From Yuukianura sp. NJ FZ-2021 (Eukaryota): a stretch of 64,000 nt of DNA. Positions within the stretch are counted from its first letter, which is position 1. Every line of letters starts with the position of its first letter. The notes under the pieces are model-generated. The model did no database searches and was not told the DNA's origin. It was given only the letters and a program-made list of their open reading frames with translations. Where the stretch lies: positions 6,262,001 through 6,326,000 of the forward strand of contig CM102290.1 in assembly GCA_046563655.1 (NCBI GenBank). The letters are read 5' to 3'. A program made the position numbers and the translations under genes. Of this stretch, positions 1-64,000 are shown piece by piece.

Positions 1-546
1 ATTTTTTGTCAAATCAAAGCGAGTCTTGTACCCGTCTTCAGTAGTTGTACTTTTGTTGGAAGGATCCTTATCCTTGTAGTATAGTGCTCCTTGAGCTTGA
101 GACTTTTTAAACTCTTTATTATAGCCAAGTAGCGTTTCAAGGTAGCTTCGATACGCATATTGATTAGATGATGGTGTAATGAGACTTTCATTGAGATGTA
201 CACTTAGTTGTTGAAAGAGTGAGTGGAGAAAATTGTTTACAGGAGCAACAAGATCCTCTTCACCCAAAGCACTTCCATCTTCAGCAACAATTCGAGTTTT
301 TAGATAAAGTTTTGTCTCTGACAAGTCTAAAAATTGTGTGTCATTCCCTTGAATATAAAATTCAATGGGTGCCATAGAGTCAGCCAATGAAGTAATTGAA
401 TGGTACTCTGATTGAATTGTAGACAAGAGACTAACGTCAAAAGCTGGTTCTTCAAACAAATTTGTTTCCGATCTGACAAATGTATATGGAGAAATTGGTC
501 CAACCCCTGATCCTCCATATCCTTTTGTAGTCTTTACCTTTGGCAT
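1..546 (-). CDS. Major capsid protein (PY/hexon-like), 5' part; runs off the window
   Basis: Hand translation from ATG 546: MPKVKTTKGYGGSG...FVRSETNLFEEPAFD...PIEFYIQGNDTQFLDLSETKLYLK...PVNNFLHSLFQQLSVHLNE...YAYRSYLETLLGY. It aligns with the MCP at 28073-29374. Absent from the ORF track because the stop lies outside the window. Confidence 0.92.
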   Translation of the reverse strand, partial: MPKVKTTKGYGGSGVGPISPYTFVRSETNLFEEPAFDVSLLSTIQSEYHSITSLADSMAPIEFYIQGNDTQFLDLSETKLYLKTRIVAEDGSALGEEDLVAPVNNFLHSLFQQLSVHLNESLITPSSNQYAYRSYLETLLGYNKEFKKSQAQGALYYKDKDPSNKSTTTEDGYKTRFDLTKN

Positions 547-616
547 TTTTTTTTGTTTCTCCAAATTTGTTCGTTTTTCTCACCTCGAAAAAAGTCCAGA
601 TTCCGGGTTAGGTTTT

Positions 617-1312
617 TTAGAAAATATATCTGATTCCAGTGGGTTTGTTGTTCTTTCGCGTTTTGGTTGCTCTTCGTTTTTTCCTCAAGTGTTGTTTCCG
701 TTGTCGTCGTCGCAGCTGTAGCTTCTTCCTTCCTTTCCGTCTAGTAGTTCTTTTGGATTTTTGTTTTAACCTCCGTCTACTCTTCTTGACTCCTCGAATA
801 CCTGATCCCGTCTGTTGATTCATAACGTCTCTTCCTACTCCTTTTAATGCTTCCCAACCATGTGATTTTAAAGAATTTTTAATTGATTGTCGATTAAAAA
901 TTACGTCAGCTGCTACACTTTTTGCGGCAGATGCAGCGTGTGGTAAAATGTATTGTTTAACAAATGGTAACAAATGACGTGCAATTGTACCAAAAACACC
1001 TCCAAGCCCAGCTCCTAATTAAACCGGAATTTTTTTTAAACCCAAAAAAAAAAGAAGGAAGTTAAGAATATTTTTTTTTGTTTTTATTAATTTTTATTCT
1101 CTTCTTTTCGTTTTTTTTTCCTTTTTTGCCTAACCTTTTTGACGTCTAACTCCACTAAAGTAAAGTTGAGGAGAACCTCCTCCTCGCTGCTGCTGCTGCT
1201 GCTGTCCAACCTGATTCGAATGTAAATTTTGTTGAAAAAATGAATTAATAGGAAAGTCTCCAGCACAGTTGTATGGAAGAGTAGGTTGTGATGGCGGCAG
1301 CCTTGACCTCAT
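617..1312 (-). CDS. Basic core-like protein, 2 exons (1312-1135, 1014-617)
   Basis: Removing the GT(1134)..AG(1015) intron gives ...SGVRRQKGAGLGGVFGTIARHLLPFVKQYILPHA..., collinear with the intronless homolog at 29374-29862 (GVRQRGGGIGSILGGIAKYALP). K/R-rich C-terminus. Confidence 0.85.
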
Positions 1313-2358
1313 GTCTTTTTTTCACGAAAGCGTAGTGTAGCCGTAAGGTTACCAAACTCGAATGGCATCCTCTCTCCCACTTCATTCATTATATACATAT
1401 GAATTGTGTCAAATTCTGATACTGCCAAATCCATGTAATGTGCATGAACAAATTCATGCGAGTGTTGCTTCCGGAATTTTCCTTCATAGTTTACTACTCG
1501 AAGAACCGGAGCCAGAGCATCTCCAATAAATTGCGGTCGAATTAAATTACAATAAACAAAAAGTTTTGTTTGTCCAGCATTCAAAAAGACTGGGTAAGCC
1601 CCTTCTCCTTCGTAGAGACGAAATCCATCTGCTGGCAAAGTTGGTCTTGCTTGGTTTGACAAGGACAATTCTCTTCCATAAAGTCCTAAAATATCAGCCA
1701 CTTTGGAACTAAATTTGATTGTTGTTCCATCCACAAGGGGTACACGATACTTGAAAATGTTTGCTTCAATTCGAAACGAGGAGTGTGGAAGTAGTTCATG
1801 TAAAAGATTTAATAATTGGTACTCTGTCATCAAACGCTTTGGAGCCTTCACTGCAATTTCAACTGCTTTTGGTGGAGATGAAGGACGTTGAAGGGTGCGG
1901 ATGTTGCTGTGAAAATTAGAAGAAGAGGTATTGGTTGAAGCAGCGGCAATTGCAGCAGAAGCTCGTCTCTGACGTTCACGAAACGAAATGCTCTTATCCT
2001 CCATAAGGTCAACAGGAGGCGGTCCATATCCATTTCCAGAAAAATTTGACGACGGTGGAGGAGGAGGAGGTGGTGGTGGTGGTGGTAGTGGGGCACCAGA
2101 AAATGCAGGCGGTGGATACTCGATTCGTGAAGTAAAAAGGATTTGGTTTGCTTGAATAAATGCATTGCCATATGTATAACTCACATCTGTGAGAGCCACT
2201 TCCCACTGGTCACCAGGGAGACTAATTGAATTTGCCAATTTGTTTTTAAAGTCAGAAATTAGGTTTCCAGGAAAATAGTCCAAACTTGCATTAGATTGGA
2301 GTGTAACATAAAATGAATTTGTAGAATTTGTAGAACTTGAAGCTGGTGCACTCGTCAT
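1309..2358 (-). CDS. Minor capsid protein (PX/penton-like) with a proline-rich insertion
   Basis: FYVTLQSN..YFPGN.ISDFKNKL...WEVALTDVSY N-terminus and LFVYCNLI.PQFIGD..PVLR...TLRFR C-terminus, homologous to 25772-26518. First ATG at 2358. Confidence 0.9.
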   Translation of the reverse strand: MTSAPASSSTNSTNSFYVTLQSNASLDYFPGNLISDFKNKLANSISLPGDQWEVALTDVSYTYGNAFIQANQILFTSRIEYPPPAFSGAPLPPPPPPPPPPPSSNFSGNGYGPPPVDLMEDKSISFRERQRRASAAIAAASTNTSSSNFHSNIRTLQRPSSPPKAVEIAVKAPKRLMTEYQLLNLLHELLPHSSFRIEANIFKYRVPLVDGTTIKFSSKVADILGLYGRELSLSNQARPTLPADGFRLYEGEGAYPVFLNAGQTKLFVYCNLIRPQFIGDALAPVLRVVNYEGKFRKQHSHEFVHAHYMDLAVSEFDTIHMYIMNEVGERMPFEFGNLTATLRFREKKT

Positions 2359-2443
2359 TATTCCCCCAATTTCTTCTCTTTCTTTTCTTCTTACAAAGCA
2401 CGGAAGTGAAAAGCACGGACCTCCCTCCAAAGTTGGCGAGCAG

Positions 2444-2790
2444 GAATCCTAAACAATTGTGGAGCTGGGATCCTTTTTTGATGGTAGAGAATCCTAAACA
2501 ATTGTGGAGCTGGGATCCTTTTTTGATGGTGTATGAAAATCCTCCAGAAAAAATGGTGGTTGCTTATCCTTTAAAGTCAAAAGCAGGACTAAACTCCACA
2601 ACTTGACTAGCACGGACTCCTTAACCATGGAAAAAAAGTTCCAAATTTTCGTTTACGAGGTATGGGTAAACTCCACAAGTTGACTAGCACGATCTCCTTA
2701 ACCACAAAAACTTAAGTTCCAAATTTTCATTTATGAGGCATGGGTCTGCCCCCCTTTGCGCGCGCGCGCCCCCGGGGGGGGGGGCTGGCC
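2444..2790. repeat. Internal non-coding segment: ~45-bp tandem pair, ~77-bp tandem pair and a GC-rich palindromic tract
   Basis: GAATCCTAAACAATTGTGGAGCTGGGATCCTTTTTTGATGGT x2 (2444, 2489); AAACTCCACAA.TTGACTAGCACG x2 (2591, 2668); GCCCCCC-TTT-(GC)n-CCCC-G11 at ~2748-2785. Confidence 0.8.
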
Positions 2791-2816
2791 TTGCTTTCCA
2801 CATTTTTTTTTTTGAA

Positions 2817-3995
2817 TTAAAATTTTTCCCAATGCCGTATAGGTTCATCTGTAAGGTTCATGAGCAAACTGCCTTCACCTCCACCTCCTTTTTTGGTTCC
2901 TTTTTTCTTCTTGGCAGCAGCAGCAGCAGTAGTCCTCTGATCAGCAGCAGCAGCCGGTGGTCGAATTCTTTTTCTAAGTCGATTTGCAATTGGAGAAAAA
3001 TGTGTTGGCAACTTTTGCTGCTGCTGCTGCTGCTGCTGACGACCGAGTCCAGCAGCAGTAGGTAAAGGACGAGAAATTGAAAAGGGTGGAGTTGTTCCAT
3101 CAACTTGTCGTTCCTCCTCCTCACTCATCTCTTGATTTTGTTCACTTCCGGCAGCAGCAACAGCAGCTGGTGTATTATAATTTGAATTAGGATTTGGACT
3201 AAAACTTGCTTCCTCCTCCTCCTCCTCCTCCTCCTGGAAATGTATGGCAGGAGAAGAAATTAGACGAAATATGGAAGAATTTCCAGATGCGGCGCCAGGA
3301 CTTGTGGCCATTGAAAACATGTATTTTTGTAAATGATCTCGAACATGTTGAAAACCATATGGTATTCTAGTATGTTTTCGTTCTTTGAGATTGACAAAAT
3401 ATTTTATAATCTTGATAATATTTGTTGCTGGCAATCGTTGCTTTTGAATCAAAATTTCAAAGGAAGAGTTCCACGTAATGTCGTTTAATAGCATGTAACG
3501 TAAAAGTTTACGTACATTTCGACTACCACCACATTGTTGTATAATATATGGTTCTGAAACTTGAAGGAAACTTGTTTTCAAACTTGACGGCGGTAGCGGC
3601 GGATAAGAAGAAGAAGAAGAATTGGTTTCGTTTTGTTCTTGTTGATAAATCATGCTAGCCGCTGCCGGAAGTTGTGATCCAAACAACTGGTCCTCCTCCT
3701 CATCTTCTTCTTGTCTTTGTCCTAGTCCATTTGTTTTACCATGTTTACCAGCACTTGCATTTTTTACCAAAATGGGTGTCTTTTCCAAAATATGACGTTT
3801 TTGATTGAGTCGGCGAGCCAAATCTTGATATAGAATTGCCTTGATGTCATCTGGAATTGTTTGATTTGATAACAATGTTTGTTTTGCATCTTCACCCTCT
3901 TGCAACGGGGCGAGTCGAGATTTGGATGCTGGTAACTGGTTTAAATTTTTTACTTTTTCAAAATCTGCTTCAGAAACTAGTCGCATTCGCTTCAT
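2817..3995 (-). CDS. Conserved Polinton protein of unknown function (homolog of 23839-24699)
   Basis: Shared blocks MKRMRLV/KKMKLI, IPDDIK/ISDDIK, ITWN..EI..K.RLPATNII/ISWD..QV..KGV..GANII, and a terminal W-x-x-F. Low-complexity insertions. Confidence 0.8.
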   Translation of the reverse strand: MKRMRLVSEADFEKVKNLNQLPASKSRLAPLQEGEDAKQTLLSNQTIPDDIKAILYQDLARRLNQKRHILEKTPILVKNASAGKHGKTNGLGQRQEEDEEEDQLFGSQLPAAASMIYQQEQNETNSSSSSYPPLPPSSLKTSFLQVSEPYIIQQCGGSRNVRKLLRYMLLNDITWNSSFEILIQKQRLPATNIIKIIKYFVNLKERKHTRIPYGFQHVRDHLQKYMFSMATSPGAASGNSSIFRLISSPAIHFQEEEEEEEEASFSPNPNSNYNTPAAVAAAGSEQNQEMSEEEERQVDGTTPPFSISRPLPTAAGLGRQQQQQQQQKLPTHFSPIANRLRKRIRPPAAAADQRTTAAAAAKKKKGTKKGGGGEGSLLMNLTDEPIRHWEKF

Positions 3996-4012
3996 TTTTT
4001 TTTCTTTTAAGC

Positions 4013-4372
4013 TTATTGTGTCCTTGTTTTAAAATATCCAACAGCTGTCTTGAAAATCGCCGGAAGTGCAGCACCCAAAAGTAGAGGAAGTATAGCTCCA
4101 CCCTTTTGAGACAGGAGACGTTTTTTCTTTGATTTAAGACTCGCTCCGCGTCGTTTTAGAATACCAACAATCGTTTTTTTGTAGGGTTTCAAACGTTTTA
4201 CAGTACTTGCCTTAATACCAACGTTACCCTTGTACACATTGAGTATACATTCACAAATGCCTCTAATTTCCTCTTTGCTTGCGTTTTTAATCAAATTCCT
4301 TCTTTCTTTTGGTAATCTTACTTTGGATAAGTAGTTTAAAAATTCTCGATTTCGTATTACACACTTTGACAT
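4013..4372 (-). CDS. Small basic conserved Polinton protein with QKGG + hydrophobic tail (homolog of 24699-25046)
   Basis: LIKNASKEEIRGICECILNV..GNV...QKGGAILPLLLG versus LIKKASKDNIDALSEIALNT..GNV...QKGGFLPLLV. Same gene order in both elements. Confidence 0.85.
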   Translation of the reverse strand: MSKCVIRNREFLNYLSKVRLPKERRNLIKNASKEEIRGICECILNVYKGNVGIKASTVKRLKPYKKTIVGILKRRGASLKSKKKRLLSQKGGAILPLLLGAALPAIFKTAVGYFKTRTQ

Positions 4373-4522
4373 GATGTTGACGAGTCAAATGGTTGACTTG
4401 AAATGGAACTCTAGTTTATTCAAAAGAGTCCTTTTTCATAAATGTCCAACTCAATCGTTTCTTGACTGTTGTCCTCAAAACATTCTTTTCTCTTCTTTTT
4501 ATCCTCTCCTTCCCGCATAATA

Positions 4523-5488
4523 ATGTCGTCACTAAAACAACAAATTTTACAAGAATACGTAAATCCCAAAAATAAATATAGCTTTTCTGGTGCACATTTA
4601 GTTTACAAGGGAGAGAAAGAAAGGGGGGACAAGGGGTTTTATGTGACTAGAAAAAATGTTGAGCAAGCACTCTCTTCCATTCCTGCCTACACTTTACACC
4701 GACGAGCACGGAAAAGATATCCAAGAAGAAGAGTTTTTATTCCTGGACTAAAGCAACAATTTGTAGCAGATCTAATTGACATTCGGAAATATTCAGATTC
4801 AAATGATGGTTACCAATATTTATTAACTTGCATAAATGGGTTTAGTAAAGTGGCAGACGTAATTCCGTTGAAGAATAAAAATCAAGCAAGTGTTAAAAGG
4901 GGATTGGAACGGATCATAAAAAAGAGAGGACCATGCAAATACATTCAAGTGGACCGAGGAAAAGAATTTTATAACAAGGTCGTAGAGAAGTTGCTAAAGT
5001 TGCATGGAATCCATTTGTTCAGTACAGGTTCCGAGTTGAAGGCGGTAATTGTGGAAAGATTTAATCAAACTTTAATGAATCGAATTGCTCGCTACATGAC
5101 ATTTGCAAATACTGAACGGTTTGTGGATATTTTGCCAAGTTTGGTAGAAAATTATAACAATTCATATCATTCATCAATCAAATGTGCTCCAAATCAAGTA
5201 AATGATGAAAACAAAACTGACGTATTTTTTAACCTATATGGAAAAAAGAATCCTACAAAAAGGAAAAATGCATCTCCTACTAAATTTGAAGTAGGTGACA
5301 AAGTGTTGATTAGCAAAATTAAGAAAATTTTTACAAAAGGTTACGCGAATTCTTGGAATTTCGAACAGTTTCTTGTGGTCAAAGTTTTTCATACTAAACC
5401 AACTAGTTATCAACTACAAGATGCAAATGGAGAGTTGATTTTTGGCTTATTTTATGACGCCGAATTACAACGGGTAGATCATTCTTAA
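4523..5488 (+). CDS. Retroviral-like (rve/c-integrase) DDE integrase
   Basis: YTLHR...FVADLID...IQVDRGKEF...VERFNQTL (D,D,E). C-terminal KGY..NW..E.F SH3-like block. ATG at 4523. Confidence 0.95.
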   Translation: MSSLKQQILQEYVNPKNKYSFSGAHLVYKGEKERGDKGFYVTRKNVEQALSSIPAYTLHRRARKRYPRRRVFIPGLKQQFVADLIDIRKYSDSNDGYQYLLTCINGFSKVADVIPLKNKNQASVKRGLERIIKKRGPCKYIQVDRGKEFYNKVVEKLLKLHGIHLFSTGSELKAVIVERFNQTLMNRIARYMTFANTERFVDILPSLVENYNNSYHSSIKCAPNQVNDENKTDVFFNLYGKKNPTKRKNASPTKFEVGDKVLISKIKKIFTKGYANSWNFEQFLVVKVFHTKPTSYQLQDANGELIFGLFYDAELQRVDHS

Positions 5489-5506
5489 CTTGAAAGTTGG
5501 CTGGTT

Positions 5507-6040
5507 ATGAGCAGCTGGAGTTTTAGTTGCTGCTGTTCAATTTGGAGATCAATTTCAAATTTTTTGTGCAAGCGAAATTCTACAACAACAATAACTGTTT
5601 GCAAATCATTTAGCTGCAATTGTAATTTAAATAAAAGTCATCAAAGTTCTTCTGAAGGAATGGCTACTCCTGGACCTAGCTTTGTACCGACGGAAGATAT
5701 GGAAGGTCATCAAAGTTCTCCTCCTTATACTGTCCATTCAGCAAGGCAAAAAAAGCCAAAGAAACAAGGTCAAGGGCAAGGATCACAACGAAAAGTCTCT
5801 TCTGTTCCAATGATTGTAGAAATTCGAAAAGAATTTCCAAATCCTCTCCCTCCACCTCAAGTTATGTTAGAAAATGGATGGACACTCTATTTTGCTGATG
5901 CTCTTGGAAATTCTTCAACAATTTCTCATTTACACATTCGAAATCAACTGGAACCTGGTCAAGGAATCTCTATTCCAGTGGACCTTTTTGATTGTTTGGT
6001 ACAAGGACTTTTGGAACTCAAAAGAAGTGGAAGTAAGTAG
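5507..6040 (+). CDS. Hypothetical protein with a possible C-terminal PC4-like ssDNA-binding domain
   Basis: C-terminal HLHIRN...GQGISIPVDLFDCLVQGL resembles the PC4 IR...KGISL...L motif. Cys-rich N-terminus; true start uncertain. Confidence 0.5.
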   Translation: MSSWSFSCCCSIWRSISNFLCKRNSTTTITVCKSFSCNCNLNKSHQSSSEGMATPGPSFVPTEDMEGHQSSPPYTVHSARQKKPKKQGQGQGSQRKVSSVPMIVEIRKEFPNPLPPPQVMLENGWTLYFADALGNSSTISHLHIRNQLEPGQGISIPVDLFDCLVQGLLELKRSGSK

Positions 6041-6050
6041 TAGTAGTAGT

Positions 6051-6725
6051 TTAGTAACTTACCTTTTTTACGTAAACAATGCATGTAGAGTCAGGAAAAA
6101 TGTTTGAACGAAACCGAAATTCATCATTTTGCTGTTGACTCAAATCCAAAAAGAGATAACTGTTTGGCTTATTTTTTGTTGCATCATCATAAGCAGCTTC
6201 TAGAACAGGATGACTCTTTCCATTGTTCATTTGTCTTCCCAAAAATTGTATAATTGTAGAGTCTCGAGGATTTCTGAAGAGGGCTAAATATTTACTATTT
6301 AGTGTCAAGTTACGACAATTTTTGTAGAAAAAATTTTGCATAGTAACTATTAGACTCATAGACCTATGGTGACTTCCACGAGTTACCATAGTACAAACTT
6401 CTTTTGACATTGCAATCTCCTCCATAAAATCATCCAAAATTACTAGAGTTGTAATTTTATTTCCTTCTGCAACAACATCTCCAACATCCATCCCTTTTTT
6501 AAATGTAACGGTAGTTCCAACCGTGTCCTTGAAAGCTTCTTGCACTTGCAAAGCAAATGATGGCAAATCCTCGTTATAGCAATAAATTACTTGTTCAATT
6601 TTAGGTTCAATCACTTCATCTTTTCTCAAAATTAATTGATGTATCAATGTGCTTTTTCCAGATTGAGTTGCTCCAGCACAAACCATCACAAAAGGATGAC
6701 TCAACGTAAACTGAAACTCCATCAC
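6051..6725 (-). CDS. FtsK/HerA (A32-like) DNA-packaging ATPase
   Basis: Walker A GATQSGKS, Walker B LVILDD, SHHRSMSLIVTMQN, arginine-finger region RNLTLNSKY. Confidence 0.95.
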   Translation of the reverse strand: MMEFQFTLSHPFVMVCAGATQSGKSTLIHQLILRKDEVIEPKIEQVIYCYNEDLPSFALQVQEAFKDTVGTTVTFKKGMDVGDVVAEGNKITTLVILDDFMEEIAMSKEVCTMVTRGSHHRSMSLIVTMQNFFYKNCRNLTLNSKYLALFRNPRDSTIIQFLGRQMNNGKSHPVLEAAYDDATKNKPNSYLFLDLSQQQNDEFRFRSNIFPDSTCIVYVKKVSY

Positions 6726-6819
6726 TTACAAGGGGGAAAAGAAAATTGGCTTTCACACTGTACAACAATCAAATTTAAACTAAAATCTTTATTTCAATTA
6801 ATTTGGCTTTTTGAATAAA

Positions 6820-9800
6820 TTATAACCCTTGTTGCTGATAGTATGGAATTTGATAATGTCCAAATCGTAAGGATTCAAACGGAGAAATATAATAACCAGA
6901 CTTATCTTCTAGTGCTGAAAGACTTTGTTTGCAAATTGTTGTAGTGTAAACTCTATGATCTAAGCTTCGAATTGTATTCATATTTAAACTAATTGCACTA
7001 GATTGATCCAAAACTCCAAGATAGTCATCAAATCTCATTTGGTTCTTGACAACGGCACGTACAGTCCCTTTGGCCTTTTTTCTTTCAGATATTATATTAT
7101 CCGGATCCAGGGAACGAACAGAGTACAACTTTGGTTTGAGTGCAACCACTTCAGTTATGATTGAATTTGCAAATTCATCTTTAAAGTATCCACATTTTCC
7201 TTGATGTTGTTGAGAAGACAAGTGACCAAGTGTTGGATGATTAGGGTTATAATTTGAAGTATCCAAACGACAATCTGACTGTTGAGTCATTTCATAAAAA
7301 TCTTGGTACAAGTCTGGCGTTTTAATATACAAAAGTAAACTATCCGTATCTGTCATAACTAGCCTCATATTTTGAGCATACTTTTTCTGCATCACATTGT
7401 AGTAAAAGTCATACATTATCCGTTTACTATCATCTAAAACTGTTAGTCCAGCACTAATATGTTTGTCTAAACAAACTGAAAGTTTCTTCATCATAAACAA
7501 AACACATTCGTCATGCAAAATTTTGAATCTCTTCACTGTTGCCTTTTTTCCATACTCGTAAACTTTTTGACGACTTAGTGCAATATTTATGCGTTTGTGT
7601 TTTCGAACATTTTGTAACAATTTTCCAAATACAATATTTCCCATGGCTTTCCAAAATTTAATATCCACCGGATTCTTAGCTTGCCTCCTTCTCTCAATAC
7701 ACATTTCAATGTAAGCTCTTAGTAGTGGGGCTTGAGTGAAACGAAGAGCACGATGAACTTTGGTCATCTTCAATCCCAACTGCAAATACAACTTGAGCAG
7801 ACGATAGTGAAGGATATAATTCTTCTTTGGATAAAACGTACCCAACAATTTGGATTTGTTGACAGATGCTGGCGTTGCACCAACATTTTCCATCACTCCT
7901 CTTGTGTATACTGATAAATTTTCATATTCAATTTGTCCACGCTCAACAGCCAAAGGATAATCATTGTGTAGATCATGTAATTCATCTGGATAATCCAAAT
8001 CCACTTCCAAAATGAGTCCTTCATGTCCTTCATCTTCCATACTCAGCAACATTTTAACTACAGAACCCAAACTCTCCGCTCCAGTCCGTCCTTCTAAATT
8101 TGGATCCCACCGAAAATTTTTGTGTGGTACAAAACATCTCAAACACGTACTGTATAAAAGATTTGCATCCAAAAGGCACAAGTACGTTGTTGGTTTGGAT
8201 GAGTCATAGCGTGACCCCATATGTGGGTTATTCGCTTTGGCATAACGAAGTCCTACAGAACAGTTACCTCCACGAATTCCTCTCTCACACCACATGTACA
8301 TGTCATCAACTTTCAAGTACTCGTAATCCACTTGCCCAACAAGCATTGCAGCGTCATATGCTATTCCTGGCAGTGTGACGTAATGAGCAGGGTCCAGCCG
8401 AAAATTTGTTATCATGGTATTTCTCAAGTGTTGAAAACAATCTGCTAAAAGGCAAACATCTAAAGTCACATAAAGGTTGTGATAGTCTTGCATTGTTTTG
8501 CAATCAAACTCTTCCCACACTTTCATTGCTCTTTCATACTCTTCATCTGATATTCCTTCTCCTCGCAAATTACTAAAAAATGCTTCTTTTGGTGGTAATC
8601 CAGTTTCCTTCAATTTCTCAAAACTGTCCATATACTCGTATGGATATACTCCTTTTTGAATTAGTAGCGGCATGGCTGAAGGATGATGAGAAAATACAAA
8701 CTCTGTCACTCGAAACTTTCTAGTATCCCTCTTTGACATCATCTCAACTTGATCAGCCAAACTTGAACTAATAAATTGATAAGAGTCTATAAATTTCAAC
8801 GTATGTCCAAGTTGAGTTGTACATTCCATTGACGTGAATTTCTCTTCTGATGCTGGCAACGGAGAAACGTGTTTGAACAAATTACTTTTTAGAGCTTGAA
8901 CAACAAAGTGTGAGTCATAGTTTCGAAAGTTGTGAAACACAATTGGAATTTTCCGGCAAACTTGAAGTTGTAAATTACATTTGTTACAACTAACACCTCG
9001 AATCCTGCCGGTTATATGACAGTGGTCAATTACAGATTCTCCAACATTTCCAGAAAACTGAAATCCACAATGAATACAAAACTGAGCATGTTGCCTCATA
9101 AATAAAAAATCTTGATTTGTGTATCGAGGATCTCGTCCAACACCCTCCCGCAACATGATAAAATATTTCTCTGTCCTAGTCACTAAATTTTGAAGTAAAT
9201 GATTTGCTGCATTTTGTCCACAAAAAGTAACAGGTTCTTCAACTACAACTCCATTTGGGCCGAGAATAACAAATGAATAACCACAGTCTAAATGTTCGTT
9301 CATAACATTTCCAATACGGTGTGTACCAAGACGTTGAGTTTTTGGGTAAAGGATACACTCAAAATCACAAATTATAACAAATGGTACTGGAAGTGTTTTT
9401 CGAATGTGCTTGAATGTATAATTCCTTTCTGGTGGAAAACAAACACCTTGGGGTTCGACAGCAGCACAAAATCCCTGATGTCGCTCAAGTGTTTCTCTGG
9501 ACCTCCAAAAATGAAGACAAAAGTTACAAATGTACTTTTCACCAGCAATCTCTTCCTTTCCCAAAAGGCGTGATAGTCCAAAAGATGGATTCTCATCCGT
9601 CTGTTTTAAAAGTACAAAATGTGACTCACTGCCATCAATTAATAATAACAAATCCACATGTTGTCTCCTTTTCTCATGACACACAAAAAGTGGAAACACT
9701 TTCATTTTTTGTTTAGCATACTTTGGATCCAACTCATCCCGTTCTTCGTATCCGTACACATTCACTGACAATGATGGGTTAAAATGAAGAAACTTGTCCA

Positions 9801-11008
9801 TTTGATTTAGAGTCATTGGAAAACTTATACAATTCCAATCCACCGAATTTTGAAAGTTGATGTAACTTCGAGGATCAATTACGCGATACCAACGTGTAGT
9901 ACTATTTTTATATAATGGATTCAATTCAGCCAAAATTGCATATTTGAAACATAAAGCGTCCACATTTCTCACGTTCACAACACATCCTTTTCTAGCCAAG
10001 GCTTTTGGTGTGGGAATCCAACTACTTCCGTGTTGCATTTGATACACGGAAAATTTAAAAGATATCCATTTAAAACGGCTAACTCTCCAACCAGATCCCT
10101 TCCGAAGAAATGCAGCAATTGTGTCTCCAATTTTGTTTGACATTAGGCGAATAGCATTTCCAAACATTGATGGTTGAAGACAAATGTGAACAAATGAGCG
10201 AAAAGGAAAGTCTTCTACTTGATGTTGATTTGGATTATCACGCAGTTCACGTGTCATTTCAACTAAAGCTACACTGCTCACTAAATAGGCTCCAATTTCC
10301 GTATGAATTCTTCTCATCAAGTTTCGTAGCGTATTTGAGCAATGTAAAAATACACCAGTCACATCTACAAAAACATCTTGATTAAAGGTTACAGTATATT
10401 CACGAGTTAAACCCCCAAACGCAATCACTTCGTCAAAATTAACTTCATTTTGTCCAGCATTTGCTGACCCGCCACATTGATTTGTTGAAAAATTTTGATT
10501 GTATACTTCTGGATGAACATGAAATAAATGCTCGTCAAGGTGTCCTGGATATTCAAATCGAATTCCACATTGAACACATAGTCTTCTACTATAATTCCTC
10601 AACTCTTCCGCGTCACGAATTGTTTGATTCGTAGTATTTCTTGATTGAAAACTACTACTACTACTTGATCCAGCTTGATTTGGTCCACCATGAACTTGCT
10701 GCACATGATTAATAAAATCTCTTTCTCTTAGTCCTCTCAAATTACAAGTTTGACATCCAAATTCTCGTACTCCGCTACTACTACTTTCCAAACCAAATTC
10801 TTCCAACAGCTCACCTAATGACACAAAACAAAACCAAATTATGTTTTCTTATAATGTATTCTTTTTATTACGTTTTACCTGGAATTTCTACATCATGATG
10901 GTTAGTGTGAACGTGGTTTAAAAAATCTTCAGCACTTAAATTTTGCAAATTACACCTTCCGCAACAATAGAGTACTGCTGCTGCTGCTGCTGCTGAATTA
11001 GAAGACAT
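6820..11008 (-). CDS. Protein-primed family B DNA polymerase (pPolB), 2 exons (11008-10879, 10814-6820)
   Basis: Exo motifs DFEC and HNFRNYD. Pol motifs LDANLLY, K..GN.VFGK, TDTDS. EndoVII-like CxxC...DHCH.TG..RG..CNKCNL insert. A 64-nt GT-AG intron (10878-10815) supplies the ATG and a C2H2 finger (MSSNSAAAAAAVLYCCGRC...HVHTNH). Confidence 0.95.
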
Positions 11009-11639
11009 TTCTTTAATGTACTCCAGGAACAGGGATGTTCACAGCATTCACGATCGTCAAATACTAAAACGCGTCCAACCTAGTCACAGCACTTTTCCTT
11101 TCTTTCACTTTACAAAACTTTGTGGGTACACAAGTCTTGTCATAAAACCATTTTTATGTTTCTCTCAATTTTCAACTGCCGAGAAATACAACCAAGGGTT
11201 CCCAGAGCCATCTGTATTCACAAACTCCAACCACTTTTCCCGCCTTCCACAAATACGTTTTACGACAAAAAATACTACGTGATCTTTTTACGATCCATTT
11301 CACCGGCTGTTATGTAAACAAAGGCATGCTCTCATTTTCCCTTTCAAACAAAGTCGTAAAATTTTTAGTACCATGTTTTACGACCGTTCAAGGACGTATT
11401 TTTGACTACGAGTACTTACGTGCTAACTACTCGAGTTATCTCCAACTTAATTTTGTATTTTACTTCATTTTACTTCGTTTTAATTTTAATTTATCTTAAT
11501 TTAAGGCTAAGTTAGGTTAAGTCATCTTTTCATTTTAGTTAAGATCTTAACTTTTAAGGTTTTTGACAACATTGAATTTGTAACTTTAACTTAACTGATC
11601 GATTTATCAACCAGCATGGCACAAAGTTTCCCACACATT

Positions 11640-12305
11640 TGTAAGCGATTTGCCTGGTCTTTTGGTTAGAGTTGCTTGAGCTGTAGGAGGTCACGCAAAT
11701 TGGGTCTCCTTTTAGTTTTGACGGAGGACGAGGGTGACGTTTCGCACTGCCCGAATGACGCATCCGACCTGCAGTAAGTGTGATTTTGGCCGAGGGCTTG
11801 GTAGTCCTTACAAATGTATAACGTATTTTTTCCGACACGATCGTGTCAGGGGTGGCGGCATGTTGGCGGGTAAACCGACGGTTCATAATCTTAGGCTAAT
11901 TTTACTTTACTTTTACATACATTTTCCATTTCTTAGAATAAGGCTATTTTTACTTTAGTAACGGATTAGAAACACTCGTTTCTTCCCTTCTAAACTTCTA
12001 ACTTACACACAGTAATTTACGTTGTGTTCTCATTCTGTGCTTTTCATTACTTAAGGATTAGGAATACTCATTCCTCCTTTTACAATTCAGTGTGCTTTTC
12101 TTAGGTTATAAATACTAGTGACATACAGTCACTCAGGGTCATTCCAATTTTGAGTTTCATTCAGTAACCGTCTTCTCTCTATTCTTACATACATTCAATA
12201 AACTAAATAACGTAAATTCTCGATGTCTTGATCTCTCTGTGGCTTCACCACAATTCACTTGCTCTCCCACATTTATTGGAGGTTGCGGAGGTCAACGAAC
12301 AACCA
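11640..12305 (+). repeat. Possible solo LTR or LTR fragment
   Basis: Starts TGTAAG; contains TATAAATA (~12107) and AATAAA (~12197) in LTR-like order. No TSD or clear PBS verified. Confidence 0.3.
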
Positions 12306-13109
12306 CTATGGCGTATTTTTCTAAACCTCTAATGATTCTCGTAGTGAAAAAGTTTAAATAGAAAATTGTTAAAACATTTCAATAACAAAATAGTAAAAAC
12401 TTACCCAGTTGAGCACAAGCCGTAGCGGATTTGCGTGTTTTCGTTTAGTTTTGGTTTCCTGGAAGAATTTGAGCTCTCAAATTTTGGGCAGCGCAAAAAC
12501 TTTCTAATGTTTTTGCGCCGCAAAAACAAAATTTTTTATTAGCTAATAAAATACTGCTCAAAAAAGGCAAAAAAGCGAAACTAAGATTTAGGCTAAGGCA
12601 GATCTCGGACGTTTGCAGAATTCAAATTCTTTCAAACTTGGTTAAAGTAATGGACGGTTTGACAAATATCACAACATTTTGTACATGCATATTTTCTTGA
12701 ACGAGTTTGGCAAAATACTTTTAAAAAAAAATACTAAACTACATACTTGTTTAGTATTTTTTTATAGTAGGAAGAGAATATAATTCGACTAATGTCTTTG
12801 GACTAACATGGCAATTTGAAATAGATACAGCTCTAAGCGGGATACACTTCATAATTTTGGAATACTGCAAGCAATTTCTAAACTTTGTTTTTAAATTTCA
12901 ACAATTTCTAAATCTCTTTTCTAAATTTCAACTATTTCTGAACTTTGAACTCTGATTGGTCAAATTTTAGAATAGTACTTTAATATTTCTTCTGTCTTCT
13001 AGAATGATCCCATCATCAATCGTCAAAAGGCCCTGGAAGTATTGAAAGTGAGGATGTAAAATAGTGTTTCATTTTTTATAAAGTTCTAAAAAGTTTAGTG
13101 TTTTTATCA

Positions 13110-13795
13110 TGAAGAAGAAGAAAAGTGCCACTGCAAAATTAACGTCCTCCTTCACGACCTTGATTAAGGAACTGGCCACTGCACACAAAGTTTTGGACCC
13201 TTCAGATTTTCATGTATGTCAACTTCAAGTACAACTCCTAAAAATCCTACGTTCTGCCATTTCATAAAATATATATATATATAAACTCTATTATTATGTT
13301 GCCTCTACCAGTACCAATTTGTTTCCAAGTTCCAATCGGGTTACCTACTCGGGCAAGAGCGTGACGCAGGCGAATTTTTGGTCCACTTGTTACAGGAACT
13401 TATGAAAGAAGCTACAAGCCCTTCTGCGCCCCAAACTTTGGTACAAAATTATTCATCAGTTAAAATTCAAAGTGTAAAATTTAGCAGGAGAATTCTTCTT
13501 TTTTTTCAGAAAAACATACCATTCAGCATTCAGACTTAAATTCCCTTTCCTATCCTTCAAGTCACATGCGAATGTGCCAAATGTAAGAAAAGAACAACGA
13601 GCCAAGATGAGGCTTGGATATTAAACGTCCCAATTCGGTCATCAGTTGAAGTAACTTTCAATTTCAAATTACATAAATTTTTAAATATGTTTTAACCCCT
13701 TGTACAAATATGGAACGAAATCCAATTTAATCTTTAAAACTGTAGCTTTGTCTCGAAGCATTCCTGAAGGACGAGGAAGTTGACTTGACGTGTTC
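13110..13795 (+). pseudogene. Ubiquitin-specific protease (peptidase C19) exon fragments
   Basis: GT-AG-bounded segments translate to KELATAHKVLDPSDFH / GYLLGQERDAGEFLVHLLQEL (QxDAxEFL box) / VTCECAKCKKRTTSQDEAWILNVPI / LCLEAFLKDEEV. They end at an AT-rich tract; no Cys or His box seen. Confidence 0.55.
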
Positions 13796-13799
13796 CATT

Positions 13800-14030
13800 T
13801 TATACGCGTAGTTAACTAATATACATGCTATCTATTGTGTGCATATGTTACATTATTATTACTATGTTAGATTATATTATATTATTATATGTAATACCTA
13901 ATATAATTTGTATGAAATATATTGTTAAAAATATAATAATATCTAATATAACATAGTTAGATTATTAATATAACATAAATTGTTATAACTATATAGGTAT
14001 GCTATATGTTAACATGCTATATAGTTAGCT
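13800..14030. repeat. AT-rich low-complexity tract
   Basis: Dense TA/TTA/ATA repeats. Confidence 0.7.
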
Positions 14031-14347
14031 TTCTCAGGGTCTGGCTAAAGGCCGGACATTTCGGACTCCTCGGATTTCTATCCACTCTCTGTGTGCAAAT
14101 TACTTCTTTTATAAAACACAAAGGTTGAAGTAAACTATATACTAACTAATTGTACCCAATTTTGGTTGGTCGATCTTTTTGTAATTTAATGATTAGGGTA
14201 TCGTTTTTTTTTTTAAATTAATCTGTCAAACTGGTACGTACGCAACAGTCAAGAATGTCAAGAATCTTTGGCTGGCCCAAGGCCAGCCAAGATTCTTGTT
14301 CTCTTTATTTAAAAAGAATCGCATTGAAAAGATTGCAATCCCAATCT

Positions 14348-14943
14348 ATGGAGCTGTTGGGAATGCTCTAATTCCCCGAGTTTTACACCGAAGCTTTAAG
14401 TTTGATGACTTTCTGTAGGATTCTCACCAAAATGTTCAATGACATTTATTGTCCAGGCTTTTCGCTGTGTGATGTCTCACGTCCAGAGCCTACCAGGTTA
14501 CGTTCGATTTTGAGCCATGCAACTAATTTAGCCAATTTTCGAAAGCAACACGTTGAAATATTTGACGTTTCCAATCAATCCAAGGAAAGGCTGGTGGTCC
14601 AACAAAGACAGTTGGAAGAAGAACGAACATCATTGGTTGCGATTTGCGAAACTGGCCAACCTGTACGCTGAAGGAACTGCTGAAGCTTTTCATTGAAGCT
14701 TTAAAGACTGATTTAGTTTTCTTACATCCCAATTGAAAGAGCTAAAAAAGGTTCAAACACACCATCACCACTGAAATTGATCGAATCAAAGGGGAACGAG
14801 CTTCGGTAGCCGAAAAGACGACTACTCTCAAGCTTCAAGCAAGATGTTAATAGAATTAAAAGCAAAATTGTTGACAACCATGAAAGACTCTTCCAGACTT
14901 CAACTTGAAATGTTCCTTCGGATGTGTAAATTCCGCATGTCAA
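14348..14943 (+). pseudogene. Nuf2-like kinetochore protein fragment (frameshifted)
   Basis: PEFYTEALSLMTFCRIL...GFSLCDVSRPEPTRLRSILSHATNLANFR matches the Nuf2 CH-domain end (F...D...P...R....LS...N...FR), followed by broken coiled-coil frames. Confidence 0.55.
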
Positions 14944-15175
14944 CGGAAAAAATTAGCGTGATAAGTTTAGAGTCAGTTTCACTCTCTCAGTTTCTATTGG
15001 CTGTCCGAAGTTTCTCTGTCGGATGCACCAATAGGAATATTTCAATGCGATTCATCGGACAAATACGAGTCTAGAGTATAAGTAGAGACTGTATGCATGA
15101 CTTTGTCCAATGCCAAAGTTCGGACTTCTGCTCCACTCCCGGCTCCGTGGGCGGGTATGCCGATGAAGGGTTGTT

Positions 15176-15255
15176 TGATGAGGATGATGAGCCACTTTCA
15201 AGCCCCACAAATCTCAAGTCGCCCCAGAACCGAATGACCACGAGTGTCAAAACGG
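15176..15255 (+). repeat. Left terminal inverted repeat of Polinton B
   Basis: TGATGAGGATGATGAGCCACTTTC...GAGTGTCAAAACGG is the exact reverse complement of 30546-30625. Confidence 0.95.
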
Positions 15256-16054
15256 AAAATGCACTTAAGAACAAAAGAGACATTATGCCTATCTGTCCAG
15301 TGGCTGTGTCACACATTGTGTCAGTTGTGTTATTTTGCCATCAAGGACATTTTTTCACTTGAGAAAAAAAGGCATAGCAATACACATAGGCCTTTGTGTG
15401 CTCTTTACCTCCTGTTCTTTCAGTCTTTGTGACAGAAAACATTTTGACATCTTAGTTCAGGAAGTTCAGCTTAACCAAAATGGGGAAATCTTTTCGCCAA
15501 ATTCGTCAGGAACGAAAATCGCGGGAACTGCTTGGAATAAAACATGTAAAATATATATCATTTTCTTTAATTTTTTTTGATTTCATGTTATGTTTTGAAT
15601 GTAAGCTAAGAAGTTATTTGTGTAATTTCTTTATTTTATAGTACTGTAAGGACACCACACGGCTACCAAGCCAGAGAGGGGCTGAAGTTCAACTCAATGG
15701 CGGGACCAAGGTACCATGACCTAACCCAAAAAGACTAACAATTTAACATATATAAATCCTACGTCGTGTCATGTCTCACAACCGCTGTTCCAAACCCGTT
15801 AGAATACGTGCGCGGGGTTTTGACTAAAAGCCTGCACGTTCATTTTTCCTTGATCTTCTATTTATGTTTGCATGAAAATGCAAAAAGTAATACGGCGCAT
15901 GCGCGGTAGAATAAAATGTCATGAAGTTAGTGTGTTTATGAGGCTACGTAACGTAGAAGAAATTATTTGCTATTCGTATTCCTCATGTAAACTATTTGCT
16001 TTTCGTGACTTTATTTTCGTTCATTCCTAGAAACTCAATAACATTTACCGCCGG

Positions 16055-16396
16055 ATGGGCACGGGGAAATCAGCACAGGGAGCCCAAAATTGGGTCATCA
16101 CGCAACATGAAATAGTAAGAACTCAGTTTGATGTGTTCATATCACAAAGGTTTAGGTTCATATTACTGACTTTTACTGAATTAGATTTGTTTTTCACTTG
16201 GCAGATAAAACCAGATGATATAATTAATCGTAGACGTCATAGGCGACGACTTGCAAGAGACCGTAAGCGGGACAAAAAAAATGATGAAGAAATGAAACGA
16301 ATTTTGGCAAAAACTGTGAATACAACAAACGGTGAACAATCTTCAACAAAATCTAAACCAAAAAATTCTCAAAAAAATAAAATTGCAGCTTCTTAA
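16055..16396 (+). CDS. Small highly basic protein, probably 2 exons (16055-16114, 16205-16396)
   Basis: The ORF contains an in-frame 90-nt GTAAGA...TTGGCAG intron-like segment. The product has an RRRHRRRLARDRKRDKK basic patch. Confidence 0.5.
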   Translation: MGTGKSAQGAQNWVITQHEIVRTQFDVFISQRFRFILLTFTELDLFFTWQIKPDDIINRRRHRRRLARDRKRDKKNDEEMKRILAKTVNTTNGEQSSTKSKPKNSQKNKIAAS

Positions 16397-16616
16397 CTAC
16401 CAAGAAGTGTTATATTAAAGCTAATATTCAAAAACAAAATTTCAACAACTTTCTACTCCTTGTTTACGAATTTCTAATATTGGAAAATCAAATTAAAGTG
16501 GAAATATTCAACAAAATCAAAGCGTAATTCAAAATTCAAAACGAAAAATCAAGTTAAGGTGAAACACATTGTATAATTTTATTGAAAAATTATTTGAATC
16601 AAATTTTAATTTGTGT

Positions 16617-18224
16617 TCATTGTGCCTCCATGTAGCACTCATGCGCTTTGTCGATGGCCTTCTTGAGGTTCGGAAGATACTGCATGTTGATGTTTATGCC
16701 TCTTCTCCCATCTACGACACCGTTCACCATGTGCCGTATCATCACATAATGTGCCCCGCGAAATTTGTGCCACTTGACATGGACATCGAGTCCAATGTGC
16801 ACGGACCCGCTCCGAATTTGCTTTCCCCTGGTATTATGATCGGCTGGAGCCAAGTCAAGAACCAAGTCCTAATTGAGAAATTAAAACTATCATTAGCCCA
16901 TTCGCAACTAAGTGCAAATTATAAAAGTAATATGTATCTTACGTCTTCATCATCCTCGTCTCCGTCCTCTTCGTCCTCTAATCCAGACCGCTTTCGTCCT
17001 TTCTTTTTAGGTGGTTCATAGGAAGACGATGCGTCCGAGTCAGTATAAATGTCTGTCTTCCGTTTCTGCAATGCTCTTGGAGCGCTCTATATCATATACA
17101 AAATCAAAGATTTACACTCAAGAAAGCTAACATAAAATCCCAGAAGTATTTAGGTTAGATTGTAGCTAAATTTACCTTTCTACCATGAGCTTTTTTCGGA
17201 GGGAGCATGCTTTTTACACCGACTGGAAGGTCAGGTAACGGCATCACATTTTGCCGCTTGAGCTTTGGTTTCTGAACCCCGTAGGTAATCTGGATATCAA
17301 AAGTAAACAAATTTTACGCCAGAAATCATTGCACAACCATTTATTACAAGCTTGTTTTGATTCACCTTTTCCTTCCCTTTTTTGTTCACATCAGTGAGAC
17401 TTTGCGACTTCCTTACAACGCTTGACGGGGTTTTCGGTCGCTGACCTGGTTTGGCTCTGACAGAAGGTCCTGCTTTTGACTTCAGACCAATTCCGGAACC
17501 TGCCTTCGTTTCATCAGCAGTTCGCTGCAAGAAACGAGCTTGGCGATAAACTTAAATATTATAAAGAGCATTTAGTATACTTTGAACAAAAATTACCTTT
17601 AGAAATTCGGGCTCTTTTCCAATTTGGCGAATTGCCAGTTCCTTAGAATTGCGTTTTTTAAGCGCAGAAACTAACTCATCTTCGGATGCTTCCGGATCTT
17701 CCTCGCCTTCTTCCTCGTCCTCGTTTTCGTCATCTACTTCGTCTTCCTCTGACTCTTCTTCGCCTTCTCCTTCGTCCTCATCCACAACAAACTCAGGATC
17801 CGAATCCTAATAATGGGAAAGTAATGATAATAACAATTGACAGATCTGATGAACCAATAGTTACATTTTACATTTAAAACTCATTTCAAAAAACTTTTTT
17901 TTAGACAACTTACCTCAACTCCTGCAGCGGCTGCCGACATTTTTTCCTTGACGGCTTCTTTAAATTGCTGGCTCCTACTTATGGGGTTTTTCTTGGAAAC
18001 CGATGCAATGGCCGCATCAGCCTTCTCCCCACTTTGAAACGACGTTTCATCCAAATCCACAATTTCCGGTTCGCCTTCTTCCTCTTTGTCAAATGTCGAA
18101 ACTAAAAACGCATTTTATCAAATATAATTAGAAATCATTTCAAATAATAGAATTAGAAATCATCAACAAAAAACAAGCTAAGTTAAAAATCCTTTTGATT
18201 ACCTTTCCGTAGCTTGTAACTCAT
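16617..18224 (-). CDS. Acidic/basic disordered protein with a C-terminal PC4 (ssDNA-binding) domain, 7 exons, ~362 aa
   Basis: Exons 18224-18203, 18101-17914, 17806-17597, 17524-17366, 17289-17176, 17086-16943 and 16868-16617 join in frame across GT-AG introns. The last exon, VHIGLDVHVKWHKFRGAHYVMIRH...GRRGININMQYLPNLKKAI, is PC4-like. Confidence 0.75.
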
Positions 18225-18384
18225 CTTGTAACTGCAACTCTGACACAAGGCTTTTGGTTGTTTGGTAAGTGTTGTTTGGTAGTTGTTGACTGTATCACTG
18301 ATAGTACTCGACTGAATCAAAATTTAACGGTTTTGAAACAATCTGAATCGTGTGAAAATCCAAAGTTAGGGCTTCGCTTCATGG

Positions 18385-18645
18385 GAAAATGCAATTTTTG
18401 AAAATTCTGAAGTTGCAATTTTGCTAATTTCTCTTAAGTTGGAATTCTGAAGTTGCAATTTTGCTGATTTCTCTAAAACTAAAATTTTGAAATTGCAATT
18501 TTGCATTTTATCTCTTAAGCTTTACACTTTGCACGTATTAGAATTTAATTCTACTTATCGTCACTAAAACCTCCCATCATTAAACACAAAAAGGAGTTAC
18601 ACTCTTTAAGGGACAAAAAGGACTTACACCCTTTAAGGGACGTAA
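18385..18645. promoter_or_regulatory. Repeat-containing divergent promoter region between the PC4 gene and pPolB
   Basis: About 4 degenerate copies of (TTCTGAAG)TTGCAATTTT(G) at ~40-bp spacing, plus AAAAGGA.TTACAC.CTTTAAGGGAC x2. Confidence 0.5.
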
Positions 18646-18875
18646 AGGCTCTTCATAACCTGTTTGTAAGCATTCTATTAATTCATTCCCAGTTAAAATT
18701 TTTTCGAAGGAAATATTATTAGTCCTTATTGATTGTTTTATTTTTTAAAATGGCAATGGTCGGGGCAATTTAAATACTGTCTCCCTGCCGACGCCATCTG
18801 ACGGTGGAAATAGGAATGAAAAAGGTTCCGAGCATTTCCGTTTGGAATTTAATTTGTCTTTTTTGTTTTTAGAAA

Positions 18876-21800
18876 ATGGAAGATATCCAACTTTCCACGC
18901 TGAGGTGCGAACTCTGTCTGAAAGTTTCAACTAACAAGCAACATTTTTTGGTGCATTTGTCAAAATGCCGGCGATCCAATGCGAGGCGCCTTAGCAGACC
19001 TCGAAAGCCTATTAACAAGTGCTTAGTTTGCTCAAAATCTTTTCACCGACACTTGGACCTGGAAAGGCATAGAGCTGCTAAGCATTCCAAGCTAATTCAT
19101 AAAAGTGCTGCAAGGATTTTAACCAGGAGAATTCAAAGTGGTGGCTCAATGACTCAAAGACGAAAGTTGGATATTCACCCATTCCAAAAAATTCAAGCTT
19201 TCAAAGGATACATCAGAACATATCGTCACAATTGCAAAAAACCAATTGAAAACTTGAATATGTACTTTTATAAGTTCAGCGATCAGATGCATAACATTAT
19301 TAATGAGTGCTTGAGGACCTTCAATTGTGTCAAGAGCCAAATTTCTGTGAAAGTTCAATTTCAACGCTTTCTCTGCAAATCAAAAGACGGCAATGATGTG
19401 TATGAATATCAGCAGAAAATGGTGAACTCGAACATGATTGTCATACTCAACAATCACCACAGCCTTAGCCGGTTTATGCAAATGTGTCTCACAAAGATTG
19501 AACATTCCATAAGCATCTTCGAAACATACGGTTCCGGGTGGCAATTTGGAAAAGTTTATGGATCTGACATACGAATTGCAAAGTTTAATGCTTTGACGGG
19601 AGGATCCTGGCGAAATTTGCCAAAGTACTTGCAACGTAAAAGAGCAACCATCAACATCAAAACCAAAGGAAATTTTTGCTTCAAATGGGCTTTTCTGGCG
19701 TCTGTACACAAAATCTCCAACAAAAAAAAAGCTTCAAGGCCGAATTCCTATCTGGAGCTAGAAAGTCTTTATGACTTCACTACGGTATCTTTCCCAGTTT
19801 CACTCCGGGCAATTCGCCAATTTGAACTAACTAACGGCGTTGCTGTGAATGTGTTTGGGCATGATAGTCTCCAAGGTTTGTATCCTTTGCAAATATCTGA
19901 GTTTAATTATACAGGTGCCCGCACTGCAAATTTGCTACTTTTGACCAACAAAAAAACAAATGCATCGCATTTTGTTGCAATTCGTGACATAGACAGACTC
20001 TTAGGGAAACAGAACTGCAGAAAACGTGCTTTGTGCTTTAATTGCCTTCAGAGAATAAAAATGTGTCCAAGCACATGCAGAAACTCAGCTTGTGATCGTC
20101 GTTGTTTGCTGAATTTACATCGCGTAGGCTGTGAGAAATTTGCGGCTAAAAAAGTTAAAATGCCAGACGACCAAGAAGAAATTTCATTTGAAAATTTTGC
20201 CAACCAAATGAAAGCTGGCTACGTTATGTATGCTGACTTGGAGTCGATCCTTCGACCTTTGCCGCCGCAGCATGACTACTCAACCACTGTGAAAGAAAAG
20301 CGGCACGTACCTTCTGGGTTTTCATATGCCTTAGTGAACTCGAATCAAGAACTAGTGACGTTTCGTGTCTATAGAGGAAAAGATGCGATTGAGGTATTTC
20401 TAGAAGAGTGCTTGGAAATTGGCAAAACTATTATGGAAATCTACGACATCAACGTACCTCTCAGAATGACGCAGGCAGACGAAATGGCCTACAGCAACGC
20501 AACGCACTGCCACATATGTGGTCACAGATTTGACAAGTTTGCTGAGAGATGTCGCGATCATGATCATTTAACCGGTACATTAGAAATTTTTTAAATAATT
20601 GTTTAATATTTTAACTAATTTCATGCTAAAGCGTTATGGAATGTTTTCAGGCTGTTTTCGAGGAGCGAGCCACCAAAGCTGCAATTTAAACTACAAACAA
20701 AAGAAAATCCTTCCTGTGGTTGTAAGAATACCATTAACAAATATTTTTTAACAATTCACTCCGATTTGTTCTAATCATTCTGATTGTTTCTAGATGCACA
20801 ACCTACGAGGGTACGACCATCATTTACTCATTAAAGGACTGAACAAGATCAGTCCAAAAAAGGTGACGGTGATTCCAACGAATACAGAAAAGTACATGTC
20901 TGTGACGATTGAATCTCTTCGGTTCATCGACAGTCTTCAGTTTATGAACTGCAGCCTATTTGAGCTTGTCCAGAATTTGAAGGACAAAGGAACTGATGGT
21001 TTCAAAATATTGAATGAAGTCTTTGGACCTAAGCTCGCTCCGTTGCTGACCCGGAAAGGGGTTTATCCATATGATTACATCGATTCATGGGATGTTTTTG
21101 AAGAGACTTCGTTGCCCCCGTTTGAATCATTCTTCAACACACTTACGAACACGAATATTTCAGCAGAAGACTATGACTTTGCGAACCATGTTTTTAAAGA
21201 GTTTGGTTTAAAGACGATCGGGGAGTACCATGACTTGTATGTCTTATCGGATGCACTGCTACTCGCTTGCGTCTTCGAAGAGTTTCGTAATATGGCTATG
21301 GATGATTTCAAACTAGATCCAGTACATTATTTCTCGCTGCCTGGGCTGGCATGGGATGCGGCGTTGAAGATGACTGGGATTCGGCTAGAGTTGCTAACCG
21401 ACCCTTCAATGTACACCTTCTTAGAACTAGGAATGAGAGGTATTATCAAGAACAAATAGGCGTAATACCAGTATTCATTGCATTTGTATTATAGGTGGAA
21501 TTTCCCAAATCTCTCATCGCTACGCAAAAGCAAATAATAAGTACTTGAAGTCCTTCCGCGGACATCCAGATGACAATGATCAGTCATACATTGTGCTTTG
21601 GGACATGCTAAATTTATACGGGTGGGCGATGGTTGGCATGCTACCTGTCAGCGACTTCATGTTTTTGGACCCAGGTACAACGTGCCCTATATCCATTAAT
21701 TACATGGTAATTATATCAGATATTTGTTTTCCAGAACTCATCCAGCAATTTGACGTTTTGAGTATTGACCCAGATGACGAGATTGGATACATCTTGGAGG

Positions 21801-23007
21801 TGGATGTTACATACCCTGGTAGGAAAATTTTATAACAAATATTGAATCGTTTCAAGTGATTGTAATTCACGGTCTACTTACAGCTGAACTACACGATCAA
21901 CATCAGTGTTACCCTTTGGCGGTTGAACGGGCACACGTCAGCAATGAAATGCTTAGCCCTTTTCAAAAAAAGATGCTTTCTCAACTTCCAATTAAATATA
22001 TGGATCATCAGCAGAAGCTAGTTTCGCATTTTTTACCTCACACAAACTACATATGTCTCGCCAGCAATTTGCAGTTTTATGTCCAACGAGGACTTCAGGT
22101 GCAGAAAATACACAAGATACTTGCCTTCAAGCAGATGGCCTGGTTGAAGCCTTATGTCGAGTTCAATAGTACCAAACGGAGTTGTGCGAAGAATGAGTTC
22201 GAGCGGATGTTCTACAAGCTCTGTGTGAATGCTGTTTTCGGCAAAGGAATGGAGTCCGTAAGGAAGAGGATGAATGTAAGAGTGGTCAACGACAAACGAA
22301 CAGCGCTAAGGCTGATTGCAAGAAGCCAGTTTCTGTCACATGACATATTGGGGAAGAACTTAGCTTGCTTCAACATGCAAAAGCCTTGTGTTACACTCAA
22401 CAAGGCAATTTACACCGGATTTACAGTTCTGGAATTAAGCAAGTTACATATGTACAAGTTTCACTACAACTACGTGAAGAAAAAGTGGGGTGAACGTGCA
22501 AAGCTTCTCATGACCGATACCGATAGCCTGGCGTACCACATTACAACGACTGATGTGTATGAAGATATTTCTATGGACTTGCAGCATTTCGACACAAGCG
22601 TGCTTTCACCCGCTGACCCATTGTACAGTACTCACAACAAAGGAGTTATTGGGAAAATGAAAGATGAAGCTAAAGGAACAATTATTTCAAAATTTGCTGG
22701 AGTCGGGCCGAAGTCTTATTGCTTTCTTGGAGATGATACGCAAACGCCGACTTACAAAAAAATGGCAATGAAAGGCGTACCCCAAAGAATTCAGAAAAGT
22801 TCAATTTCGTTTCATATGATGAAGAATGTTTTATTTAAGCAAAAAGTTTTTGCATGCACTAGCAAGTCAATGCGTTCATATAAACATAAGGTGTATAACA
22901 TAAAGAGTACGAGAGCTGCACTGCATGGATTTGACTCAAAGAGGTACATTTTGAAAGATGGAATTTCTACATTACCCTTTGGTCATTACAAAATTAATCA
23001 GGAGTAA
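18876..23007 (+). CDS. Protein-primed family B DNA polymerase (pPolB), 6 exons
   Basis: Introns 20575-20650, 20722-20793, 21440-21494, 21675-21734 and 21819-21883 are all GT-AG. Splicing restores DHDHLTG|CFRG, ILPVV|MHNLRGYD, GMRG|GISQ, DP|ELI and YP|AELHDQH, collinear with Polinton A pPolB. N-terminal C2H2 fingers, WDMLNLYG, K..VNAVFGK, TDTDS. Confidence 0.93.
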
Positions 23008-23031
23008 ATAAATCAAAATACTGCAACACAT

Positions 23032-23728
23032 TTATATGTAGACTTTCAAAATTAATCGGATCTCCGTTCGGCAAATCGGGCAATGAGATTGAGTAGTACA
23101 ACAATCTTGACAGGTTGATAGATGGCAGCACGGTGCAAACATGTAGGTCGTGGTTTGAGATAGGCAAATTTTGCATGTGAACATGCTTTTGAGGTTGTTG
23201 AACTCGGTTTCTAAAATTGATTACAAACAAACTGTATACACCAACAGAACAAACGAGAAGTAACTTTTGTATATGAATTAAAGTTTCAATGCACACCTGG
23301 ATCAGAATCAAGCTTTCCGGTTTGAGCTATCCCTGCATCTGCCTGGTTATTCTGAAATTGCATTATTCGAGATTTACAACAACTTTAGAAACTTATAAGT
23401 CCATCCTTACATTTTCTTGAACCTGGCGTCCATTTATATAATGATATGCACAATCAGGGTTATATATTTGGTGTTCCAGTGATGGATTATCCAATTGATT
23501 CCACGTAGATAAGCATAGCCCGCAATAAAAGCAGATAGAACAATCCTTATGTTCTGTGAAAAAGAAGCCTGCCCTTGCCATGTTCACAAATGGTGGTAAT
23601 TTGTCACGCATTGCAGTTGGATAGCTAGAAATTCGTTTTTCGAGCTGAACGTATTCTTTAAAGGTAGGTCCTCCATCATTTGCTGCAATCACAGGCATTG
23701 TGAGAACCTCAATTGTTTCGGAAAGCAT
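23032..23728 (-). CDS. iap: Inhibitor of apoptosis (single BIR + C-terminal RING), 3 exons (23728-23411, 23351-23297, 23210-23032), ~183 aa
   Basis: BIR: RISSY...MARAGFF...CFYC-x16-H-x6-C. Exon 3, missed by the ORF track, reads CKICLSQTTTYMFAPCCHLSTCQDCCTTQSHCPICRTEIRLILKVYI*, an IAP-type RING. Splice phases are compatible. Confidence 0.9.
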
Positions 23729-23838
23729 GATGCACTACACACAAAGATCTTTGAAAGTTAGTTGGTATCAAAAGAACGGTCACTTAATGTGTAGACTTCT
23801 GATGCAAAACTGGTACTGGCTGAATGGTTTCACTAGCA

Positions 23839-24699
23839 TTAGAAAAACTTCCAGGCGGATCCCTTAGCAATTGGTGTTTGGTAATCCTCCCCTGATGGAT
23901 TGTCCCCTTGATTGAGATCATCATCGTTACTTTCGTCATTTTGATCATCTTCCATGTCCTCTTCTTCTTGTTCCTCCTCCTGTTCTTCTTCCTCGCCTTC
24001 TTCTAGTGGTTGGCCAACCATTGGAGTATTTTGAGCAAGTAGCGCTACCGTTGTCAAGTTTAGTTTGTTGCGAATATGAATTCCGAGTAATTCTTTTGGT
24101 ATATGTACTTTCTTCAAAATGTAGATGAAAGTACGTATCCCCTTTGGGGGAGTGACTTTCGCCGGCGGCTTGAGAACGTATGACAACAAATCAATAATAT
24201 TGGCGCCATTCCTAGGTACACCCTTAAAGAATACTTGACCCGACTCATCCCAGGAAATGTCGTTAAACGCAGATGTTGAAAGAATCTGCATTATTTTTAA
24301 ACCTGTCAACTGGTACTTTGTCGGTAGGAATTTGGCCAAATGAGTGTTGTAAAGTGCTTGGTCTACGGTTGTCTCTGCATCATGCTTCATGGTTCCTGTT
24401 GTCGTAGAAGTTGAATGTTTAGATGTCATAGGTAGAGGATCCGTTTTAGAAACTTCTACACGAAGAGGAGTTTCCGTCAAGGCTGAAAAGCTTGCGTGCA
24501 ATCCCTTCACCATACTATTGAATAAGGCTAACTTGATGTCATCCGAAATGGAATTCCAATGCAGAATATTTGTAGCTGCTGCTTGTTTCCTGTTAAACAG
24601 GTGAACTGAAGAAGATTTGTGTAACAACTGAGGAGCCCTTTGGATGGCAATAAGTTTCTCGTACTCTAGATGCGGTATTAACTTCATTTTTTTGGACAT
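23839..24699 (-). CDS. Conserved Polinton protein of unknown function
   Basis: Homolog of 2817-3995; acidic C-terminal tract; start overlaps the upstream stop (TAATG). Confidence 0.8.
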   Translation of the reverse strand: MSKKMKLIPHLEYEKLIAIQRAPQLLHKSSSVHLFNRKQAAATNILHWNSISDDIKLALFNSMVKGLHASFSALTETPLRVEVSKTDPLPMTSKHSTSTTTGTMKHDAETTVDQALYNTHLAKFLPTKYQLTGLKIMQILSTSAFNDISWDESGQVFFKGVPRNGANIIDLLSYVLKPPAKVTPPKGIRTFIYILKKVHIPKELLGIHIRNKLNLTTVALLAQNTPMVGQPLEEGEEEEQEEEQEEEDMEDDQNDESNDDDLNQGDNPSGEDYQTPIAKGSAWKFF

Positions 24700-25046
24700 T
24701 ATAAACCGACAAGATGAGTTAACGCATTCGCTGCGAGTCCGCCAAGTAGCGACAACGCTGGGGTTACCAACAACGGAAGAAATCCTCCCTTTTGTATAAG
24801 GAATTGTTTCTTTTTTTTGAGTGATAACTTTTTTGCGAGATTCCTGATACCAAACTTATGGCGTCGTAGTTTGTGTTTGTGGTTGTTGCTCAAAGGTACA
24901 TTACCTATCAAAGTATTCAGTGCAATTTCTGACAATGCGTCAATGTTGTCCTTTGAGGCTTTCTTTATTAGTTTCTTTCGACGGAGAGCTTTGCACCTCG
25001 TCACCTCTTCCAAGAACGTCTTGTTTCTAACTAATCGCTTTGTCAT
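24699..25046 (-). CDS. Small basic conserved Polinton protein (QKGG-FLPLL tail)
   Basis: Homolog of 4013-4372. Confidence 0.85.
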   Translation of the reverse strand: MTKRLVRNKTFLEEVTRCKALRRKKLIKKASKDNIDALSEIALNTLIGNVPLSNNHKHKLRRHKFGIRNLAKKLSLKKKKQFLIQKGGFLPLLVTPALSLLGGLAANALTHLVGL

Positions 25047-25060
25047 TCTAAGACAATCAG

Positions 25061-25772
25061 CTAGCTCGGTAAGTAAACGATGTGGTCTTCTTTCGGCAGG
25101 ATTCCCGACTGTATTCGTAGATTGTCGTGACAGCTAGGGTGCAAATTCAGAAATAAGTAGGAATACGGTTGTCGGGTTGCTTCCTCGTATGCGTTTAGAA
25201 TAGCACTTGGCTTCCTTGGGTTGAGCTGCCTACTGAGGTACATAACTTGAGAAGGGAATGAGGGTGTTTTGCAGATTGTCATGTAATGTGTATTGAGACG
25301 AATATCCCTAGCATATTTCCCTTGTGGCAGCAGATTTTGAGACAGAAAGATGACGGATATTGACCTGGAATTCGAAAACGTTTTGTAAATTCTATTCAAT
25401 GTAAGAGAAGCTATGTTTCACATACCTATGATGAACACCGCAAGTGAAAAGTTCTTGAATTGATTTATCTTTTAATGAATCCGCCATTTGGTCATCGATG
25501 ATTAACAGCGTATTTCTTGCATAAACTTCGTCCAACTTTATTCCTTCCAAACACCTAACTCTAGAATCCATTGACCTCATGACGTCATAGCCGCTTTGAT
25601 ATACCTTATAGAATACAATTACATCGTCGATCCTAGGTTGCACCATCATATCCAGGTTTTGAATAATCTTGCAAACGAAGGTTGTTTTTCCGGACATTGT
25701 ACCACCGGCAACGATGAATGTGAATGGATGTCTGAGTTGAATTTGATGGAAATCGTACGTATTGCTCTCCAT
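25061..25772 (-). CDS. DNA-packaging ATPase, 2 exons (25772-25426, 25364-25061)
   Basis: Walker A GGTMSGKT, Walker B LIIDD. A 61-nt GTATGT...TTCCAG intron restores GVHHR|SISVIFLSQN. Confidence 0.92.
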
Positions 25773-26518
25773 TAAGCTGATATCTTCCTAAAATGCAGAG
25801 TTAAAGTCACCTGTCCTTTGTCAATCGGCAACTCCTCGCCAAACTCGTCACACAGTACAATTGAGATGATGTCAAACTCGCTCCTTGAAATCGGAAGGTA
25901 AAACGGTTGCGGAAAAGTTTGAGTGACTGCTTGTCCTTCGTTTCCAATTATGTTTACCATACGAAGTAGAGGTACAAGAGAGGATCCAACGATTTGAGAC
26001 TCTATTATGTCGCAGTATAGAAACATGTGATATCGCCCACCGAGTATATCCGGTGGAGAATCGGCTATGAAGTAGGTATTTTGCTGATTTGCATTAAATT
26101 CAAGCGTACCATTATATCCCAAAATGTACGAGAGTTTCTCACTTATTTCGATACTAAATCCGGCTTCTACTTCCAGGCTCACGCGGCACTTTGTTTCGTA
26201 GTACTTCAAGTTGGAAGGGACGCTGTGCTTTATAAAAGATAAGTTGACCATGTGAACTAAATGCTCTACGGTACTGTAATGAAGTAAAGGAAGCTCTATA
26301 TTCCCGGCAGTCTTCGCCCCATTATACTCAATGAGATTATCTTTCTCAGCTCCGGTTAGAGTTTTTATGGAGCACACATAAGTCAACTCAGTAAGCCCGA
26401 CCTCGTATAAAGAAGGGTCAAGTTCTATTTTGGATGGAAGTTTAATCCTGTAGTTACTCGTTCGGTTGTCAGAAAAATAACGTGAGCCGTTCGACGGTAA
26501 TGTAATATAGAAGCCCAT
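25772..26518 (-). CDS. Minor capsid protein (PX/penton-like)
   Basis: FYITLPSN..YFSDN..SNYRIKLP...YEVGLTEL; MFLYCDII..QIVG....PLLR; TLHFR. Confidence 0.92.
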   Translation of the reverse strand: MGFYITLPSNGSRYFSDNRTSNYRIKLPSKIELDPSLYEVGLTELTYVCSIKTLTGAEKDNLIEYNGAKTAGNIELPLLHYSTVEHLVHMVNLSFIKHSVPSNLKYYETKCRVSLEVEAGFSIEISEKLSYILGYNGTLEFNANQQNTYFIADSPPDILGGRYHMFLYCDIIESQIVGSSLVPLLRMVNIIGNEGQAVTQTFPQPFYLPISRSEFDIISIVLCDEFGEELPIDKGQVTLTLHFRKISA

Positions 26519-26519
26519 T

Positions 26520-27449
26520 TTATTCGTTTCGACTTATCTTGCTGAGCTCTTGACTGTAATAGATCCCAGAAATTTGTTCACCGGAAAGATCTTTGACACG
26601 GTACGTCACTGGAATAGAATTGATGACTTCACAGACTTCGAAAATTTCGTTTGTAAAAGCAGGCCAATAACCCTTGCCAAATATGTGTTTCGTTTTATCA
26701 AGACGTACGCGGTCATATAGTTTGAGAATGGCTTTTGGTTTAGATTTGGAATACAAGTCCTTATAAGATTCCAACCAGACGTCCATTTCATTGTATTTAT
26801 TAACGTCGCATGGCGCCACTTTCGTCCGAGAATGTATCTTGCTGTTATAGGACTTCAATAGAAAGGGCAAGGCCTCAATGTATCTCTTTTGACCGGTTTC
26901 AGTAAGATGTCTGGAAATGGCTGTGCATATTGTTCGGTTAAACCTTTCAATAACACATGAGCCGAAGTCAGAGAAGTTGTGGTACATTAATATGCCGAGA
27001 GACTTCGCCCACTTCCGGAATGCAGCTGACCAAAATTCTCCACCTTGATCACATTCTAGCGTAACGGGTCGTCCCTTCCCGGAAGAAATGATTTTCTTGA
27101 ACGTTTGAATAACTTCACTAGTTTTTTTAGATTTCATGGGCACAGCAAATGCATACTTTGACAAGACATCGATCGCCGTTAAAAGACAAGAGTAGCCATC
27201 GTTCTCTTCAGTGTATTTCGGCAAGAACACAATATCAGCCTGCCAAAGATAGTTTAATGCTGGCGATATTACTCGTCTTCTACGAAATCTACACCTTCGT
27301 CCTTTATGACGTGTGTATGAATCTTGACTTTGTAAAAAATTCAATGCTGCAGACTGAGAAATGCCATGCAACTTGCTCAAATGTTTGTTTCCACACAAAT
27401 AACTCGATCTTCCAATCCGCTTGTATGACTTTGCGATGTCAGATTTCAT
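26520..27449 (-). CDS. Retroviral-like DDE integrase
   Basis: WQADIVF...DVLSKYAF...ECDQGGEF...IERFNRT. First ATG at 27449. Confidence 0.95.
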   Translation of the reverse strand: MKSDIAKSYKRIGRSSYLCGNKHLSKLHGISQSAALNFLQSQDSYTRHKGRRCRFRRRRVISPALNYLWQADIVFLPKYTEENDGYSCLLTAIDVLSKYAFAVPMKSKKTSEVIQTFKKIISSGKGRPVTLECDQGGEFWSAAFRKWAKSLGILMYHNFSDFGSCVIERFNRTICTAISRHLTETGQKRYIEALPFLLKSYNSKIHSRTKVAPCDVNKYNEMDVWLESYKDLYSKSKPKAILKLYDRVRLDKTKHIFGKGYWPAFTNEIFEVCEVINSIPVTYRVKDLSGEQISGIYYSQELSKISRNE

Positions 27450-27527
27450 ATTCTTTAATAAGATAATAAATTTGTAGAGTATCAAATTGGATTACATAAA
27501 ATTTTATATGGTTGTAGGAAATTAAAC

Positions 27528-28076
27528 TTACATATTGAGGAGAACTTCTAAAATTTCACAACACTGAACTATTTTAAGCAATTCTTGAGGTTCACTCGTC
27601 GAAGTTATTCTACTATCGTGCTGCAAATTAATTGCTACAAAGTCTCTTACAATGGCATCGTTTATATCTAGATCAAAATCGTTAAACTTGCTCAGAATTT
27701 TTTCGAATGATTCTCCCCTGATTCTGTGAAACAAATAGTACAGTGCAAACTGGCCGCAAGCGTCACTCTTCTCTGGTTGTACTCTAAGACTGCTCATTCT
27801 AATGACATCAGCCTTTGAGTAAAGAAAATTTACAAAGCTGGGAGTGTAAAACTCAATTGGCATTGCACAGCTGTCAAAAAATTCAACCTCTCTACCTCCG
27901 CTGTTTTTGAACATACTGATCCAATGCATTCCTGGTTCCTTTGAAGATTGGGAATTAACAACGATGGCGAACTGATCCGATGTAACAGCCTTCAATTTGT
28001 CAGAGGGTAGAACTGCGGTTTGATATGATTTGTTGAGGCTCCTATTCAAAATCTCCAAGATCTCGGTAGTGTTCAT
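27528..28076 (-). CDS. Adenain-like cysteine maturation protease
   Basis: Catalytic H (GMHW), D (FFDS), Q and C (QPEKSDACGQFALYYL). Confidence 0.93.
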   Translation of the reverse strand: MNTTEILEILNRSLNKSYQTAVLPSDKLKAVTSDQFAIVVNSQSSKEPGMHWISMFKNSGGREVEFFDSCAMPIEFYTPSFVNFLYSKADVIRMSSLRVQPEKSDACGQFALYYLFHRIRGESFEKILSKFNDFDLDINDAIVRDFVAINLQHDSRITSTSEPQELLKIVQCCEILEVLLNM

Positions 28077-29374
28077 TGTGCAACGACTGCTTGCCGGTAC
28101 TTGTCAATCTCCAAGACGCCTTGTTGCTCAGACAGTATGACACAATGGACTGATTTTTCTAAAGCAGTACCAAACTGAACTTCAATCTTCACACTCCCAG
28201 ACTTCTCCAAATGCAGCAACGCATCGTTCCCAGTGGGCTGAAGAATGTCAAATGTAAACAGTGCATTGTTCTCTTTATAGTCATCACGTGCAAAAGATAG
28301 TCCCACGTCATGCCCCGCTATTCCTGTGCTTGTGAATAGGAGATAGTATGGCAAAAGGCATTCGTCGTTTGCAAAATCCAGAGATAACGGTCTTATTGGA
28401 AGAGACACATTGTTGACTGAAATAGAAATGGTCTTGATGTTGTAATTATGGAAACGAAAAGGATTTGAATTGACGTCTCCATTGAATGCCAAGCTGTCCA
28501 CAAACCCGATTATAAGCCGGCTTGGTACAGTATTTGCAAAAAGATTTTCCTCTAGAGCAGATGAATTTCCTTGAGCAATCGTAAAATACTTTACATCAGT
28601 TGCCTTAAACGGGTATTGAGCGATTTCGCCTTTTTCTAGAAGTCTTTGATGAGCCAAGATGATGCTAGGAAATGGCAGTTGTTTTCGGATGTAATAAGTT
28701 GCTGACAAGAACTTTATTACACCGTCGTCACCTTTTGTTTTTGAGAAAAGAGCAAATGCATCAGAAGCTCTGGTTAAACAAATGCGAACGTTGACATCAT
28801 TTAATATATAGCGATGTTGATTTGCCAGGTTAAATCTCAACTTGTCGATTAGCTCAACAGGTTTCGATTCACTAATGAAGGCTTTTCGCTTTTCCCATCC
28901 CGAATTTGTTGAATCAGCAATTCCACCCAGTGTGTCTTCGTAATACAAAGCGCAACCCCCTTGTGAGCTCTTGTAATCTTTTCCGTAGCACAGCAATGTT
29001 TCAATGTATGCACGATAAGCGTAGCCGTTATTGCTTGTGGAAACAAGTTTTTCGTTGAAATAAATATCGAGCTGTGAGAAGAGTGCGTGCATGAAGAGGT
29101 TCACAGTACCAACGGTTGACTCTTTACCCAGGTTAGTTCCAGCCTTCTGGGTTACTTTAAGTTTCACCCGTAGGAAGCTGTCATTCAAATCAAGATAATG
29201 GTTGCTGTTTCCCGGAATTTTGAATTCGATTTTGTTTGACGAATCCTGAACATTGACAACTGGCTGATACTCTTCGTACATGCTGTAGTCACAGGTAGTA
29301 TCTGTTGCTGGAATTGAAAATAAGTCAACTTCTCCCCGAATAGCTGGTTTAGACCGAGAATGTAGTAGCGACAT
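28073..29374 (-). CDS. Major capsid protein (PY/hexon-like)
   Basis: 433 aa; DLFSIP.T...YQP...IEFKIPG...YLDL, NLFMHALFSQ, YAYRAYIETLL, PSRLIIGFV...AFNG...NPF.F motifs. Confidence 0.95.
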   Translation of the reverse strand: MSLLHSRSKPAIRGEVDLFSIPATDTTCDYSMYEEYQPVVNVQDSSNKIEFKIPGNSNHYLDLNDSFLRVKLKVTQKAGTNLGKESTVGTVNLFMHALFSQLDIYFNEKLVSTSNNGYAYRAYIETLLCYGKDYKSSQGGCALYYEDTLGGIADSTNSGWEKRKAFISESKPVELIDKLRFNLANQHRYILNDVNVRICLTRASDAFALFSKTKGDDGVIKFLSATYYIRKQLPFPSIILAHQRLLEKGEIAQYPFKATDVKYFTIAQGNSSALEENLFANTVPSRLIIGFVDSLAFNGDVNSNPFRFHNYNIKTISISVNNVSLPIRPLSLDFANDECLLPYYLLFTSTGIAGHDVGLSFARDDYKENNALFTFDILQPTGNDALLHLEKSGSVKIEVQFGTALEKSVHCVILSEQQGVLEIDKYRQAVVAQ

Positions 29375-29862
29375 TATGCAAATATATCCAATTTGGTTCT
29401 CTTTGCAGTCTTTGTTGACTTCGTTGAAGCCTTTCTCTTTTTCGATGCCTTCGGTTTCTTAGGTTTTCTTGACGCTTTGTTTCCTACTTTGGATGGCTTC
29501 CGTTTCGTGTATGTACGCTTCCGTTTAACTCCCACACCTTTCCCTGTTTGAGATCCAACTGCTGATTTCAAAAGATCGGCACCAACGTTTTTCAAAAATC
29601 CGAGGCTGTTTTCCTTCAGAGCGTGCTTTACTGACTGACGTCCTTTCGCAATCCCACTCACAGTTTTTACTGCTGCTTCCTTTGCATGGGGCATAATCCA
29701 CTTCATGATTATAGGCAAAGCGTATTTTGCAATTCCTCCTAGGATGGAACCAATGCCTCCTCCTCTCTGTCGTACCCCATGAAACACAGGAATTCCATGG
29801 CCAATTTGGTCCCTCAAAGTATTGTAGTAGTGTTCGTGATTAAACACGTACCTCTGCCGCAT
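29374..29862 (-). CDS. Basic core-like protein
   Basis: QIGHG, QRGGGIGSILG and QTGKG motifs, amphipathic middle, K/R-rich tail ending DIFA; homolog of 617-1312. Confidence 0.88.
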   Translation of the reverse strand: MRQRYVFNHEHYYNTLRDQIGHGIPVFHGVRQRGGGIGSILGGIAKYALPIIMKWIMPHAKEAAVKTVSGIAKGRQSVKHALKENSLGFLKNVGADLLKSAVGSQTGKGVGVKRKRTYTKRKPSKVGNKASRKPKKPKASKKRKASTKSTKTAKRTKLDIFA

Positions 29863-30097
29863 TGTAGATAGATGTTTTCAGTTTGACTTAAGAATGATCA
29901 CTGAGGGCTGAATTTCGAACTATGATTAATATGACTATTAGTCTACAATAGAATAACCGGAAAGGAATTCAAGCCCAGCTTTTATGATATAAACGGTTTC
30001 TAATGTTAAAAACGTTTATGTTTCAAACATTGCTTTACATGAAGATTTTGATTATTTCAGAGTATATATTGAATTCACTTTGAATTAAACAATGGTA

Positions 30098-30422
30098 AGT
30101 GGGTTAGCGCAATCGATAAGGTGGTGGCATCAAATCGAGGGAGCCTGGGGTCGATTCCCATTAGCAGTAATAAAAAAAATTAAAAAAAAAAGTTAGGTTG
30201 CTACTCTATTTAAACTCTTCGTATAGTCAAGCATTCTTCTCTCACGGATGCCTCGACTTGTTGCTCTCTGTTCTTTGAGTCACTGTTCCATTTCCACCAT
30301 ACTGGACAAGGTGGAATGAGACAATGACTTAAAGAGCAGAGAGCAACAAGTTGAGGCATCCGTGAGAGAAGAATGCTTGATTATGCGAAGAGTTTAAATA
30401 GAGTAGCAACCTAACTTTTTTT
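30098..30422 (+). ncRNA. Candidate Pol III transcript: tRNA-like leader plus ~113-bp hairpin
   Basis: A-box-like TAGCGCAATCG (30105-30115) and B-box/T-arm-like TGGG-GTCGATT-CCCA (30146-30160). Inverted arms 30185-30298 and 30310-30422, ending in T7 with no earlier T4 run. Confidence 0.6.
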
Positions 30423-30454
30423 AAAATTTAAATGGAATATGTACTTAATTTTTT

Positions 30455-30562
30455 CACGAGTGACAAAACGGCAAGTGCCGTTTTGACACTCTTTGTCACT
30501 TGGTCACTTTGTCAAAAATGACAATGAGTGTCAGAACGGCACTTGCCGTTTTGACACTCGTG
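30455..30562. repeat. Subterminal nested palindrome (two flip/flop hairpins)
   Basis: GAGTGACAAAACGGCA-AG-TGCCGTTTTGACACTC and GAGTGTCAGAACGGCA-CT-TGCCGTTTTGACACTC in inverted arrangement, overlapping the inner TIR edge. Confidence 0.85.
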
Positions 30563-30625
30563 GTCATTCGGTTCTGGGGCGACTTGAGATTTGTGGGGCT
30601 TGAAAGTGGCTCATCATCCTCATCA
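30546..30625 (-). repeat. Right terminal inverted repeat of Polinton B
   Basis: Exact reverse complement of 15176-15255, followed by the TSD GTTGTT. Confidence 0.95.
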
Positions 30626-30653
30626 GTTGTTTTCGTTATGCGGTTAGTTCGAA

Positions 30654-30686
30654 CGCCGCCGCAAGGCGGCGCCACGGATTGCCTAG
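30654..30686 (+). mobile_element. Helitron-type 3' terminus
   Basis: GC hairpin CGCCGCC-GCAA-GGCGGCG, 11-nt spacer, CTAG, then T. Confidence 0.6.
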
Positions 30687-31384
30687 TTTCAAATATTGAA
30701 AAGCTATTCAGTCCCGGACCCCATTCCCATTTCAGTTCCTATTTTTAGACAAAACAAGCGACTGTGGATCTTCACTTGAATTGTTTTGGTGGAAGTGGTT
30801 AAGGTGGAGTGTGGATGACAAATTCCTACCACACCTCATCTCCCGCTTTCTATACTAAAAACTATAGAAAAACCTGTTGTAGGGGGTTTGTTTGTTGGAG
30901 AAAGAAGCCACTTCATTGTTACTTAACGACCCCTCTCCAACAGGTGGAATCCACAATGGAACACAATCCACTTCCACTCCATCCATAAAAATTGAGGGAA
31001 GAAGTGGTTAAACTCTCTGGTGGGAATTTGATCCTCTCACAATTTAATTCTTTTGGAGAGACTTACTTGGATGAGATGGGAGAGGACTGGTGAGTCCATG
31101 AGTGTCTTTAGGAAAATTGTATCCGTACTTCCGTCCAGAGAGGAGAGATGACTGCGCACTGCTTGGAAAGCAACTGAAAACAAAAGAAAAGAGGGAATGA
31201 GTGACTTGGTTTAGAGTGAGATGGTGGGTCTGGTGGCTCACCATTGTCAATGGCATAGAGGTCAGAGGCGCTTTCCAGTGAGGCTCGGTGGGAAGGTGAA
31301 AGGTCAAGGAGTGATCTGCGCTCAGAACTAACGAAAACCATTACTCCACACAAACTAAAAAGTGTCAGTGGACCATTTCTCTGT

Positions 31385-32160
31385 TTAAGAACGGTAATCG
31401 ATAGAGAAAGGAGGTGCCTTCATGAGGTTGTTGTTGGGAGTTGGTTGTTCCTGTGTTGTTCCGTTCCTCACTCGAGGTTTCGGAATGCGAGGGGGCGTGG
31501 CGTGGTTTTCCAGCAGACGATTCACGTTTCCCAAAACGTTTTTGTAGTAGGTGACTGTGGGCTCCACTTCCGCCTCTTCATCAGACGAACCAAATTCACT
31601 CACACTCGGCCCAATTCCAGGACTGCCTTCTGCCTCACTAAAAAAAACAAACAGGATACCAACGGTATCACTTAACAAGGAACAAATTACATAAAAATTG
31701 TGTAACCGCTTCACTTGTTAATGTTAAGTGATAAGTCTTTTGATTTTTGAACTTTGCATATACTGGAATGAAAGAAGAATGCTGATGTTACCTTTGAGTG
31801 CTATGTTGTTGTTTTCCAACCAGTCAGGAAGATCCAGATGCGGGCCAGAGTTGTGGACAGAGTAAACACTGTTTTCTCCACTGATTGGCAGTTGAAGGTC
31901 CTTGAGAATCTTGGACAAGTCAGCACTCTGGTTCGGAGAAATGTCGTCGTATTTACGATTTCTGTCGCAAGATCGTTGCTCCTGCGACCAGCTCTTCTTC
32001 TCTGGAACAACGTCCGTTTGCACTCCAATGTCAGATGACTACTTGTGTTGGGATTTGATCAATGTGTCCAGTTGCTCTACGTGTTACTTAATGGAGTCAA
32101 CATTAATCGACTACTTTACCAGGCAACACTCACTTGCCAACTTCTGACAGTAGTTTTGCC
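31385..32160 (-). pseudogene. Degenerate exon-like coding fragments of unknown family
   Basis: Short exon-like frames (QTDVVPEKK...NIALK|GT; EAEGSPG...) with in-frame stops upstream; no recognisable domain. Confidence 0.25.
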
Positions 32161-33329
32161 TTGGAATGTTGGAACTCGGAGTCTAATAGATAATTATAAT
32201 GCTTTTTCAGTCTGCCGGAAGCTATTTGAACGGAATGGGGATGAACACTTACAGCCGGGCATTACTGTTTACCAAACGCTGTACTACGAAGCCTGCTTGA
32301 CACTGAATGTTCCATTTGGCGTTAGAAAGCTCAGCTTGAACTTATCAACTTATGTTTTATGTCGTAACTTTCGTTTTTAAAGCTAAATCGTCCCTTGCAA
32401 CTTTGTAATTCACGAAGAAACTAATATCTGTACCAAGTACTAGTTGTTGGTCTACTTAATTAGTAATTGACAGCTATTGAGAGGGAAGCAGTCGATGGCT
32501 AACATGGGGAACTGCGTTTTAGTTGGAGCGTTTATGTTGACTCCATTTGAAACGCTGGTTCAACCATGTTGTGATTCTGACATTGTGAGATTGAAGCCAT
32601 TTCTAATCACTAGAATAAGTATTAACTTTTAATCGTAGGCAAGTTATGGTTGTCATTTTAAATTTTAAATTCTATTTTACAAATTGCGATGGTGTGATTG
32701 TTTTCATCGCAATGTTTAACTCCAAGTTTAATATTTTTGGGAACCGTAAATAAAATTGGTTTGTACAGTACTTTGCGACAGAATTAAACGATTATTTAGT
32801 ATACATGATTACTTAATTAGTTAAGCTTTCGTATTTTTTTTGCACGATATATTGAGATTTCCCGCCAAAACCTAAACCAAAACAAAACCATAGCCTGCTC
32901 AGCTTGAAATTTCCGCCAAATTCAGTCGTTAGGGGATGACGAGGCTTCAGCTGACCTTGAGATGACCTTAAACTCTGTTGCTAACGTCCTCTGGACGATT
33001 GACCTTCAAACAACCGCCAAATTCTGTTGCTGGGGACGCCAGCGTCCTTTGCCCTTCAAATGACCGTCAAACTCGGTTGCTGGGTTGCTAGGGGAAAGTA
33101 GGGTCGTTTGACATTGAATTCACCTTGGGATCACGAAAGGAATGCGTGGAGGGCAAAGTCCATCACGTGCCCCTGCGAACAAAGGAAAAGGGTAAATTCC
33201 TTCCCTCCTAAAGAACAAAGGAACCGAGGTTTCATTCTTGGTGAAACCAGGAGAAGACTTCATTCCATCGCCAGACGTCGAAGGGGAAGGAGCTCCAAAA
33301 GAAGACTCTCTCCAACGACCCACCGAAGG

Positions 33330-33760
33330 AAGGAAGGCCCCACCTGAGACCCACCACACAGCGGAGACTACAACCACTACTACAATAACGAAGAGGACTC
33401 TGCCAAACTCCACTCGACTCCAGTAAGAGGACGAAGACCACACCGAAGACCTCAGCTACTGGAAGACAGCCCCACCAACACTCAACGGAGACAGCACCAG
33501 ACTACTGCACCCACCGAAGAAGACTTACGGCACAACTCCACTCGGCTCCAGCAGAGGACTTGAAGCCCCACTACTGGACCCTACACCACCACTGAAGGAA
33601 GGCTCCACCTCAACACTCAGCGGAGACTTCAACTACTTCAGCCACCAAAGAAGACGCCAGCAGACCTCCACTCGGCTCCAGCAGAGGACTTGAAGCCCCA
33701 CTACTGGACCCTACGCCACAACTGAAGGAAGGCCCCACCTTAACACTCACTGCTGGAAGA
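33330..33760 (+). repeat. Degenerate ~129-bp tandem repeat, about 3 copies
   Basis: CTCCACTCG(G/A)CTCCAG...GAGGAC recurs at 33408, 33536 and 33666. Confidence 0.8.
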
Positions 33761-33784
33761 CAGCTTCAACCACCGACTGCCGCC

Positions 33785-34630
33785 ATGGATGAACAGGAGA
33801 CCTTCCCGAAGTATAGCCGATGGACGGTTGGAGGAGTACATCGCGCCTTGATTGACAGCTCAAAGAAGAACCACGAACGACTCAACGACTTCAACACCAT
33901 CTACCGTCAGGAGACATCATCCCCACCAGCATTTAACTCGCCGTCACTACCGGATCGTGACTGCAGCGTAGTTCCAGAAGCCTCCTCTACCCTCAACACT
34001 ACTGCAGCGAAGGGCCCACCTGACTCACCGTCGCGCAAGGGATGCTGCAACTGGATGTCTCCTCGGGGCTTCTCTGGAGCTGGTTCAGGAAGTGCGACAC
34101 AACAATCTAAAGGCAGCTCTTCATTCCTCAAGCGGCCAAAGAAGAAGATGAAGCACGCTCAATATGGATTATGCAGATGTAACCACTTTGAAAACGACAA
34201 CATCAGTCAAATGGAGCAGTATCCGGGCCCAAAGGAACTTCCAATTGGAATGGGATGCAACCGCTCATCTACACTGTTGAAGGGCGACCGGACGGACAAA
34301 TTTCATCTACGACACACGGACTTCGTCACTTACTCAAAGAGTCCTGCTCAAATTGTACAACACCGAGATATCATTTTCTTCATCGCCTCGAAGCGGCCGT
34401 ATGGAATCCTCGACCCAGCTGCTTTCTTCGTCGTCGTCTCCAATGCTGGAGGAGACAATATCATGGTTCAACTCAAGATGGACAAGGATAACCCTCAGTC
34501 CAGGATCTTTTGTTGTTTCCATCCCAACGCGCCCGGAGTGTACGATGTGTCGGTAGTACTGGTCAATCAGCATATCGACGGAAGTCCGTTCCCTATCGAA
34601 GTGTCGATTGATCCTATGGTACCACTGTAA
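33785..34630 (+). CDS. Intronless ORF with a C-terminal filamin-type Ig repeat
   Basis: FHPNAPGVYDVSVVLVNQHIDGSPFPIEV matches the filamin/ABP280 repeat end (P..PG.Y.V.V....HI.GSPF.V). Confidence 0.65.
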   Translation: MDEQETFPKYSRWTVGGVHRALIDSSKKNHERLNDFNTIYRQETSSPPAFNSPSLPDRDCSVVPEASSTLNTTAAKGPPDSPSRKGCCNWMSPRGFSGAGSGSATQQSKGSSSFLKRPKKKMKHAQYGLCRCNHFENDNISQMEQYPGPKELPIGMGCNRSSTLLKGDRTDKFHLRHTDFVTYSKSPAQIVQHRDIIFFIASKRPYGILDPAAFFVVVSNAGGDNIMVQLKMDKDNPQSRIFCCFHPNAPGVYDVSVVLVNQHIDGSPFPIEVSIDPMVPL

Positions 34631-35721
34631 CAGTGGAGAAAGCTGTCAATCAATCTTCTAGTATTGATTGGCAGATTTCTCACTGGAGCACGGGAGAAGG
34701 GAATGAATTAGTTCATTCCTTTTTCGCGTGTTCCCTAATCAGGAGGGAGACGACCCCAGGGTGCTGACTGATCACCCTTATCAGCTGCGAAAAGTTTACG
34801 ACTTTTCGCAATCAACAGTAAAAGTCAAGTCATGAGTAATCTGACGTGACTTAAGTTTCACTTAGTTAGCATTACTAATTCAAATTGTAAGACAAAGTTT
34901 ATGTCTTTTTGTAAGAAAATAGATTAGAGAAAAAGACTAGAAAATTGATGATTTTAGAACTTTGTAGTTACAAAGTGTAGATTAGTTTGACATGTTTATT
35001 AGTTAATGAGTTCGAAGATCATGTTCTTGCATGTTCAGATCTTCTAATCTTTAGGGATAAATAGAGGATCGGTAGTCCGACCTCTTGGTCAGTTGTCCGG
35101 TAGCTTTTACTTAACTCTTAACTTCTAGTAGGCACTCGGCCAGCCTGGCCCTTAAGTCTAAATTAAAAGCATCTACTTTCACTTCTATTCCTTTTCTTCA
35201 CTTCTTTCAACTTCTAACTTCCAACGAGACGCTCCAGCCACCGTGGGTCAACCCGGGGAGTACCACCACCAACCAAAGTCTCCAGCCAACCCAAGGAGAG
35301 GTCGAGAGGTCAATCCAAACATCAGTAAGGGGTAGCGCCAAGGCCAGGCCAAAACCTCAGGTATGTAAAGCCACAGCACTTTACTAGTAAAAGTACTCAG
35401 GTCCTCCTGCTGGGTTATGCCCACAAATGTTTAAAGAGCATTGAAGTTTAGCTACTTTCACTTTCATTCCTACCGACTTCCACCAACCAATCCAAGAACT
35501 TAGGAAACCCCAGGACTAGTGCTAGACTAGTAGGTCATCGTTCTAACATAGATCAGTTAGGGAACAACTTCATGAGAATAGGTATTCCGTTCTCTTTTCT
35601 TTATTATAGATTATCGTTAGATTGATTGATTATTTCTCTATCGCCATTGATAGGCGTAGGAGTATGTAGATTAGATGATGATACGATGATAGTTAGAGTG
35701 AGAGATGGGAGAGGTTTCAAC

Positions 35722-35740
35722 TGGCGACCGTGACAGGATT
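35722..35740 (+). promoter_or_regulatory. Primer-binding site complementary to the tRNA-Arg 3' end
   Basis: TGGCGACCGTGACAGGATT is the complement of ...AATCCTGTCACGGTCG-CCA (insect tRNA-Arg(UCG) 3' end, recalled from memory), directly after ...CA-AC. Confidence 0.8.
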
Positions 35741-36824
35741 GGTTGTCATGGAAGTCGCTATTGTCTTTAGAATTTGTTTTCGGAACAATAGGGATTTAGT
35801 CAAGTAGACGGTAGAAGGGGTCATGGACACCTCTATTCATGCAGTAGTAGGTATGGTGGTAGAAAGGTACCACATTAGTACTGACCGGTGGACTGTCTTT
35901 TTGGGACAATAGGAGATGTTGTAGTAGGCACCCCTTTTCCTTCTAGGTTATTATTTTAGGGAAACGATAAGTTAGGTTAAAATTTTTCATAACGATATTA
36001 GGTTAGATTTCTTCTAGGTAGGTTAACTAATTTTAAGGACTTTTAGTTACTAGACAATTGACCCTCCAAGGGCTAGGATAGGCCAATGGAGTAAGACTTT
36101 AAGTGATTGCAGAACTTGAGTTCCGTGTCCGGAAAGGATTGGATTGTATTATTCCTTGTGAAAAGGACCAGTCGGGTCGATGAGTTGACCTTAGCAAACG
36201 GTGGAATCATGACCGGGCTATAGTTGTGGCTTTGCCCTATAGCTGCTCTTTCGTCGGGTGACAATCAGAAAACTTGGTGAGGGTGGAGTCATGACCTCCC
36301 GAGAGACAGGTTAGTATGTAGGAACAAGATTGGGGAGTGGTCACTTAGAGATATCACGATGGATCCGAAGGGGCGTGGACCCGCCTTAACTGGGCGGTCC
36401 ATCATAGTTAGGGTGTTGATGTAGGTGTTAGGGATGTTCCTTCAGTAAGATGGCTAAGGTAGTAGAGGGCCCAATGGACTACCGAAGAATGTTAAGGCGT
36501 TTTCGTTTACATTTTTGTAAAAGCTGTGAAAGCTTATAGAGCTGTGAAAGCTCACAGAAATTCACAATCCATGCCATCTGACCGGGCCAGTAGCCTAAGG
36601 CTCGTTGTCAATTTTGCTCTGAAGTATACCCCATGCCTCCGGAAGAGGGCATAAGAGATTTTAAAAATTTTTGGGATTGTGAGAGGAACTGGTCTGACCC
36701 TGAACTAAAGCCACATCAGAGGGGTGATTGACCCGAAGATTGATGGGTCACCTACCTTATACAACTTGGACGTTAAGGTTAGGAAACTGGAATTGTTGAA
36801 ATTCCTTTTATTTATCTTCTTAGA

Positions 36825-38207
36825 ATGACGAGGATGATAGGAATTATTTCGATTTGGGTGATGACCTTGATCTGTACAACAACTACAATGGCTACCGTTC
36901 TCAGTTATGAGAACGAGGACACCATCCGCTGTCACGAAGGGATGGAGTACCCTATGAGGAGACGGAGACAAATTTTGGATCGGAGGTGGAAAACTTCAAA
37001 TTTAACTTGGGACGTCAAAGAAGACATTCCCAATACGATGGATTTTAAAGATCTGATAGAGAACTTTGAGTTTGCTTTTCAAAAATGGGAAGAGATTTCG
37101 AATTTTACGTTTAGTCGTAGAGTCAATGAAACTGTAGACATTTCAATTCAATTTGCAAAAGGCTATCATGGCGACGTCATGGTTTTTGACGGTGTAGGAG
37201 GGATCCTAGCACACGCCTACTACCCGAATGTTGGGTTAGGCGGAGACATTCATTTTGATGCAGCCGAAAATTGGACTACCACACCTGGTAGAAAAGGAGT
37301 AGATGTATTTTCAGTTATGGTTCACGAGATAGGGCATGCACTAGGCTTATCACACTCTGAAGTACCAGGATCAGTGATGCATCCGATGTATCATCTCATT
37401 GACAAGAACATGTCTATTGGAAAACGGGATAGAAATGCCTTGCGTGATCTTTATAGATTTAGTCGAAATCTATCGCATGGTAGGAGGGACGCATCCCCTA
37501 CCTTGGATAACTTGATACAAAGTATGTGTAAGGAGAATTTCGAACATGTTTTAAAGTGGGGAAATGAGTTCTTCATTTTTAATGACAACTACCATTATCG
37601 CCTTTCAAAGGGAAAAGTTTCTTTTCCATATAAAGTTTTCAATGCCAACTATTTTCAACATTACCCTCCGAACATGGGAATTGAGTTAATTTTCCGATTT
37701 TATGAGAAAACATTTCTCATTGGTGATGATCAACTCTGGGAGTTTGGGTTCGCAGCAACATTATCACCCGGGTATCCCAAACCAATGACAGAACTAGGAA
37801 TCAATGAAACTAGAGTTATCGGTGTATTGTCATCCCCAAAACGACTGTATTTACAGTTAGAAAACGGCTGGAAACAGTACTATATACATCAAAGATTCCT
37901 GCAAGAATGGACCTACTCACAAGGCATGCTACCCCAACTTACTAATCTCACCCAGGCGTTTAACGTAATTGATATCCATCCGGAAGGCTACACCACGTAT
38001 AATGGTAGCCATATTTTAGATTTTGACACCAATTTGGTCTTACATTCCGTGAAGCCTTTAATGGACTATTTGGAGTTGCCATGCAATTCCGTTGAGGCTT
38101 TGGTAGTGTCAGAACCTATCGGTGGCCTGCCGTTAACAGGAATAGCTTTAGGTAGTACCACTGTTGTAGTCATAATTGTGGTGTTAGTTTGCTGGTTTTG
38201 CACCTAA
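36825..38207 (+). CDS. Intronless membrane-anchored matrix metalloproteinase (M10A)
   Basis: Signal peptide, RRRR furin site, HGD..FDG.GG.LAHAY.P, GD.HFD..E.W, zinc motif HEIGHALGLSH, Met-turn SVMHP, hemopexin-like region, hydrophobic C-terminus. Confidence 0.95.
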   Translation: MTRMIGIISIWVMTLICTTTTMATVLSYENEDTIRCHEGMEYPMRRRRQILDRRWKTSNLTWDVKEDIPNTMDFKDLIENFEFAFQKWEEISNFTFSRRVNETVDISIQFAKGYHGDVMVFDGVGGILAHAYYPNVGLGGDIHFDAAENWTTTPGRKGVDVFSVMVHEIGHALGLSHSEVPGSVMHPMYHLIDKNMSIGKRDRNALRDLYRFSRNLSHGRRDASPTLDNLIQSMCKENFEHVLKWGNEFFIFNDNYHYRLSKGKVSFPYKVFNANYFQHYPPNMGIELIFRFYEKTFLIGDDQLWEFGFAATLSPGYPKPMTELGINETRVIGVLSSPKRLYLQLENGWKQYYIHQRFLQEWTYSQGMLPQLTNLTQAFNVIDIHPEGYTTYNGSHILDFDTNLVLHSVKPLMDYLELPCNSVEALVVSEPIGGLPLTGIALGSTTVVVIIVVLVCWFCT

Positions 38208-38250
38208 GGGTATCCAGTAGGTTTCGTACCTCTATTTATTTATCCTATTT

Positions 38251-38350
38251 NNNNNNNNNNNNNNNNNNNNNNNNNNNNNNNNNNNNNNNNNNNNNNNNNN
38301 NNNNNNNNNNNNNNNNNNNNNNNNNNNNNNNNNNNNNNNNNNNNNNNNNN
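38251..38350. other. Assembly gap (100 N)
   Basis: Run of n. Confidence 1.
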
Positions 38351-41300
38351 AAAATGTAATTTACTTTCTGTTCATTCTCACATTTGCATGTTCATTCTCA
38401 CAAATTTAAGTCGTTTTGCGTCAAAATGGTGCTCGGCATTCCCCTGGGTGCCGTATTCCAACCCCAGATAAAATTCGAGGCGGAGCGATTTATCCCGACT
38501 TTTAAGTCCGCCCTATCCAGATTTAATGGCGATCTATCCACACCAATGAAACTTGGGGTCCTGCAGTACGTTTCATAAGGATTTCAGAAAAACTAACTCA
38601 TTTTCACCCGGCATCGTTCCGCGCGGAGAGTTTTTCGAATGTTTTGTTTTGAAACAAATTTTCATAAATAAAAGTAACGAGATGAGGGACGACACAGCAA
38701 GTGAAAGTGGGTTCCTGTAGCACTTTTTATGAGGATTTCAAAAATGTTGTTGCCTTTTACCCAGCATCGTTCCGGAATGCATTTCTTTTGAATTCTCTGC
38801 TTTGAAACATGAATTTTCATAAATAAAAGGTAACAAGATGAGGGACGACACAGCAAGTGAAAGTGGGTTCCTGTAGCACTTTTTATGAGGATTTCAAAAA
38901 TGTAGTTGACTTTTACCCAGCATCGTTCCGGAATGCATTTCTTTTGAATTCTCTGTTTTGAAACATGAATTTTCATAAATAAAGGTAACAAGATGAGGGA
39001 CGACACAGCAAGTGAAAGTGGGTTCCTGTAGCCCTTTTTATGAGGATTTCAAAAATATAATTTACTTTCTGTTCATTCTCACATTTGAATGTTCATTCTC
39101 ACAAATTTAAGTCGTTTTGCGTCAAAATGGTGCTCGGCATTCCCCTGGGTGCCGTATTCCAACCCCAGATAAAAAATTCGAGGCGGAGCGATTTATCCCG
39201 ACTTTTAAAGTCCGCCCTATCCAGATTTAATGGCGATCTATCCACACCAATGAAACTTGGGGTCCTGCAGTACGTTTCATAAGGATTTCAGAAAACTAAC
39301 TCATTTTCACCCGGCATCGTTCCGCGCGGAGGTTTTTTCGAATGTTTTGTTTTGAAACAAATTTTCATAAATAAAAGTAACGAGATGAGGGACGACACAG
39401 CAAGTGAAAGTGGGTTCCTGTAGCACTTTTTATGAGGATTTCAAAAATGTTGTTGCCTTTTACCCAGCATCGTTCCGGAATGCATTTCTTTTGAATTCTC
39501 TGCTTTGAAACATGAATTTTCATAAATAAAGGTAACAAGATGAGGGACGACACAGCAAGTGAAAGTGGGTTCCTGTAGCACTTTTTATGAGGATTTCAAA
39601 AATGTAGTTTACTTTTACCCAGCATCGTTCCGGAATGCATTTCTTTTGAATTCTCTGTTTTGAAACATGAATTTTCATAAATAAAGGTAACAAGATGAGG
39701 GACGACACAGCAAGTGAAAGCATCGTCTCCGGAATGCATTTCTTTTGAATTCTCTGTTTTGAAACATGAATTTTCATAAATAAAGGTAACAAGATGAGGG
39801 ACGACACAGCAAGTGAAAGTGGGTTTCCTGTAGTACGTTTTTATGAGGATTTCAAAAATATAATTTACTTTTCACCCAGCATCGTTCTCACATTTGCATG
39901 TTCATTTGACAAATTCTCTGTTTTGCGTCAAACATGAATTCCCCTGGGTGCCGTATTCATAAATAAAGGTAACAAGATGAGGGACGACACAGCAAGTGAA
40001 AGTGGGTTCCTGTAGCCCTTTTTATGAGGATTTCAAAAAATATAATTTACTTTCTGTTCATTCTCACATTTGCATGTTCATTCTCACAAATTTAAGTCGT
40101 TTTGCGTCAAAATGGTGCTCGGCATTCCCCTGGGTGCCGTATTCCAACCCCAGACAAAATTCGAGGCGGAGCGATTTATCCCGACTTTTAAGTCCGCCCT
40201 ATCCAGATTTAATGGCGATCTATCCACACCAATGAAACTTGGGGTCCTGCAGTACGTTTCATAAGGATTTCAGAAAACTAACTCATTTTCACCCGGCATC
40301 GTTCCGCGCGGAGGTTTTTCGAATGTTCTGTTTTGAAACAAATTTTCATAAATAAAAGTAACGAGATGAGGGACGATACAGCAAGTGAAATTGGGTTCCT
40401 GTAGCACTTTTTATGAGGATTTCAAAAATGTTGTTGCCTTTTACCCAGCATCGTTCCGGAATGCATTTCTTTTGAATTCTCTGCTTTGAAACATGAATTT
40501 TCATAAATAAAGGTAACAAGATGAGGGACGACACAGCAAGTGAAAGTGGGTTCCTGTAGCACTTTTTATGAGGATTTCAAAAATGTTGTTGCCTTTTACC
40601 CAGCATCGTTCCGGAATGCATTTCTTTTGAATTCTCTGTTTTGAAACATGAATTTTCATAAATAAAGGTAACAAGATGAGGGACGACACAGCAAGTGAAA
40701 GTGGGTTCCTGTAGCCCTTTTTATGAGGATTTCAAAAATATAATTTACTTTCTGTTCATTCTCACATTTGCATGTTCATTCTCACAAATTTAAGTCGTTT
40801 TGCGTCAAAATGGTGCTCGGCATTCCCCTGGGTGCCGTATTCCAACCCCAGATAAAATTCGAGGCGGAGCGATTTATCCCGACTTTTAAGTCCGCCCTAT
40901 CCAGATTTAATGGCGATCTATCCACACCAATGAAACTTGGGGTCCTGCAGTACGTTTCATAAGGATTTCAGAAAACTAACTCATTTTCACCCGGCATCGT
41001 TCCGCGCGGAGGTTTTTCGAATGTTTTGTTTTGAAACAAATTTTCATAAATAAAAGTAACGAGATGAGGGACGATACAGCAAGTGAAAGTGGGTTCCTGT
41101 AGCACTTTTTATGAGGATTTCAAAAATGTTGTTTCTGTTACCCAGCATCGTTCCGGAATGCATTTCTTTTGAATTCTCGCTTTGGGTGCCGTAAACATGA
41201 ATTTTCATAAATAAAAGGTAAGTCCGCCCTATCCAGATGAGGGACGATACAGCAAGTGAAACTTGGGTTCCTGTAGCACTTTTTATGAGGATTTCAAAAA

Positions 41301-44300
41301 TGTTGTTGCCTTTTACCCAGCATCGTTCCGGAATGCATTTCTTTTGAATGTTCTGTTTTGAAACATGAATTTTCATAAATAAAGGTAACAAGATGAGGGA
41401 CGACACAGCAAGTGAAAGTGGGTTCCTGTAGCACTTTTTATGAGGATTTCAAAAATGTAGTTGCCTTTTACCCAGCATCGTTCCGGAATGCATTTCTTTT
41501 GAATTCTCTGTTTTGAAACATGAATTTTCATAAATAAAGGTAACAAGATGAGGGACGACACAGCAAGTGAAAGTGGGTTCCTGTAGCACTTTTTATGAGG
41601 ATTTCAAAAATGTAGTTGACTTTTACCCAGCATCGTTCCGGAATGCATTTCTTTTGAATTCTCTGTTTTGAAACATGAATTTTCATAAATAAAGGTAACA
41701 AGATGAGGGACGACACAGCAAGTGAAAGTGGGTTCCTGTAGCCCTTTTTATGAGGATTTCAAAAATATAATTTACTTTCTGTTCATTCTCACATTTGCAT
41801 GTTCATTCTCACAAATTTAAGTCGTTTTGCGTCAAAATGGTGCTCGGCATTCCCCTGGGTGCCGTATTCCAACCCCAGATAAAATTCGAGGCGGAGCGAT
41901 TTATCCCGACTTTTAAGTCCGCCCTATCCAGATTTAATGGCGATCTATCCACACCAATGAAACTTGGGGTCCTGCAGTACGTTTCATAAGGATTTCAGAA
42001 AACTAACTCATTTTCACCCGGCATCGTTCCGCGCGGAGGTTTTTCGAATGTTTTGTTTTGAAACAAATTTTCATAAATAAAAGTAACGAGATGAGGGACG
42101 ATACAGCAAGTGAAAGTGGGTTCCTGTAGCACTTTTTATGAGGATTTCAAAAATGTTGTTGCCTTTTACCCAGCATCGTTCCGGAATGCATTTCTTTTGA
42201 ATTCTCTGCTTTGAAACATGAATTTTCATAAATAAAGGTAACAAGATGAGGGACGACACAGCAAGTGAAAGTGGGTTCCTGTAGCACTTTTTATGAGGAT
42301 TTCAAAAATTTTTGAAACATGAATTTTCATAAATAAAGGTAACAAGATGAGGGACGACACAGCAAGTGAAAGTGGGTTCCTGTAGCCCTTTTTATGAGGA
42401 TTTCAAAAATATAATTTACTTTCTGTTCATTCTCACATTTGCATGTTCATTCTCACAAATTTAAGTCGTTTTGCGTCAAAATGGTGCTCGGCATTCCCCT
42501 GGGTGCCGTATTCCAACCCCAGATAAAATTCGAGGCGGAGCGATTTATCCCGACTTTTAAGTCCGCCCTATCCAGATTTAATGGCGATCTATCCACACCA
42601 ATGAAACTTGGGGTCCTGCAGTACGTTTCATAAGGATTTCAGAAAACTAACTCATTTTCACCCGGCATCGTTCCGCGCGGAGGTTTTTCGAATGTTTTGT
42701 TTTGAAACAAATTTTCATAAATAAAAGTAACGAGATGAGGGACGATACAGCAAGTGAAAGTGGGTTCCTGTAGCACTTTTTATGAGGATTTCAAAAATGT
42801 TGTTGCCTTTTACCCAGCATCGTTCCGGAATGCATTTCTTTTGAATTCTCTGCTTTGAAACATGAATTTTCATAAATAAAGGTAACAAGATGAGGGACGA
42901 CACAGCAAGTGAAAGTGGGTTCCTGTAGCACTTTTTATGAGGATTTCAAAAATGTAGTTGACTTTTACCCAGCATCGTTCCGGAATGCATTTCTTTTGAA
43001 TTCTCTGTTTTGAAACATGAATTTTCATAAATAAAGGTAACAAGATGAGGGACGACACAGCAAGTGAAAGTGGGTTCCTGTAGCCCTTTTTATGAGGATT
43101 TCAAAAATATAATTTACTTTCTGTTCATTCTCACATTTGCATGTTCATTCTCACAAATTTAAGTCGTTTTGCGTCAAAATGGTGCTCGGCATTCCCCTGG
43201 GTGCCGTATTCCAACCCCAGATAAAATTCGAGGCGGAGCGATTTATCCCGACTTTTAAGTCCGCCCTATCCAGATTTAATGGCGATCTATCCACACCAAT
43301 GAAACTTGGGGTCCTGCAGTACGTTTCATAAGGATTTCAGAAAACTAACTCATTTTCACCCGGCATCGTTCCGCGCGGAGGTTTTTCGAATGTTTTGTTT
43401 TGAAACAAATTTTCATAAATAAAAGTAACGAGATGAGGGACGACACAGCAAGTGAAAGTGGGTTCCTGTAGCACTTTTTATGAGGATTTCAAAAATGTTG
43501 TTGCCTTTTACCCAGCATCGTTCCGGAATGCATTTCTTTTGAATTCTCTGCTTTGAAACATGAATTTTCATAAATAAAGGTAACAAGATGAGGGACGACA
43601 CAGCAAGTGAAAGTGGGTTCCTGTAGCACTTTTTATGAGGATTTCAAAAATGTAGTTGACTTTTACCCAGCATCGTTCCGGAATGCATTTCTTTTGAATT
43701 CTCTGTTTTGAAACATGAATTTTCATAAATAAAGGTAACAAGATGAGGGACGACACAGCAAGTGAAAGTGGGTTCCTGTAGCCCTTTTTATGAGGATTTC
43801 AAAAATATAATTTACTTTCTGTTCATTCTCACATTTGCATGTTCATTCTCACAAATTTAAGTCGTTTTGCGTCAAAATGGTGCTCGGCATTCCCCTGGGT
43901 GCCGTATTCCAACCCCAGATAAAATTCGAGGCGGAGCGATTTATCCCGACTTTTAAGTCCGCCCTATCCAGATTTAATGGCGATCTATCCACACCAATGA
44001 AACTTGGGGTCCTGCAGTACGTTTCATAAGGATTTCAGAAAACTAACTCATTTTCACCCGGCATCGTTCCGCGCGGAGGTTTTTCGAATGTTCTGTTTTG
44101 AAACAAATTTTCATAAATAAAAGTAACGAGATGAGGGACGATACAGCAAGTGAAAGTGGGTTCCTGTAGCACTTTTTATGAGGATTTCAAAAATGTTGTT
44201 GCCTTTTACCCAGCATCGTTCCGGAATGCATTTCTTTTGAATTCTCTGCTTTGAAACATGAATTTTCATAAATAAAGGTAACAAGATGAGGGACGACACA

Positions 44301-47300
44301 GCAAGTGAAAGTGGGTTCCTGTAGCACTTTTTATGAGGATTTCAAAAATGTAGTTGACTTTTACCCAGCATCGTTCCGGAATGCATTTCTTTTGAATTCT
44401 CTGTTTTGAAACATGAATTTTCATAAATAAAGGTAACAAGATGAGGGACGACACAGCAAGTGAAAGTGGGTTCCTGTAGCCCTTTTTATGAGGATTTCAA
44501 AAATATAATTTACTTTCTGTTCATTCTCACATTTGCATGTTCATTCTCACAAATTTAAGTCGTTTTGCGTCAAAATGGTGCTCGGCATTCCCCTGGGTGC
44601 CGTATTCCAACCCCAGATAAAATTCGAGGCGGAGCGATTTATCCCGACTTTTAAGTCCGCCCTATCCAGATTTAATGGCGATCTATCCACACCAATGAAA
44701 CTTGGGGTCCTGCAGTACGTTTCATAAGGATTTCAGAAAACTAACTCATTTTCACCCGGCATCGTTCCGCGCGGAGGTTTTTCGAATGTTTTGTTTTGAA
44801 ACAAATTTTCATAAATAAAAGTAACGAGATGAGGGACGACACAGCAAGTGAAAGTGGGTTCCTGTAGCACTTTTTATGAGGATTTCAAAAATGTTGTTGC
44901 CTTTTACCCAGCATCGTTCCGGAATGCATTTCTTTTGAATTCTCTGCTTTGAAACATGAATTTTCATAAATAAAGGTAACAAGATGAGGGACGACACAGC
45001 AAGTGAAAGTGGGTTCCTGTAGCACTTTTTATGAGGATTTCAAAAATGTAGTTGACTTTTACCCAGCATCGTTCCGGAATGCATTTCTTTTGAATTCTCT
45101 GTTTTGAAACATGAATTTTCATAAATAAAGGTAACAAGATGAGGGACGACACAGCAAGTGAAAGTGGGTTCCTGTAGCCCTTTTTATGAGGATTTCAAAA
45201 ATATAATTTACTTTCTGTTCATTCTCACATTTGCATGTTCATTCTCACAAATTTAAGTCGTTTTGCGTCAAAATGGTGCTCGGCATTCCCCTGGGTGCCG
45301 TATTCCAACCCCAGATAAAATTCGAGGCGGAGCGATTTATCCCGACTTTTAAGTCCGCCCTATCCAGATTTAATGGCGATCTATCCACACCAATGAAACT
45401 TGGGGTCCTGCAGTACGTTTCATAAGGATTTCAGAAAACTAACTCATTTTCACCCGGCATCGTTCCGCGCGGAGGTTTTTCGAATGTTTTGTTTTGAAAC
45501 AAATTTTCATAAATAAAAGTAACGAGATGAGGGACGACACAGCAAGTGAAAGTGGGTTCCTGTAGCACTTTTTATGAGGATTTCAAAAATGTTGTTGCCT
45601 TTTACCCAGCATCGTTCCGGAATGCATTTCTTTTGAATTCTCTGCTTTGAAACATGAATTTTCATAAATAAAGGTAACAAGATGAGGGACGACACAGCAA
45701 GTGAAAGTGGGTTCCTGTAGCACTTTTTATGAGGATTTCAAAAATGTAGTTGACTTTTACCCAGCATCGTTCCGGAATGCATTTCTTTTGAATTCTCTGT
45801 TTTGAAACATGAATTTTCATAAATAAAGGTAACAAGATGAGGGACGACACAGCAAGTGAAAGTGGGTTCCTGTAGCCCTTTTTATGAGGATTTCAAAAAT
45901 ATAATTTACTTTCTGTTCATTCTCACATTTGCATGTTCATTCTCACAAATTTAAGTCGTTTTGCGTCAAAATGGTGCTCGGCATTCCCCTGGGTGCCGTA
46001 TTCCAACCCCAGATAAAATTCGAGGCGGAGCGATTTATCCCGACTTTTAAGTCCGCCCTATCCAGATTTAATGGCGATCTATCCACACCAATGAAACTTG
46101 GGGTCCTGCAGTACGTTTCATAAGGATTTCAGAAAACTAACTCATTTTCACCCGGCATCGTTCCGCGCGGAGGTTTTTCGAATGTTTTGTTTTGAAACAA
46201 ATTTTCATAAATAAAAGTAACGAGATGAGGGACGATACAGCAAGTGAAAGTGGGTTCCTGTAGCACTTTTTATGAGGATTTCAAAAATGCACAGCAAGTG
46301 AAAGTGGGTTCCTGTAGCACTTTTTATGAGGATTTCAAAAATGTTGTTGCCTTTTACCCAGCATCGTTCCGGAATGCATTTCTTTTGAATTCTCTGCTTT
46401 GAAACATGAATTTTCATAAATAAAGGTAACAAGATGAGGGACGACACAGCAAGTGAAAGTGGGTTCCTGTAGCACTTTTTATGAGGATTTCAAAAATGTA
46501 GTTGACTTTTACCCAGCATCGTTCCGGAATGCATTTCTTTTGAATTCTCTGTTTTGAAACATGAATTTTCATAAATAAAGGTAACAAGATGAGGGACGAC
46601 ACAGCAAGTGAAAGTGGGTTCCTGTAGCCCTTTTTATGAGGATTTCAAAAATATAATTTACTTTCTGTTCATTCTCACATTTGCATGTTCATTCTCACAA
46701 ATTTAAGTCGTTTTGCGTCAAAATGGTGCTCGGCATTCCCCTGGGTGCCGTATTCCAACCCCAGATAAAATTCGAGGCGGAGCGATTTATCCCGACTTTT
46801 AAGTCCGCCCTATCCAGATTTAATGGCGATCTATCCACACCAATGAAACTTGGGGTCCTGCAGTACGTTTCATAAGGATTTCAGAAAACTAACTCATTTT
46901 CACCCGGCATCGTTCCGCGCGGAGGTTTTTCGAATGTTTTGTTTTGAAACAAATTTTCATAAATAAAAGTAACGAGATGAGGGACGATACAGCAAGTGAA
47001 AGTGGGTTCCTGTAGCACTTTTTATGAGGATTTCAAAAATGTTGTTGCCTTTTACCCAGCATCGTTCCGGAATGCATTTCTTTTGAATTCTCTGTTTTGA
47101 AACATGAATTTTCATAAATATAGGTAACAAGATGAGGGACGACACAGCAAGTGAAAGTGGGTTCCTGTAGCACTTTTTATGAGGATTTCAAAAATGTAGT
47201 TGACCTTTTACCCAGCATCGTTCCGGAATGCATTTCTTTTGAATTCTCTGTTTTGAAACATGAATTTTCATAAATAAAGGTAACAAGATGAGGGACGACA

Positions 47301-50300
47301 CAGCAAGTGAAAGTGGGTTCCTGTAGCCCTTTTTATGAGGATTTCAAAAATATAATTTACTTTCTGTTCATTCTCACATTTGCATGTTCATTCTCACAAA
47401 TTTAAGTCGTTTTGCGTCAAAATGGTGCTCGGCATTCCCCTGGGTGCCGTATTCCAACCCCAGATAAAATTCGAGGCGGAGCGATTTATCCCGACTTTTA
47501 AGTCCGCCCTATCCAGATTTAATGGCGATCTATCCACACCAATGAAACTTGGGGTCCTGCAGTACGTTTCATAAGGATTTCAGAAAACTAACTCATTTTC
47601 ACCCGGCATCGTTCCGCGCGGAGGTTTTTCGAATGTTTTGTTTTGAAACAAATTTTCATAAATAAAAGTAACGAGATGAGGGACGATACAGCAAGTGAAA
47701 TTGGGTTCCTGTAGCACTTTTTATGAGGATTTCAAAAATGTTGTTGCCTTTTACCCAGCATCGTTCCGGAATGCATTTCTTTTGAATTCTCTGCTTTGAA
47801 ACATGAATTTTCATAAATAAAGGTAACAAGATGAGGGACGACACAGCAAGTGAAAGTGGGTTCCTGTAGCACTTTTTATGAGGATTTCAAAAATGTAGTT
47901 GACTTTTACCCAGCATCGTTCCGGAATGCATTTCTTTTGAATTCTCTGTTTTGAAACATGAATTTTCATAAATAAAGGTAACAAGATGAGGGACGACACA
48001 GCAAGTGAAAGTGGGTTCCTGTAGCCCTTTTTATGAGGATTTCAAAAATATAATTTACTTTCTGTTCATTCTCACATTTGCATGTTCATTCTCACAAATT
48101 TAAGTCGTTTTGCGTCAAAATGGTGCTCGGCATTCCCCTGGGTGCCGTATTCCAACCCCAGATAAAATTCGAGGCGGAGCGATTTATCCCGACTTTTAAG
48201 TCCGCCCTATCCAGATTTAATGGCGATCTATCCACACCAATGAAACTTGGGGTCCTGCAGTACGTTTCATAAGGATTTCAGAAAACTAACTCATTTTCAC
48301 CCGGCATCGTTCCGCGCGGAGGTTTTTCGAATGTTTTGTTTTGAAACAAATTTTCATAAATAAAAGTAACGAGATGAGGGACGATACAGCAAGTGAAAGT
48401 GGGTTCCTGCAGCACTTTTTATGAGGATTTCAAAAATGTTGTTGCCTTTTACCCAGCATCGTTCCGGAATGCATTTCTTTTGAATTCTCTGCTTTGAAAC
48501 ATGAATTTTCATAAATAAAGGTAACAAGATGAGGGACGATACAGACGGTGAAAGTGGGTTCCTGTAGCACTTTTTATGAGGATTTCAAAAATGTTGTTGC
48601 CTTTTACCCAGCATCGTTCCGGAATGCATTTCTTTTGAATTCTCTGCTTTGAAACATGAATTTTCATAAATAAAGGTAACAAGATGAGGGACGACACAGC
48701 AAGTGAAAGTGGGTTCCTGTAGCACTTTTTATGAGGATTTCAAAAATGTAGTTGACTTTTTACCCAGCATCGTTCCGGAATGCATTTCTTTTGAATTCTC
48801 TGTTTTGAAACATGAATTTTCATAAATAAAGGTAACAAGATGAGGGACGACACAGCAAGTGAAAGTGGGTTCCTGTAGCCCTTTTTATGAGGATTTCAAA
48901 AATATAATTTACTTTCTGTTCATTCTCACATTTGCATGTTCATTCTCACAAATTTAAGTCGTTTTGCGTCAAAATGGTGCTCGGCATTCCCCTGGGTGCC
49001 GTATTCCAACCCCAGATAAAATTCGAGGCGGAGCGATTTATCCCGACTTTTAAGTCCGCCCTATCCAGATTTAATGGCGATCTATCCACACCAATGAAAC
49101 TTGGGGTCCTGCAGTACGTTTCATAAGGATTTCAGAAAACTAACTCATTTTCACCCGGCATCGTTCCGCGCGGAGGTTTTTCGAATGTATTGTTTTGAAA
49201 CAAATTTTCATAAATATAGGTAACAAGATGAGGGACGACACAGCAAGTGAAAGTGGGTTCCTGTAGCACTTTTTATGAGGATTTCAAAAATGTAGTTGAC
49301 TTTTACCCAGCATCGTTCCGGAATGCATTTCTTTTGAATTCTCTGTTTTGAAACATGAATTTTCATAAATAAAGGTAACAAGATGAGGGACGACACAGCA
49401 AGTGAAAGTGGGTTCCTGTAGCCCTTTTTATGAGGATTTCAAAAATATAATTTACTTTCTGTTCATTCTCACATTTGCATGTTCATTCTCACAAATTTAA
49501 GTCGTTTTGCGTCAAAATGGTGCTCGGCATTCCCCTGGGTGCCGTATTCCAACCCCAGATAAAATTCGAGGCGGAGCGATTTATCCCGACTTTTAAGTCC
49601 GCCCTATCCAGATTTAATGGCGATCTATCCACACCAATGAGACTTGGGGTCCTGCAGTACGTTTCATAAGGATTTCAGAAAACTAACTCATTTTCTCCCG
49701 GCATCGTTCCGCGCGGAGGTTTTTCGAATGTATTGTTTTGAAACAAATTTTCATAAATAAAGGTAACAAGATGAGGGACGACACAGCAAGTGAAAGTGGG
49801 TTCCTGTAGCACTTTTTATGAGGATTTCAAAAATGTAGTTGACTTTTACCCAGCATCGTTCCGGAATGCATTTCTTTTGAATTCTCTGTTTTGAAACATG
49901 AATTTTCATAAATAAAGGTAACAAGATGAGGGACGACACAGCAAGTGAAAGTGGGTTCCTGTAGCCCTTTTTATGAGGATTTCAAAAATATAATTTACTT
50001 TCTGTTCATTCTCACATTTGCATGTTCATTCTCACAAATTTAAGTCGTTTTGCGTCAAAATGGTGCTCGGCATTCCCTGGGTGCCGTATTCCAACCCCAG
50101 ATAAAATTCGAGGCGGAGCGATTTATCCCGACTTTTAAGTCCGCCCTATCCAGATTTAATGGCGATCTATCCACACCAATGAGACTTGGGGTCCTGCAGT
50201 ACGTTTCATAAGGATTTCAGAAAACTAACTCATTTTCTCCCGGCATCGTTCCGCGCGGAGGTTTTTCGAATGTATTGTTTTGAAACAAATTTTCATAAAT

Positions 50301-53300
50301 ATAGGTAACAAGATGAGGGACGACACAGCAAGTGAAAGTGGGTTCCTGTAGCACTTTTTATGAGGATTTCAAAAATGTAGTTGACTTTTACCCAGCATCG
50401 TTCCGGAATGCATTTCTTTTGAATTCTCTGTTTTGAAACATGAATTTTCATAAATAAAGGTAACAAGATGAGGGACGACACAGCAAGTGAAAGTGGGTTC
50501 CTGTAGCCCTTTTTATGAGGATTTCAAAAATATAATTTACTTTCTGTTCATTCTCACATTTGCATGTTCATTCTCACAAATTTAAGTCGTTTTGCGTCAA
50601 AATGGTGCTCGGCATTCCCCTGGGTGCCGTATTCCAACCCCAGATAAAATTCGAGGCGGAGCGATTTATCCCGACTTTTAAGTCCGCCCTATCCAGATTT
50701 AATGGCGATCTATCCACACCAATGAGACTTGGGGTCCTGCAGTACGTTTCATAAGGATTTCAGAAAACTAACTCATTTTCTCCCGGCATCGTTCCGCGCG
50801 GAGGTTTTTCGAATGTATTGTTTTGAAACAAATTTTCATAAATAAAGGTAACAAGATGAGGGACGACACAGCAAGTGAAAGTGGGTTCCTGTAGCACTTT
50901 TTATGAGGATTTCAAAAATGTAGTTGACTTTTACCCAGCATCGTTCCGGAATGCATTTCTTTTGAATTCTCTGTTTTGAAACATGAATTTTCATAAATAA
51001 AGGTAACAAGATGAGGGACGACACAGCAAGTGAAAGTGGGTTCCTGTAGCCCTTTTTATGAGGATTTCAAAAATATAATTTACTTTCTGTTCATTCTCAC
51101 ATTTGCATGTTCATTCTCACAAATTTAAGTCGTTTTGCGTCAAAATGGTGCTCGGCATTCCCCTGGGTGCCGTATTCCAACCCCAGATAAAATTCGAGGC
51201 GGAGCGATTTATCCCGACTTTTAAGTCCGCCCTATCCAGATTTAATGGCGATCTATCCACACCAATGAGACTTGGGGTCCTGCAGTACGTTTCATAAGGA
51301 TTTCAGAAAACTAACTCATTTTCTCCCGGCATCGTTCCGCGCGGAGGTTTTTCGAATGTATTGTTTTGAAACAAATTTTCATAAATATAGGTAACAAGAT
51401 GAGGGACGACACAGCAAGTGAAAGTGGGTTCCTGTAGCACTTTTTATGAGGATTTCAAAAATGTAGTTGACTTTTACCCAGCATCGTTCCGGAATGCATT
51501 TCTTTTGAATTCTCTGTTTTGAAACATGAATTTTCATAAATAAAGGTAACAAGATGAGGGACGACACAGCAAGTGAAAGTGGGTTCCTGTAGCCCTTTTT
51601 ATGAGGATTTCAAAAATATAATTTACTTTCTGTTCATTCTCACATTTGCATGTTCATTCTCACAAATTTAAGTCGTTTTGCGTCAAAATGGTGCTCGGCA
51701 TTCCCCTGGGTGCCGTATTCCAACCCCAGATAAAATTCGAGGCGGAGCGATTTATCCCGACTTTTAAGTCCGCCCTATCCAGATTTAATGGCGATCTATC
51801 CACACCAATGAGACTTGGGGTCCTGCAGTACGTTTCATAAGGATTTCAGAAAACTAACTCATTTTCTCCCGGCATCGTTCCGCGCGGAGGTTTTTCGAAT
51901 GTATTGTTTTGAAACAAATTTTCATAAATATAGGTAACAAGATGAGGGACGACACAGCAAGTGAAAGTGGGTTCCTGTAGCACTTTTTATGAGGATTTCA
52001 AAAATGTAGTTGACTTTTACCCAGCATCGTTCCGGAATGCATTTCTTTTGAATTCTCTGTTTTGAAACATGAATTTTCATAAATAAAGGTAACAAGATGA
52101 GGGACGACACAGCAAGTGAAAGTGGGTTCCTGTAGCCCTTTTTATGAGGATTTCAAAAATATAATTTACTTTCTGTTCATTCTCACATTTGCATGTTCAT
52201 TCTCACAAATTTAAGTCGTTTTGCGTCAAAATGGTGCTCGGCATTCCCCTGGGTGCCGTATTCCAACCCCAGATAAAATTCGAGGCGGAGCGATTTATCC
52301 CGACTTTTAAGTCCGCCCTATCCAGATTTAATGGCGATCTATCCACACCAATGAGACTTGGGGTCCTGCAGTACGTTTCATAAGGATTTCAGAAAACTAA
52401 CTCATTTTCTCCCGGCATCGTTCCGCGCGGAGGTTTTTCGAATGTATTGTTTTGAAACAAATTTTCATAAATATAGGTAACAAGATGAGGGACGACACAG
52501 CAAGTGAAAGTGGGTTCCTGTAGCACTTTTTATGAGGATTTCAAAAATGTAGTTGACTTTTACCCAGCATCGTTCCGGAATGCATTTCTTTTGAATTCTC
52601 TGTTTTGAAACATGAATTTTCATAAATAAAGGTAACAAGATGAGGGACGACACAGCAAGTGAAAGTGGGTTCCTGTAGCCCTTTTTATGAGGATTTCAAA
52701 AATATAATTTACTTTCTGTTCATTCTCACATTTGCATGTTCATTCTCACAAATTTAAGTCGTTTTGCGTCAAAATGGTGCTCGGCATTCCCCTGGGTGCC
52801 GTATTCCAACCCCAGATAAAATTCGAGGCGGAGCGATTTATCCCGACTTTTAAGTCCGCCCTATCCAGATTTAATGGCGATCTATCCACACCAATGAGAC
52901 TTGGGGTCCTGCAGTACGTTTCATAAGGATTTCAGAAAACTAACTCATTTTCTCCCGGCATCGTTCCGCGCGGAGGTTTTTCGAATGTATTGTTTTGAAA
53001 CAAATTTTCATAAATAAAGGTAACAAGATGAGGGACGACACAGCAAGTGAAAGTGGGTTCCTGTAGCCCTTTTTATGAGGATTTCAAAAATATAATTTAC
53101 TTTCTGTTCATTCTCACATTTGCATGTTCATTCTCACAAATTTAAGTCGTTTTGCGTCAAAATGGTGCTCGGCATTCCCCTGGGTGCCGTATTCCAACCC
53201 CAGATAAAATTCGAGGCGGAGCGATTTATCCCGACTTTTAAGTCCGCCCTATCCAGATTTAATGGCGATCTATCCACACCAATGAGACTTGGGGTCCTGC

Positions 53301-56300
53301 AGTACGTTTCATAAGGATTTCAGAAAACTAACTCATTTTCTCCCGGCATCGTTCCGCGCGGAGGTTTTTCGAATGTATTGTTTTGAAACAAATTTTCATA
53401 AATATAGGTAACAAGATGAGGGACGACACAGCAAGTGAAAGTGGGTTCCTGTAGCACTTTTTATGAGGATTTCAAAAATGTAGTTGACTTTTACCCAGCA
53501 TCGTTCCGGAATGCATTTCTTTTGAATTCTCTGTTTTGAAACATGAATTTTCATAAATAAAGGTAACAAGATGAGGGACGACACAGCAAGTGAAAGTGGG
53601 TTCCTGTAGCCCTTTTTATGAGGATTTCAAAAATATAATTTACTTTCTGTTCATTCTCACATTTGCATGTTCATTCTCACAAATTTAAGTCGTTTTGCGT
53701 CAAAATGGTGCTCGGCATTCCCCTGGGTGCCGTATTCCAACCCCAGATAAAATTCGAGGCGGAGCGATTTATCCCGACTTTTAAGTCCGCCCTATCCAGA
53801 TTTAATGGCGATCTATCCACACCAATGAGACTTGGGGTCCTGCAGTACGTTTCATAAGGATTTCAGAAAACTAACTCATTTTCTCCCGGCATCGTTCCGC
53901 GCGGAGGTTTTTCGAATGTATTGTTTTGAAACAAATTTTCATAAATAAAGGTAACAAGATGAGGGACGACACAGCAAGTGAAAGTGGGTTCCTGTAGCAC
54001 TTTTTATGAGGATTTCAAAAATATAATTTACTTTCTGTTCATTCTCACATTTGCATGTTCATTCTCACAAATTTAAGTCGTTTTGCGTCAAAATGGTGCT
54101 CGGCATTCCCCTGGGTGCCGTATTCCAACCCCAGATAAAATTCGAGGCGGAGCGATTTATCCCGACTTTTAAGTCCGCCCTATCCAGATTTAATGGCGAT
54201 CTATCCACACCAATGAGACTTGGGGTCCTGCAGTACGTTTCATAAGGATTTCAGAAAACTAACTCATTTTCTCCCGGCATCGTTCCGCGCGGAGGTTTTT
54301 CGAATGTATTGTTTTGAAACAAATTTTCATAAATATAGGTAACAAGATGAGGGACGACACAGCAAGTGAAAGTGGGTTCCTGTAGCCCTTTTTATGAGGA
54401 TTTCAAAAATATAATTTACTTTCTGTTCATTCTCACATTTGCATGTTCATTCTCACAAATTTAAGTCGTTTTGCGTCAAAATGGTGCTCGGCATTCCCCT
54501 GGGTGCCGTATTCCAACCCCAGATAAAATTCGAGGCGGAGCGATTTATCCCGACTTTTAAGTCCGCCCTATCCAGATTTAATGGCGATCTATCCACACCA
54601 ATGAGACTTGGGGTCCTGCAGTACGTTTCATAAGGATTTCAGAAAACTAACTCATTTTCTCCCGGCATCGTTCCGCGCGGAGGTTTTTCGAATGTATTTC
54701 TTTTGAATTCTCTGCTTTGAAACATGAATTTTCATAAATAAAGGTAACAAGATGAGGGACGACACAGCAAGTGAAAGTGGGTTCCTGTAGCCCTTTTTAT
54801 GAGGATTTCAAAAATATAATTTACTTTCTGTTCATTCTCACATTTGCATGTTCATTCTCACAAATTTAAGTCGTTTTGCGTCAAAATGGTGCTCGGCATT
54901 CCCCTGGGTGCCGTATTCCAACCCCAGATAAAATTCGAGGCGGAGCGATTTATCCCGACTTTTAAGTCCGCCCTATCCAGATTTAATGGCGATCTATCCA
55001 CACCAATGAGACTTGGGGTCCTGCAGTACGTTTCATAAGGATTTCAGAAAACTAACTCATTTTCTCCCGGCATCGTTCCGCGCGGAGGTTTTTCGAATGT
55101 ATTGTTTTGAAACAAATTTTCATAAATATAGGTAACAAGATGAGGGACGACACAGCAAGTGAAAGTGGGTTCCTGTAGCACTTTTTATGAGGATTTCAAA
55201 AATGTAGTTGACTTTTACCCAGCATCGTTCCGGAATGCATTTCTTTTGAATTCTCTGTTTTGAAACATGAATTTTCATAAATAAAGGTAACAAGATGAGG
55301 GACGACACAGCAAGTGAAAGTGGGTTCCTGTAGCACTTTTTATGAGGATTTCAAAAATGTAGTTGACTTTTACCCAGCATCGTTCCGGAATGCATTTCTT
55401 TTGAATTCTCTGTTTTGAAACATGAATTTTCATAAATAAAGGTAACAAGATGAGGGACGACACAGCAAGTGAAAGTGGGTTCCTGTAGCCCTTTTTATGA
55501 GGATTTCAAAAATATAATTTACTTTCTGTTCATTCTCACATTTGCATGTTCATTCTCACAAATTTAAGTCGTTTTGCGTCAAAATGGTGCTCGGCATTCC
55601 CCTGGGTGCCGTATTCCAACCCCAGATAAAATTCGAGGCGGAGCGATTTATCCCGACTTTTAAGTCCGCCCTATCCAGATTTAATGGCGATCTATCCACA
55701 CCAATGAGACTTGGGGTCCTGCAGTACGTTTCATAAGGATTTCAGAAAACTAACTCATTTTCTCCCGGCATCGTTCCGCGCGGAGGTTTTTCGAATGTAT
55801 TGTTTTGAAACAAATTTTCATAAATAAAGGTAACAAGATGAGGGACGACACAGCAAGTGAAAGTGGGTTCCTGTAGCACTTTTTATGAGGATTTCAAAAA
55901 TGTAGTTGACTTTTACCCAGCATCGTTCCGGAATGCATTTCTTTTGAATTCTCTGTTTTGAAACATGAATTTTCATAAATAAAGGTAACAAGATGAGGGA
56001 CGACACAGCAAGTGAAAGTGGGTTCCTGTAGCCCTTTTTATGAGGATTTCAAAAATATAATTTACTTTCTGTTCATTCTCACATTTGCATGTTCATTCTC
56101 ACAAATTTAAGTCGTTTTGCGTCAAAATGGTGCTCGGCATTCCCCTGGGTGCCGTATTCCAACCCCAGATAAAATTCGAGGCGGAGCGATTTATCCCGAC
56201 TTTTAAGTCCGCCCTATCCAGATTTAATGGCGATCTATCCACACCAATGAGACTTGGGGTCCTGCAGTACGTTTCATAAGGATTTCAGAAAACTAACTCA

Positions 56301-59300
56301 TTTTCTCCCGGCATCGTTCCGCGCGGAGGTTTTTCGAATGTATTGTTTTGAAACAAATTTTCATAAATATAGGTAACAAGATGAGGGACGACACAGCAAG
56401 TGAAAGTGGGTTCCTGTAGCACTTTTTATGAGGATTTCAAAAATGTAGTTGACTTTTACCCAGCATCGTTCCGGAATGCATTTCTTTTGAATTCTCTGTT
56501 TTGAAACATGAATTTTCATAAATAAAGGTAACAAGATGAGGGACGACACAGCAAGTGAAAGTGGGTTCCTGTAGCCCTTTTTATGAGGATTTCAAAAATA
56601 TAATTTACTTTCTGTTCATTCTCACATTTGCATGTTCATTCTCACAAATTTAAGTCGTTTTGCGTCAAAATGGTGCTCGGCATTCCCCTGGGTGCCGTAT
56701 TCCAACCCCAGATAAAATTCGAGGCGGAGCGATTTATCCCGACTTTTAAGTCCGCCCTATCCAGATTTAATGGCGATCTATCCACACCAATGAGACTTGG
56801 GGTCCAGCAGTACGTTTCATAAGGATTTCAGAAAACTAACTCATTTTCTCCCGGCATCGTTCCGCGCGGAGGTTTTTCGAATGTATTGTTTTGAAACAAA
56901 TTTTCATAAATAAAGGTAACAAGATGAGGGACGACACAGCAAGTGAAAGTGGGTTCCTGTAGCACTTTTTATGAGGATTTCAAAAATGTAGTTGACTTTT
57001 ACCCAGCATCGTTCCGGAATGCATTTCTTTTGAATTCTCTGTTTTGAAACATGAATTTTCATAAATAAAGGTAACAAGATGAGGGACGACACAGCAAGTG
57101 AAAGTGGGTTCCTGTAGCCCTTTTTATGAGGATTTCAAAAATATAATTTACTTTCTGTTCATTCTCACATTTGCATGTTCATTCTCACAAATTTAAGTCG
57201 TTTTGCGTCAAAATGGTGCTCGGCATTCCCCTGGGTGCCGTATTCCAACCCCAGATAAAATTCGAGGCGGAGCGATTTATCCCGACTTTTAAGTCCGCCC
57301 TATCCAGATTTAATGGCGATCTATCCACACCAATGAGACTTGGGGTCCTGCAGTACGTTTCATAAGGATTTCAGAAAACTAACTCATTTTCTCCCGGCAT
57401 CGTTCCGCGCGGAGGTTTTTCGAATGTATTGTTTTGAAACAAATTTTCATAAATATAGGTAACAAGATGAGGGACGACACAGCAAGTGAAAGTGGGTTCC
57501 TGTAGCACTTTTTATGAGGATTTCAAAAATGTAGTTGACTTTTACCCAGCATCGTTCCGGAATGCATTTCTTTTGAATTCTCTGTTTTGAAACATGAATT
57601 TTCATAAATAAAGGTAACAAGATGAGGGACGACACAGCAAGTGAAAGTGGGTTCCTGTAGCCCTTTTTATGAGGATTTCAAAAATATAATTTACTTTCTG
57701 TTCATTCTCACATTTGCATGTTCATTCTCACAAATTTAAGTCGTTTTGCGTCAAAATGGTGCTCGGCATTCCCCTGGGTGCCGTATTCCAACCCCAGATA
57801 AAATTCGAGGCGGAGCGATTTATCCCGACTTTTAAGTCCGCCCTATCCAGATTTAATGGCGATCTATCCACACCAATGAGACTTGGGGTCCTGCAGTACG
57901 TTTCATAAGGATTTCAGAAAACTAACTCATTTTCTCCCGGCATCGTTCCGCGCGGAGGTTTTTCGAATGTATTGTTTTGAAACAAATTTTCATAAATATA
58001 GGTAACAAGATGAGGGACGACACAGCAAGTGAAAGTGGGTTCCTGTAGCACTTTTTATGAGGATTTCAAAAATGTAGTTGACTTTTACCCAGCATCGTTC
58101 CGGAATGCATTTCTTTTGAATTCTCTGTTTTGAAACATGAATTTTCATAAATAAAGGTAACAAGATGAGGGACGACACAGCAAGTGAAAGTGGGTTCCTG
58201 TAGCCCTTTTTATGAGGATTTCAAAAATATAATTTACTTTCTGTTCATTCTCACATTTGCATGTTCATTCTCACAAATTTAAGTCGTTTTGCGTCAAAAT
58301 GGTGCTCGGCATTCCCCTGGGTGCCGTATTCCAACCCCAGATAAAATTCGAGGCGGAGCGATTTATCCCGACTTTTAAGTCCGCCCTATCCAGATTTAAT
58401 GGCGATCTATCCACACCAATGAGACTTGGGGTCCTGCAGTACGTTTCATAAGGATTTCAGAAAACTAACTCATTTTCTCCCGGCATCGTTCCGCGCGGAG
58501 GTTTTTCGAATGTATTGTTTTGAAACAAATTTTCATAAATATAGGTAACAAGATGAGGGACGACACAGCAAGTGAAAGTGGGTTCCTGTAGCACTTTTTA
58601 TGAGGATTTCAAAAATGTAGTTGACTTTTACCCAGCATCGTTCCGGAATGCATTTCTTTTGAATTCTCTGTTTTGAAACATGAATTTTCATAAATAAAGG
58701 TAACAAGATGAGGGACGACACAGCAAGTGAAAGTGGGTTCCTGTAGCCCTTTTTATGAGGATTTCAAAAATATAATTTACTTTCTGTTCATTCTCACATT
58801 TGCATGTTCATTCTCACAAATTTAAGTCGTTTTGCGTCAAAATGGTGCTCGGCATTCCCCTGGGTGCCGTATTCCAACCCCAGATAAAATTCGAGGCGGA
58901 GCGATTTATCCCGACTTTTAAGTCCGCCCTATCCAGATTTAATGGCGATCTATCCACACCAATGAGACTTGGGGTCCTGCAGTACGTTTCATAAGGATTT
59001 CAGAAAACTAACTCATTTTCTCCCGGCATCGTTCCGCGCGGAGGTTTTTCGAATGTATTGTTTTGAAACAAATTTTCATAAATAAAGGTAACAAGATGAG
59101 GGACGACACAGCAAGTGAAAGTGGGTTCCTGTAGCACTTTTTATGAGGATTTCAAAAATGTAGTTGACTTTTACCCAGCATCGTTCCGGAATGCATTTCT
59201 TTTGAATTCTCTGTTTTGAAACATGAATTTTCATAAATAAAGGTAACAAGATGAGGGACGACACAGCAAGTGAAAGTGGGTTCCTGTAGCCCTTTTTATG

Positions 59301-62300
59301 AGGATTTCAAAAATATAATTTACTTTCTGTTCATTCTCACATTTGCATGTTCATTCTCACAAATTTAAGTCGTTTTGCGTCAAAATGGTGCTCGGCATTC
59401 CCCTGGGTGCCGTATTCCAACCCCAGATAAAATTCGAGGCGGAGCGATTTATCCCGACTTTTAAGTCCGCCCTATCCAGATTTAATGGCGATCTATCCAC
59501 ACCAATGAGACTTGGGGTCCTGCAGTACGTTTCATAAGGATTTCAGAAAACTAACTCATTTTCTCCCGGCATCGTTCCGCGCGGAGGTTTTTCGAATGTA
59601 TTGTTTTGAAACAAATTTTCATAAATATAGGTAACAAGATGAGGGACGACACAGCAAGTGAAAGTGGGTTCCTGTAGCACTTTTTATGAGGATTTCAAAA
59701 ATGTAGTTGACTTTTACCCAGCATCGTTCCGGAATGCATTTCTTTTGAATTCTCTGTTTTGAAACATGAATTTTCATAAATAAAGGTAACAAGATGAGGG
59801 ACGACACAGCAAGTGAAAGTGGGTTCCTGTAGCCCTTTTTATGAGGATTTCAAAAATATAATTTACTTTCTGTTCATTCTCACATTTGCATGTTCATTCT
59901 CACAAATTTAAGTCGTTTTGCGTCAAAATGGTGCTCGGCATTCCCTGGGTGCCGTATTCCAACCCCAGATAAAATTCGAGGCGGAGCGATTTATCCCGAC
60001 TTTTAAGTCCGCCCTATCCAGATTTAATGGCGATCTATCCACACCAATGAGACTTGGGGTCCTGCAGTACGTTTCATAAGGATTTCAGAAAACTAACTCA
60101 TTTTCTCCCGGCATCGTTCCGCGCGGAGGTTTTTCGAATGTATTGTTTTGAAACAAATTTTCATAAATATAGGTAACAAGATGAGGGACGACACAGCAAG
60201 TGAAAGTGGGTTCCTGTAGCACTTTTTATGAGGATTTCAAAAATGTAGTTGACTTTTACCCAGCATCGTTCCGGAATGCATTTCTTTTGAATTCTCTGTT
60301 TTGAAACATGAATTTTCATAAATAAAGGTAACAAGATGAGGGACGACACAGCAAGTGAAAGTGGGTTCCTGTAGCCCTTTTTATGAGGATTTCAAAAATA
60401 TAATTTACTTTCTGTTCATTCTCACATTTGCATGTTCATTCTCACAAATTTAAGTCGTTTTGCGTCAAAATGGTGCTCGGCATTCCCCTGGGTGCCGTAT
60501 TCCAACCCCAGATAAAATTCGAGGCGGAGCGATTTATCCCGACTTTTAAGTCCGCCCTATCCAGATTTAATGGCGATCTATCCACACCAATGAGACTTGG
60601 GGTCCTGCAGTACGTTTCATAAGGATTTCAGAAAACTAACTCATTTTCTCCCGGCATCGTTCCGCGCGGAGGTTTTTCGAATGTATTGTTTTGAAACAAA
60701 TTTTCATAAATAAAGGTAACAAGATGAGGGACGACACAGCAAGTGAAAGTGGGTTCCTGTAGCACTTTTTATGAGGATTTCAAAAATGTAGTTGACTTTT
60801 ACCCAGCATCGTTCCGGAATGCATTTCTTTTGAATTCTCTGTTTTGAAACATGAATTTTCATAAATAAAGGTAACAAGATGACTGACGACACAGCAAGTG
60901 AAAGTGGGTTCCTGTAGCACTTTTTATGAGGATTTCAAAAATGTAATTTACTTTCTGTTCATTCTCACATTTGCATGTTCATTCTCACAAATTTAAGTCG
61001 TTTTGCGTCAAAATGGTGCTCGACATTGCCCTGGGTGCCGTATACCAACCCAACATAAAATCCGAGACAGAGCGGTTCATCCAGAGTTTCAAGTACACGC
61101 TAACCGGATTTAATTGCGATATATCCACGATAATTAAACTTGGGTTCCTGTAGTACTTTTCAGAAGGATTTCAGAAAAGTAACTCATTTTCACCCGGCAT
61201 TGCTACGCGTGGGAGTTTTTCGAATGATTTGTTTTGAAATAAATTTTCATAAAATAAAGTCACGAGATGAGGGACGACACAGCAAGTGAAAGTGGGTTCC
61301 TGTAGCCCTTTTTATGAGGATTTCAAAAATATAGTTGACTTTTACCCAGCATCGTTCCGGAATGCATTTCTTTTGAATTCTTTGTTTTGAAACATGAATT
61401 TTCATAAATAAAGGTAACAAGATGACTGACGACACAGCAAGTGAAAGTGGGTTCCTGTAGCACTTTTTATGAGGATTTCAAAAATGTAATTTACTTTCTG
61501 TTCATTCTCACATTTGCATGTTCATTCTCACAAATTTAAGTCGTTTTGCGTCAAAATGGTGCTCGACATTGCCCTGGGTGGCGCACACCAACCCAAGATA
61601 AAATCCGAGGCAGAGCGGTTCATCCAGACTTTTAAGTACGCTCTAACCGGATTTAATTGCGATCTATCCACGCCAATTAAACTTGGGTTCCTGTAGTACT
61701 TTTCGGGAGGATTTCAGAAAAGTAACTCATTTTCACCCGGCATTGCTACGCGTAAGAGTTTTTCGAATGATTTGTTTTGAAATAAATTTTCATAAAATAA
61801 AGTCACGAGAAGAGGGACGACACAGCAAGTGAAAGTGGGTTCCTGTAGCCCTTTTTATGAGGATTTCAAAAATATAGTTGACTTTTACCCAGCATCGTTC
61901 CGGAATGCATTTCTTTTGAATTCTTTGTTTTGAAACATGAATTTTCATAAATAAAGGTAAGAAGATGACTGACGACACAGCAAGTGAAAGTGGGTTCCTG
62001 TAGCACTTTTTATGAGGATTTCAAAAATGTAATTTACTTTCTGTTCATTCTCACATTTGCATGTTCATTCTCACAAATTTAAGTCGTTTTTGCGTCAAAA
62101 TGGTGCTCGACATTACCCTGGGTAGCGCATACCAACCCAAGATAAAATACGAGGCGTCGTTCCGGAATGCATTTCTTTGGAATTCTTTGTTTTGAAACAT
62201 GAATTTTCATAAATATAGGTAACAAGATGAGGGACGACACAGCAACTGAAAGTGGGTTCCTGTAGCACTTTTTATGAGGATTTCAAAAATGTATTTTACT

Positions 62301-64000
62301 TTCTGTTCATTCTCACATTTGCATGTTCATTCTCACAAATTTAAGTCGTTTTGCGTCAAAATGGTGCTCGACATTGCCCTGGGTGGCGCACACCAACCCA
62401 AGATAAAATCCGAGGCAGAGCGGTTCATCCAGACTTTTAAGTACGCTCTAACCGGATTTAATTGCGATCTATCCACGCCAATTAAACTTGGGTTCCTGTA
62501 GTACTTTTCAGGAGGATTTCAGAAAAGTAACTCATTTTCACCCGGCATTGCTACGCGTAAGAGTTTTTCGAATGATTTGTTTTGAAATAAATTTTCATAA
62601 AATAAAGTCACGAGAAGAGGGACGACACAGCAAGTGAAAGTGGGTTCCTGTAGCCCTTTTTATGAGGATTTCAAAAATATAGTTGACTTTTACCCAGCAT
62701 CGTTCCGGAATGCATTTCTTTTGAATTCTTTGTTTTGAAACATGAATTTTCATAAATAAAGGTAACAAGATGACTGACGACACAGCAAGTGAAAGTGGGT
62801 TCCTGTAGCACATTTTATGAGGATTTCAAAAATGTAATTTACTTTCTGTTCATTCTCACATTTGCATGTTCATTCTCACAAATTTAAGTCGTTTTTGCGT
62901 CAAAATGGTGCTCGACATTACCCTGGGTAGCGCATACCAACCCAGGATAAAATACGAGGCATCGTTCCGGAATGCATTTCTTTTGAATTCTTTGTTTTGA
63001 AACATGAATTTTCATAAATAAAGGTAACAAGATGAGGGACGACACAGCAAGTGAAAGTGGGTTCCTGTAGCACTTTTTATGAGGATTTCAAAAATGTATT
63101 TTACTTTCTGTTCATTCTCACATTTGCATGTTCATTCTCACAAATTTAAGTCGTTTTGCGTCAAAATGGTGCTCGACATTGCCCTGGGTGCCGTATACCA
63201 ACCCAAGATAAAATCCGAGACAGAGCGGTTCATCCAGACTTTTAAGTACACGCTAATCGGATTTAATTGCGATATATCCACGATAATTAAACTAGGGTTC
63301 CTGTAGTACTTTTCAGGAGGATTTCAGAAAAGTAACTCATTTTCACCCGGCATTGCTACGCGTGGGAGTTTTTCGAATGATTTGTTTTGAAATAAATTTT
63401 CATAAAATAAAGTCACGAGATGAGGGACGACACAGCAAGTGAAAGTGGGTTCCTGTAGCCCTTTTTATGAGGATTTCAAAAATATAGTTGACTTTTACCC
63501 AGCATCGTTCCGGAATGCATTTCTTTTGAATTCTTTGTTTTGAAACATGAATTTTCATAAATAAAGGTAACAAGATGACTGACGACACAGCAAGTGAAAG
63601 TGGGTTCCTGTAGCACTTTTTATGAGGATTTCAAAAATGTAATTTACTTTCTGTTCATTCTCACATTTGCATGTTCATTCTCACAAATTTAAGTCGTTTT
63701 GCGTCAAAATGGTGCTCGACATTGCCCTGGGTGCCGTATACCAACCCAAGATAAAATCCGAGACAGAGCGGTTCATCCAGACTTTTAAGTACACGCTAAC
63801 CGGATTTAATTGCGATATATCCACGATAATTAAACTGGGGTTCCTGTAGTACTTTTCAGGAGGATTTCAGAAAAGTAACTCATTTTCACCCGGCATTGCT
63901 ACTAGTGGGAGTTTTTCGAATGATTTGTTTTAAAATAAATTTTCATAAAATAAAGTCACGAGAAGAGGGACGGCACAGCAAGTGAAAGTGGGTTCCTGTA
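38351..64000. repeat. Satellite DNA array: 155-bp monomer + 388-bp unit, higher-order repeats of 698 and 543 bp
   Basis: Spacing of identical marker ORFs is 698 (43137, 43835, 44533), 543 (50560, 51103, 51646), 388 (53663, 54051, 54439) and 155. Confidence 0.97.

Follow-up and report, generated by a model that had tools for sequence, protein, structure and literature searches.

Intact vertebrate Mavericks are defined, as described in PMC8097293, by eight intronless ORFs. In nematode Mavericks, spliceosomal introns occur in accessory or cargo genes and move along with the element; the same account explicitly calls the core genes intronless and limits introns to the cargo region (10.1101/2022.07.12.499685). 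The introns of dinoflagellate Maverick-Polinton-like proviruses were reported to be copies of mobile introners, mostly gained after integration (PMC11957031). Among cut-and-paste DNA transposons, the transposase gene of Ginger1 elements is described as keeping 1 to 4 canonical GT-AG introns (PMC2836005).

In the window, the 64,000-nt stretch of DNA analysed here, a Polinton/Maverick of 15,450 bp with 12 open genes spans positions 15176-30625 (Table 1). Its identity is supported by the target-site duplication (TSD) and terminal inverted repeats (TIRs), the rve integrase, the protein-primed DNA polymerase (pPolB), the double jelly-roll major capsid protein (MCP) and the A32-like ATPase. With a probability of about 0.86, the locus is best read as a structurally intact, polintovirus-type element in which five of the 12 genes would carry short U2-type GT-AG introns. 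The initial annotation had described an intact element with a perfect TSD, which is borne out by the ends and by all 12 genes, and identical TIRs, which is correct for the terminal 80 nts and not for the whole 87-nt repeat, since mismatches are present at positions 81 and 84 and nowhere else. The hairpin in the right subterminal region shows very high contig depth, suggesting a repeat.

Table 1. Features of the Polinton/Maverick element (window positions; L001-L003 and P0271 are relatives described in the text)
Feature	Position	Strand	Remarks
Left TSD, GTTGTT	15170..15175		
Left TIR, 87 nt	15176..15262	+	first 80 nt equal to right TIR
Small basic gene, 83 aa	16055..16396	+	exons 16055-16114, 16205-16396
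Small basic gene intron, 90 nt, GTAAGA..GGCAG	16115-16204	+	in frame, no stop
PC4-like gene, 7 exons, 362 aa	16617..18224	-	exons 18224-18203, 18101-17914, 17806-17597, 17524-17366, 17289-17176, 17086-16943, 16868-16617
PC4 intron 1, 101 nt, AAG/GTAATC..TTTTTAG, phase 1	18202-18102	-	L001: identical phase, 22-nt first exon
PC4 intron 2, 107 nt, GAG/GTAAGT..TTATTAG	17913-17807	-	equivalent intron in L001
PC4 intron 3, 72 nt, AAG/GTAATT..TTGCAG	17596-17525	-	
PC4 intron 4, 76 nt, AAG/GTGAAT..ATCCAG	17365-17290	-	
PC4 intron 5, 89 nt, AAG/GTAAAT..GATATAG	17175-17087	-	
PC4 intron 6, 74 nt, GAC/GTAAGA..CAATTAG	16942-16869	-	
Protein-primed family B DNA polymerase (pPolB), 6 exons, 1267 aa	18876..23007	+	end-to-end alignment with 12 full-length homologs
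pPolB intron 1, 76 nt, phase 1, after ..DHDHLTG	20575..20650	+	site interrupted in L001-L003
pPolB intron 2, 72 nt, GTAAGA..TTCTAG	20722..20793	+	two in-frame stops; site interrupted in L001-L003, P0271
pPolB intron 3, 55 nt	21440..21494	+	sole GT-AG solution; site interrupted in L001-L003
pPolB intron 4, 60 nt	21675..21734	+	in frame, stop-free; 20-residue insert relative to homologs; site interrupted in L001, L003
pPolB intron 5, 65 nt	21819..21883	+	sole GT-AG solution; L001 donor at same site
IAP gene, BIR and C3HC4 RING, 183 aa	23032..23728	-	exons 23728-23411, 23351-23297, 23210-23032
IAP intron 1, 59 nt, AAT/GTAAGG..TTTCAG	23410-23352	-	best of several possible solutions
IAP intron 2, 86 nt, CAG/GTGTGC..TTTTAG	23296-23211	-	best of several possible solutions
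p338/286-aa gene, acidic tail, no intron	23839..24699	-	weak similarity to ORF of neighbouring Polinton
p115 gene, 115-aa basic protein, no intron	24699..25046	-	
FtsK/A32-like packaging ATPase, 216 aa, Walker A GGTMSGKT	25061..25772	-	exons 25772-25426, 25364-25061
ATPase intron, 61 nt, GTATGT..TTCCAG, phase 2	25425-25365	-	
Putative penton/minor capsid gene, 248 aa, no intron	25772..26518	-	adjoins other capsid genes
Retroviral-type (rve) integrase, 309 aa, no intron	26520..27449	-	Pfam rve E=9.9e-17
Adenain/Ulp1-like cysteine protease, 182 aa, no intron	27528..28076	-	weak matches
Double jelly-roll MCP, 433 aa, no intron	28073..29374	-	7894 homologs
Lysine-rich 'core' protein gene, 162 aa, no intron	29374..29862	-	
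Long hairpin, 108-nt arms, right subterminal non-coding region	30185..30422		
Right TIR	30539..30625	-	
Right TSD, GTTGTT	30626..30631		

The MCP is well defined, as its structure model (pLDDT 92.8) matches the MCPs of SGIV, PBCV-1, Sputnik and mavirus by Foldseek (E from 3.5e-16 to about 1e-12) and residues 1-430 of 433 align with a 438-aa homolog. The packaging ATPase matches Pfam Pox_A32 at E=8.8e-5, its score of 22.5 bits lying slightly below the 22.8-bit cut-off; the protease gives weak matches to Pfam Peptidase_C5 (E=0.011) and to the PDB entry of ASFV S273R (E=0.02), and Atlas features match the putative penton (0.98) with unnamed clusters, both viral and cnidarian. The IAP contains BIR (Pfam E=1.1e-15) and RING (E=3.1e-10) domains, and pPolB has an N-terminal C2H2-like zinc-finger region. 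In the PC4-like protein, an acidic N-terminal part is followed by a basic middle, and exon 7 encodes a PC4/Sub1-like domain at the C-terminus.

All 15 introns proposed initially were located, five in pPolB, six in the PC4-like gene, two in the IAP and one each in the ATPase and small basic genes; all are GT...YAG with a purine at +3, and their lengths are 55-107 nts (55-110 had been claimed). Their removal leaves five open coding sequences of 83, 362, 1267, 183 and 216 aa without internal stops. That all would be frame-restoring holds for 13 of the 15, as the small basic gene intron and pPolB intron 4 are in frame and stop-free, hence an ORF would persist if they were retained. Restoring the frame is in any case cheap: between BIR and RING of the IAP, no single-intron GT-AG solution exists and 44 two-intron solutions do, the chosen coordinates being the best of these 44 frame-compatible ones. 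The case is accordingly built on homology, base composition and conservation among relatives. Intron GC content is 0.280 against 0.422 in exons, a level to which not one of 10000 resampled exon sets fell. Six intronless full-length pPolBs, compared by tblastn, are collinear with the locus and lack the five inserts. The spliced pPolB, for which 853 of 1935 candidates are relatives at E<=0.001, aligns across about 1085-1207 residues with 12/12 homologs; gaps are absent up to a distance of 6 residues from junctions 1, 3 and 5 in 12/12, from junction 2 in 11/12 and from junction 4 in 6/12. The ATPase is likewise collinear with the intronless ATPase of a neighbouring Polinton (6051-6725), the junction being ungapped in the alignment. 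The MCP, penton, protease, integrase and core genes are each a single ATG-started ORF, as had been stated, and so are the p115 and p338 genes.

Conservation was examined in three metagenomic relatives (loci L001-L003, 51-55% identical), in which GT-AG introns of 50-65 nts are found at pPolB sites 1-3 in 9/9 tests; site 4 is interrupted in both loci covering it (L001 and L003). The fifth intron of L003 lies about 7 codons downstream of site 5, hence not every position is fixed. In four ORF-called relatives 44-54% identical (P0271, P0272, P0273 and P0275), homology is lost exactly after DH[DN]HLTG, and in P0271 it resumes after 17 residues to break again at intron site 2. By comparison, 15/15 more distant loci covering sites 1-3 read through without stops (L006 lacks coverage of sites 4-5). 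Because the sites are common to 51-55%-identical relatives and absent from the 15 distant loci, the introns are, on this distribution, a trait inherited within one Polinton sub-lineage. On the strand opposite pPolB, L001 also has a PC4-like gene, the first exon of which is likewise 22 nt long and in which introns 1 and 2 recur. Frame disruptions away from intron sites in L001 indicate that some relatives are decaying.

For PC4 introns 3-6, the placement draws solely on reading-frame considerations, consensus splice sites and the bias in codon positions. The small basic gene is the least certain part, since a homolog search for it found none.

Among 226 contigs compared from public DNA runs, 71 are at least 99% alike, 47 at 95-99%, 67 at 90-95% and 41 below 90%, indicating a multi-copy family. 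No intron is removed at any of the 13 joints listed, and a second-study contig that crosses pPolB introns 3-5 differs by 18 substitutions and is free of gaps. The differences considered are 40 of 924 substitutions and 12 of 37 indels, a selected subset on which the codon-position count depends: 25 of the 40 substitutions are exonic, and 19 of these 25 fall at third codon positions (P=1.6e-5), as do 10 of the 14 listed in the PC4-like gene. Among the listed indels, those in pPolB sum to 21 nts, and with a single exception the frame-breaking ones are confined to introns or non-coding DNA, among them a 2-nt insertion within PC4 intron 2 of another copy and a 1-nt deletion inside the small basic gene intron in other copies. 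The exception is a +1 indel in the last exon of the small basic gene in one contig.

The uneven distribution of introns could mark early, spliced genes (replication, anti-apoptosis and cofactor) as opposed to a late, unspliced capsid block, as in an adenovirus-like programme, a reading that we consider tentative and rather unlikely. In its favour, 14 of the 15 introns interrupt genes other than the five for morphogenesis (binomial P=0.024). The nearest MCP relatives (44-50% identical) are also full-length single ORFs, and most intronless genes form one co-directional block with stop/start gaps of -1, -4, +1, -1 and -1 nt, such overlapping or abutting codons suggesting a different mode of expression. 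However, an intron is present in the packaging ATPase, a morphogenesis gene inside this tightly packed block, and absent from the integrase, p115 and p338. At the gene level, 1/5 morphogenesis genes contain introns versus 4/7 others (Fisher p=0.29). No promoter or polyadenylation evidence sets the two units apart, polyadenylation-like hexamers being scattered throughout the element. Furthermore, accessory genes may simply be captured cargo that retained or attracted its introns, as described for nematode Mavericks (10.1101/2022.07.12.499685).

It is improbable that these are host-domesticated genes, rather than those of a mobile virus, which gained introns like ordinary host genes. Intron gain is described as typical of domesticated transposase genes, such as the Ginger1-derived Gin genes (PMC2836005), and the same insertion with its flank occurs in a second-study run, so this copy may be fixed. 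Yet a complete set of capsid, protease, ATPase and integrase genes lies between intact TIRs with a TSD, the graded likeness of the 226 contigs indicates a multi-copy family, and the divergent PC4-pPolB arrangement is kept in L001, which comes from another source.

The chances are slimmer still that the split ORFs reflect decay, i.e., a dead Polinton broken by random insertions and frameshifts. Unspliced, pPolB falls into at least four ORFs that differ in frame, in which Pfam at its default threshold did not find the polymerase domain, and PMC8097293 describes most vertebrate Mavericks as degraded and reads Genewise 'introns' there as insertions. Against this, every disruption lies within the 15 AT-rich, GT-AG-bounded segments, 11.6 kb of coding sequence has no stop or frameshift, identical sites are interrupted in the 51-55%-identical relatives, copy differences favour third codon positions, and both TIRs and TSD are intact. 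Hence, in agreement with the initial claim, removal by splicing is strongly supported at the DNA level, the interruptions being AT-rich segments missing from intronless homologs. Recent secondary insertion after integration, by introner-like, MITE-like or self-splicing introns, has equally little to commend it: introners populate dinoflagellate Polinton-like proviruses (PMC11957031) and group I introns were described in some Polinton-like viruses (PMC12220804), but matches among the 15 introns are limited to chance stretches of 8-12 nt, the introns have no further copy in the window, no Rfam intron family matched them at E<=0.1, 55-107 nts is far too short for self-splicing, and positions common to divergent relatives indicate that the introns predate this insertion.

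For a spliced, inherited intron set, a plausible scheme is that the Polinton, sitting in an animal-like genome, would be transcribed in the nucleus by host RNA polymerase II and its introns excised by the host spliceosome. Replication would proceed from DNA to DNA with the element's own polymerase and without an RNA intermediate, so that introns would never be lost by copying and could persist across ~50% protein divergence. The PC4-like protein would most likely serve the element as a cofactor in single-strand DNA binding or transcription, whereas blocking host apoptosis would most likely be the role of the IAP. The intact ends, open genes, copies at graded divergence and third-position bias of the listed exonic differences are compatible with an element that may be active. 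Pipelines expecting intron-free Polintons would wrongly call such elements broken.

Adenoviruses are nuclear dsDNA viruses with a protein-primed family B polymerase, a double jelly-roll capsid, an adenain protease and heavy host splicing, which mostly joins leaders to ORFs. The element shares the polymerase, capsid and adenain-like protease modules with them and differs in its integrase, its TIRs with TSD and a polymerase coding sequence interrupted five times. Ginger1, described as a single-gene element without capsid genes or polymerase (PMC2836005), resembles it in showing that elements that copy or move as DNA can retain canonical GT-AG introns. The dinoflagellate proviruses of PMC11957031 similarly harbour spliceosomal-type introns inside Polinton-like elements, whereas those found here are mutually unrelated and inherited at fixed sites. 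In contrast to nematode Mavericks as reported in 10.1101/2022.07.12.499685, core replication and packaging genes are interrupted, at sites kept across ~50% divergence. The closest likeness is to the animal Polintons/Mavericks described in PMC8097293, with which the element shares the 6-bp TSD, the TIRs, a size of ~15 kb, the division into replication and morphogenesis modules, and the pPolB, rve integrase, double jelly-roll MCP, ATPase, weakly matched protease and putative penton. Compared with that description, it additionally has a PC4-like gene and an IAP and, unlike the intact vertebrate Mavericks, carries five introns in pPolB and one in the ATPase.

All 15 introns proposed in the initial annotation (pPolB 5, PC4-like gene 6, IAP 2, packaging ATPase 1, small basic gene 1) were located, with lengths of 55-107 nt, and 15/15 have GT..YAG boundaries with a purine at +3, as in spliceosomal (U2-type GT-AG) introns. 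Their removal leaves open coding sequences of 83, 362, 1267, 183 and 216 aa in the five genes concerned. Several splice solutions were possible for the IAP gene and for pPolB introns 1, 2 and 4, in which case consensus or homology guided the choice. A restored frame is by itself weak evidence for introns, because the interval between the BIR and RING domains of the IAP gene accepts 44 two-intron solutions (and no single-intron solution), hence independent evidence was sought. Collinearity with intronless homologs after removal was found for 6/15 introns, namely the five of the protein-primed family B DNA polymerase (pPolB) and that of the ATPase, whose junction is ungapped against the intronless ATPase of the neighbouring element. 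Introns 1 and 2 of the PC4-like gene are backed by a metagenomic relative, L001, and the remaining seven introns by their open frames only. The introns are also AT-rich, with a GC content of 0.280 versus 0.422 in the exons, a value as low as this being reached by none of 10000 resampled exon-segment sets.

Six intronless full-length pPolBs are collinear with the locus, and the five segments that they lack lie exactly at the introns. The spliced pPolB aligns end to end with 12/12 full-length homologs, including some with Pfam DNA_pol_B_2, and is free of gaps within 6 residues of junctions 1, 3 and 5 in all 12, of junction 2 in 11/12 and of junction 4, which lies in a variable region, in 6/12. 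A search with exon 1 identified the ORF-called relatives P0271, P0272, P0273 and P0275 (44-54% identical), in which homology ends exactly after DH[DN]HLTG, at intron site 1; in P0271 it returns after 17 residues and breaks a second time at site 2. The relative P0274 (41% identical) continues without a break. At sites 1-3, the metagenomic loci L001-L003 (51-55% identical) have 50-65-nt GT-AG introns (9/9 tests), the two loci that cover site 4 are both interrupted there, and L001 has a donor at the window's position of site 5. In L003 (1332-1545), the fourth pPolB intron is at the matching site and the fifth is displaced downstream by about 7 codons relative to that of the window, which may reflect sliding of the intron or its loss followed by regain. 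The 15 more distant loci with coverage of sites 1-3 all read through them without stops, and 14 of these loci also span sites 4-5 and read through both. Relatives were not found in viral contigs scanned with the exon-1 alignment. The lineage with a polymerase in six exons comprises at least seven distinct members, the window included.

The initial annotation had attributed the split ORFs to introns rather than to decay, and this prediction is well supported at the sequence level by collinearity with homologs, AT-rich composition and intron sites common to diverged relatives. The element may be active, as the initial annotation also proposed. Group I and group II self-splicing introns were discarded, as an Rfam scan at E<=0.1 returned no intron family. 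Introners were ruled out because the introns are dissimilar to one another, with blastn matches of only 8-12 nt in an all-against-all comparison, and to the rest of the window, where each intron matches itself alone.

The family is present in four public DNA runs from two studies, with likeness ranging from 99+% to under 90%. Intron removal was seen at none of the 13 listed joints. A contig from the second study that spans pPolB introns 3-5 shows 18 substitutions and no gap, and another (22637-28538) shows 78 substitutions and one gap. Substitutions and indels were tallied on selected subsets (40 of 924 and 12 of 37, respectively). Among the 40 substitutions, 25 are exonic, of which 19 affect third codon positions (P=1.6e-5), and in the PC4-like gene third positions account for 10 of 14. 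Among the 12 indels, those that break frame fall in the intron of the small basic gene, in PC4 intron 2 and in non-coding DNA, with the exception of a +1 close to the end of the small basic gene, and those in pPolB sum to 21 nt.

The perfect target-site duplication described initially was recovered as GTTGTT, a 6-bp sequence flanking both ends of the element. The terminal inverted repeats had been described as identical, which holds for their first 80 nt; over the full 87 nt, 85 positions match, with mismatches at positions 81 and 84. An empty site (15175 joined to 30626) was absent from the joints and loose ends listed from the public DNA runs. The element carries 12 genes, most of them in one minus-strand series (see table). 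From the core gene onward to the 286-aa protein, the gaps are -1, -4, +78, +1, -1, +15 and -1 nt, the +15 gap separating the ATPase stop from the p115 start. In the 8 genes at 23839-29862 (-), the stop codon of one gene overlaps the start codon of the next by 1 or 4 nt, or lies 1 nt from it, at 5/7 junctions. The convergent ends of pPolB (+) and IAP (-) are separated by just 24 nt (23005-23034), which makes an overlap between their 3′ untranslated regions, on opposite strands, unavoidable. Polyadenylation-like hexamers in the element are too dispersed to delimit transcription units. The right subterminal non-coding region contains two long hairpins, and sub-threshold matches to miRNA precursors were obtained at 30226-30566 in the Rfam scan (E<=0.1). 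Contig depth at these hairpins is several-fold above that of most of the element, suggesting that the region is an inserted palindromic repeat, MITE-like in nature.

Features of the window, with coordinates and strand
Feature	Coordinates	Strand	Remarks
Second Polinton	1-10848		different from, and upstream of, the focal element
Second Polinton MCP fragment	1-579	-	runs off window start
Second Polinton rve integrase	4466-5488	+	
Second Polinton ATPase	6051-6725	-	uninterrupted
Second Polinton pPolB	6820-10848	-	uninterrupted 1342-aa ORF with Endonuclease_7 domain
Focal element	15176-30625		
Small basic gene	16055-16396	+	
PC4-like gene	18224 to 16617	-	divergent from pPolB
pPolB	18876-23007	+	
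Core protein, MCP, putative protease, integrase, putative penton, ATPase, 115-aa basic protein (p115), 286-aa protein, IAP	29862-23032	-	co-directional series
First hairpin	30185-30422		108-nt arms
Second hairpin	30455-30562		47-nt arms
Filamin-repeat ORF	33596-34630		host-type
Matrixin ORF	36783-38207		host-type, 474 aa
Assembly gap	38251-38350		100 N
Satellite array	38645-64000		unit about 155 bp
Higher-order period in satellite array	52.6-55.2 kb		388 bp

The element has the target-site duplication, terminal inverted repeats, pPolB, rve integrase, double jelly-roll major capsid protein (MCP) and A32-type ATPase of a Polinton/Maverick. The focal pPolB has 853 relatives at E<=0.001 (best 1.5e-95), many of which are annotated C2H2 or Endonuclease_7, the named ones being from molluscs, a coral and a spider. 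Scanned per ORF, it matches no Pfam family at E<=0.01, and DNA_pol_B_2 appears at E=0.016 on one exon only, unlike the uninterrupted pPolB of the neighbouring element, which clears the Pfam threshold. Exon splitting hence conceals the focal pPolB from domain scans. The integrase matches rve (PF00665) at E=9.9e-17 and 61.5 bits (cut-off 32.6 bits). The MCP has 7894 relatives, and its AF2 model (pLDDT 92.8) retrieves in Foldseek the double jelly-roll MCPs of SGIV, PBCV-1, Sputnik and mavirus, with E values from 3.5e-16 to about 1e-12. The ATPase matches Pox_A32 at E=8.8e-5 with 22.5 bits, just under the 22.8-bit cut-off, and is 35% identical over 203 residues to the ATPase of the second Polinton. 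The penton is putative, being assigned from gene position and from Atlas feature matches at 0.98 to unnamed viral and cnidarian clusters. The protease is likewise putative; it matches Peptidase_C5 below cut-off (E=0.011) and weakly resembles ASFV S273R in the PDB (E=0.02), with the regions around GxHW and CG aligned. The IAP gene encodes a BIR (E=1.1e-15) and a RING (zf-C3HC4_3, E=3.1e-10), whose union in one protein depends on two predicted introns.

In the PC4-like protein, an acidic and a basic tract are accompanied by a C-terminal domain. The latter matches PF02229 at E=0.0028 with 17.6 bits, under the 25-bit cut-off, and a PC4 cluster ranks second in the Atlas (0.88). Its single-sequence AF2 model reaches a pLDDT of 59.9 only and shows strands and, after them, a C-terminal helix; each of the ten best Foldseek matches is a PC4/Sub1 structure, at E=0.11-0.23 and TM of about 0.4-0.5. 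These PC4 matches are concordant but weak. With exon 7, a PDB sequence search gave chance-level rows only and a word-based protein search gave nothing. In L001, a PC4-like gene lies on the strand opposite to pPolB, with a first exon that is also 22 nt long and of phase 1, introns equivalent to introns 1 and 2 of the window and an exon 2 that is 59% identical over 32 aligned residues. An acidic 276-aa ORF divergent from the pPolB of a distant relative, L008, was considered as an intronless counterpart and dropped, as it has neither BLASTP similarity to exon 7 nor a PC4 Pfam match. Upstream of pPolB in L002, no PC4-like gene was found; short tandem repeats (L002:1-906) encode there a recurring 'ISQLDGTTDF..KFR'-like peptide in several frames and may be subterminal repeats of that element. 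A literature search for PC4-like and IAP genes in Polintons gave only titles that look unrelated.

The second Polinton, unrelated to the focal one, has an intronless pPolB that shares 32% identity with the focal pPolB. Because both this polymerase and the ATPase of the second Polinton are uninterrupted in the same window, intron richness belongs to the focal lineage and not to the host. Downstream of the focal element, the matrixin ORF (MMP, E=8.6e-48) also has a sub-threshold hemopexin match, which fits an animal host. The satellite array occupies the last 25 kb of the window.

The five morphogenesis genes hold 1/15 introns (binomial P=0.024); counted by gene, introns are borne by 1/5 morphogenesis genes versus 4/7 others (p=0.29). 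The introns could mark early, spliced genes and the capsid block late ones, a reading that is possible, unproven and in our view unlikely, because the ATPase has an intron despite its place within the packed block while the integrase has none. Alternatively, by analogy with nematode Mavericks, the accessory genes would be intron-bearing cargo, and the pPolB and ATPase introns would have been gained once in the lineage. A bolder and rather unlikely reading, to which we give a probability of about one in five, is that the introns are adaptive for the lineage rather than passengers, intron content then encoding a programme of timing and immune evasion in the element. According to this adaptive reading, the replication, anti-apoptosis and cofactor genes would be made host-like through introns, the gains being splicing-dependent export and expression and escape from a surveillance that silences intronless foreign transcripts, as HUSH does in vertebrates, and late expression of the tightly packed capsid block would follow a mode of its own. 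Apart from this adaptive reading, the genes are probably transcribed by Pol II in the nucleus and their introns removed by the host spliceosome. A Polinton could afford introns because its copying is DNA-to-DNA, and protein-primed replication of this type would explain their persistence, unlike in retroelements. The PC4-like protein would most plausibly be a single-strand DNA-binding protein or a transcription cofactor, and the IAP an anti-apoptotic factor.

The main interest of the element is that it exposes a blind spot in the annotation of such elements. Surveys of endogenous Polinton-like viruses commonly use prokaryote-style ORF finders on the premise that there are no introns; passages of one large survey justify prokaryotic gene calling by the statement that endogenous viruses 'do not contain introns' (PMC10120064). 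Similarly, 'intact' Mavericks are defined through intronless ORFs in the relevant passages of PMC8097293. A lineage with a six-exon polymerase would be scored as degraded under intronless-ORF criteria, and this polymerase drops below Pfam thresholds if read exon by exon. The element would also be a specific case, open to testing, of a Polinton that is nuclear and spliced by its host, and it extends the accessory repertoire of Polintons by PC4-like and IAP genes. The literature searched contained no account of conserved spliceosomal introns in the core genes of Polintons, although older papers or Repbase may have one. Introns in DNA transposons were already known, as passages on Ginger1 report (PMC2836005). 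Among related systems, the vertebrate Mavericks judged intact are intronless, in agreement with Kapitonov and Jurka according to the authors' statement in PMC8097293. In nematode Mavericks, as described in passages of 10.1101/2022.07.12.499685, core genes are without introns and introns occur in cargo only. The dinoflagellate Polinton-like proviruses described in passages of PMC11957031 are introner-bearing.

Follow-up and report, generated by a model that had tools for sequence, protein, structure and literature searches.

A candidate three-exon BIR-RING inhibitor of apoptosis gene in an apparently intact Polinton

Introduction

The baculovirus proteins Op-IAP and Cp-IAP, like the inhibitors of apoptosis (IAPs) of entomopoxviruses and iridoviruses, are virus-borne BIR and RING proteins that block host cell death. 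For the viral IAPs examined to date, the death pathway is the main target, and some viral IAPs lack anti-apoptotic activity. Closer to the locus described here are the adintoviruses, in which Starrett et al. (2021, Virus Evol, PMC8502044, section 3.2) observed Bcl2 and IAP homologues; an IAP label also appears in the text of Supplementary Fig. S2 of that paper, and IAP is one of the leafhopper adintovirus ORFs named in a figure legend of a 2026 preprint (bioRxiv 10.64898/2026.07.28.741253). IAP homologues in adintoviruses and Polintons have been in print since 2020/2021, and the gene that we describe does not open a new category. A full-text literature search combining Polinton, Maverick or adintovirus with IAP, apoptosis or BIR returned no further reports and, preprint supplements and figures aside, no account of splicing in a Polinton IAP or of how conserved such a gene is.

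Here, we analysed a window of 64 kb (the whole stretch of DNA under study, whose positions are used throughout), in which a first-pass annotation had proposed a spliced BIR and RING gene hidden inside a Polinton.

Results

The gene lies in an apparently intact Polinton

The element that carries the IAP gene is 15,450 bp long, ends in well-matched TIRs and is flanked by a perfect 6-bp target-site duplication, GTTGTT, at 15170-15175 and 30626-30631. Its main features, apart from the IAP gene itself, are as follows.

15176-15262, no strand: left TIR, 87 nt, 98% complementary to the right TIR
18876-23007, plus strand: pPolB, matched by tblastn (E 9e-125, four blocks) to the intronless pPolB of a second element in the window
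23839-24699, minus strand: upstream ORF, 286 aa, strongly acidic C-terminal tail, no family match
25061-25772, minus strand: packaging ATPase, A32/FtsK-like, one intron; Pox_A32 at 22.7 bits, just under the 22.8 cut-off
25772-26518, minus strand: candidate minor capsid (penton) protein, assigned by position, with a homologue in the second element
26520-27449, minus strand: retrovirus-type rve integrase (rve, 9.1e-17)
27528-28076, minus strand: candidate adenain-like maturation protease (Peptidase_C5, E 0.011, below cut-off and a lead only)
28073-29374, minus strand: candidate double jelly-roll MCP (DJR-like_dom, E 0.017, below cut-off)
30539-30625, no strand: right TIR, 87 nt, 98% complementary to the left TIR

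A Polinton/Maverick is defined by TIRs, a target-site duplication, pPolB and an rve integrase, all of which are present here. The translation of this pPolB contains a DTDS motif, and its intronless homologue in the second element matched the Pfam family DNA_pol_B_2 (2.6e-8). A virion module is weakly suggested for the element: the candidate MCP also received a protein-atlas feature score of 0.98 to F54H12.2-like/DJR-like clusters, which serves as a lead only, and the candidate penton had no family match in profile searches. Placing a BIR-RING gene inside a Polinton was correct: the gene lies between intact ends of the element and converges on pPolB.

Several other features of the region were noted. 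The left part of the element (15263-18875) contains no long ORF; instead, several pieces of ORF on its minus strand (17552-17806, 17881-18114 and 16919-17086 among them) contain acidic or serine-rich runs and look like exons of another spliced accessory gene, located upstream of pPolB. Next to the right TIR, on its inner side, there are two short hairpin-like inverted repeats at 30185-30562, one with arms of 108 nt at 93% and a 22-nt loop and the other with arms of 47 nt at 91%. To the right of the element, a long tandem satellite array of ~155-nt repeats occupies 38350-50000.

Three predicted exons join a BIR and a RING in one frame

As had been stated for the ORF track, the only piece of the IAP gene in the ORF listing is a 111-aa BIR ORF (23393-23728, minus strand), and the frame of the RING has no ORF of 60 aa or more in that listing. 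Two further exons, supplying a linker and a complete RING ending in ...KVYI, had also been predicted, and they were recovered here with GT..AG introns and fitting phases.

23411-23728, minus strand: exon 1, 318 nt, ATG at 23728, 106 codons to ...QEN, phase 0
23352-23410, minus strand: intron 1, 59 nt, GTAAGG...TTTCAG, with in-frame stops
23297-23351, minus strand: exon 2, a 55-nt linker of 18 codons plus 1 nt
23211-23296, minus strand: intron 2, 86 nt, GTGTGC...TTTTAG, phase 1
23032-23210, minus strand: exon 3, encoding the C3HC4 IAP-type RING after a helix-like lead-in and before the tail ...KVYI
23008-23031, no strand: 24-nt spacer between the stops of pPolB and the IAP gene, tail to tail

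Exon 1 encodes an N-terminal stretch of 35 aa followed by the BIR domain. The final base of exon 2 and the start of exon 3 form one shared codon, and the gene ends with a TAA at 23034-23032. When the exons are joined by their coordinates, the modelled coding sequence of 552 nt translates into 183 aa with a single terminal stop. Splicing exon 1 straight to exon 3 loses the frame of the RING, and exon 2 is therefore needed. The three-exon structure is a frame-consistent GT..AG model in which splicing itself is predicted, and BIR and RING reside on one protein only if splicing follows this model. The stop of pPolB ends at 23007. The orientation given in the first-pass annotation, convergent on pPolB, was right; the stops of the two genes are 24 nt apart and not 25 bp as reported there.

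Both domains have the hallmarks of IAP proteins

Scored separately against Pfam, exon 1 matched BIR with 58.4 bits (E 1.1e-15; cut-off 22.9) and exon 3 matched zf-C3HC4_3 with 40.3 bits (E 2.7e-10; cut-off 27). Both scores lie far over the curated cut-offs. The zinc site of the BIR, CX2CX16HX6C, is intact (C66, C69, H86 and C93), as is the spacing of the zinc ligands in the RING, C-x2-C-x11-C-x-H-x3-C-x2-C-x6-C-x2-C. The start methionine and all four BIR zinc ligands are invariant in the six members of the family described below. The search found neither another such BIR nor another such RING elsewhere in the 64-kb window.

Each exon was also compared with the PDB. For the RING exon, the best 10 of 15 sequence matches were IAP RINGs, ahead of MYLIP and others, with E-values of 3.9e-11 for cIAP2, 5.9e-11 for cIAP1, 1.7e-9 for ML-IAP (4auq) and 2e-9 for XIAP, and the alignments reached into the pre-RING helix and the C-terminal tail. 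For the BIR exon, all 22 matches at E <= 1e-5 were BIR proteins, the best single-domain match being the BIR of ML-IAP (1e-9). Structure prediction contributed little: an AlphaFold model of the BIR exon, built from a six-sequence alignment, had a mean pLDDT of 49.5 and was too poor for use, and the prediction of a RING homodimer scored 0.27 against a mark of 0.32.

Residues L73, W76, D80 and E85, which we take to be the peptide-groove positions that bind the N-terminus of the IAP-binding motif (IBM) in XIAP and ML-IAP, are invariant in all six family members. The position of XIAP BIR3 W323 is occupied by Y, H or F across the family (Y89 in the window copy), and the conserved Trp after Pro82 is replaced by Ser in the window copy. 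Binding of an IBM is plausible, though uncertain.

The same groove bears on an alternative function, in which the spliced BIR-RING protein would act as an E3 or adaptor in innate-immune signalling of the NF-kB/IMD type, like cIAP1/2 and DIAP2, or would mark a host restriction factor or a protein of the element for degradation. Variation at the W323-equivalent position (Y/H/F) fits such a role, and the matches of the BIR exon include the BIR1 adaptor domains of cIAP1 and cIAP2 (3m0a and 3m1d), with E-values similar to that of DIAP1. Nevertheless, the best single-domain match is an IBM-binding BIR, the acidic anchor residues D80 and E85 never vary in the family, and the viral IAPs characterized to date mainly target the death pathway; we thus consider a signalling or degradation role unlikely.

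A diverged sister element preserves exons, phases and gene position

A scan of metagenome contigs identified a 2,727-bp contig (L003) with a diverged version of the gene, in line with the expectation that it should be present in sister elements. The BIR exons of the two copies are identical at 49 of 107 aligned positions (~46%). Intron 1 of L003 (73 nt, GTAAGA..TTACAG) interrupts the same codon boundary in the same phase as in the window, its exon 2 is again 55 nt long, with identity at no more than 4 of 18 residues, and intron 2 (71 nt, GTGAGT..TTTTAG) also keeps its phase. The product of exon 3 is 58% identical to that of the window; none of the eight metal ligands has changed, and the ...K-V-(Y/F)-(I/L) tail is conserved as well. 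The joined product has 185 aa and one stop. In L003, pPolB likewise converges on the IAP gene, with a spacer of 25 nt. Beside its IAP gene, L003 also has a homologue of the 286-aa upstream ORF, with 58% identity across 109 aa, and a distant homologue of this ORF occurs in the second element of the window. Global nucleotide identity between the window and L003 was 0.56-0.61 for exons and introns alike, which is uninformative at such divergence.

The mirrored exon structure and gene position lend indirect support to the predicted splicing, and they weigh against the possibility that the exons are never joined, with intron retention or early termination yielding a BIR-only protein of ~111 aa and the RING exon left unused or belonging to another transcript. 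A short BIR product is conceivable, as a stop closes the BIR ORF five codons into intron 1 in the window and three codons into it in L003, and BIR-only proteins such as survivin exist; a survivin-like BIR gene also turned up in our searches (L004, see below). Against it, L003 conserves the RING frame at 58% identity together with the eight metal ligands and the IAP-type tail, and the length and phase of exon 2 have been kept with hardly any identity in its residues. Moreover, L003 has no ATG upstream of the RING, and a stand-alone RING ORF is therefore not conserved. We regard unjoined exons as very unlikely.

The window gene belongs to a small family of single-BIR ORFs

An exhaustive HMMER search retrieved 4,360 BIR proteins at E <= 1e-3. 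Among the 150 matches listed, only one (P0018, 115 aa, 48% identical) resembles the BIR exon ORF. A word-index search starting from P0018 added four ORFs of 109-120 aa, one of which is that of L003 itself; the same type of search found no match for the BIR exon among proteins and none for the RING exon among longer proteins. Five of the six family ORFs, the exception being P0158, end in ..VR plus 0-6 residues, as expected if a GTAAG-type donor in this same position is read through. The exon structure was seen at the DNA level in two of the six members, the window and L003.

The six ORFs form a well-delimited group. With a family HMM they scored 171-207 bits, compared with 81 bits for the next protein, and they were the only single-BIR proteins among 155 scanned, the rest carrying 2-7 BIRs. 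In a FastTree tree of 458 BIR domains (of 501 domain hits, those not spanning the core being dropped; 70 columns), they formed a clade of exactly six tips with a support of 0.92, while deeper nodes were weak.

Searches of IMG/VR gave two weak matches to the BIR alignment (L001 and L002, 39% over 34 residues) and none to the pPolB C-terminus, used either as a single sequence or as an alignment. One further candidate, L004, was rejected as a Polinton, being a 115-kb contig of cellular origin. Its single-BIR gene, at 10010-10423, encodes a survivin-like protein of 137 aa and is surrounded by housekeeping genes (for a deaminase, a glycerate kinase and an ABC transporter).

Further copies exist, and a second Polinton in the window lacks the gene

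Contigs of public runs were aligned to positions 14000-32000 of the window. A contig from X3, which comes from a different study and bears a different organism label, spans 22637-28538 with 78 differences and one gap. A second X3 contig crosses the left junction (14271-16090, two differences), and the same insertion is therefore present there. The source organism has a second, diverged copy, represented by an X4 contig (22844-25606, 33 differences, nine gaps). For X1, 328 pieces aligned, in identity classes ranging from at least 99% down to below 90%, and one contig stops exactly at 15176, the edge of the left TIR; this spread of identities, together with the contig end, suggests a multi-copy family. 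The gene is thus not confined to the window copy, since the X3 and X4 contigs and L003 all carry it.

A second, different Polinton runs from the start of the window to ~10.8 kb (1-10824) and is cut by the left edge of the window. Its features are listed below.

19-477: MCP fragment
617-1018: ORF162-like gene
1309-2448: penton-like gene
2817-4028: ORF286-like gene
4097-4372: ORF115-like gene
4670-5476, plus strand: integrase
6051-6722: ATPase
6820-10824, minus strand: pPolB, intronless

Its gene order differs from that of the IAP-bearing element, and the search of the 64-kb window found no BIR in it. The IAP gene is therefore a lineage-specific accessory, dispensable for Polintons as such. The missing gene in this other family would also suit a decaying passenger, that is, a captured host IAP fragment free of selection in a domesticated or dead element. 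Such a passenger is hard to reconcile with a frame that is open in both the window and L003 at ~46% identity, with catalytic and zinc residues intact, or with an element whose TIRs are 98% complementary, whose target-site duplication is undamaged and whose core genes are open, and we give this explanation almost no weight.

Introns are shared by core genes of the element

The presence of introns had been read earlier as a sign of DNA-level capture from a host or of later intron gain. The argument for capture did not hold up, because core genes of the same element are interrupted as well. pPolB is broken at no fewer than four places, whose junctions read as short GT..AG introns, and it is in four separate blocks that it matches its intronless homologue. 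In the ATPase, GTATGT...TTCCAG falls exactly at a point where the homologue is continuous (HHR|S...). The window and L003 have at least one pPolB intron site in common, after ...YPG. With pPolB and the ATPase also split, introns are uninformative on the origin of the IAP gene; they point instead to a lineage expressed through the nuclear splicing machinery of the host.

Both pPolBs of the window contain an Endonuclease VII/HNH-like insert, which matched Endonuclease_7 of Pfam in the intronless copy (6820-10824, minus strand; 7.5e-8) and, at 20470-20726 on the plus strand, is split by an intron in the IAP-bearing element. An HNH insert has been described as a peculiarity of pPolB2 in terrestrial nematodes and oomycetes (10.1101/2023.08.22.554363).

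Discussion

We propose that the locus is a genuine three-exon accessory IAP gene of an apparently intact, recently inserted, adintovirus-like Polinton/Maverick, and that its product probably suppresses cell death; judging from sequence, we put the probability of this reading at roughly 70%. Host RNA polymerase II would transcribe the gene, and its introns would be removed as in the intron-bearing pPolB and ATPase. The BIR may then bind pro-death proteins or processed caspases by the IAP-binding motifs exposed at their N-termini, and the RING would recruit an E2 and ubiquitinate the bound partner, so that cell death or related innate signalling might be held off while the element replicates. 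Actual splicing, E3 activity, targets and an anti-apoptotic effect are all predicted here from domain content and gene structure. The anti-apoptotic role suggested in the first-pass annotation is plausible and agrees with the report of IAPs in adintoviruses (Starrett et al. 2021), and the function itself is likewise a prediction.

On a broader scale, it is possible, if doubtful, that the intron-bearing Polintons include an old and distinct lineage in which a minimal IAP, with a single BIR and a RING, has become a permanent component of the genome, always tail to tail with pPolB and with the same two introns, past the point of <50% identity. If this tentative idea were true, such Polintons would regularly enter a replicative phase that provokes host cell death, would behave as true nuclear viruses and not as passive transposons, and could carry IAP genes between animal hosts and large DNA viruses.

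The gene is a well-documented case of a predicted cell-death regulator in a Polinton, defined by precise exon coordinates, a structure that is conserved and a small set of relatives, and it supports the view of such elements as viruses that manage the death response of the host. At 183 aa, the compact protein is open to direct testing. The locus also illustrates that annotation of Polintons by ORFs alone, in intron-rich lineages, misses accessory genes and splits core genes such as pPolB and the ATPase.

Comparison with known systems

Among cellular proteins, ML-IAP/livin (BIRC7) shares with the predicted product the combination of a single BIR and a C-terminal RING. It is, however, a vertebrate protein whose aligned stretches are ~30-35% identical, and it is ~300 aa long, whereas the window product would have 183 aa with an 18-residue linker. 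The RINGs of cIAP1, cIAP2 and XIAP have the same C3HC4 spacing, preceding helix and hydrophobic/aromatic C-terminal tail; unlike these proteins, the window product has neither a UBA nor a CARD and contains only one BIR.

Some iridovirus IAPs consist of one BIR and a RING and are similarly small. The IAP genes of insect DNA viruses in general differ from the window gene in being intronless and in residing in large cytoplasmic or nuclear viruses.

The adintovirus IAPs are alike in being IAP-type accessory genes of an animal element with pPolB, an rve integrase and a capsid module. In the published section, figure text and legend cited above they appear as a name on a map, without an analysis of domains, splicing or conservation. 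Compared by description, the window gene is distinguished from them by its two predicted introns and single BIR, and by a fixed tail-to-tail place beside pPolB in at least two diverged elements.

Follow-up and report, generated by a model that had tools for sequence, protein, structure and literature searches.

Introduction

Can a Polinton encode a hairpin RNA of its own, in addition to the protein genes by which Polintons (Mavericks, adintoviruses) are described? The question is raised by the right end of Polinton B, an element in a window of 64,000 nucleotides (the whole stretch of DNA analysed here) from Yuukianura sp. NJ FZ-2021. A reading made from the letters of the window, called here the sequence-only reading, had proposed at this end a Pol III hairpin RNA resembling a VA RNA or a tRNA-hairpin unit. 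The window sequence alone does not establish a Pol III gene. When related elements and other copies are included, the balance tips towards 30093-30422 being a Polinton-borne Pol III-type hairpin-RNA unit of ~330 nt (probability roughly 0.55). Its transcription and the identity of the polymerase are what we infer from the features described below.

Polinton B and its non-coding right end

Polinton B is a complete element with the following parts.

15176-30625, no strand assigned: whole Polinton B, with coding set and terminal repeats
19494-22995, + strand: protein-primed polymerase, in four pieces of different frames, 64-76 nt apart
25070-25745, - strand: packaging ATPase
26535-27335, - strand: rve integrase (rve domain at 26520-27491)
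28073-29458, - strand: major capsid protein gene, double jelly-roll, F54H12.2-like, the query used to fetch relatives
29374-29877, - strand: last ORF before the non-coding right end, 167 aa, ATG near 29862
30455-30562, no strand assigned: second palindrome (subterminal repeats), arms of 47 nt, 91%
30539-30625, no strand assigned: right terminal inverted repeat, partner at 15176-15262, 87 nt, 98%

The element thus carries the Polinton/Maverick genes (protein-primed B-family polymerase, retroviral-type integrase, packaging ATPase and double jelly-roll capsid) and the Polinton/Maverick ends, namely terminal inverted repeats flanked by a 6-bp target-site duplication (GTTGTT at 15170-15175 and 30626-30631). 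Homologues of its polymerase, ATPase and integrase are present in the neighbouring Polinton A (polymerase E 9e-125). For the capsid protein, the nearest clusters score 0.98, a DJR-like domain is found on 14-24% of cluster members, and 191 homologues were found at E <= 1e-10.

No ORF of at least 150 aa lies within 29878-30625, and the ends of the element are set by the 87-nt, 98% repeat, which bears out the sequence-only reading that this right end of Polinton B is free of genes. The candidate unit sits in this stretch, between the last capsid-side ORF and the subterminal and terminal repeats. The second palindrome consists of four copies of a 15-nt motif in two head-to-head pairs, and a fifth copy lies inside the left terminal repeat (5 matches vs 0.29 expected; 5 reached in 0/100 shuffles). 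These short palindromic repeats beside the hairpin are plausibly protein-binding DNA.

A long hairpin ending in an oligo-T run

The most prominent feature of the non-coding stretch is a long palindrome.

30185-30422, + strand: long hairpin, 238 nt (5' arm 30185-30298, loop 30299-30309, 3' arm 30310-30422)
30416-30422, + strand: T7, candidate Pol III terminator, not preceded by any run of T4 or longer from 30090 on

The inverted arms (30185-30292 and 30315-30422, 108 nt) are 93% complementary, and RNAfold of 30165-30435 gave 111 pairs around the 11-nt loop at 30299-30309. The minimum free energy of 30090-30425 was -209.2 kcal/mol, compared with -79.2 +/- 4.9 in 100 shuffles (z -26.4), so that the fold of the palindrome is far beyond chance. 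The hairpin is single-copy within the 64-kb window, and its arms match nothing else in the window or in 80 related loci. At the centre of the palindrome, CCACC (30294-30298) and GGTGG (30310-30314) form a short inverted repeat.

On the + strand, the hairpin contains six G.U pairs (30222/30385, 30226/30381, 30255/30352, 30271/30336, 30277/30330 and 30287/30320), two C.A mismatches in the arms (30283/30324 and 30288/30319) and one bulge at 30293. All eight arm substitutions are transitions, split 6:2. The sequence-only reading had counted six G.U pairs among eight substitutions, including all five in the main stem, and the RNAfold pair list agrees. As an argument for an RNA, this excess is not significant in the window's copy alone (binomial p ~0.145, our own arithmetic). 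The folding energy of 30165-30435 was -190.2 kcal/mol for the + strand vs -173.1 kcal/mol for the - strand, and that of the trimmed hairpin (30192-30415) was -182.2 vs -165.2 kcal/mol, with 6 vs 2 G.U pairs.

T7 is the sole run of T4 or longer on the + strand in 30090-30430, with none between the predicted start and T7, as the sequence-only reading had also observed. The stretch would thus suit Pol III, with an oligo-T terminator and no earlier T4 run. Among 321-nt segments of 1-38250, 8.0% (+ strand) and 10.3% (- strand) are without a T4 run. T7 is not an independent feature, because it is mirrored by A10 across the hairpin and is thus part of the palindrome.

A putative tRNA-type leader upstream of the hairpin

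The following features precede the hairpin.

30063-30068, + strand: TATATA, candidate upstream TATA-like element, ~25-30 nt 5' of the predicted start
30093-30165, + strand: putative tRNA-type promoter module (leader), 73 nt, with A box at 30105-30115 and B box at 30148-30158
30166-30191, + strand: A-rich linker (A8 at 30172-30179, TT, A10 at 30182-30191)

The Pol III consensus words used here are TRGCNNAGTGG for the A box and GGTTCGANTCC for the B box. The A-box-like TAGCGCAATCG (30105-30115) agrees with the former at 9/11 positions, and the B-box-like GGGTCGATTCC (30148-30158) with the latter at 10/11. The B box is contained in TGGG-GTCGATT-CCCA, a T-arm-like stem-loop at 30146-30160, and the boxes are 43 nt apart from start to start. 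The module has an A box and a B box at the tRNA-like spacing of a Pol III type 2 promoter, a match that by itself is near chance: block shuffles of 1-38500 gave 1.2 A/B pairs at >=(9,9) per shuffle, and a scan of the same range found another (9,10) pair, on the - strand inside the polymerase ORF. All marks listed in the sequence-only reading, from TATATA and the box-like words to the inverted arms, the 11-nt loop and T7, were found in their places.

The leader is not a tRNA gene. ARAGORN found 0 tRNA genes over the window, the Rfam tRNA model gave no match at E <= 10 on 30070-30190, and in a cloverleaf checked by hand only 3/7 acceptor pairs formed. The predicted start was taken from the colinear alignment with relatives' units described below. 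TATATA alone is weak evidence because the surrounding stretch is AT-rich. It was also considered as the TATA box of the - strand capsid-side gene and dropped from that role; its distance of ~200 nt from that ATG neither supports nor excludes it.

The module itself lacks both a closing stem and a terminator and continues into the giant hairpin and T7. Module and hairpin have no sequence in common (z 0.2), and the last A residues of the linker pair with T7 at the hairpin base.

Related Polintons carry short A/B-box hairpin units

As relatives, 80 metagenome loci were fetched via the capsid protein. The same protein as a lone query found no relative among viral contigs, and the capsid alignment as the query found one distant relative there (37%). 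Six close relatives (L002, L003, L004, L006, L007 and L009; capsid 57-80% identical) have at least 480 nt beyond the ATG of the last capsid-side ORF. Nucleotide similarity between them and the window ends at ~29837-29867. Five of the six have 1-3 units of ~77-128 nt in the equivalent non-coding stretch, with the A box within the 5' arm of a long closing stem and the B box 42-47 nt downstream; in L007, no unit was found by the box scans, the relaxed scan or the structure-first scan.

Seven of the units were found blind. A scan of the 80 loci gave 27 A/B pairs at >=(9,9), compared with 19.4 in shuffles, and seven of the 27 lie in capsid-side non-coding stretches: two each in L002, L004 and L009, and one in L006. 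These stretches total ~6 kb, in which ~0.3 pairs would be expected (our own arithmetic). The box spacings of the seven are 42, 43, 42, 42, 47, 43 and 43, compared with 43 in the window, and their boxes score 9-11 (A) and 9-10 (B). All seven fold with a long closing stem, and in each the A box lies in the 5' arm of that stem. In six, a run of T5-T8 directly follows the 3' arm, and in the remaining one, U8, a T7 lies ~20 nt further. In most units, the closing stem starts ~12 nt before the A box, and its 3' end meets the oligo-T run at once or after a few bases. A structure-first scan of L001-L011, L038 and the window gave 126 candidates, of which seven had both A and B scores of at least 9; these were the same seven units, all among the 14 with MFE <= -31 kcal/mol. 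With an additional unit in L003 (A 9, B 8, 17-bp stem, T6) and one more in L004 found by eye (U7), there are nine units in all (U1-U9).

Other searches were less selective or too narrow. A relaxed box scan gave 22 matches vs 5.8 in shuffles, of which only four, with stems of at least 17 bp, were accepted, and a simple scan for a 12-bp stem beside a T4 run gave 313 matches and was too permissive to use. A covariance model built from U1-U4 recovered the four units it was trained on, the antisense strands of these and, in L004, one weak match (E 0.14), and was judged too narrow; its nine matches at E <= 10 over the window and the 80 loci include none in the window. A/B pairs at >=(9,9) of more distant relatives (L064, L071, L037, L019, L030 and L055) were rejected as units for having no closing stem abutting a T run. 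The sequence shared at the pairs of L064, L071 and L037 is, by eye, probably coding, and these were not counted. Nor was L080, which looks like a tRNA-derived repeat outside the capsid-side region.

The position of the units within their elements could be placed as follows. The terminus of the L003 element matches the window's terminal repeat (z 7.7, 0/200 shuffles). The termini of L009, L004, L006 and L002 showed no similarity to that repeat (z -1.2 to 0.6), and these four were placed inside the element via nearby subterminal-type repeats read by eye. The units of L002 and L004 have the same orientation as the window's module, and those of L003, L006 and L009 the opposite one.

Like the units, the window's module is located past the last capsid-side ORF and short of the subterminal repeats, and it can be aligned colinearly with ~75 nt at the 5' end of U1-U4. 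Pairwise similarity to the relatives' units is significant only for U8 (z 5.1, 0/300). Unlike a unit, the module has neither a closing stem joining its A-box arm to a 3' arm nor a T run. It may work like the promoter half of a unit fused to a separate hairpin. In L003, a 133-nt hairpin is found at the place equivalent to the window's hairpin, and its arms are homologous to the 5' arm of the adjacent unit (z 9.0, 0/500). Because the long hairpin of L003 derives from a unit's A-box arm, long hairpins are tied to the unit class.

These relatives bear directly on whether the box-like words stand beside a real palindrome by mere coincidence. The shuffle rate of 1.2 box pairs per 38.5 kb, the equally good pair in a coding region and the lack of a tRNA fold in the leader would all be compatible with coincidence. 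However, the pair, at a 43-nt spacing that recurs among the relatives' units, lies in the one stretch of 760 nt in which seven of those units were found blind, and only ~0.006 pairs of spacing 42-47 would be expected in 760 nt (our own estimate from the shuffle rate). We regard coincidence as very unlikely.

Covariation and strand bias of the units

Covariation, named as a check in the sequence-only reading, is found in the relatives' units U1-U4. In their alignment, 92.5% of cells are paired, and 8/27 pairs are changed on both sides, compared with 3.7 +/- 1.2 in shuffles (0/500) and 0-2 in slid controls. The closing stems of the relatives' units covary. When the sense strand was defined only by the box order and the T run, it folded better than the antisense strand in nine of nine units, including all seven of those found blind, and the units have 33 G.U pairs in total on their sense strands, compared with 11 on the antisense strands. 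Some of the sense strands are rich in G+T (0.47-0.61). The hairpin of the window is biased towards the + strand, the same direction as its module.

A structure formed in single-stranded DNA would also account for the stems and their covariation; what speaks for RNA is only the strand bias and the presence of T runs on one side. A different DNA-level role would be that of a TFIIIC site, in which the A/B boxes form a chromatin boundary shielding the integrated element and any RNA is irrelevant. Boundary function is established for tRNA genes and TFIIIC sites, and B boxes recur near the element end in five of the six relatives. We nevertheless give this explanation little credence, since it leaves the covarying closing stems, the sense-strand folding bias and the oligo-T runs after the stems unexplained.

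The hairpin in other copies of the element

Other copies were judged from assembled contigs of four DNA runs, with crude depths, and the figures given here refer to the contigs listed. The hairpin is present in other copies: among the four joints listed, none skips it, and a contig of run X3 (organism B) spans 30225-30380 and shows a single difference. On these crude values, the hairpin's summed contig depth resembles that of the rest of the element and is not far above it; in run X3, it is 5-24, compared with 660 for a truly repeated contig there.

These data speak on the possibility that a mobile element is nested in Polinton B, either as a foldback or MITE insertion forming the hairpin or as a tRNA-derived SINE formed by the module and the A-rich tract, which would have entered before the family was amplified. 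Nearly all of the hairpin consists of two inverted arms, as in foldback MITEs, the A-rich tract follows a tRNA-like piece as SINE tails do, and AAAATT, present at 30176-30181 and again at 30423-30428, might represent a target duplication of 6 bp. This duplication is ambiguous, because the A/T tracts can just as well be explained by the palindrome extending outwards. The sequence-only reading had named a dispersed MITE absent from other copies as the case that would overturn it. No listed contig joins across the hairpin, and its depth is element-like, which is not the pattern that such a MITE would be expected to leave. There is also no second hairpin copy in the 64-kb window and no sign of dispersed high copy number in these contigs, and an exact-pattern scan for one hairpin-arm word gave 0 matches in viral contigs and 0 in metagenome contigs. 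In the relatives' units, unlike in SINEs, the A box is paired within a stem that is followed by an oligo-T end. A nested element is therefore improbable.

The leader varies between copies, with 30103 G>A, 30113 T>A and 30119 A>G in contigs of other copies. The change at 30113 is found in all listed X1 and X2 contigs covering the A box and lowers the A box to 8/11 (our own count). Two stem variants are among those listed, 30271 T>C and 30385 G>A. Each changes a G.U pair to a Watson-Crick pair, and + strand pairing is therefore kept.

The most serious alternative to a Pol III unit is that the module could be a 3'-truncated unit remnant beside an unrelated palindrome, which would be a separate inverted duplication making no purposeful RNA and either neutral or acting at the DNA level, e.g. 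in replication, packaging or integration. Several observations fit this explanation. First, the module lacks the closing stem and terminator that are present in all nine relatives' units, and its A box, degenerate here, is even weaker in other copies. Second, no sequence is common to module and hairpin, T7 and A10 are symmetric parts of the palindrome, and eight transitions split 6:2 fit slow neutral decay. Third, the adjoining region is rich in short palindromic subterminal repeats, plausibly protein-binding DNA, and the central CCACC/GGTGG repeat could have seeded a template-switch duplication. However, L003 has a long hairpin at the equivalent place that derives from a unit's A-box arm, the + strand G.U bias agrees with the direction of the module, 321 nt without a T4 run would occur by chance in only 8-10% of cases, and the palindrome is present in the other copies seen, where both listed variants keep + strand pairing. 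On these grounds, we rate a relic beside a palindrome as a rather unlikely explanation, behind a Pol III-type unit.

Proposed unit and comparison with known Pol III hairpin RNAs

If Pol III reads this locus, it would be recruited through TFIIIC bound to the two internal boxes, B at 30148-30158 and A at 30105-30115. Transcription would begin near 30093-30094 and pass through the 73-nt tRNA-type leader, the A-rich linker and the palindrome of 238 nt before ending in T7 (30416-30422). The resulting RNA, ~330 nt long, would contain a 111-bp duplex with six G.U pairs and carry a 3' oligo-U tail. The window's unit may be the long-stem form of an RNA-like unit class of this Polinton clade, whose self-closed units in relatives are ~77-128 nt long and have their 5' ends where Pol III should start, in most of them ~12 nt before the A box. 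The proposal of a Pol III unit in a Polinton thus gains from the A/B-box hairpin units of relatives, their covariation and the sense-strand bias, and has to give up the tRNA character of the leader.

Long inverted-repeat loci that feed endogenous siRNA pathways in animals and plants also have duplexes of >100 bp and a small loop. Those loci are Pol II host transcripts whose arms match targets, whereas the window's arms match nothing in the window or the 80 loci. The tRNA-derived SINEs and foldback MITEs are alike in having A and B boxes followed by an A-rich tract, or long inverted arms, but the window shows no clear target duplication.

A close layout is that of the retroviral Pol III hairpins, in which internal A/B-box-type promoters are combined with hairpin 5' and 3' ends set by Pol III start and stop (PMC4378190). 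Most of the relatives' units have the same layout, with a stem that begins ~12 nt before the A box and ends at or near a T run, and the window shares the promoter type and the T-run end. The retroviral hairpins are of pre-miRNA size and occur in retroviruses, whereas the relatives' units are ~77-128 nt with a tRNA-like interior and are known from sequence, and the window has 111 pairs and a separate upstream leader.

The TMERs of MHV68 are Pol III units near the genome end of a DNA virus, with a tRNA-type leader followed by one or more hairpins and a poly-U end (PMC4378190). The window has the same order of leader, hairpin and T run, and only the order of parts and the T run agree. The TMER leader is tRNA-like and cut by RNase Z, and its hairpins, usually two, are pre-miRNAs; in the window no cloverleaf was found and there is one hairpin of 238 nt, ~four times longer, so that it is not a TMER.

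Adenoviruses are evolutionary relatives of Polintons, whose lineage is thought to be ancestral to them, and their VA RNAs are ~160 nt long, composed of an apical stem, a central domain and a terminal stem, with imperfect stems that bind but do not activate PKR. VA RNAs are highly structured Pol III products with an internal promoter, a closing terminal stem and a U-rich 3' end, and as Dicer substrates may compromise the miRNA pathway (PMC4378190). The VA-like character suggested by the sequence-only reading is not supported: the near-perfect 111-bp duplex differs in size and shape from the VA family, and Rfam searches gave no family above or near the gathering score, VA included. We claim no homology to VA RNA. 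From a perfect duplex of 111 bp, one would expect activation of dsRNA sensors and not escape from them. If the Pol III RNAs of adenovirus, MHV68 and BLV are a guide, the RNA would most likely be processed by the host dsRNA/Dicer machinery or saturate it.

Conclusion

In conclusion, shorter versions of the unit are found at the same place in related elements, and these elements may therefore make regulatory or defence-blocking RNAs of their own. More tentatively, an animal Polinton clade might encode Pol III self-closed hairpin RNAs, of which the window's enlarged member would flood or reprogram Dicer/RNAi or supply siRNAs; the siRNA target would then be a rival or the host, and the units would be natural shRNA-like cassettes with the promoter inside the RNA. 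In open-access and bioRxiv full text, we found no paper linking Polintons to Pol III genes, VA-like RNAs, TFIIIC or B boxes. If true, Polintons would gain a first class of non-coding RNA genes, and the viral use of Pol III decoys or miRNAs, as in adenoviruses, herpesviruses and retroviruses, would extend to the Polinton lineage. An A box in a closing stem, a B box that follows ~43 nt downstream and an oligo-T run where the stem ends or close by can together serve as a descriptor for annotating Polinton ends and scanning other clades. If the units are transcribed, Polintons would be added to the small number of virus groups with abundant Pol III RNAs, and how they evade or use RNAi and piRNA defences in animal germlines would become testable through small-RNA data.

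Results

Module and hairpin lie inside a complete Polinton

Polinton B (15176-30625) is bounded by a terminal inverted repeat (15176-15262 with 30539-30625, 87 nt, 98%) and flanked by GTTGTT on either side. The A-box/B-box leader (the module, 30093-30165) and the palindrome that follows it (the hairpin, 30185-30422) are inside this complete element, together with the following features.

19494-22995: protein-primed polymerase, four pieces
Inside Polinton B: packaging ATPase and rve integrase
28073-29458: double jelly-roll capsid gene
30063-30068, + strand: TATATA, read in the sequence
30105-30115, + strand: A-box-like word, 9/11 against the consensus
30148-30158, + strand: B-box-like word, 10/11 against the consensus, within a small T-arm-like stem-loop
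Between the B-box stem-loop and the inverted arms, + strand: A-rich tract, read in the sequence
30185-30292 with 30315-30422, + strand: inverted arms, 108 nt, 93%
30416-30422, + strand: T7, end of the 3' arm

The polymerase pieces are in three different frames, and the gaps between them (64, 76 and 68 nt) look like short introns, not decay. The sequence-only reading had placed TATATA, boxes, arms and T7 correctly in a gene-free right end, where no ORF of at least 150 aa was found from 29878 to the end of the element. A second palindrome follows the hairpin, ahead of the terminal repeat; it comprises a 15-nt motif in four copies, and the left terminal repeat has one further copy.

The hairpin is real. 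Folded as RNA, 30090-30425 reaches -209.2 kcal/mol versus -79.2 ± 4.9 in shuffles (z -26.4). On the + strand, 30165-30435 folds into 111 pairs, six of them G.U, around an 11-nt loop; two C.A mismatches and one bulge interrupt the stem. The energy of this fold is -190.2 kcal/mol, compared with -173.1 for the - strand. As had been claimed, there is no T4 run on the + strand between 30090 and T7.

Several other features of the window were recorded. Polinton A (1-10848) is a second, different element, truncated where the window starts on the left. Besides an rve integrase and an ATPase it encodes a polymerase in an ORF of 1342 aa, which includes a zinc-finger match and an Endonuclease VII domain; its capsid-side end, where a comparable RNA unit would be expected, is beyond the window. 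Between the two elements there is an AT-rich imperfect palindrome of 134 nt (13844-13977, ~72% self-complementary). Beside Polinton B, a filamin-repeat ORF and a matrix metalloproteinase (matrixin and hemopexin) at 33596-34630 and 36783-38207 are host-type genes, from which the host is an animal. Directly after a 100-N gap (38251-38350), ~25 kb of satellite-like tandem repeats begin (38600-64000; start-to-start spacings 155 and 543 nt), and many copies are 100% identical.

The hairpin in other copies of the element

A search for sequencing runs listed five DNA runs and no RNA run. Contigs from four DNA sequencing runs (X1-X4) were compared with the window over 29000-31200. The sequence-only reading had named a dispersed MITE, absent from other copies, as an outcome that would refute its proposal. 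None of the four listed contig joints skips the hairpin, and its summed depth, crude as these depths are, is about that of the rest of the right end (X1 167-684, X2 433-2676, X3 5-24); a truly repeated X3 contig has a depth of 660. In these contigs the hairpin therefore behaves as a stable component of the Polinton family, without the look of a dispersed MITE of high copy number. A nested MITE or SINE is an improbable explanation.

Contigs of other copies vary from the window at 30103, 30113 and 30119, and the variant at 30113 falls within the A box, giving a score of 8/11 by hand count. At two further sites, 30271 (T>C) and 30385 (G>A), the variant base converts one of the window's G.U pairs to a Watson-Crick pair. 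The X3 loose end at 30625 continues into the window's own left flank, so "organism B" carries the same insertion, not an independent one.

The 43-nt piece at 30646-30688, in the flank just outside Polinton B, is a short dispersed repeat. In several runs the contigs end on either side of it, the loose ends falling at 30646 in X3 and X4 and at 30688 in all four runs. The X3 contig of depth 660 (4882 nt) represents a related, much more abundant family, which matches the coding parts 29187-29385 and 29683-29862 at ~80%. It diverges at precisely position 29862, where the last ORF has its ATG, and has a different non-coding end.

The window's copy by itself

From the window's copy alone, the promoter reading is not secure. 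Shuffles yield 1.2 A/B-box pairs of such quality per 38.5 kb, and the polymerase ORF holds a pair as good as the module's. T4-free 321-nt windows arise by chance at 8-10%, and an A10 mirrors T7 on the opposite side of the hairpin. The G.U pairs put forward in favor of an RNA are present, but their share (6/8 of arm substitutions) is non-significant in this copy. ARAGORN found no tRNA gene in the window, and the Rfam tRNA model gave no match even at E ≤ 10 on 121 bases around the module (30070-30190); the remaining Rfam matches were sub-threshold and of generic miRNA-hairpin type.

Relatives carry A/B-box hairpin units

Close relatives of the capsid protein occur in public metagenomes, and an alignment of 21 of them led to 80 loci (L001-L080). 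Nucleotide similarity to the window stops at ~29837-29867, near the ATG of the last ORF (~29862). Six close loci (L002, L003, L004, L006, L007 and L009; 57-80% capsid identity) extend at least 480 nt past this point, and these non-coding stretches, read in window orientation, showed recurring units made up of a near-perfect A box, a B box and a T run.

A blind scan of the 80 loci for A/B pairs scoring at least 9 in each box gave 27 matches versus 19.4 in shuffles, which is no excess overall. Seven of them lie within the ~6 kb that these non-coding stretches add up to (two each in L002, L004 and L009, one in L006), where by our own estimate ~0.3 are expected. The box spacing of these seven is 42-47 nt, and a T run of 4-8 bases starts 18-69 nt past the B-box start. 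All seven fold as self-closed hairpins whose A box is part of the 5' arm of a long closing stem, which begins ~12 nt upstream of the A box in most units, and in six T5-T8 directly follows the 3' arm; the unit U8 has an internal T4 run and a T7 ~20 nt past the stem. A structure-first scan of every T5+ run after a closed 70-140-nt fold (L001-L011, L038 and the window) gave 126 candidates; exactly seven had both boxes at 9 or more, the same seven units, which rank among its 14 most stable folds. With a relaxed scan, L003 also yielded a unit (A 9, B 8, 17-bp stem, T6), and a further L004 unit (U7) was spotted by eye; box and structure scans found none in L007. The end of the L003 element shows homology to the terminal repeat of Polinton B (z 7.7), which places the L003 units inside the element. 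Units of L002 and L004 point toward the terminus, as does the module, and those of L003, L006 and L009 toward the capsid genes.

Signals at the RNA level were seen in these units. U1-U4 align over their full length, their consensus structure pairs 92.5% of cells, and both sides changed in 8/27 pairs versus 3.7 ± 1.2 in shuffles (0/500); a slid-partner control gave 0-2 such pairs. With the sense strand set solely by box order and T run, sense folded better than the reverse complement in 9/9 units (7/7 of those found blind), with G.U totals of 33 and 11, respectively. Sense-strand G+T is 0.47-0.61, and base composition may contribute to this bias. As read in the sequence, a mirrored A run precedes the 5' arm in none of the units, which makes their T runs one-sided. 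Over the relatives' loci, neither ARAGORN nor Rfam found a tRNA or any other family; the best tRNA-model match was partial (15 bits, E 1.6).

The same stretches hold other motifs. Two TGACGTCA palindromes in L003 (~1640-1665), between the capsid-side ORF's ATG and the first RNA-like unit, are CRE/ATF-type sites, an arrangement similar to adenovirus early promoters. Between units and terminus, L003 (~1080-1225), L009 (~110-230) and L006 (1-107) have their own short palindromic subterminal repeat arrays, corresponding to 30455-30562 of the window; a GAGTGACA-type word is common to the window and L009. Proteins of the element itself probably bind these arrays.

Fit of the window to the units

The module occupies the same non-coding stretch as the units, its box spacing is 43 nt, and it is colinear in alignment with the 5' ~75 nt of U1-U4. 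The U1-U4 model gave no match to it, and its similarity to individual units is significant for U8 only. It has no closing stem and no terminator of its own; where units have a 3' arm, the window has an A-rich linker, the giant hairpin and T7. The hairpin has no common sequence with the module (z 0.2). The main rival, a truncated relic unit beside an unrelated palindrome that is neutral or acts at the DNA level, is rather unlikely in our judgment. In L003, a 133-nt hairpin followed by T5 lies 330-460 nt from the ATG (323-560 in the window), and its arms show homology to the adjoining unit's A-box arm (z 9.0), so long hairpins here can arise from units. That the module is a TFIIIC boundary site, or a product of plain chance, seems highly doubtful.

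Discussion

We favor, at a probability of about 0.55, a reading in which the module drives Pol III from ~30093 across the hairpin to a stop at T7. The product would be a ~330-nt RNA carrying a 111-bp duplex, which, judged by its shape, could be a substrate for Dicer or a sink that takes up dsRNA-binding proteins. No further matches to the hairpin arms were found in the window or related loci.

Excerpts of one paper (PMC4378190) describe three viral systems: adenovirus VA RNAs, which are ~160-nt Pol III transcripts and Dicer substrates and may compromise miRNA biogenesis; MHV68 tRNA-pre-miRNA chimeras with poly-U ends; and BLV pre-miRNAs, endogenous shRNAs with type II Pol III promoters whose ends are fixed by Pol III start and stop. 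As described there, the window's part order resembles the MHV68 chimeras and the relatives' units are closest to the BLV layout, but neither can be placed in any of the three families, owing to size, fold or model match. In the excerpted adintovirus paper (PMC8502044), predicted tRNA genes are flagged in some non-animal relatives, and "hairpin", "noncoding" and "miRNA" are absent. A nematode Polinton preprint contains none of tRNA, hairpin or small RNA, and searches joining Polinton/Maverick with Pol III, VA RNA, tRNA-like, TFIIIC or B box gave general reviews only.

In conclusion, the observation is confirmed. The Pol III interpretation has partial support and gains strength from the relatives, whose A/B-box hairpin units are sense-biased and, in U1-U4, covary; no tRNA fold was found in the module. 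Viral Pol III non-coding RNA genes are already known, and a Polinton-borne version would be the new element here.

Follow-up and report, generated by a model that had tools for sequence, protein, structure and literature searches.

We give about an even chance to the reading that positions 34626–38250 of the window (the whole 64,000-nt stretch of DNA analysed here) form the 5′ portion of one member of a multi-copy LTR retroelement family that has captured a functional matrix metalloprotease (MMP), expresses it by splicing from a transcript initiated in the LTR, and carries gag-pol beyond an assembly gap. The segment is a real, unusual cargo-bearing LTR element; the carrying of host-type genes by LTR elements is already known. 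The interpretation offered in the preliminary description is supported in part. Retroelements pick up host genes, and complete cargo under selection is rare in animals and their relatives.

The 5′ LTR occupies 34626–35719 of the forward strand (1,094 bp). It starts with TGTAAC and ends with TTTCA, as read from the sequence, and therefore has TG...CA termini. Both edges coincide with the ends of public DNA contigs. At the 5′ edge, a contig of the single-copy-looking flank stops at 34625, the loose ends preceding 34624 are mutually unlike (agreement of 0.58), and the summed contig depth rises from 34 to 1300–2900; at the 3′ edge, contigs from two studies stop at 35719/35720. The preliminary description had recognized an LTR-like end and had placed the start of the element at 35340. 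The end is real, lying at 35719, 2 nt before the primer-binding site (PBS), but position 35340 falls within the LTR, whose true start is 34626. An ORF with filamin repeats (33785–34627) had no match in a search for its relatives. As a separate observation, a Maverick integrase matched only metagenome proteins, with 61–69% identity.

The PBS, TGGCGACCGTGACAGGATT, is located at 35722–35740 (forward strand), 2 nt past the LTR end. All 19 of its 19 nucleotides are complementary to the last 16 nt of tRNA-Arg(TCG) plus CCA. It is the sole match in the window even when 3 mismatches are allowed, and none of 100 shuffles of the window gave a match. In order to identify the tRNA, the reverse complement of the last 16 nt was sought in metagenomes, and ARAGORN was run on the 80 loci returned. 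One of the 80 contained a tRNA, a eukaryote-type tRNA-Arg(TCG) (locus L057, 144–216), the 3′ end of which coincides exactly with the PBS pattern and is followed by a T-run. These results bear out the tRNA-Arg assignment made previously for the 19-nt site. A 14-mer of the PBS had no match in the full-text literature. The 1.09-kb LTR together with the tRNA-Arg(TCG) PBS indicates that the element replicates by reverse transcription. The TG...CA LTR, the tRNA-complementary PBS beside the 5′ LTR, and the copies with differing flanks are all shared with LTR retrotransposons and endogenous retrovirus-like elements.

Within the LTR, a TATA-like ATAAATA at 35057–35063 (forward strand) was read by eye and may represent the promoter; a strict TATAWA search of the LTR and leader gave no match. 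ATTAAA at 35162–35167 (forward strand), the only match to AATAAA or ATTAAA in 34626–36824, is a possible polyadenylation signal at the R/U5 border. The PBS is followed by a leader of 1,084 nt (35741–36824, forward strand), in which no stop-to-stop frame on either strand exceeds 63 aa and which, when unspliced, contains 19 upstream ATGs. The roughly 1.1 kb free of a gag ORF noticed in the preliminary description is thus confirmed as non-coding. An Rfam search of 33500–38250 returned three matches only, all of them sub-threshold and at chance level.

The first ORF after the PBS is the matrixin ORF at 36825–38207 (forward strand), which was characterized using Pfam, an alignment, and a structure model. 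It is intact and intronless and encodes 460 aa. The protein matches the Pfam family Peptidase_M10 (PF00413) with an E-value of 8e-48 over profile positions 1–158 of 159. The catalytic domain (approximately residues 51–213) contains HEIGHALGLSH at residues 167–177, a full zinc site, the Met-turn, and the structural Zn/Ca ligands, and the protein conforms to all 23 columns that are invariant in a 22-sequence alignment. The N-terminus comprises a signal peptide (approximately residues 4–26) and an RRRR furin site (residues 45–48). A hemopexin-like propeller is seen in the model at approximately residues 235–415, with a Cys235/Cys420 pair, and its hemopexin score in Pfam, 21.0 bits, falls narrowly below the cut-off of 21.3. 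The C-terminal residues 437–460 are hydrophobic up to the last residue, and may be either a transmembrane anchor or a GPI signal. The AlphaFold2 model made from the single sequence had a pLDDT of 34, and the model was remade with the 22-sequence alignment (pLDDT of 74.7). The best Foldseek matches of the model were full-length MMP-1, MMP-13, and MMP-12, and its catalytic domain superposed on solved structures with a TM-score of 0.9 and an rmsd of about 1.3 Å. The intact membrane-type MMP of 460 aa announced in the preliminary description is therefore well founded.

Animal membrane-type MMPs are either furin-activated type I transmembrane proteins (MMP-14/15/16/24) or GPI-anchored proteins (MMP-17/25). 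The window MMP shares with them the signal peptide, the RX[K/R]R-type furin site preceding the catalytic domain, HExxHxxGxxH with the Met-turn, the Cys-closed four-blade hemopexin domain, and the C-terminal anchor. In contrast to them, it has no match in Pfam to the PG_binding_1 prodomain of 60–80 aa, in place of which only a degenerate switch-like IRCHEGMEYP (Cys36) aligns with PRCGVPD, and none to the DUF3377 cytoplasmic tail (PF11857). The gene also differs in being intronless and multi-copy, with only approximately 25–30% identity over the full length. An upstream exon supplying the missing prodomain was considered and rejected, because the ATG at 36825 is directly followed by a signal-peptide-like hydrophobic stretch.

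No close relative of the MMP, above approximately 47–48% identity, was found in an exhaustive HMMER search of 1.84 billion representatives. The top HMMER matches were multi-matrixin proteins, and the 19 that were scanned with Pfam contained no retroelement domain. In a word-indexed search, identity did not exceed 57%, a value reached over 18% of the query, and was about 41% for longer matches. Among the ESM Atlas clusters, chordate MMP-14, MMP-11, and MMP-16 were the nearest. In the phylogenetic tree, which had been proposed beforehand as a check, the MMP branch is the longest, with 2.4 changes per column. The tree places the window MMP outside a clade of eight viral rows (100% support) and shows no grouping with the viral MMPs, and leaves its own placement unsettled. 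Granulovirus genomes are mentioned as having a matrix metalloprotease, and a profile search found matrixin genes in large viral IMG/VR contigs of 100–230 kb. The window case resembles the matrixins of large DNA viruses in that a mobile or viral genome carries a matrixin gene lacking both introns and the standard prodomain. It differs from them in that the matches among viruses are confined to the catalytic domain, with at most 45% identity, and in that the carrier is a retroelement. Searches of virus collections with specific peptide patterns found no viral relative of the MMP, and 0 matches were returned for a degenerate DNA pattern.

The MMP is physically part of a multi-copy repeat and is not a single-copy host gene. 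This was observed in public DNA contigs from runs X1–X3, which represent one sample, possibly the source of the window itself, and from run X4 of another study. The stretch 34626–38250, MMP included, is represented there by many diverged variants, while the adjacent flank appears single-copy. Summed depths in X1–X3, which are sums over contigs and not copy numbers, were 34 for the flank (33928–34439), 1100–2900 for the LTR, 700–1000 for the leader, and 400–1670 for the MMP, so that the LTR reaches about 2–3 times the depth of the internal part. The 241 contigs of X1 fell into identity classes of 99% and above (75 contigs), 95–99% (51), 90–95% (67), and below 90% (48), and an alternative letter at one MMP position (36908) was found in up to six X1 contigs. 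A contig of 1,037 nt, found in X1 and X2 and about 86% identical, spans the leader and the ORF in colinear order (36443/36520–36553/36670–36961). Its colinearity, together with the similar summed depths of the leader and MMP, indicates that the leader–MMP junction is old and is copied as a unit. Because the MMP lies in the same multi-copy repeat as the LTR, it is not a single-copy gene unlinked to this LTR and PBS, the situation that the preliminary description had named as fatal to its proposal.

The ORF appears, by a rough estimate from sequence comparison, to be under purifying selection among the copies. Fourteen of the 21 ORF differences listed were synonymous, whereas the ORF offers 292 synonymous and 1,088 non-synonymous sites (binomial p of 8e-6 with p0 = 0.21, and 6e-4 with p0 = 0.30). 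The resulting dN/dS, which the preliminary description had suggested calculating, is about 0.13, a value that is only rough because the 21 differences are those listed of several hundred. The one indel listed in the ORF (36865) is 3 nt long, and hence the frame is kept.

Candidate splice sites are present at both of the positions named in the preliminary description. The donor-like CAG/GTATGT at 35358–35366 (forward strand; last exon base, 35360) lies within the LTR, upstream of the PBS, and agrees with MAG/GTRAGT at 8 of 9 positions; only six sites on the forward strand of 38 kb, this one included, score as high. The acceptor-like site at 36801–36823 (forward strand), in which 17 of 20 pyrimidines are followed by TAG, ends 1 nt before the ATG of the MMP. 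Over 1–38250, acceptor-like sites of this strength have a density of 0.44 per kb per strand. An ATG-free run of 332 nt (35031–35363), the seventh longest of 692 such gaps in 1–38250, ends inside the 35360 donor, the next ATG being located within its GTATGT. This arrangement lends indirect support to the splice from 35360 to 36824 suggested in the preliminary description. A spliced MMP mRNA would have 35034–35360 (forward strand), free of ATG up to the donor, as its putative non-coding 5′ exon. A donor inside the LTR, upstream of the PBS, is unusual, and an equally good second donor exists: CAG/GTTAGT at 36307–36315 (forward strand; last exon base, 36309), which is situated past the PBS and also scores 8 of 9. 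Its use would leave 18 ATGs (35361–36309) upstream in the mRNA. The possibility that the polypyrimidine tract is the minus-strand polypurine tract (PPT) of another element was rejected, as no LTR-like start follows the tract.

These features suggest the following mode of expression. The transcript would begin in the LTR, with a predicted start at about 35085, and splicing of the 35360 donor to the 36823/4 acceptor, the most likely mode, would cut out the PBS and the ATG-rich leader. The resulting subgenomic mRNA would have an ATG-free 5′ UTR joined straight to the start codon of the MMP. Retroviruses and env-bearing Gypsy-like elements produce env from a spliced subgenomic mRNA, and the logic proposed here would be analogous, with an LTR start, a 5′ donor, and removal of the leader at an acceptor preceding the ORF of a furin-processed membrane glycoprotein. 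Unlike env, the window ORF is 5′ and not 3′ of the expected pol, its product is an enzyme and not a fusion glycoprotein, and its splicing is predicted. The product would be directed into the secretory pathway and, once furin has activated it at RRRR, would act as a protease on the surface of the cell, or possibly of a particle. The first ORF of the element would be, in place of gag, a captured intronless MMP of cellular, membrane-anchored type, kept functional by the family; gag-pol would lie past the gap, and the protease may have a role in the spread of the element. Any role in basement membranes is purely conjectural.

The downstream part of the element is hidden by a 100-N assembly gap (38251–38351), which begins 43 nt past the stop codon of the MMP. 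Neither a second LTR nor a second MMP copy is present in the window, and no gag or pol sequence (protease, RT, RNase H, or integrase) was found in the 2.5 kb that separate the PBS from the gap. The earlier statement that the MMP stands where gag is expected holds for its position, as the first ORF after the PBS, but gag and pol themselves are not seen before the gap. As no gag, pol, or 3′ LTR is visible up to the gap, the element may be autonomous, non-autonomous, or composite. A non-autonomous element of the order LTR–PBS–leader–MMP–(PPT)–LTR, amplified in trans by an autonomous relative and carrying the MMP as a passenger that benefits the host or no one, would be compatible with the same LTR, PBS, and multi-copy evidence and with the lack of gag where gag should begin; moreover, passages of PMC6431247 document host-gene transduction by LTR retroelements and retroviruses. 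However, the synonymous excess and the frame-keeping indel, seen across copies up to about 14% apart, are unexpected for a pure passenger, and neither a PPT nor an LTR start was found in the 43 nt that follow the stop codon, a stretch too short to judge. We regard this explanation as unlikely. The intact ORF, the purifying selection, the MT-MMP-like cellular architecture with chordate ESM Atlas neighbors, and the absence of RT before the gap would also fit a host MMP family that grew by segmental or tandem duplication and no longer moves by reverse transcription, with an old LTR fragment upstream by chance or as the promoter of an LTR-driven retrogene. Against this, the excess depth of the LTR and the differing 5′ flanks indicate the pattern of transposed and solo LTRs and not block duplication, and one X4 copy of the LTR continues into unlike sequence past 35720. 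The intronless ORF, its long tree branch, and the lack of close relatives further argue against a host family, which we consider distinctly improbable.

The data from X4 weigh against the preferred reading. In that run, the MMP homologue is found in contigs at a depth of about 5300–6000, approximately 1000 times the run background, whereas the LTR, which is not raised, and the leader are at 3–11. The high-depth contigs match approximately 36669–38156 only and continue into unlike sequence on both sides. Because the similarity starts only at 36669, the MMP module is also present without this LTR. The diverged X1/X2 copy matches again at the same coordinate, 36670, and these contig edges delimit a conserved stretch of 155 nt upstream of the ATG (36670–36824, forward strand) at the 5′ edge of the module. 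The module could thus derive from another mobile or viral entity and lie beside, or be nested in, a truncated LTR element, with the LTR and PBS functionally unrelated to the MMP; the matrixin genes in large viral contigs would agree with such an origin. In the organism of the window, however, the leader and MMP are similar in summed depth and the 86% identical contig is colinear, the peptide, DNA, and profile searches revealed no close viral relative, and the protein falls outside the viral clade. We judge this origin rather improbable. Slightly less probable still is a more far-reaching proposal, in which the MMP serves a still-active retrovirus-like agent as an accessory protein on the surface, used like env or for opening the matrix for cell-to-cell spread, and the cassette from 36670 is shared with a second, possibly episomal or viral, entity in the sample of a closely related organism. 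If true, a retroelement and a different replicating agent would recently have exchanged a gene for a matrix-degrading enzyme. The very abundant X4 homologue hints at an undescribed agent.

An LTR retroelement with captured MMP, the reading that we prefer, has precedents for cargo or accessory ORFs. Passages of PMC6431247 and PMC13465017 describe retroviral capture of onc genes, the giant Burro elements of planarians, which are Gypsy-like and contain BIR/RING and other domains of host type, an upstream accessory ORF in a Burro-like element of Dugesia tigrina, and one or two extra ORFs in the plant element Ogre. The window element shares with host-gene-transducing LTR elements the LTR and tRNA PBS, a cellular-type gene, the multi-copy family, and an extra ORF 5′ of the expected gag/pol. 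It differs from them in that its cargo is a complete membrane-type matrixin and in that gag/pol are not seen. No retroelement with a membrane-anchored, furin-activated matrixin as cargo is reported in the full-text literature searched. Should the protease serve the spread of the element, the case would parallel, among retroelements, that of large DNA viruses with matrixins and would represent a new route for virus-like particles across the extracellular matrix. Should it serve the host, retrotransposition would here have amplified a gene family.

The window is eukaryotic DNA, and a reading of positions 34500–38600 showed that the LTR end, the PBS, the intact MMP ORF, the gag-less stretch of about 1.1 kb before it and the splice-like sites of the preliminary description are all present in the sequence. 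On the + strand, the LTR repeat (34626–35719) begins with TGTAAC and finishes with TTTCA. The PBS, TGGCGACCGTGACAGGATT (35722–35740, +), lies two bases (AC) past the LTR end and is followed by a 1,084-nt leader (35741–36824, +), in which the longest open frame on either strand is at most 63 codons, and by the 460-codon MMP ORF (36825–38207, +). A run of 100 N (38251–38351) begins 43 bases past the MMP stop codon, and thus the element is truncated by an assembly break directly behind the MMP gene. Its membership of the LTR retroelements is only half supported: an LTR, a PBS and multiple copies were found, and no gag/pol, PPT or 3′ LTR is visible up to the gap.

The rest of the window behind the gap (38352–64000) is a 25-kb satellite array with a unit of ~155 nt, higher-order spacings of 543, 698 and 388 nt and many copies that are 100% identical. 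A complete-looking Maverick/Polinton (15176–30625), bounded by 87-nt inverted repeats (98% complementary), contains split PolB frames (18873–23007, +), an rve integrase (26520–27491, −), an A32/FtsK-like ATPase (25392–25787, −), frames at the positions of the protease and capsid genes, and, as cargo, an ORF for a BIR (inhibitor-of-apoptosis) domain (23393–23734, −; Pfam E=1e-15). Relatives of its integrase were found only in metagenome contigs (61–69% identity), and a 108-nt inverted repeat (30185–30422; 93% complementary, 22-nt spacer) lies just inside its right end. A second Maverick-like element or fragment (1–11000) encodes DNA_pol_B_2 and Endonuclease_7 domains in one frame of 1,342 aa (6820–10848, −) and also carries an rve integrase (4466–5488, +) and a weak AAA match (6051–6725, −).

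Allowing up to three mismatches, the window contains a single match to the PBS 19-mer, and none of 100 shuffles matched. In order to check the tRNA-Arg label, metagenome contigs were searched for the 16-nt 3′ part of the site in reverse complement; at least 119 stretches matched, and ARAGORN was applied to 80 returned loci. Only one contained a tRNA, a tRNA-Arg with the anticodon TCG (144–216 of that locus), whose final 16 bases are the search pattern and which is followed by a T-run, like eukaryotic Pol III genes. The remaining 79 loci are chance matches. The PBS is therefore an exact complement of the tRNA-Arg(TCG) 3′ end plus CCA, and the proposed primer is upheld.

The LTR edges were derived from public DNA contigs aligned to 30600–38250. 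At the 5′ edge, a low-depth flank contig of 914 nt stops at 34625, and the loose contig ends before 34624 are mutually discordant (agreement 0.58). At the 3′ edge, contigs of two separate studies stop at 35719 and 35720. One contig of X4, a run from a separate study with a different organism label, holds an LTR copy continuing into unlike sequence past 35720, as would a 3′ or solo LTR. Upstream lies a low-depth, unique-looking open frame of 344 codons (33596–34630), for which a homologue search found none and whose C-terminal part matches a filamin/ABP280 repeat (Pfam E=1e-6); a 130-nt tandem duplication (33501–33749) lies in the same region. Because this frame has its stop codon (34628–34630) where the LTR is inserted, a host exon may have been truncated or terminated by the LTR.

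The contig depths and the contigs themselves point the same way, to a multi-copy repeat that includes the MMP. In the DNA run X1, the summed contig depth was 34 in the flank (33928–34439), 1100–2900 in the LTR (34440–35719), 700–1000 in the leader (35720–36743), 880–1670 in the first half of the MMP (36744–37511) and about 400 in its second half (37512–38250); these sums are not copy numbers, and X1 and its companion runs X2 and X3 may be the window's own sample. X1 yielded 241 contigs on 30600–38250, with identities from >99% down to <90%, and six of them share an alternative letter at 36908. In addition, X1 and X2 both contain a contig of 1,037 nt, about 86% identical to the window, that is colinear across the boundary of leader and ORF (36443 | 36520–36553 | 36670–36961), indicating that the leader–MMP junction is old and was copied as a unit. 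A single-copy, syntenic MMP gene, which the preliminary description had named as the finding that would speak against it, is not what these data show.

The dN/dS comparison suggested there was made with 21 single-letter ORF differences, the best supported among several hundred over the whole stretch. Fourteen were synonymous and seven were conservative replacements, giving a rough dN/dS of 0.13 (292 synonymous and 1,088 non-synonymous sites), an estimate that is crude owing to the partial list. The direction toward purifying selection is clear: the probability of at least 14 of 21 being synonymous is 8e-6 at 21% expected and 6e-4 at 30% expected. The sole listed indel in the ORF, at 36865, removes three bases.

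The ORF product matches Pfam Peptidase_M10 over the full profile (E=8e-48), and a hemopexin match falls slightly below the Pfam cut-off. Among PDB sequences, full-length MMP-12 is matched through both its catalytic and its hemopexin domain. An alignment of 22 sequences shows that the protein retains every one of the 23 invariant columns and lacks the prodomain of 60–80 residues, and it places the cysteine of IRCHEGMEYP, followed by RRRR, opposite PRCGVPD. Scripts identified an N-terminal hydrophobic stretch, nine N-glycosylation sequons, a Cys235/Cys420 pair and a hydrophobic C-terminus from residue 437 through the final residue; because this stretch reaches the last residue, the predicted membrane anchor may be either a transmembrane helix without a tail or a GPI signal. 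In the AlphaFold2 model built with the alignment (pLDDT 74.7), a four-blade propeller follows the catalytic domain and the chain ends in a helix, and Foldseek ranked full-length MMP-1, MMP-13 and MMP-12 at the top.

No protein above about 47% identity was found among 1.84 billion representatives, and a word-indexed search likewise returned no close relative. The nearest ESM Atlas clusters are chordate MMP-14, MMP-11 and MMP-16. Matrixins in large viral contigs of IMG/VR share at most 45% identity, and specific patterns found nothing closer in virus collections. The window MMP resembles these large-DNA-virus proteins in the catalytic domain only, and it falls outside a well-supported clade of eight viral rows in a 49-row tree, where it forms the longest terminal branch (2.4) without a supported partner. 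It is a fast-evolving orphan lineage with a cellular-type architecture.

The MMP is probably expressed from an LTR-initiated, spliced RNA. Sites that resemble an acceptor as closely as the one ending at 36823 have a density of 0.44 per kb per strand, and this one lies a single base ahead of the start codon, making chance placement unlikely. The 19 ATGs that the leader places ahead of the MMP start speak against translation of the unspliced RNA. Only six donors score 8/9 on the + strand of 38 kb, two of them inside the element: the proposed donor at 35360 (+) and one at 36309 (+) that had been missed. A 332-nt ATG-free run (35031–35363), the seventh longest of 692 gaps, is closed by an ATG within the donor GTATGT, which favours 35360 for the putative splice. 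The junction 35360^36824 would fuse a clean 5′ UTR directly to the MMP start and would remove the PBS and leader, as in retroviral subgenomic mRNA. A TATA-like ATAAATA (35057, +) and the sole ATTAAA (35162, +) are weakly consistent with a predicted start site near 35085.

Run X4 sits less well with this picture. In X4, the flank is near-identical to the window at a depth of 2–10, and the LTR and leader have a depth of 3–11. Two further contigs, one of 1,386 nt at a depth of about 5970 and the other at about 5320, resemble the window solely between 36669 and about 38156, with a divergence of about 10% in the aligned parts, and continue into unlike sequence past both ends. A homologue of the MMP module, that is, the ORF with its 155 nt upstream, therefore exists in a very abundant context lacking this LTR; candidates for that context are a high-copy element, a tandem array and a replicating agent. 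On this rival reading, the MMP module may be primarily part of something other than this LTR element. The interpretation of the MMP as retro-captured cargo is partly supported overall, and it is strengthened by linkage (the colinear diverged contig), copy number (the multi-copy depth) and selection (the low dN/dS).

A search of the full-text literature found no retroelement with matrixin cargo. A review records that LTR retroelements and retroviruses transduce host genes, and it describes BIR, RING, MATH and other host-type domains in giant planarian Burro elements, an accessory upstream ORF in a Burro relative of Dugesia tigrina, and one or two extra ORFs in plant Ogre elements (PMC6431247), and a 2026 paper reports that Burro1 gained a B-IAP region (PMC13465017). 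Burro and Ogre elements also bear additional ORFs or host-type domains; in the element described here, the cargo is a matrixin.
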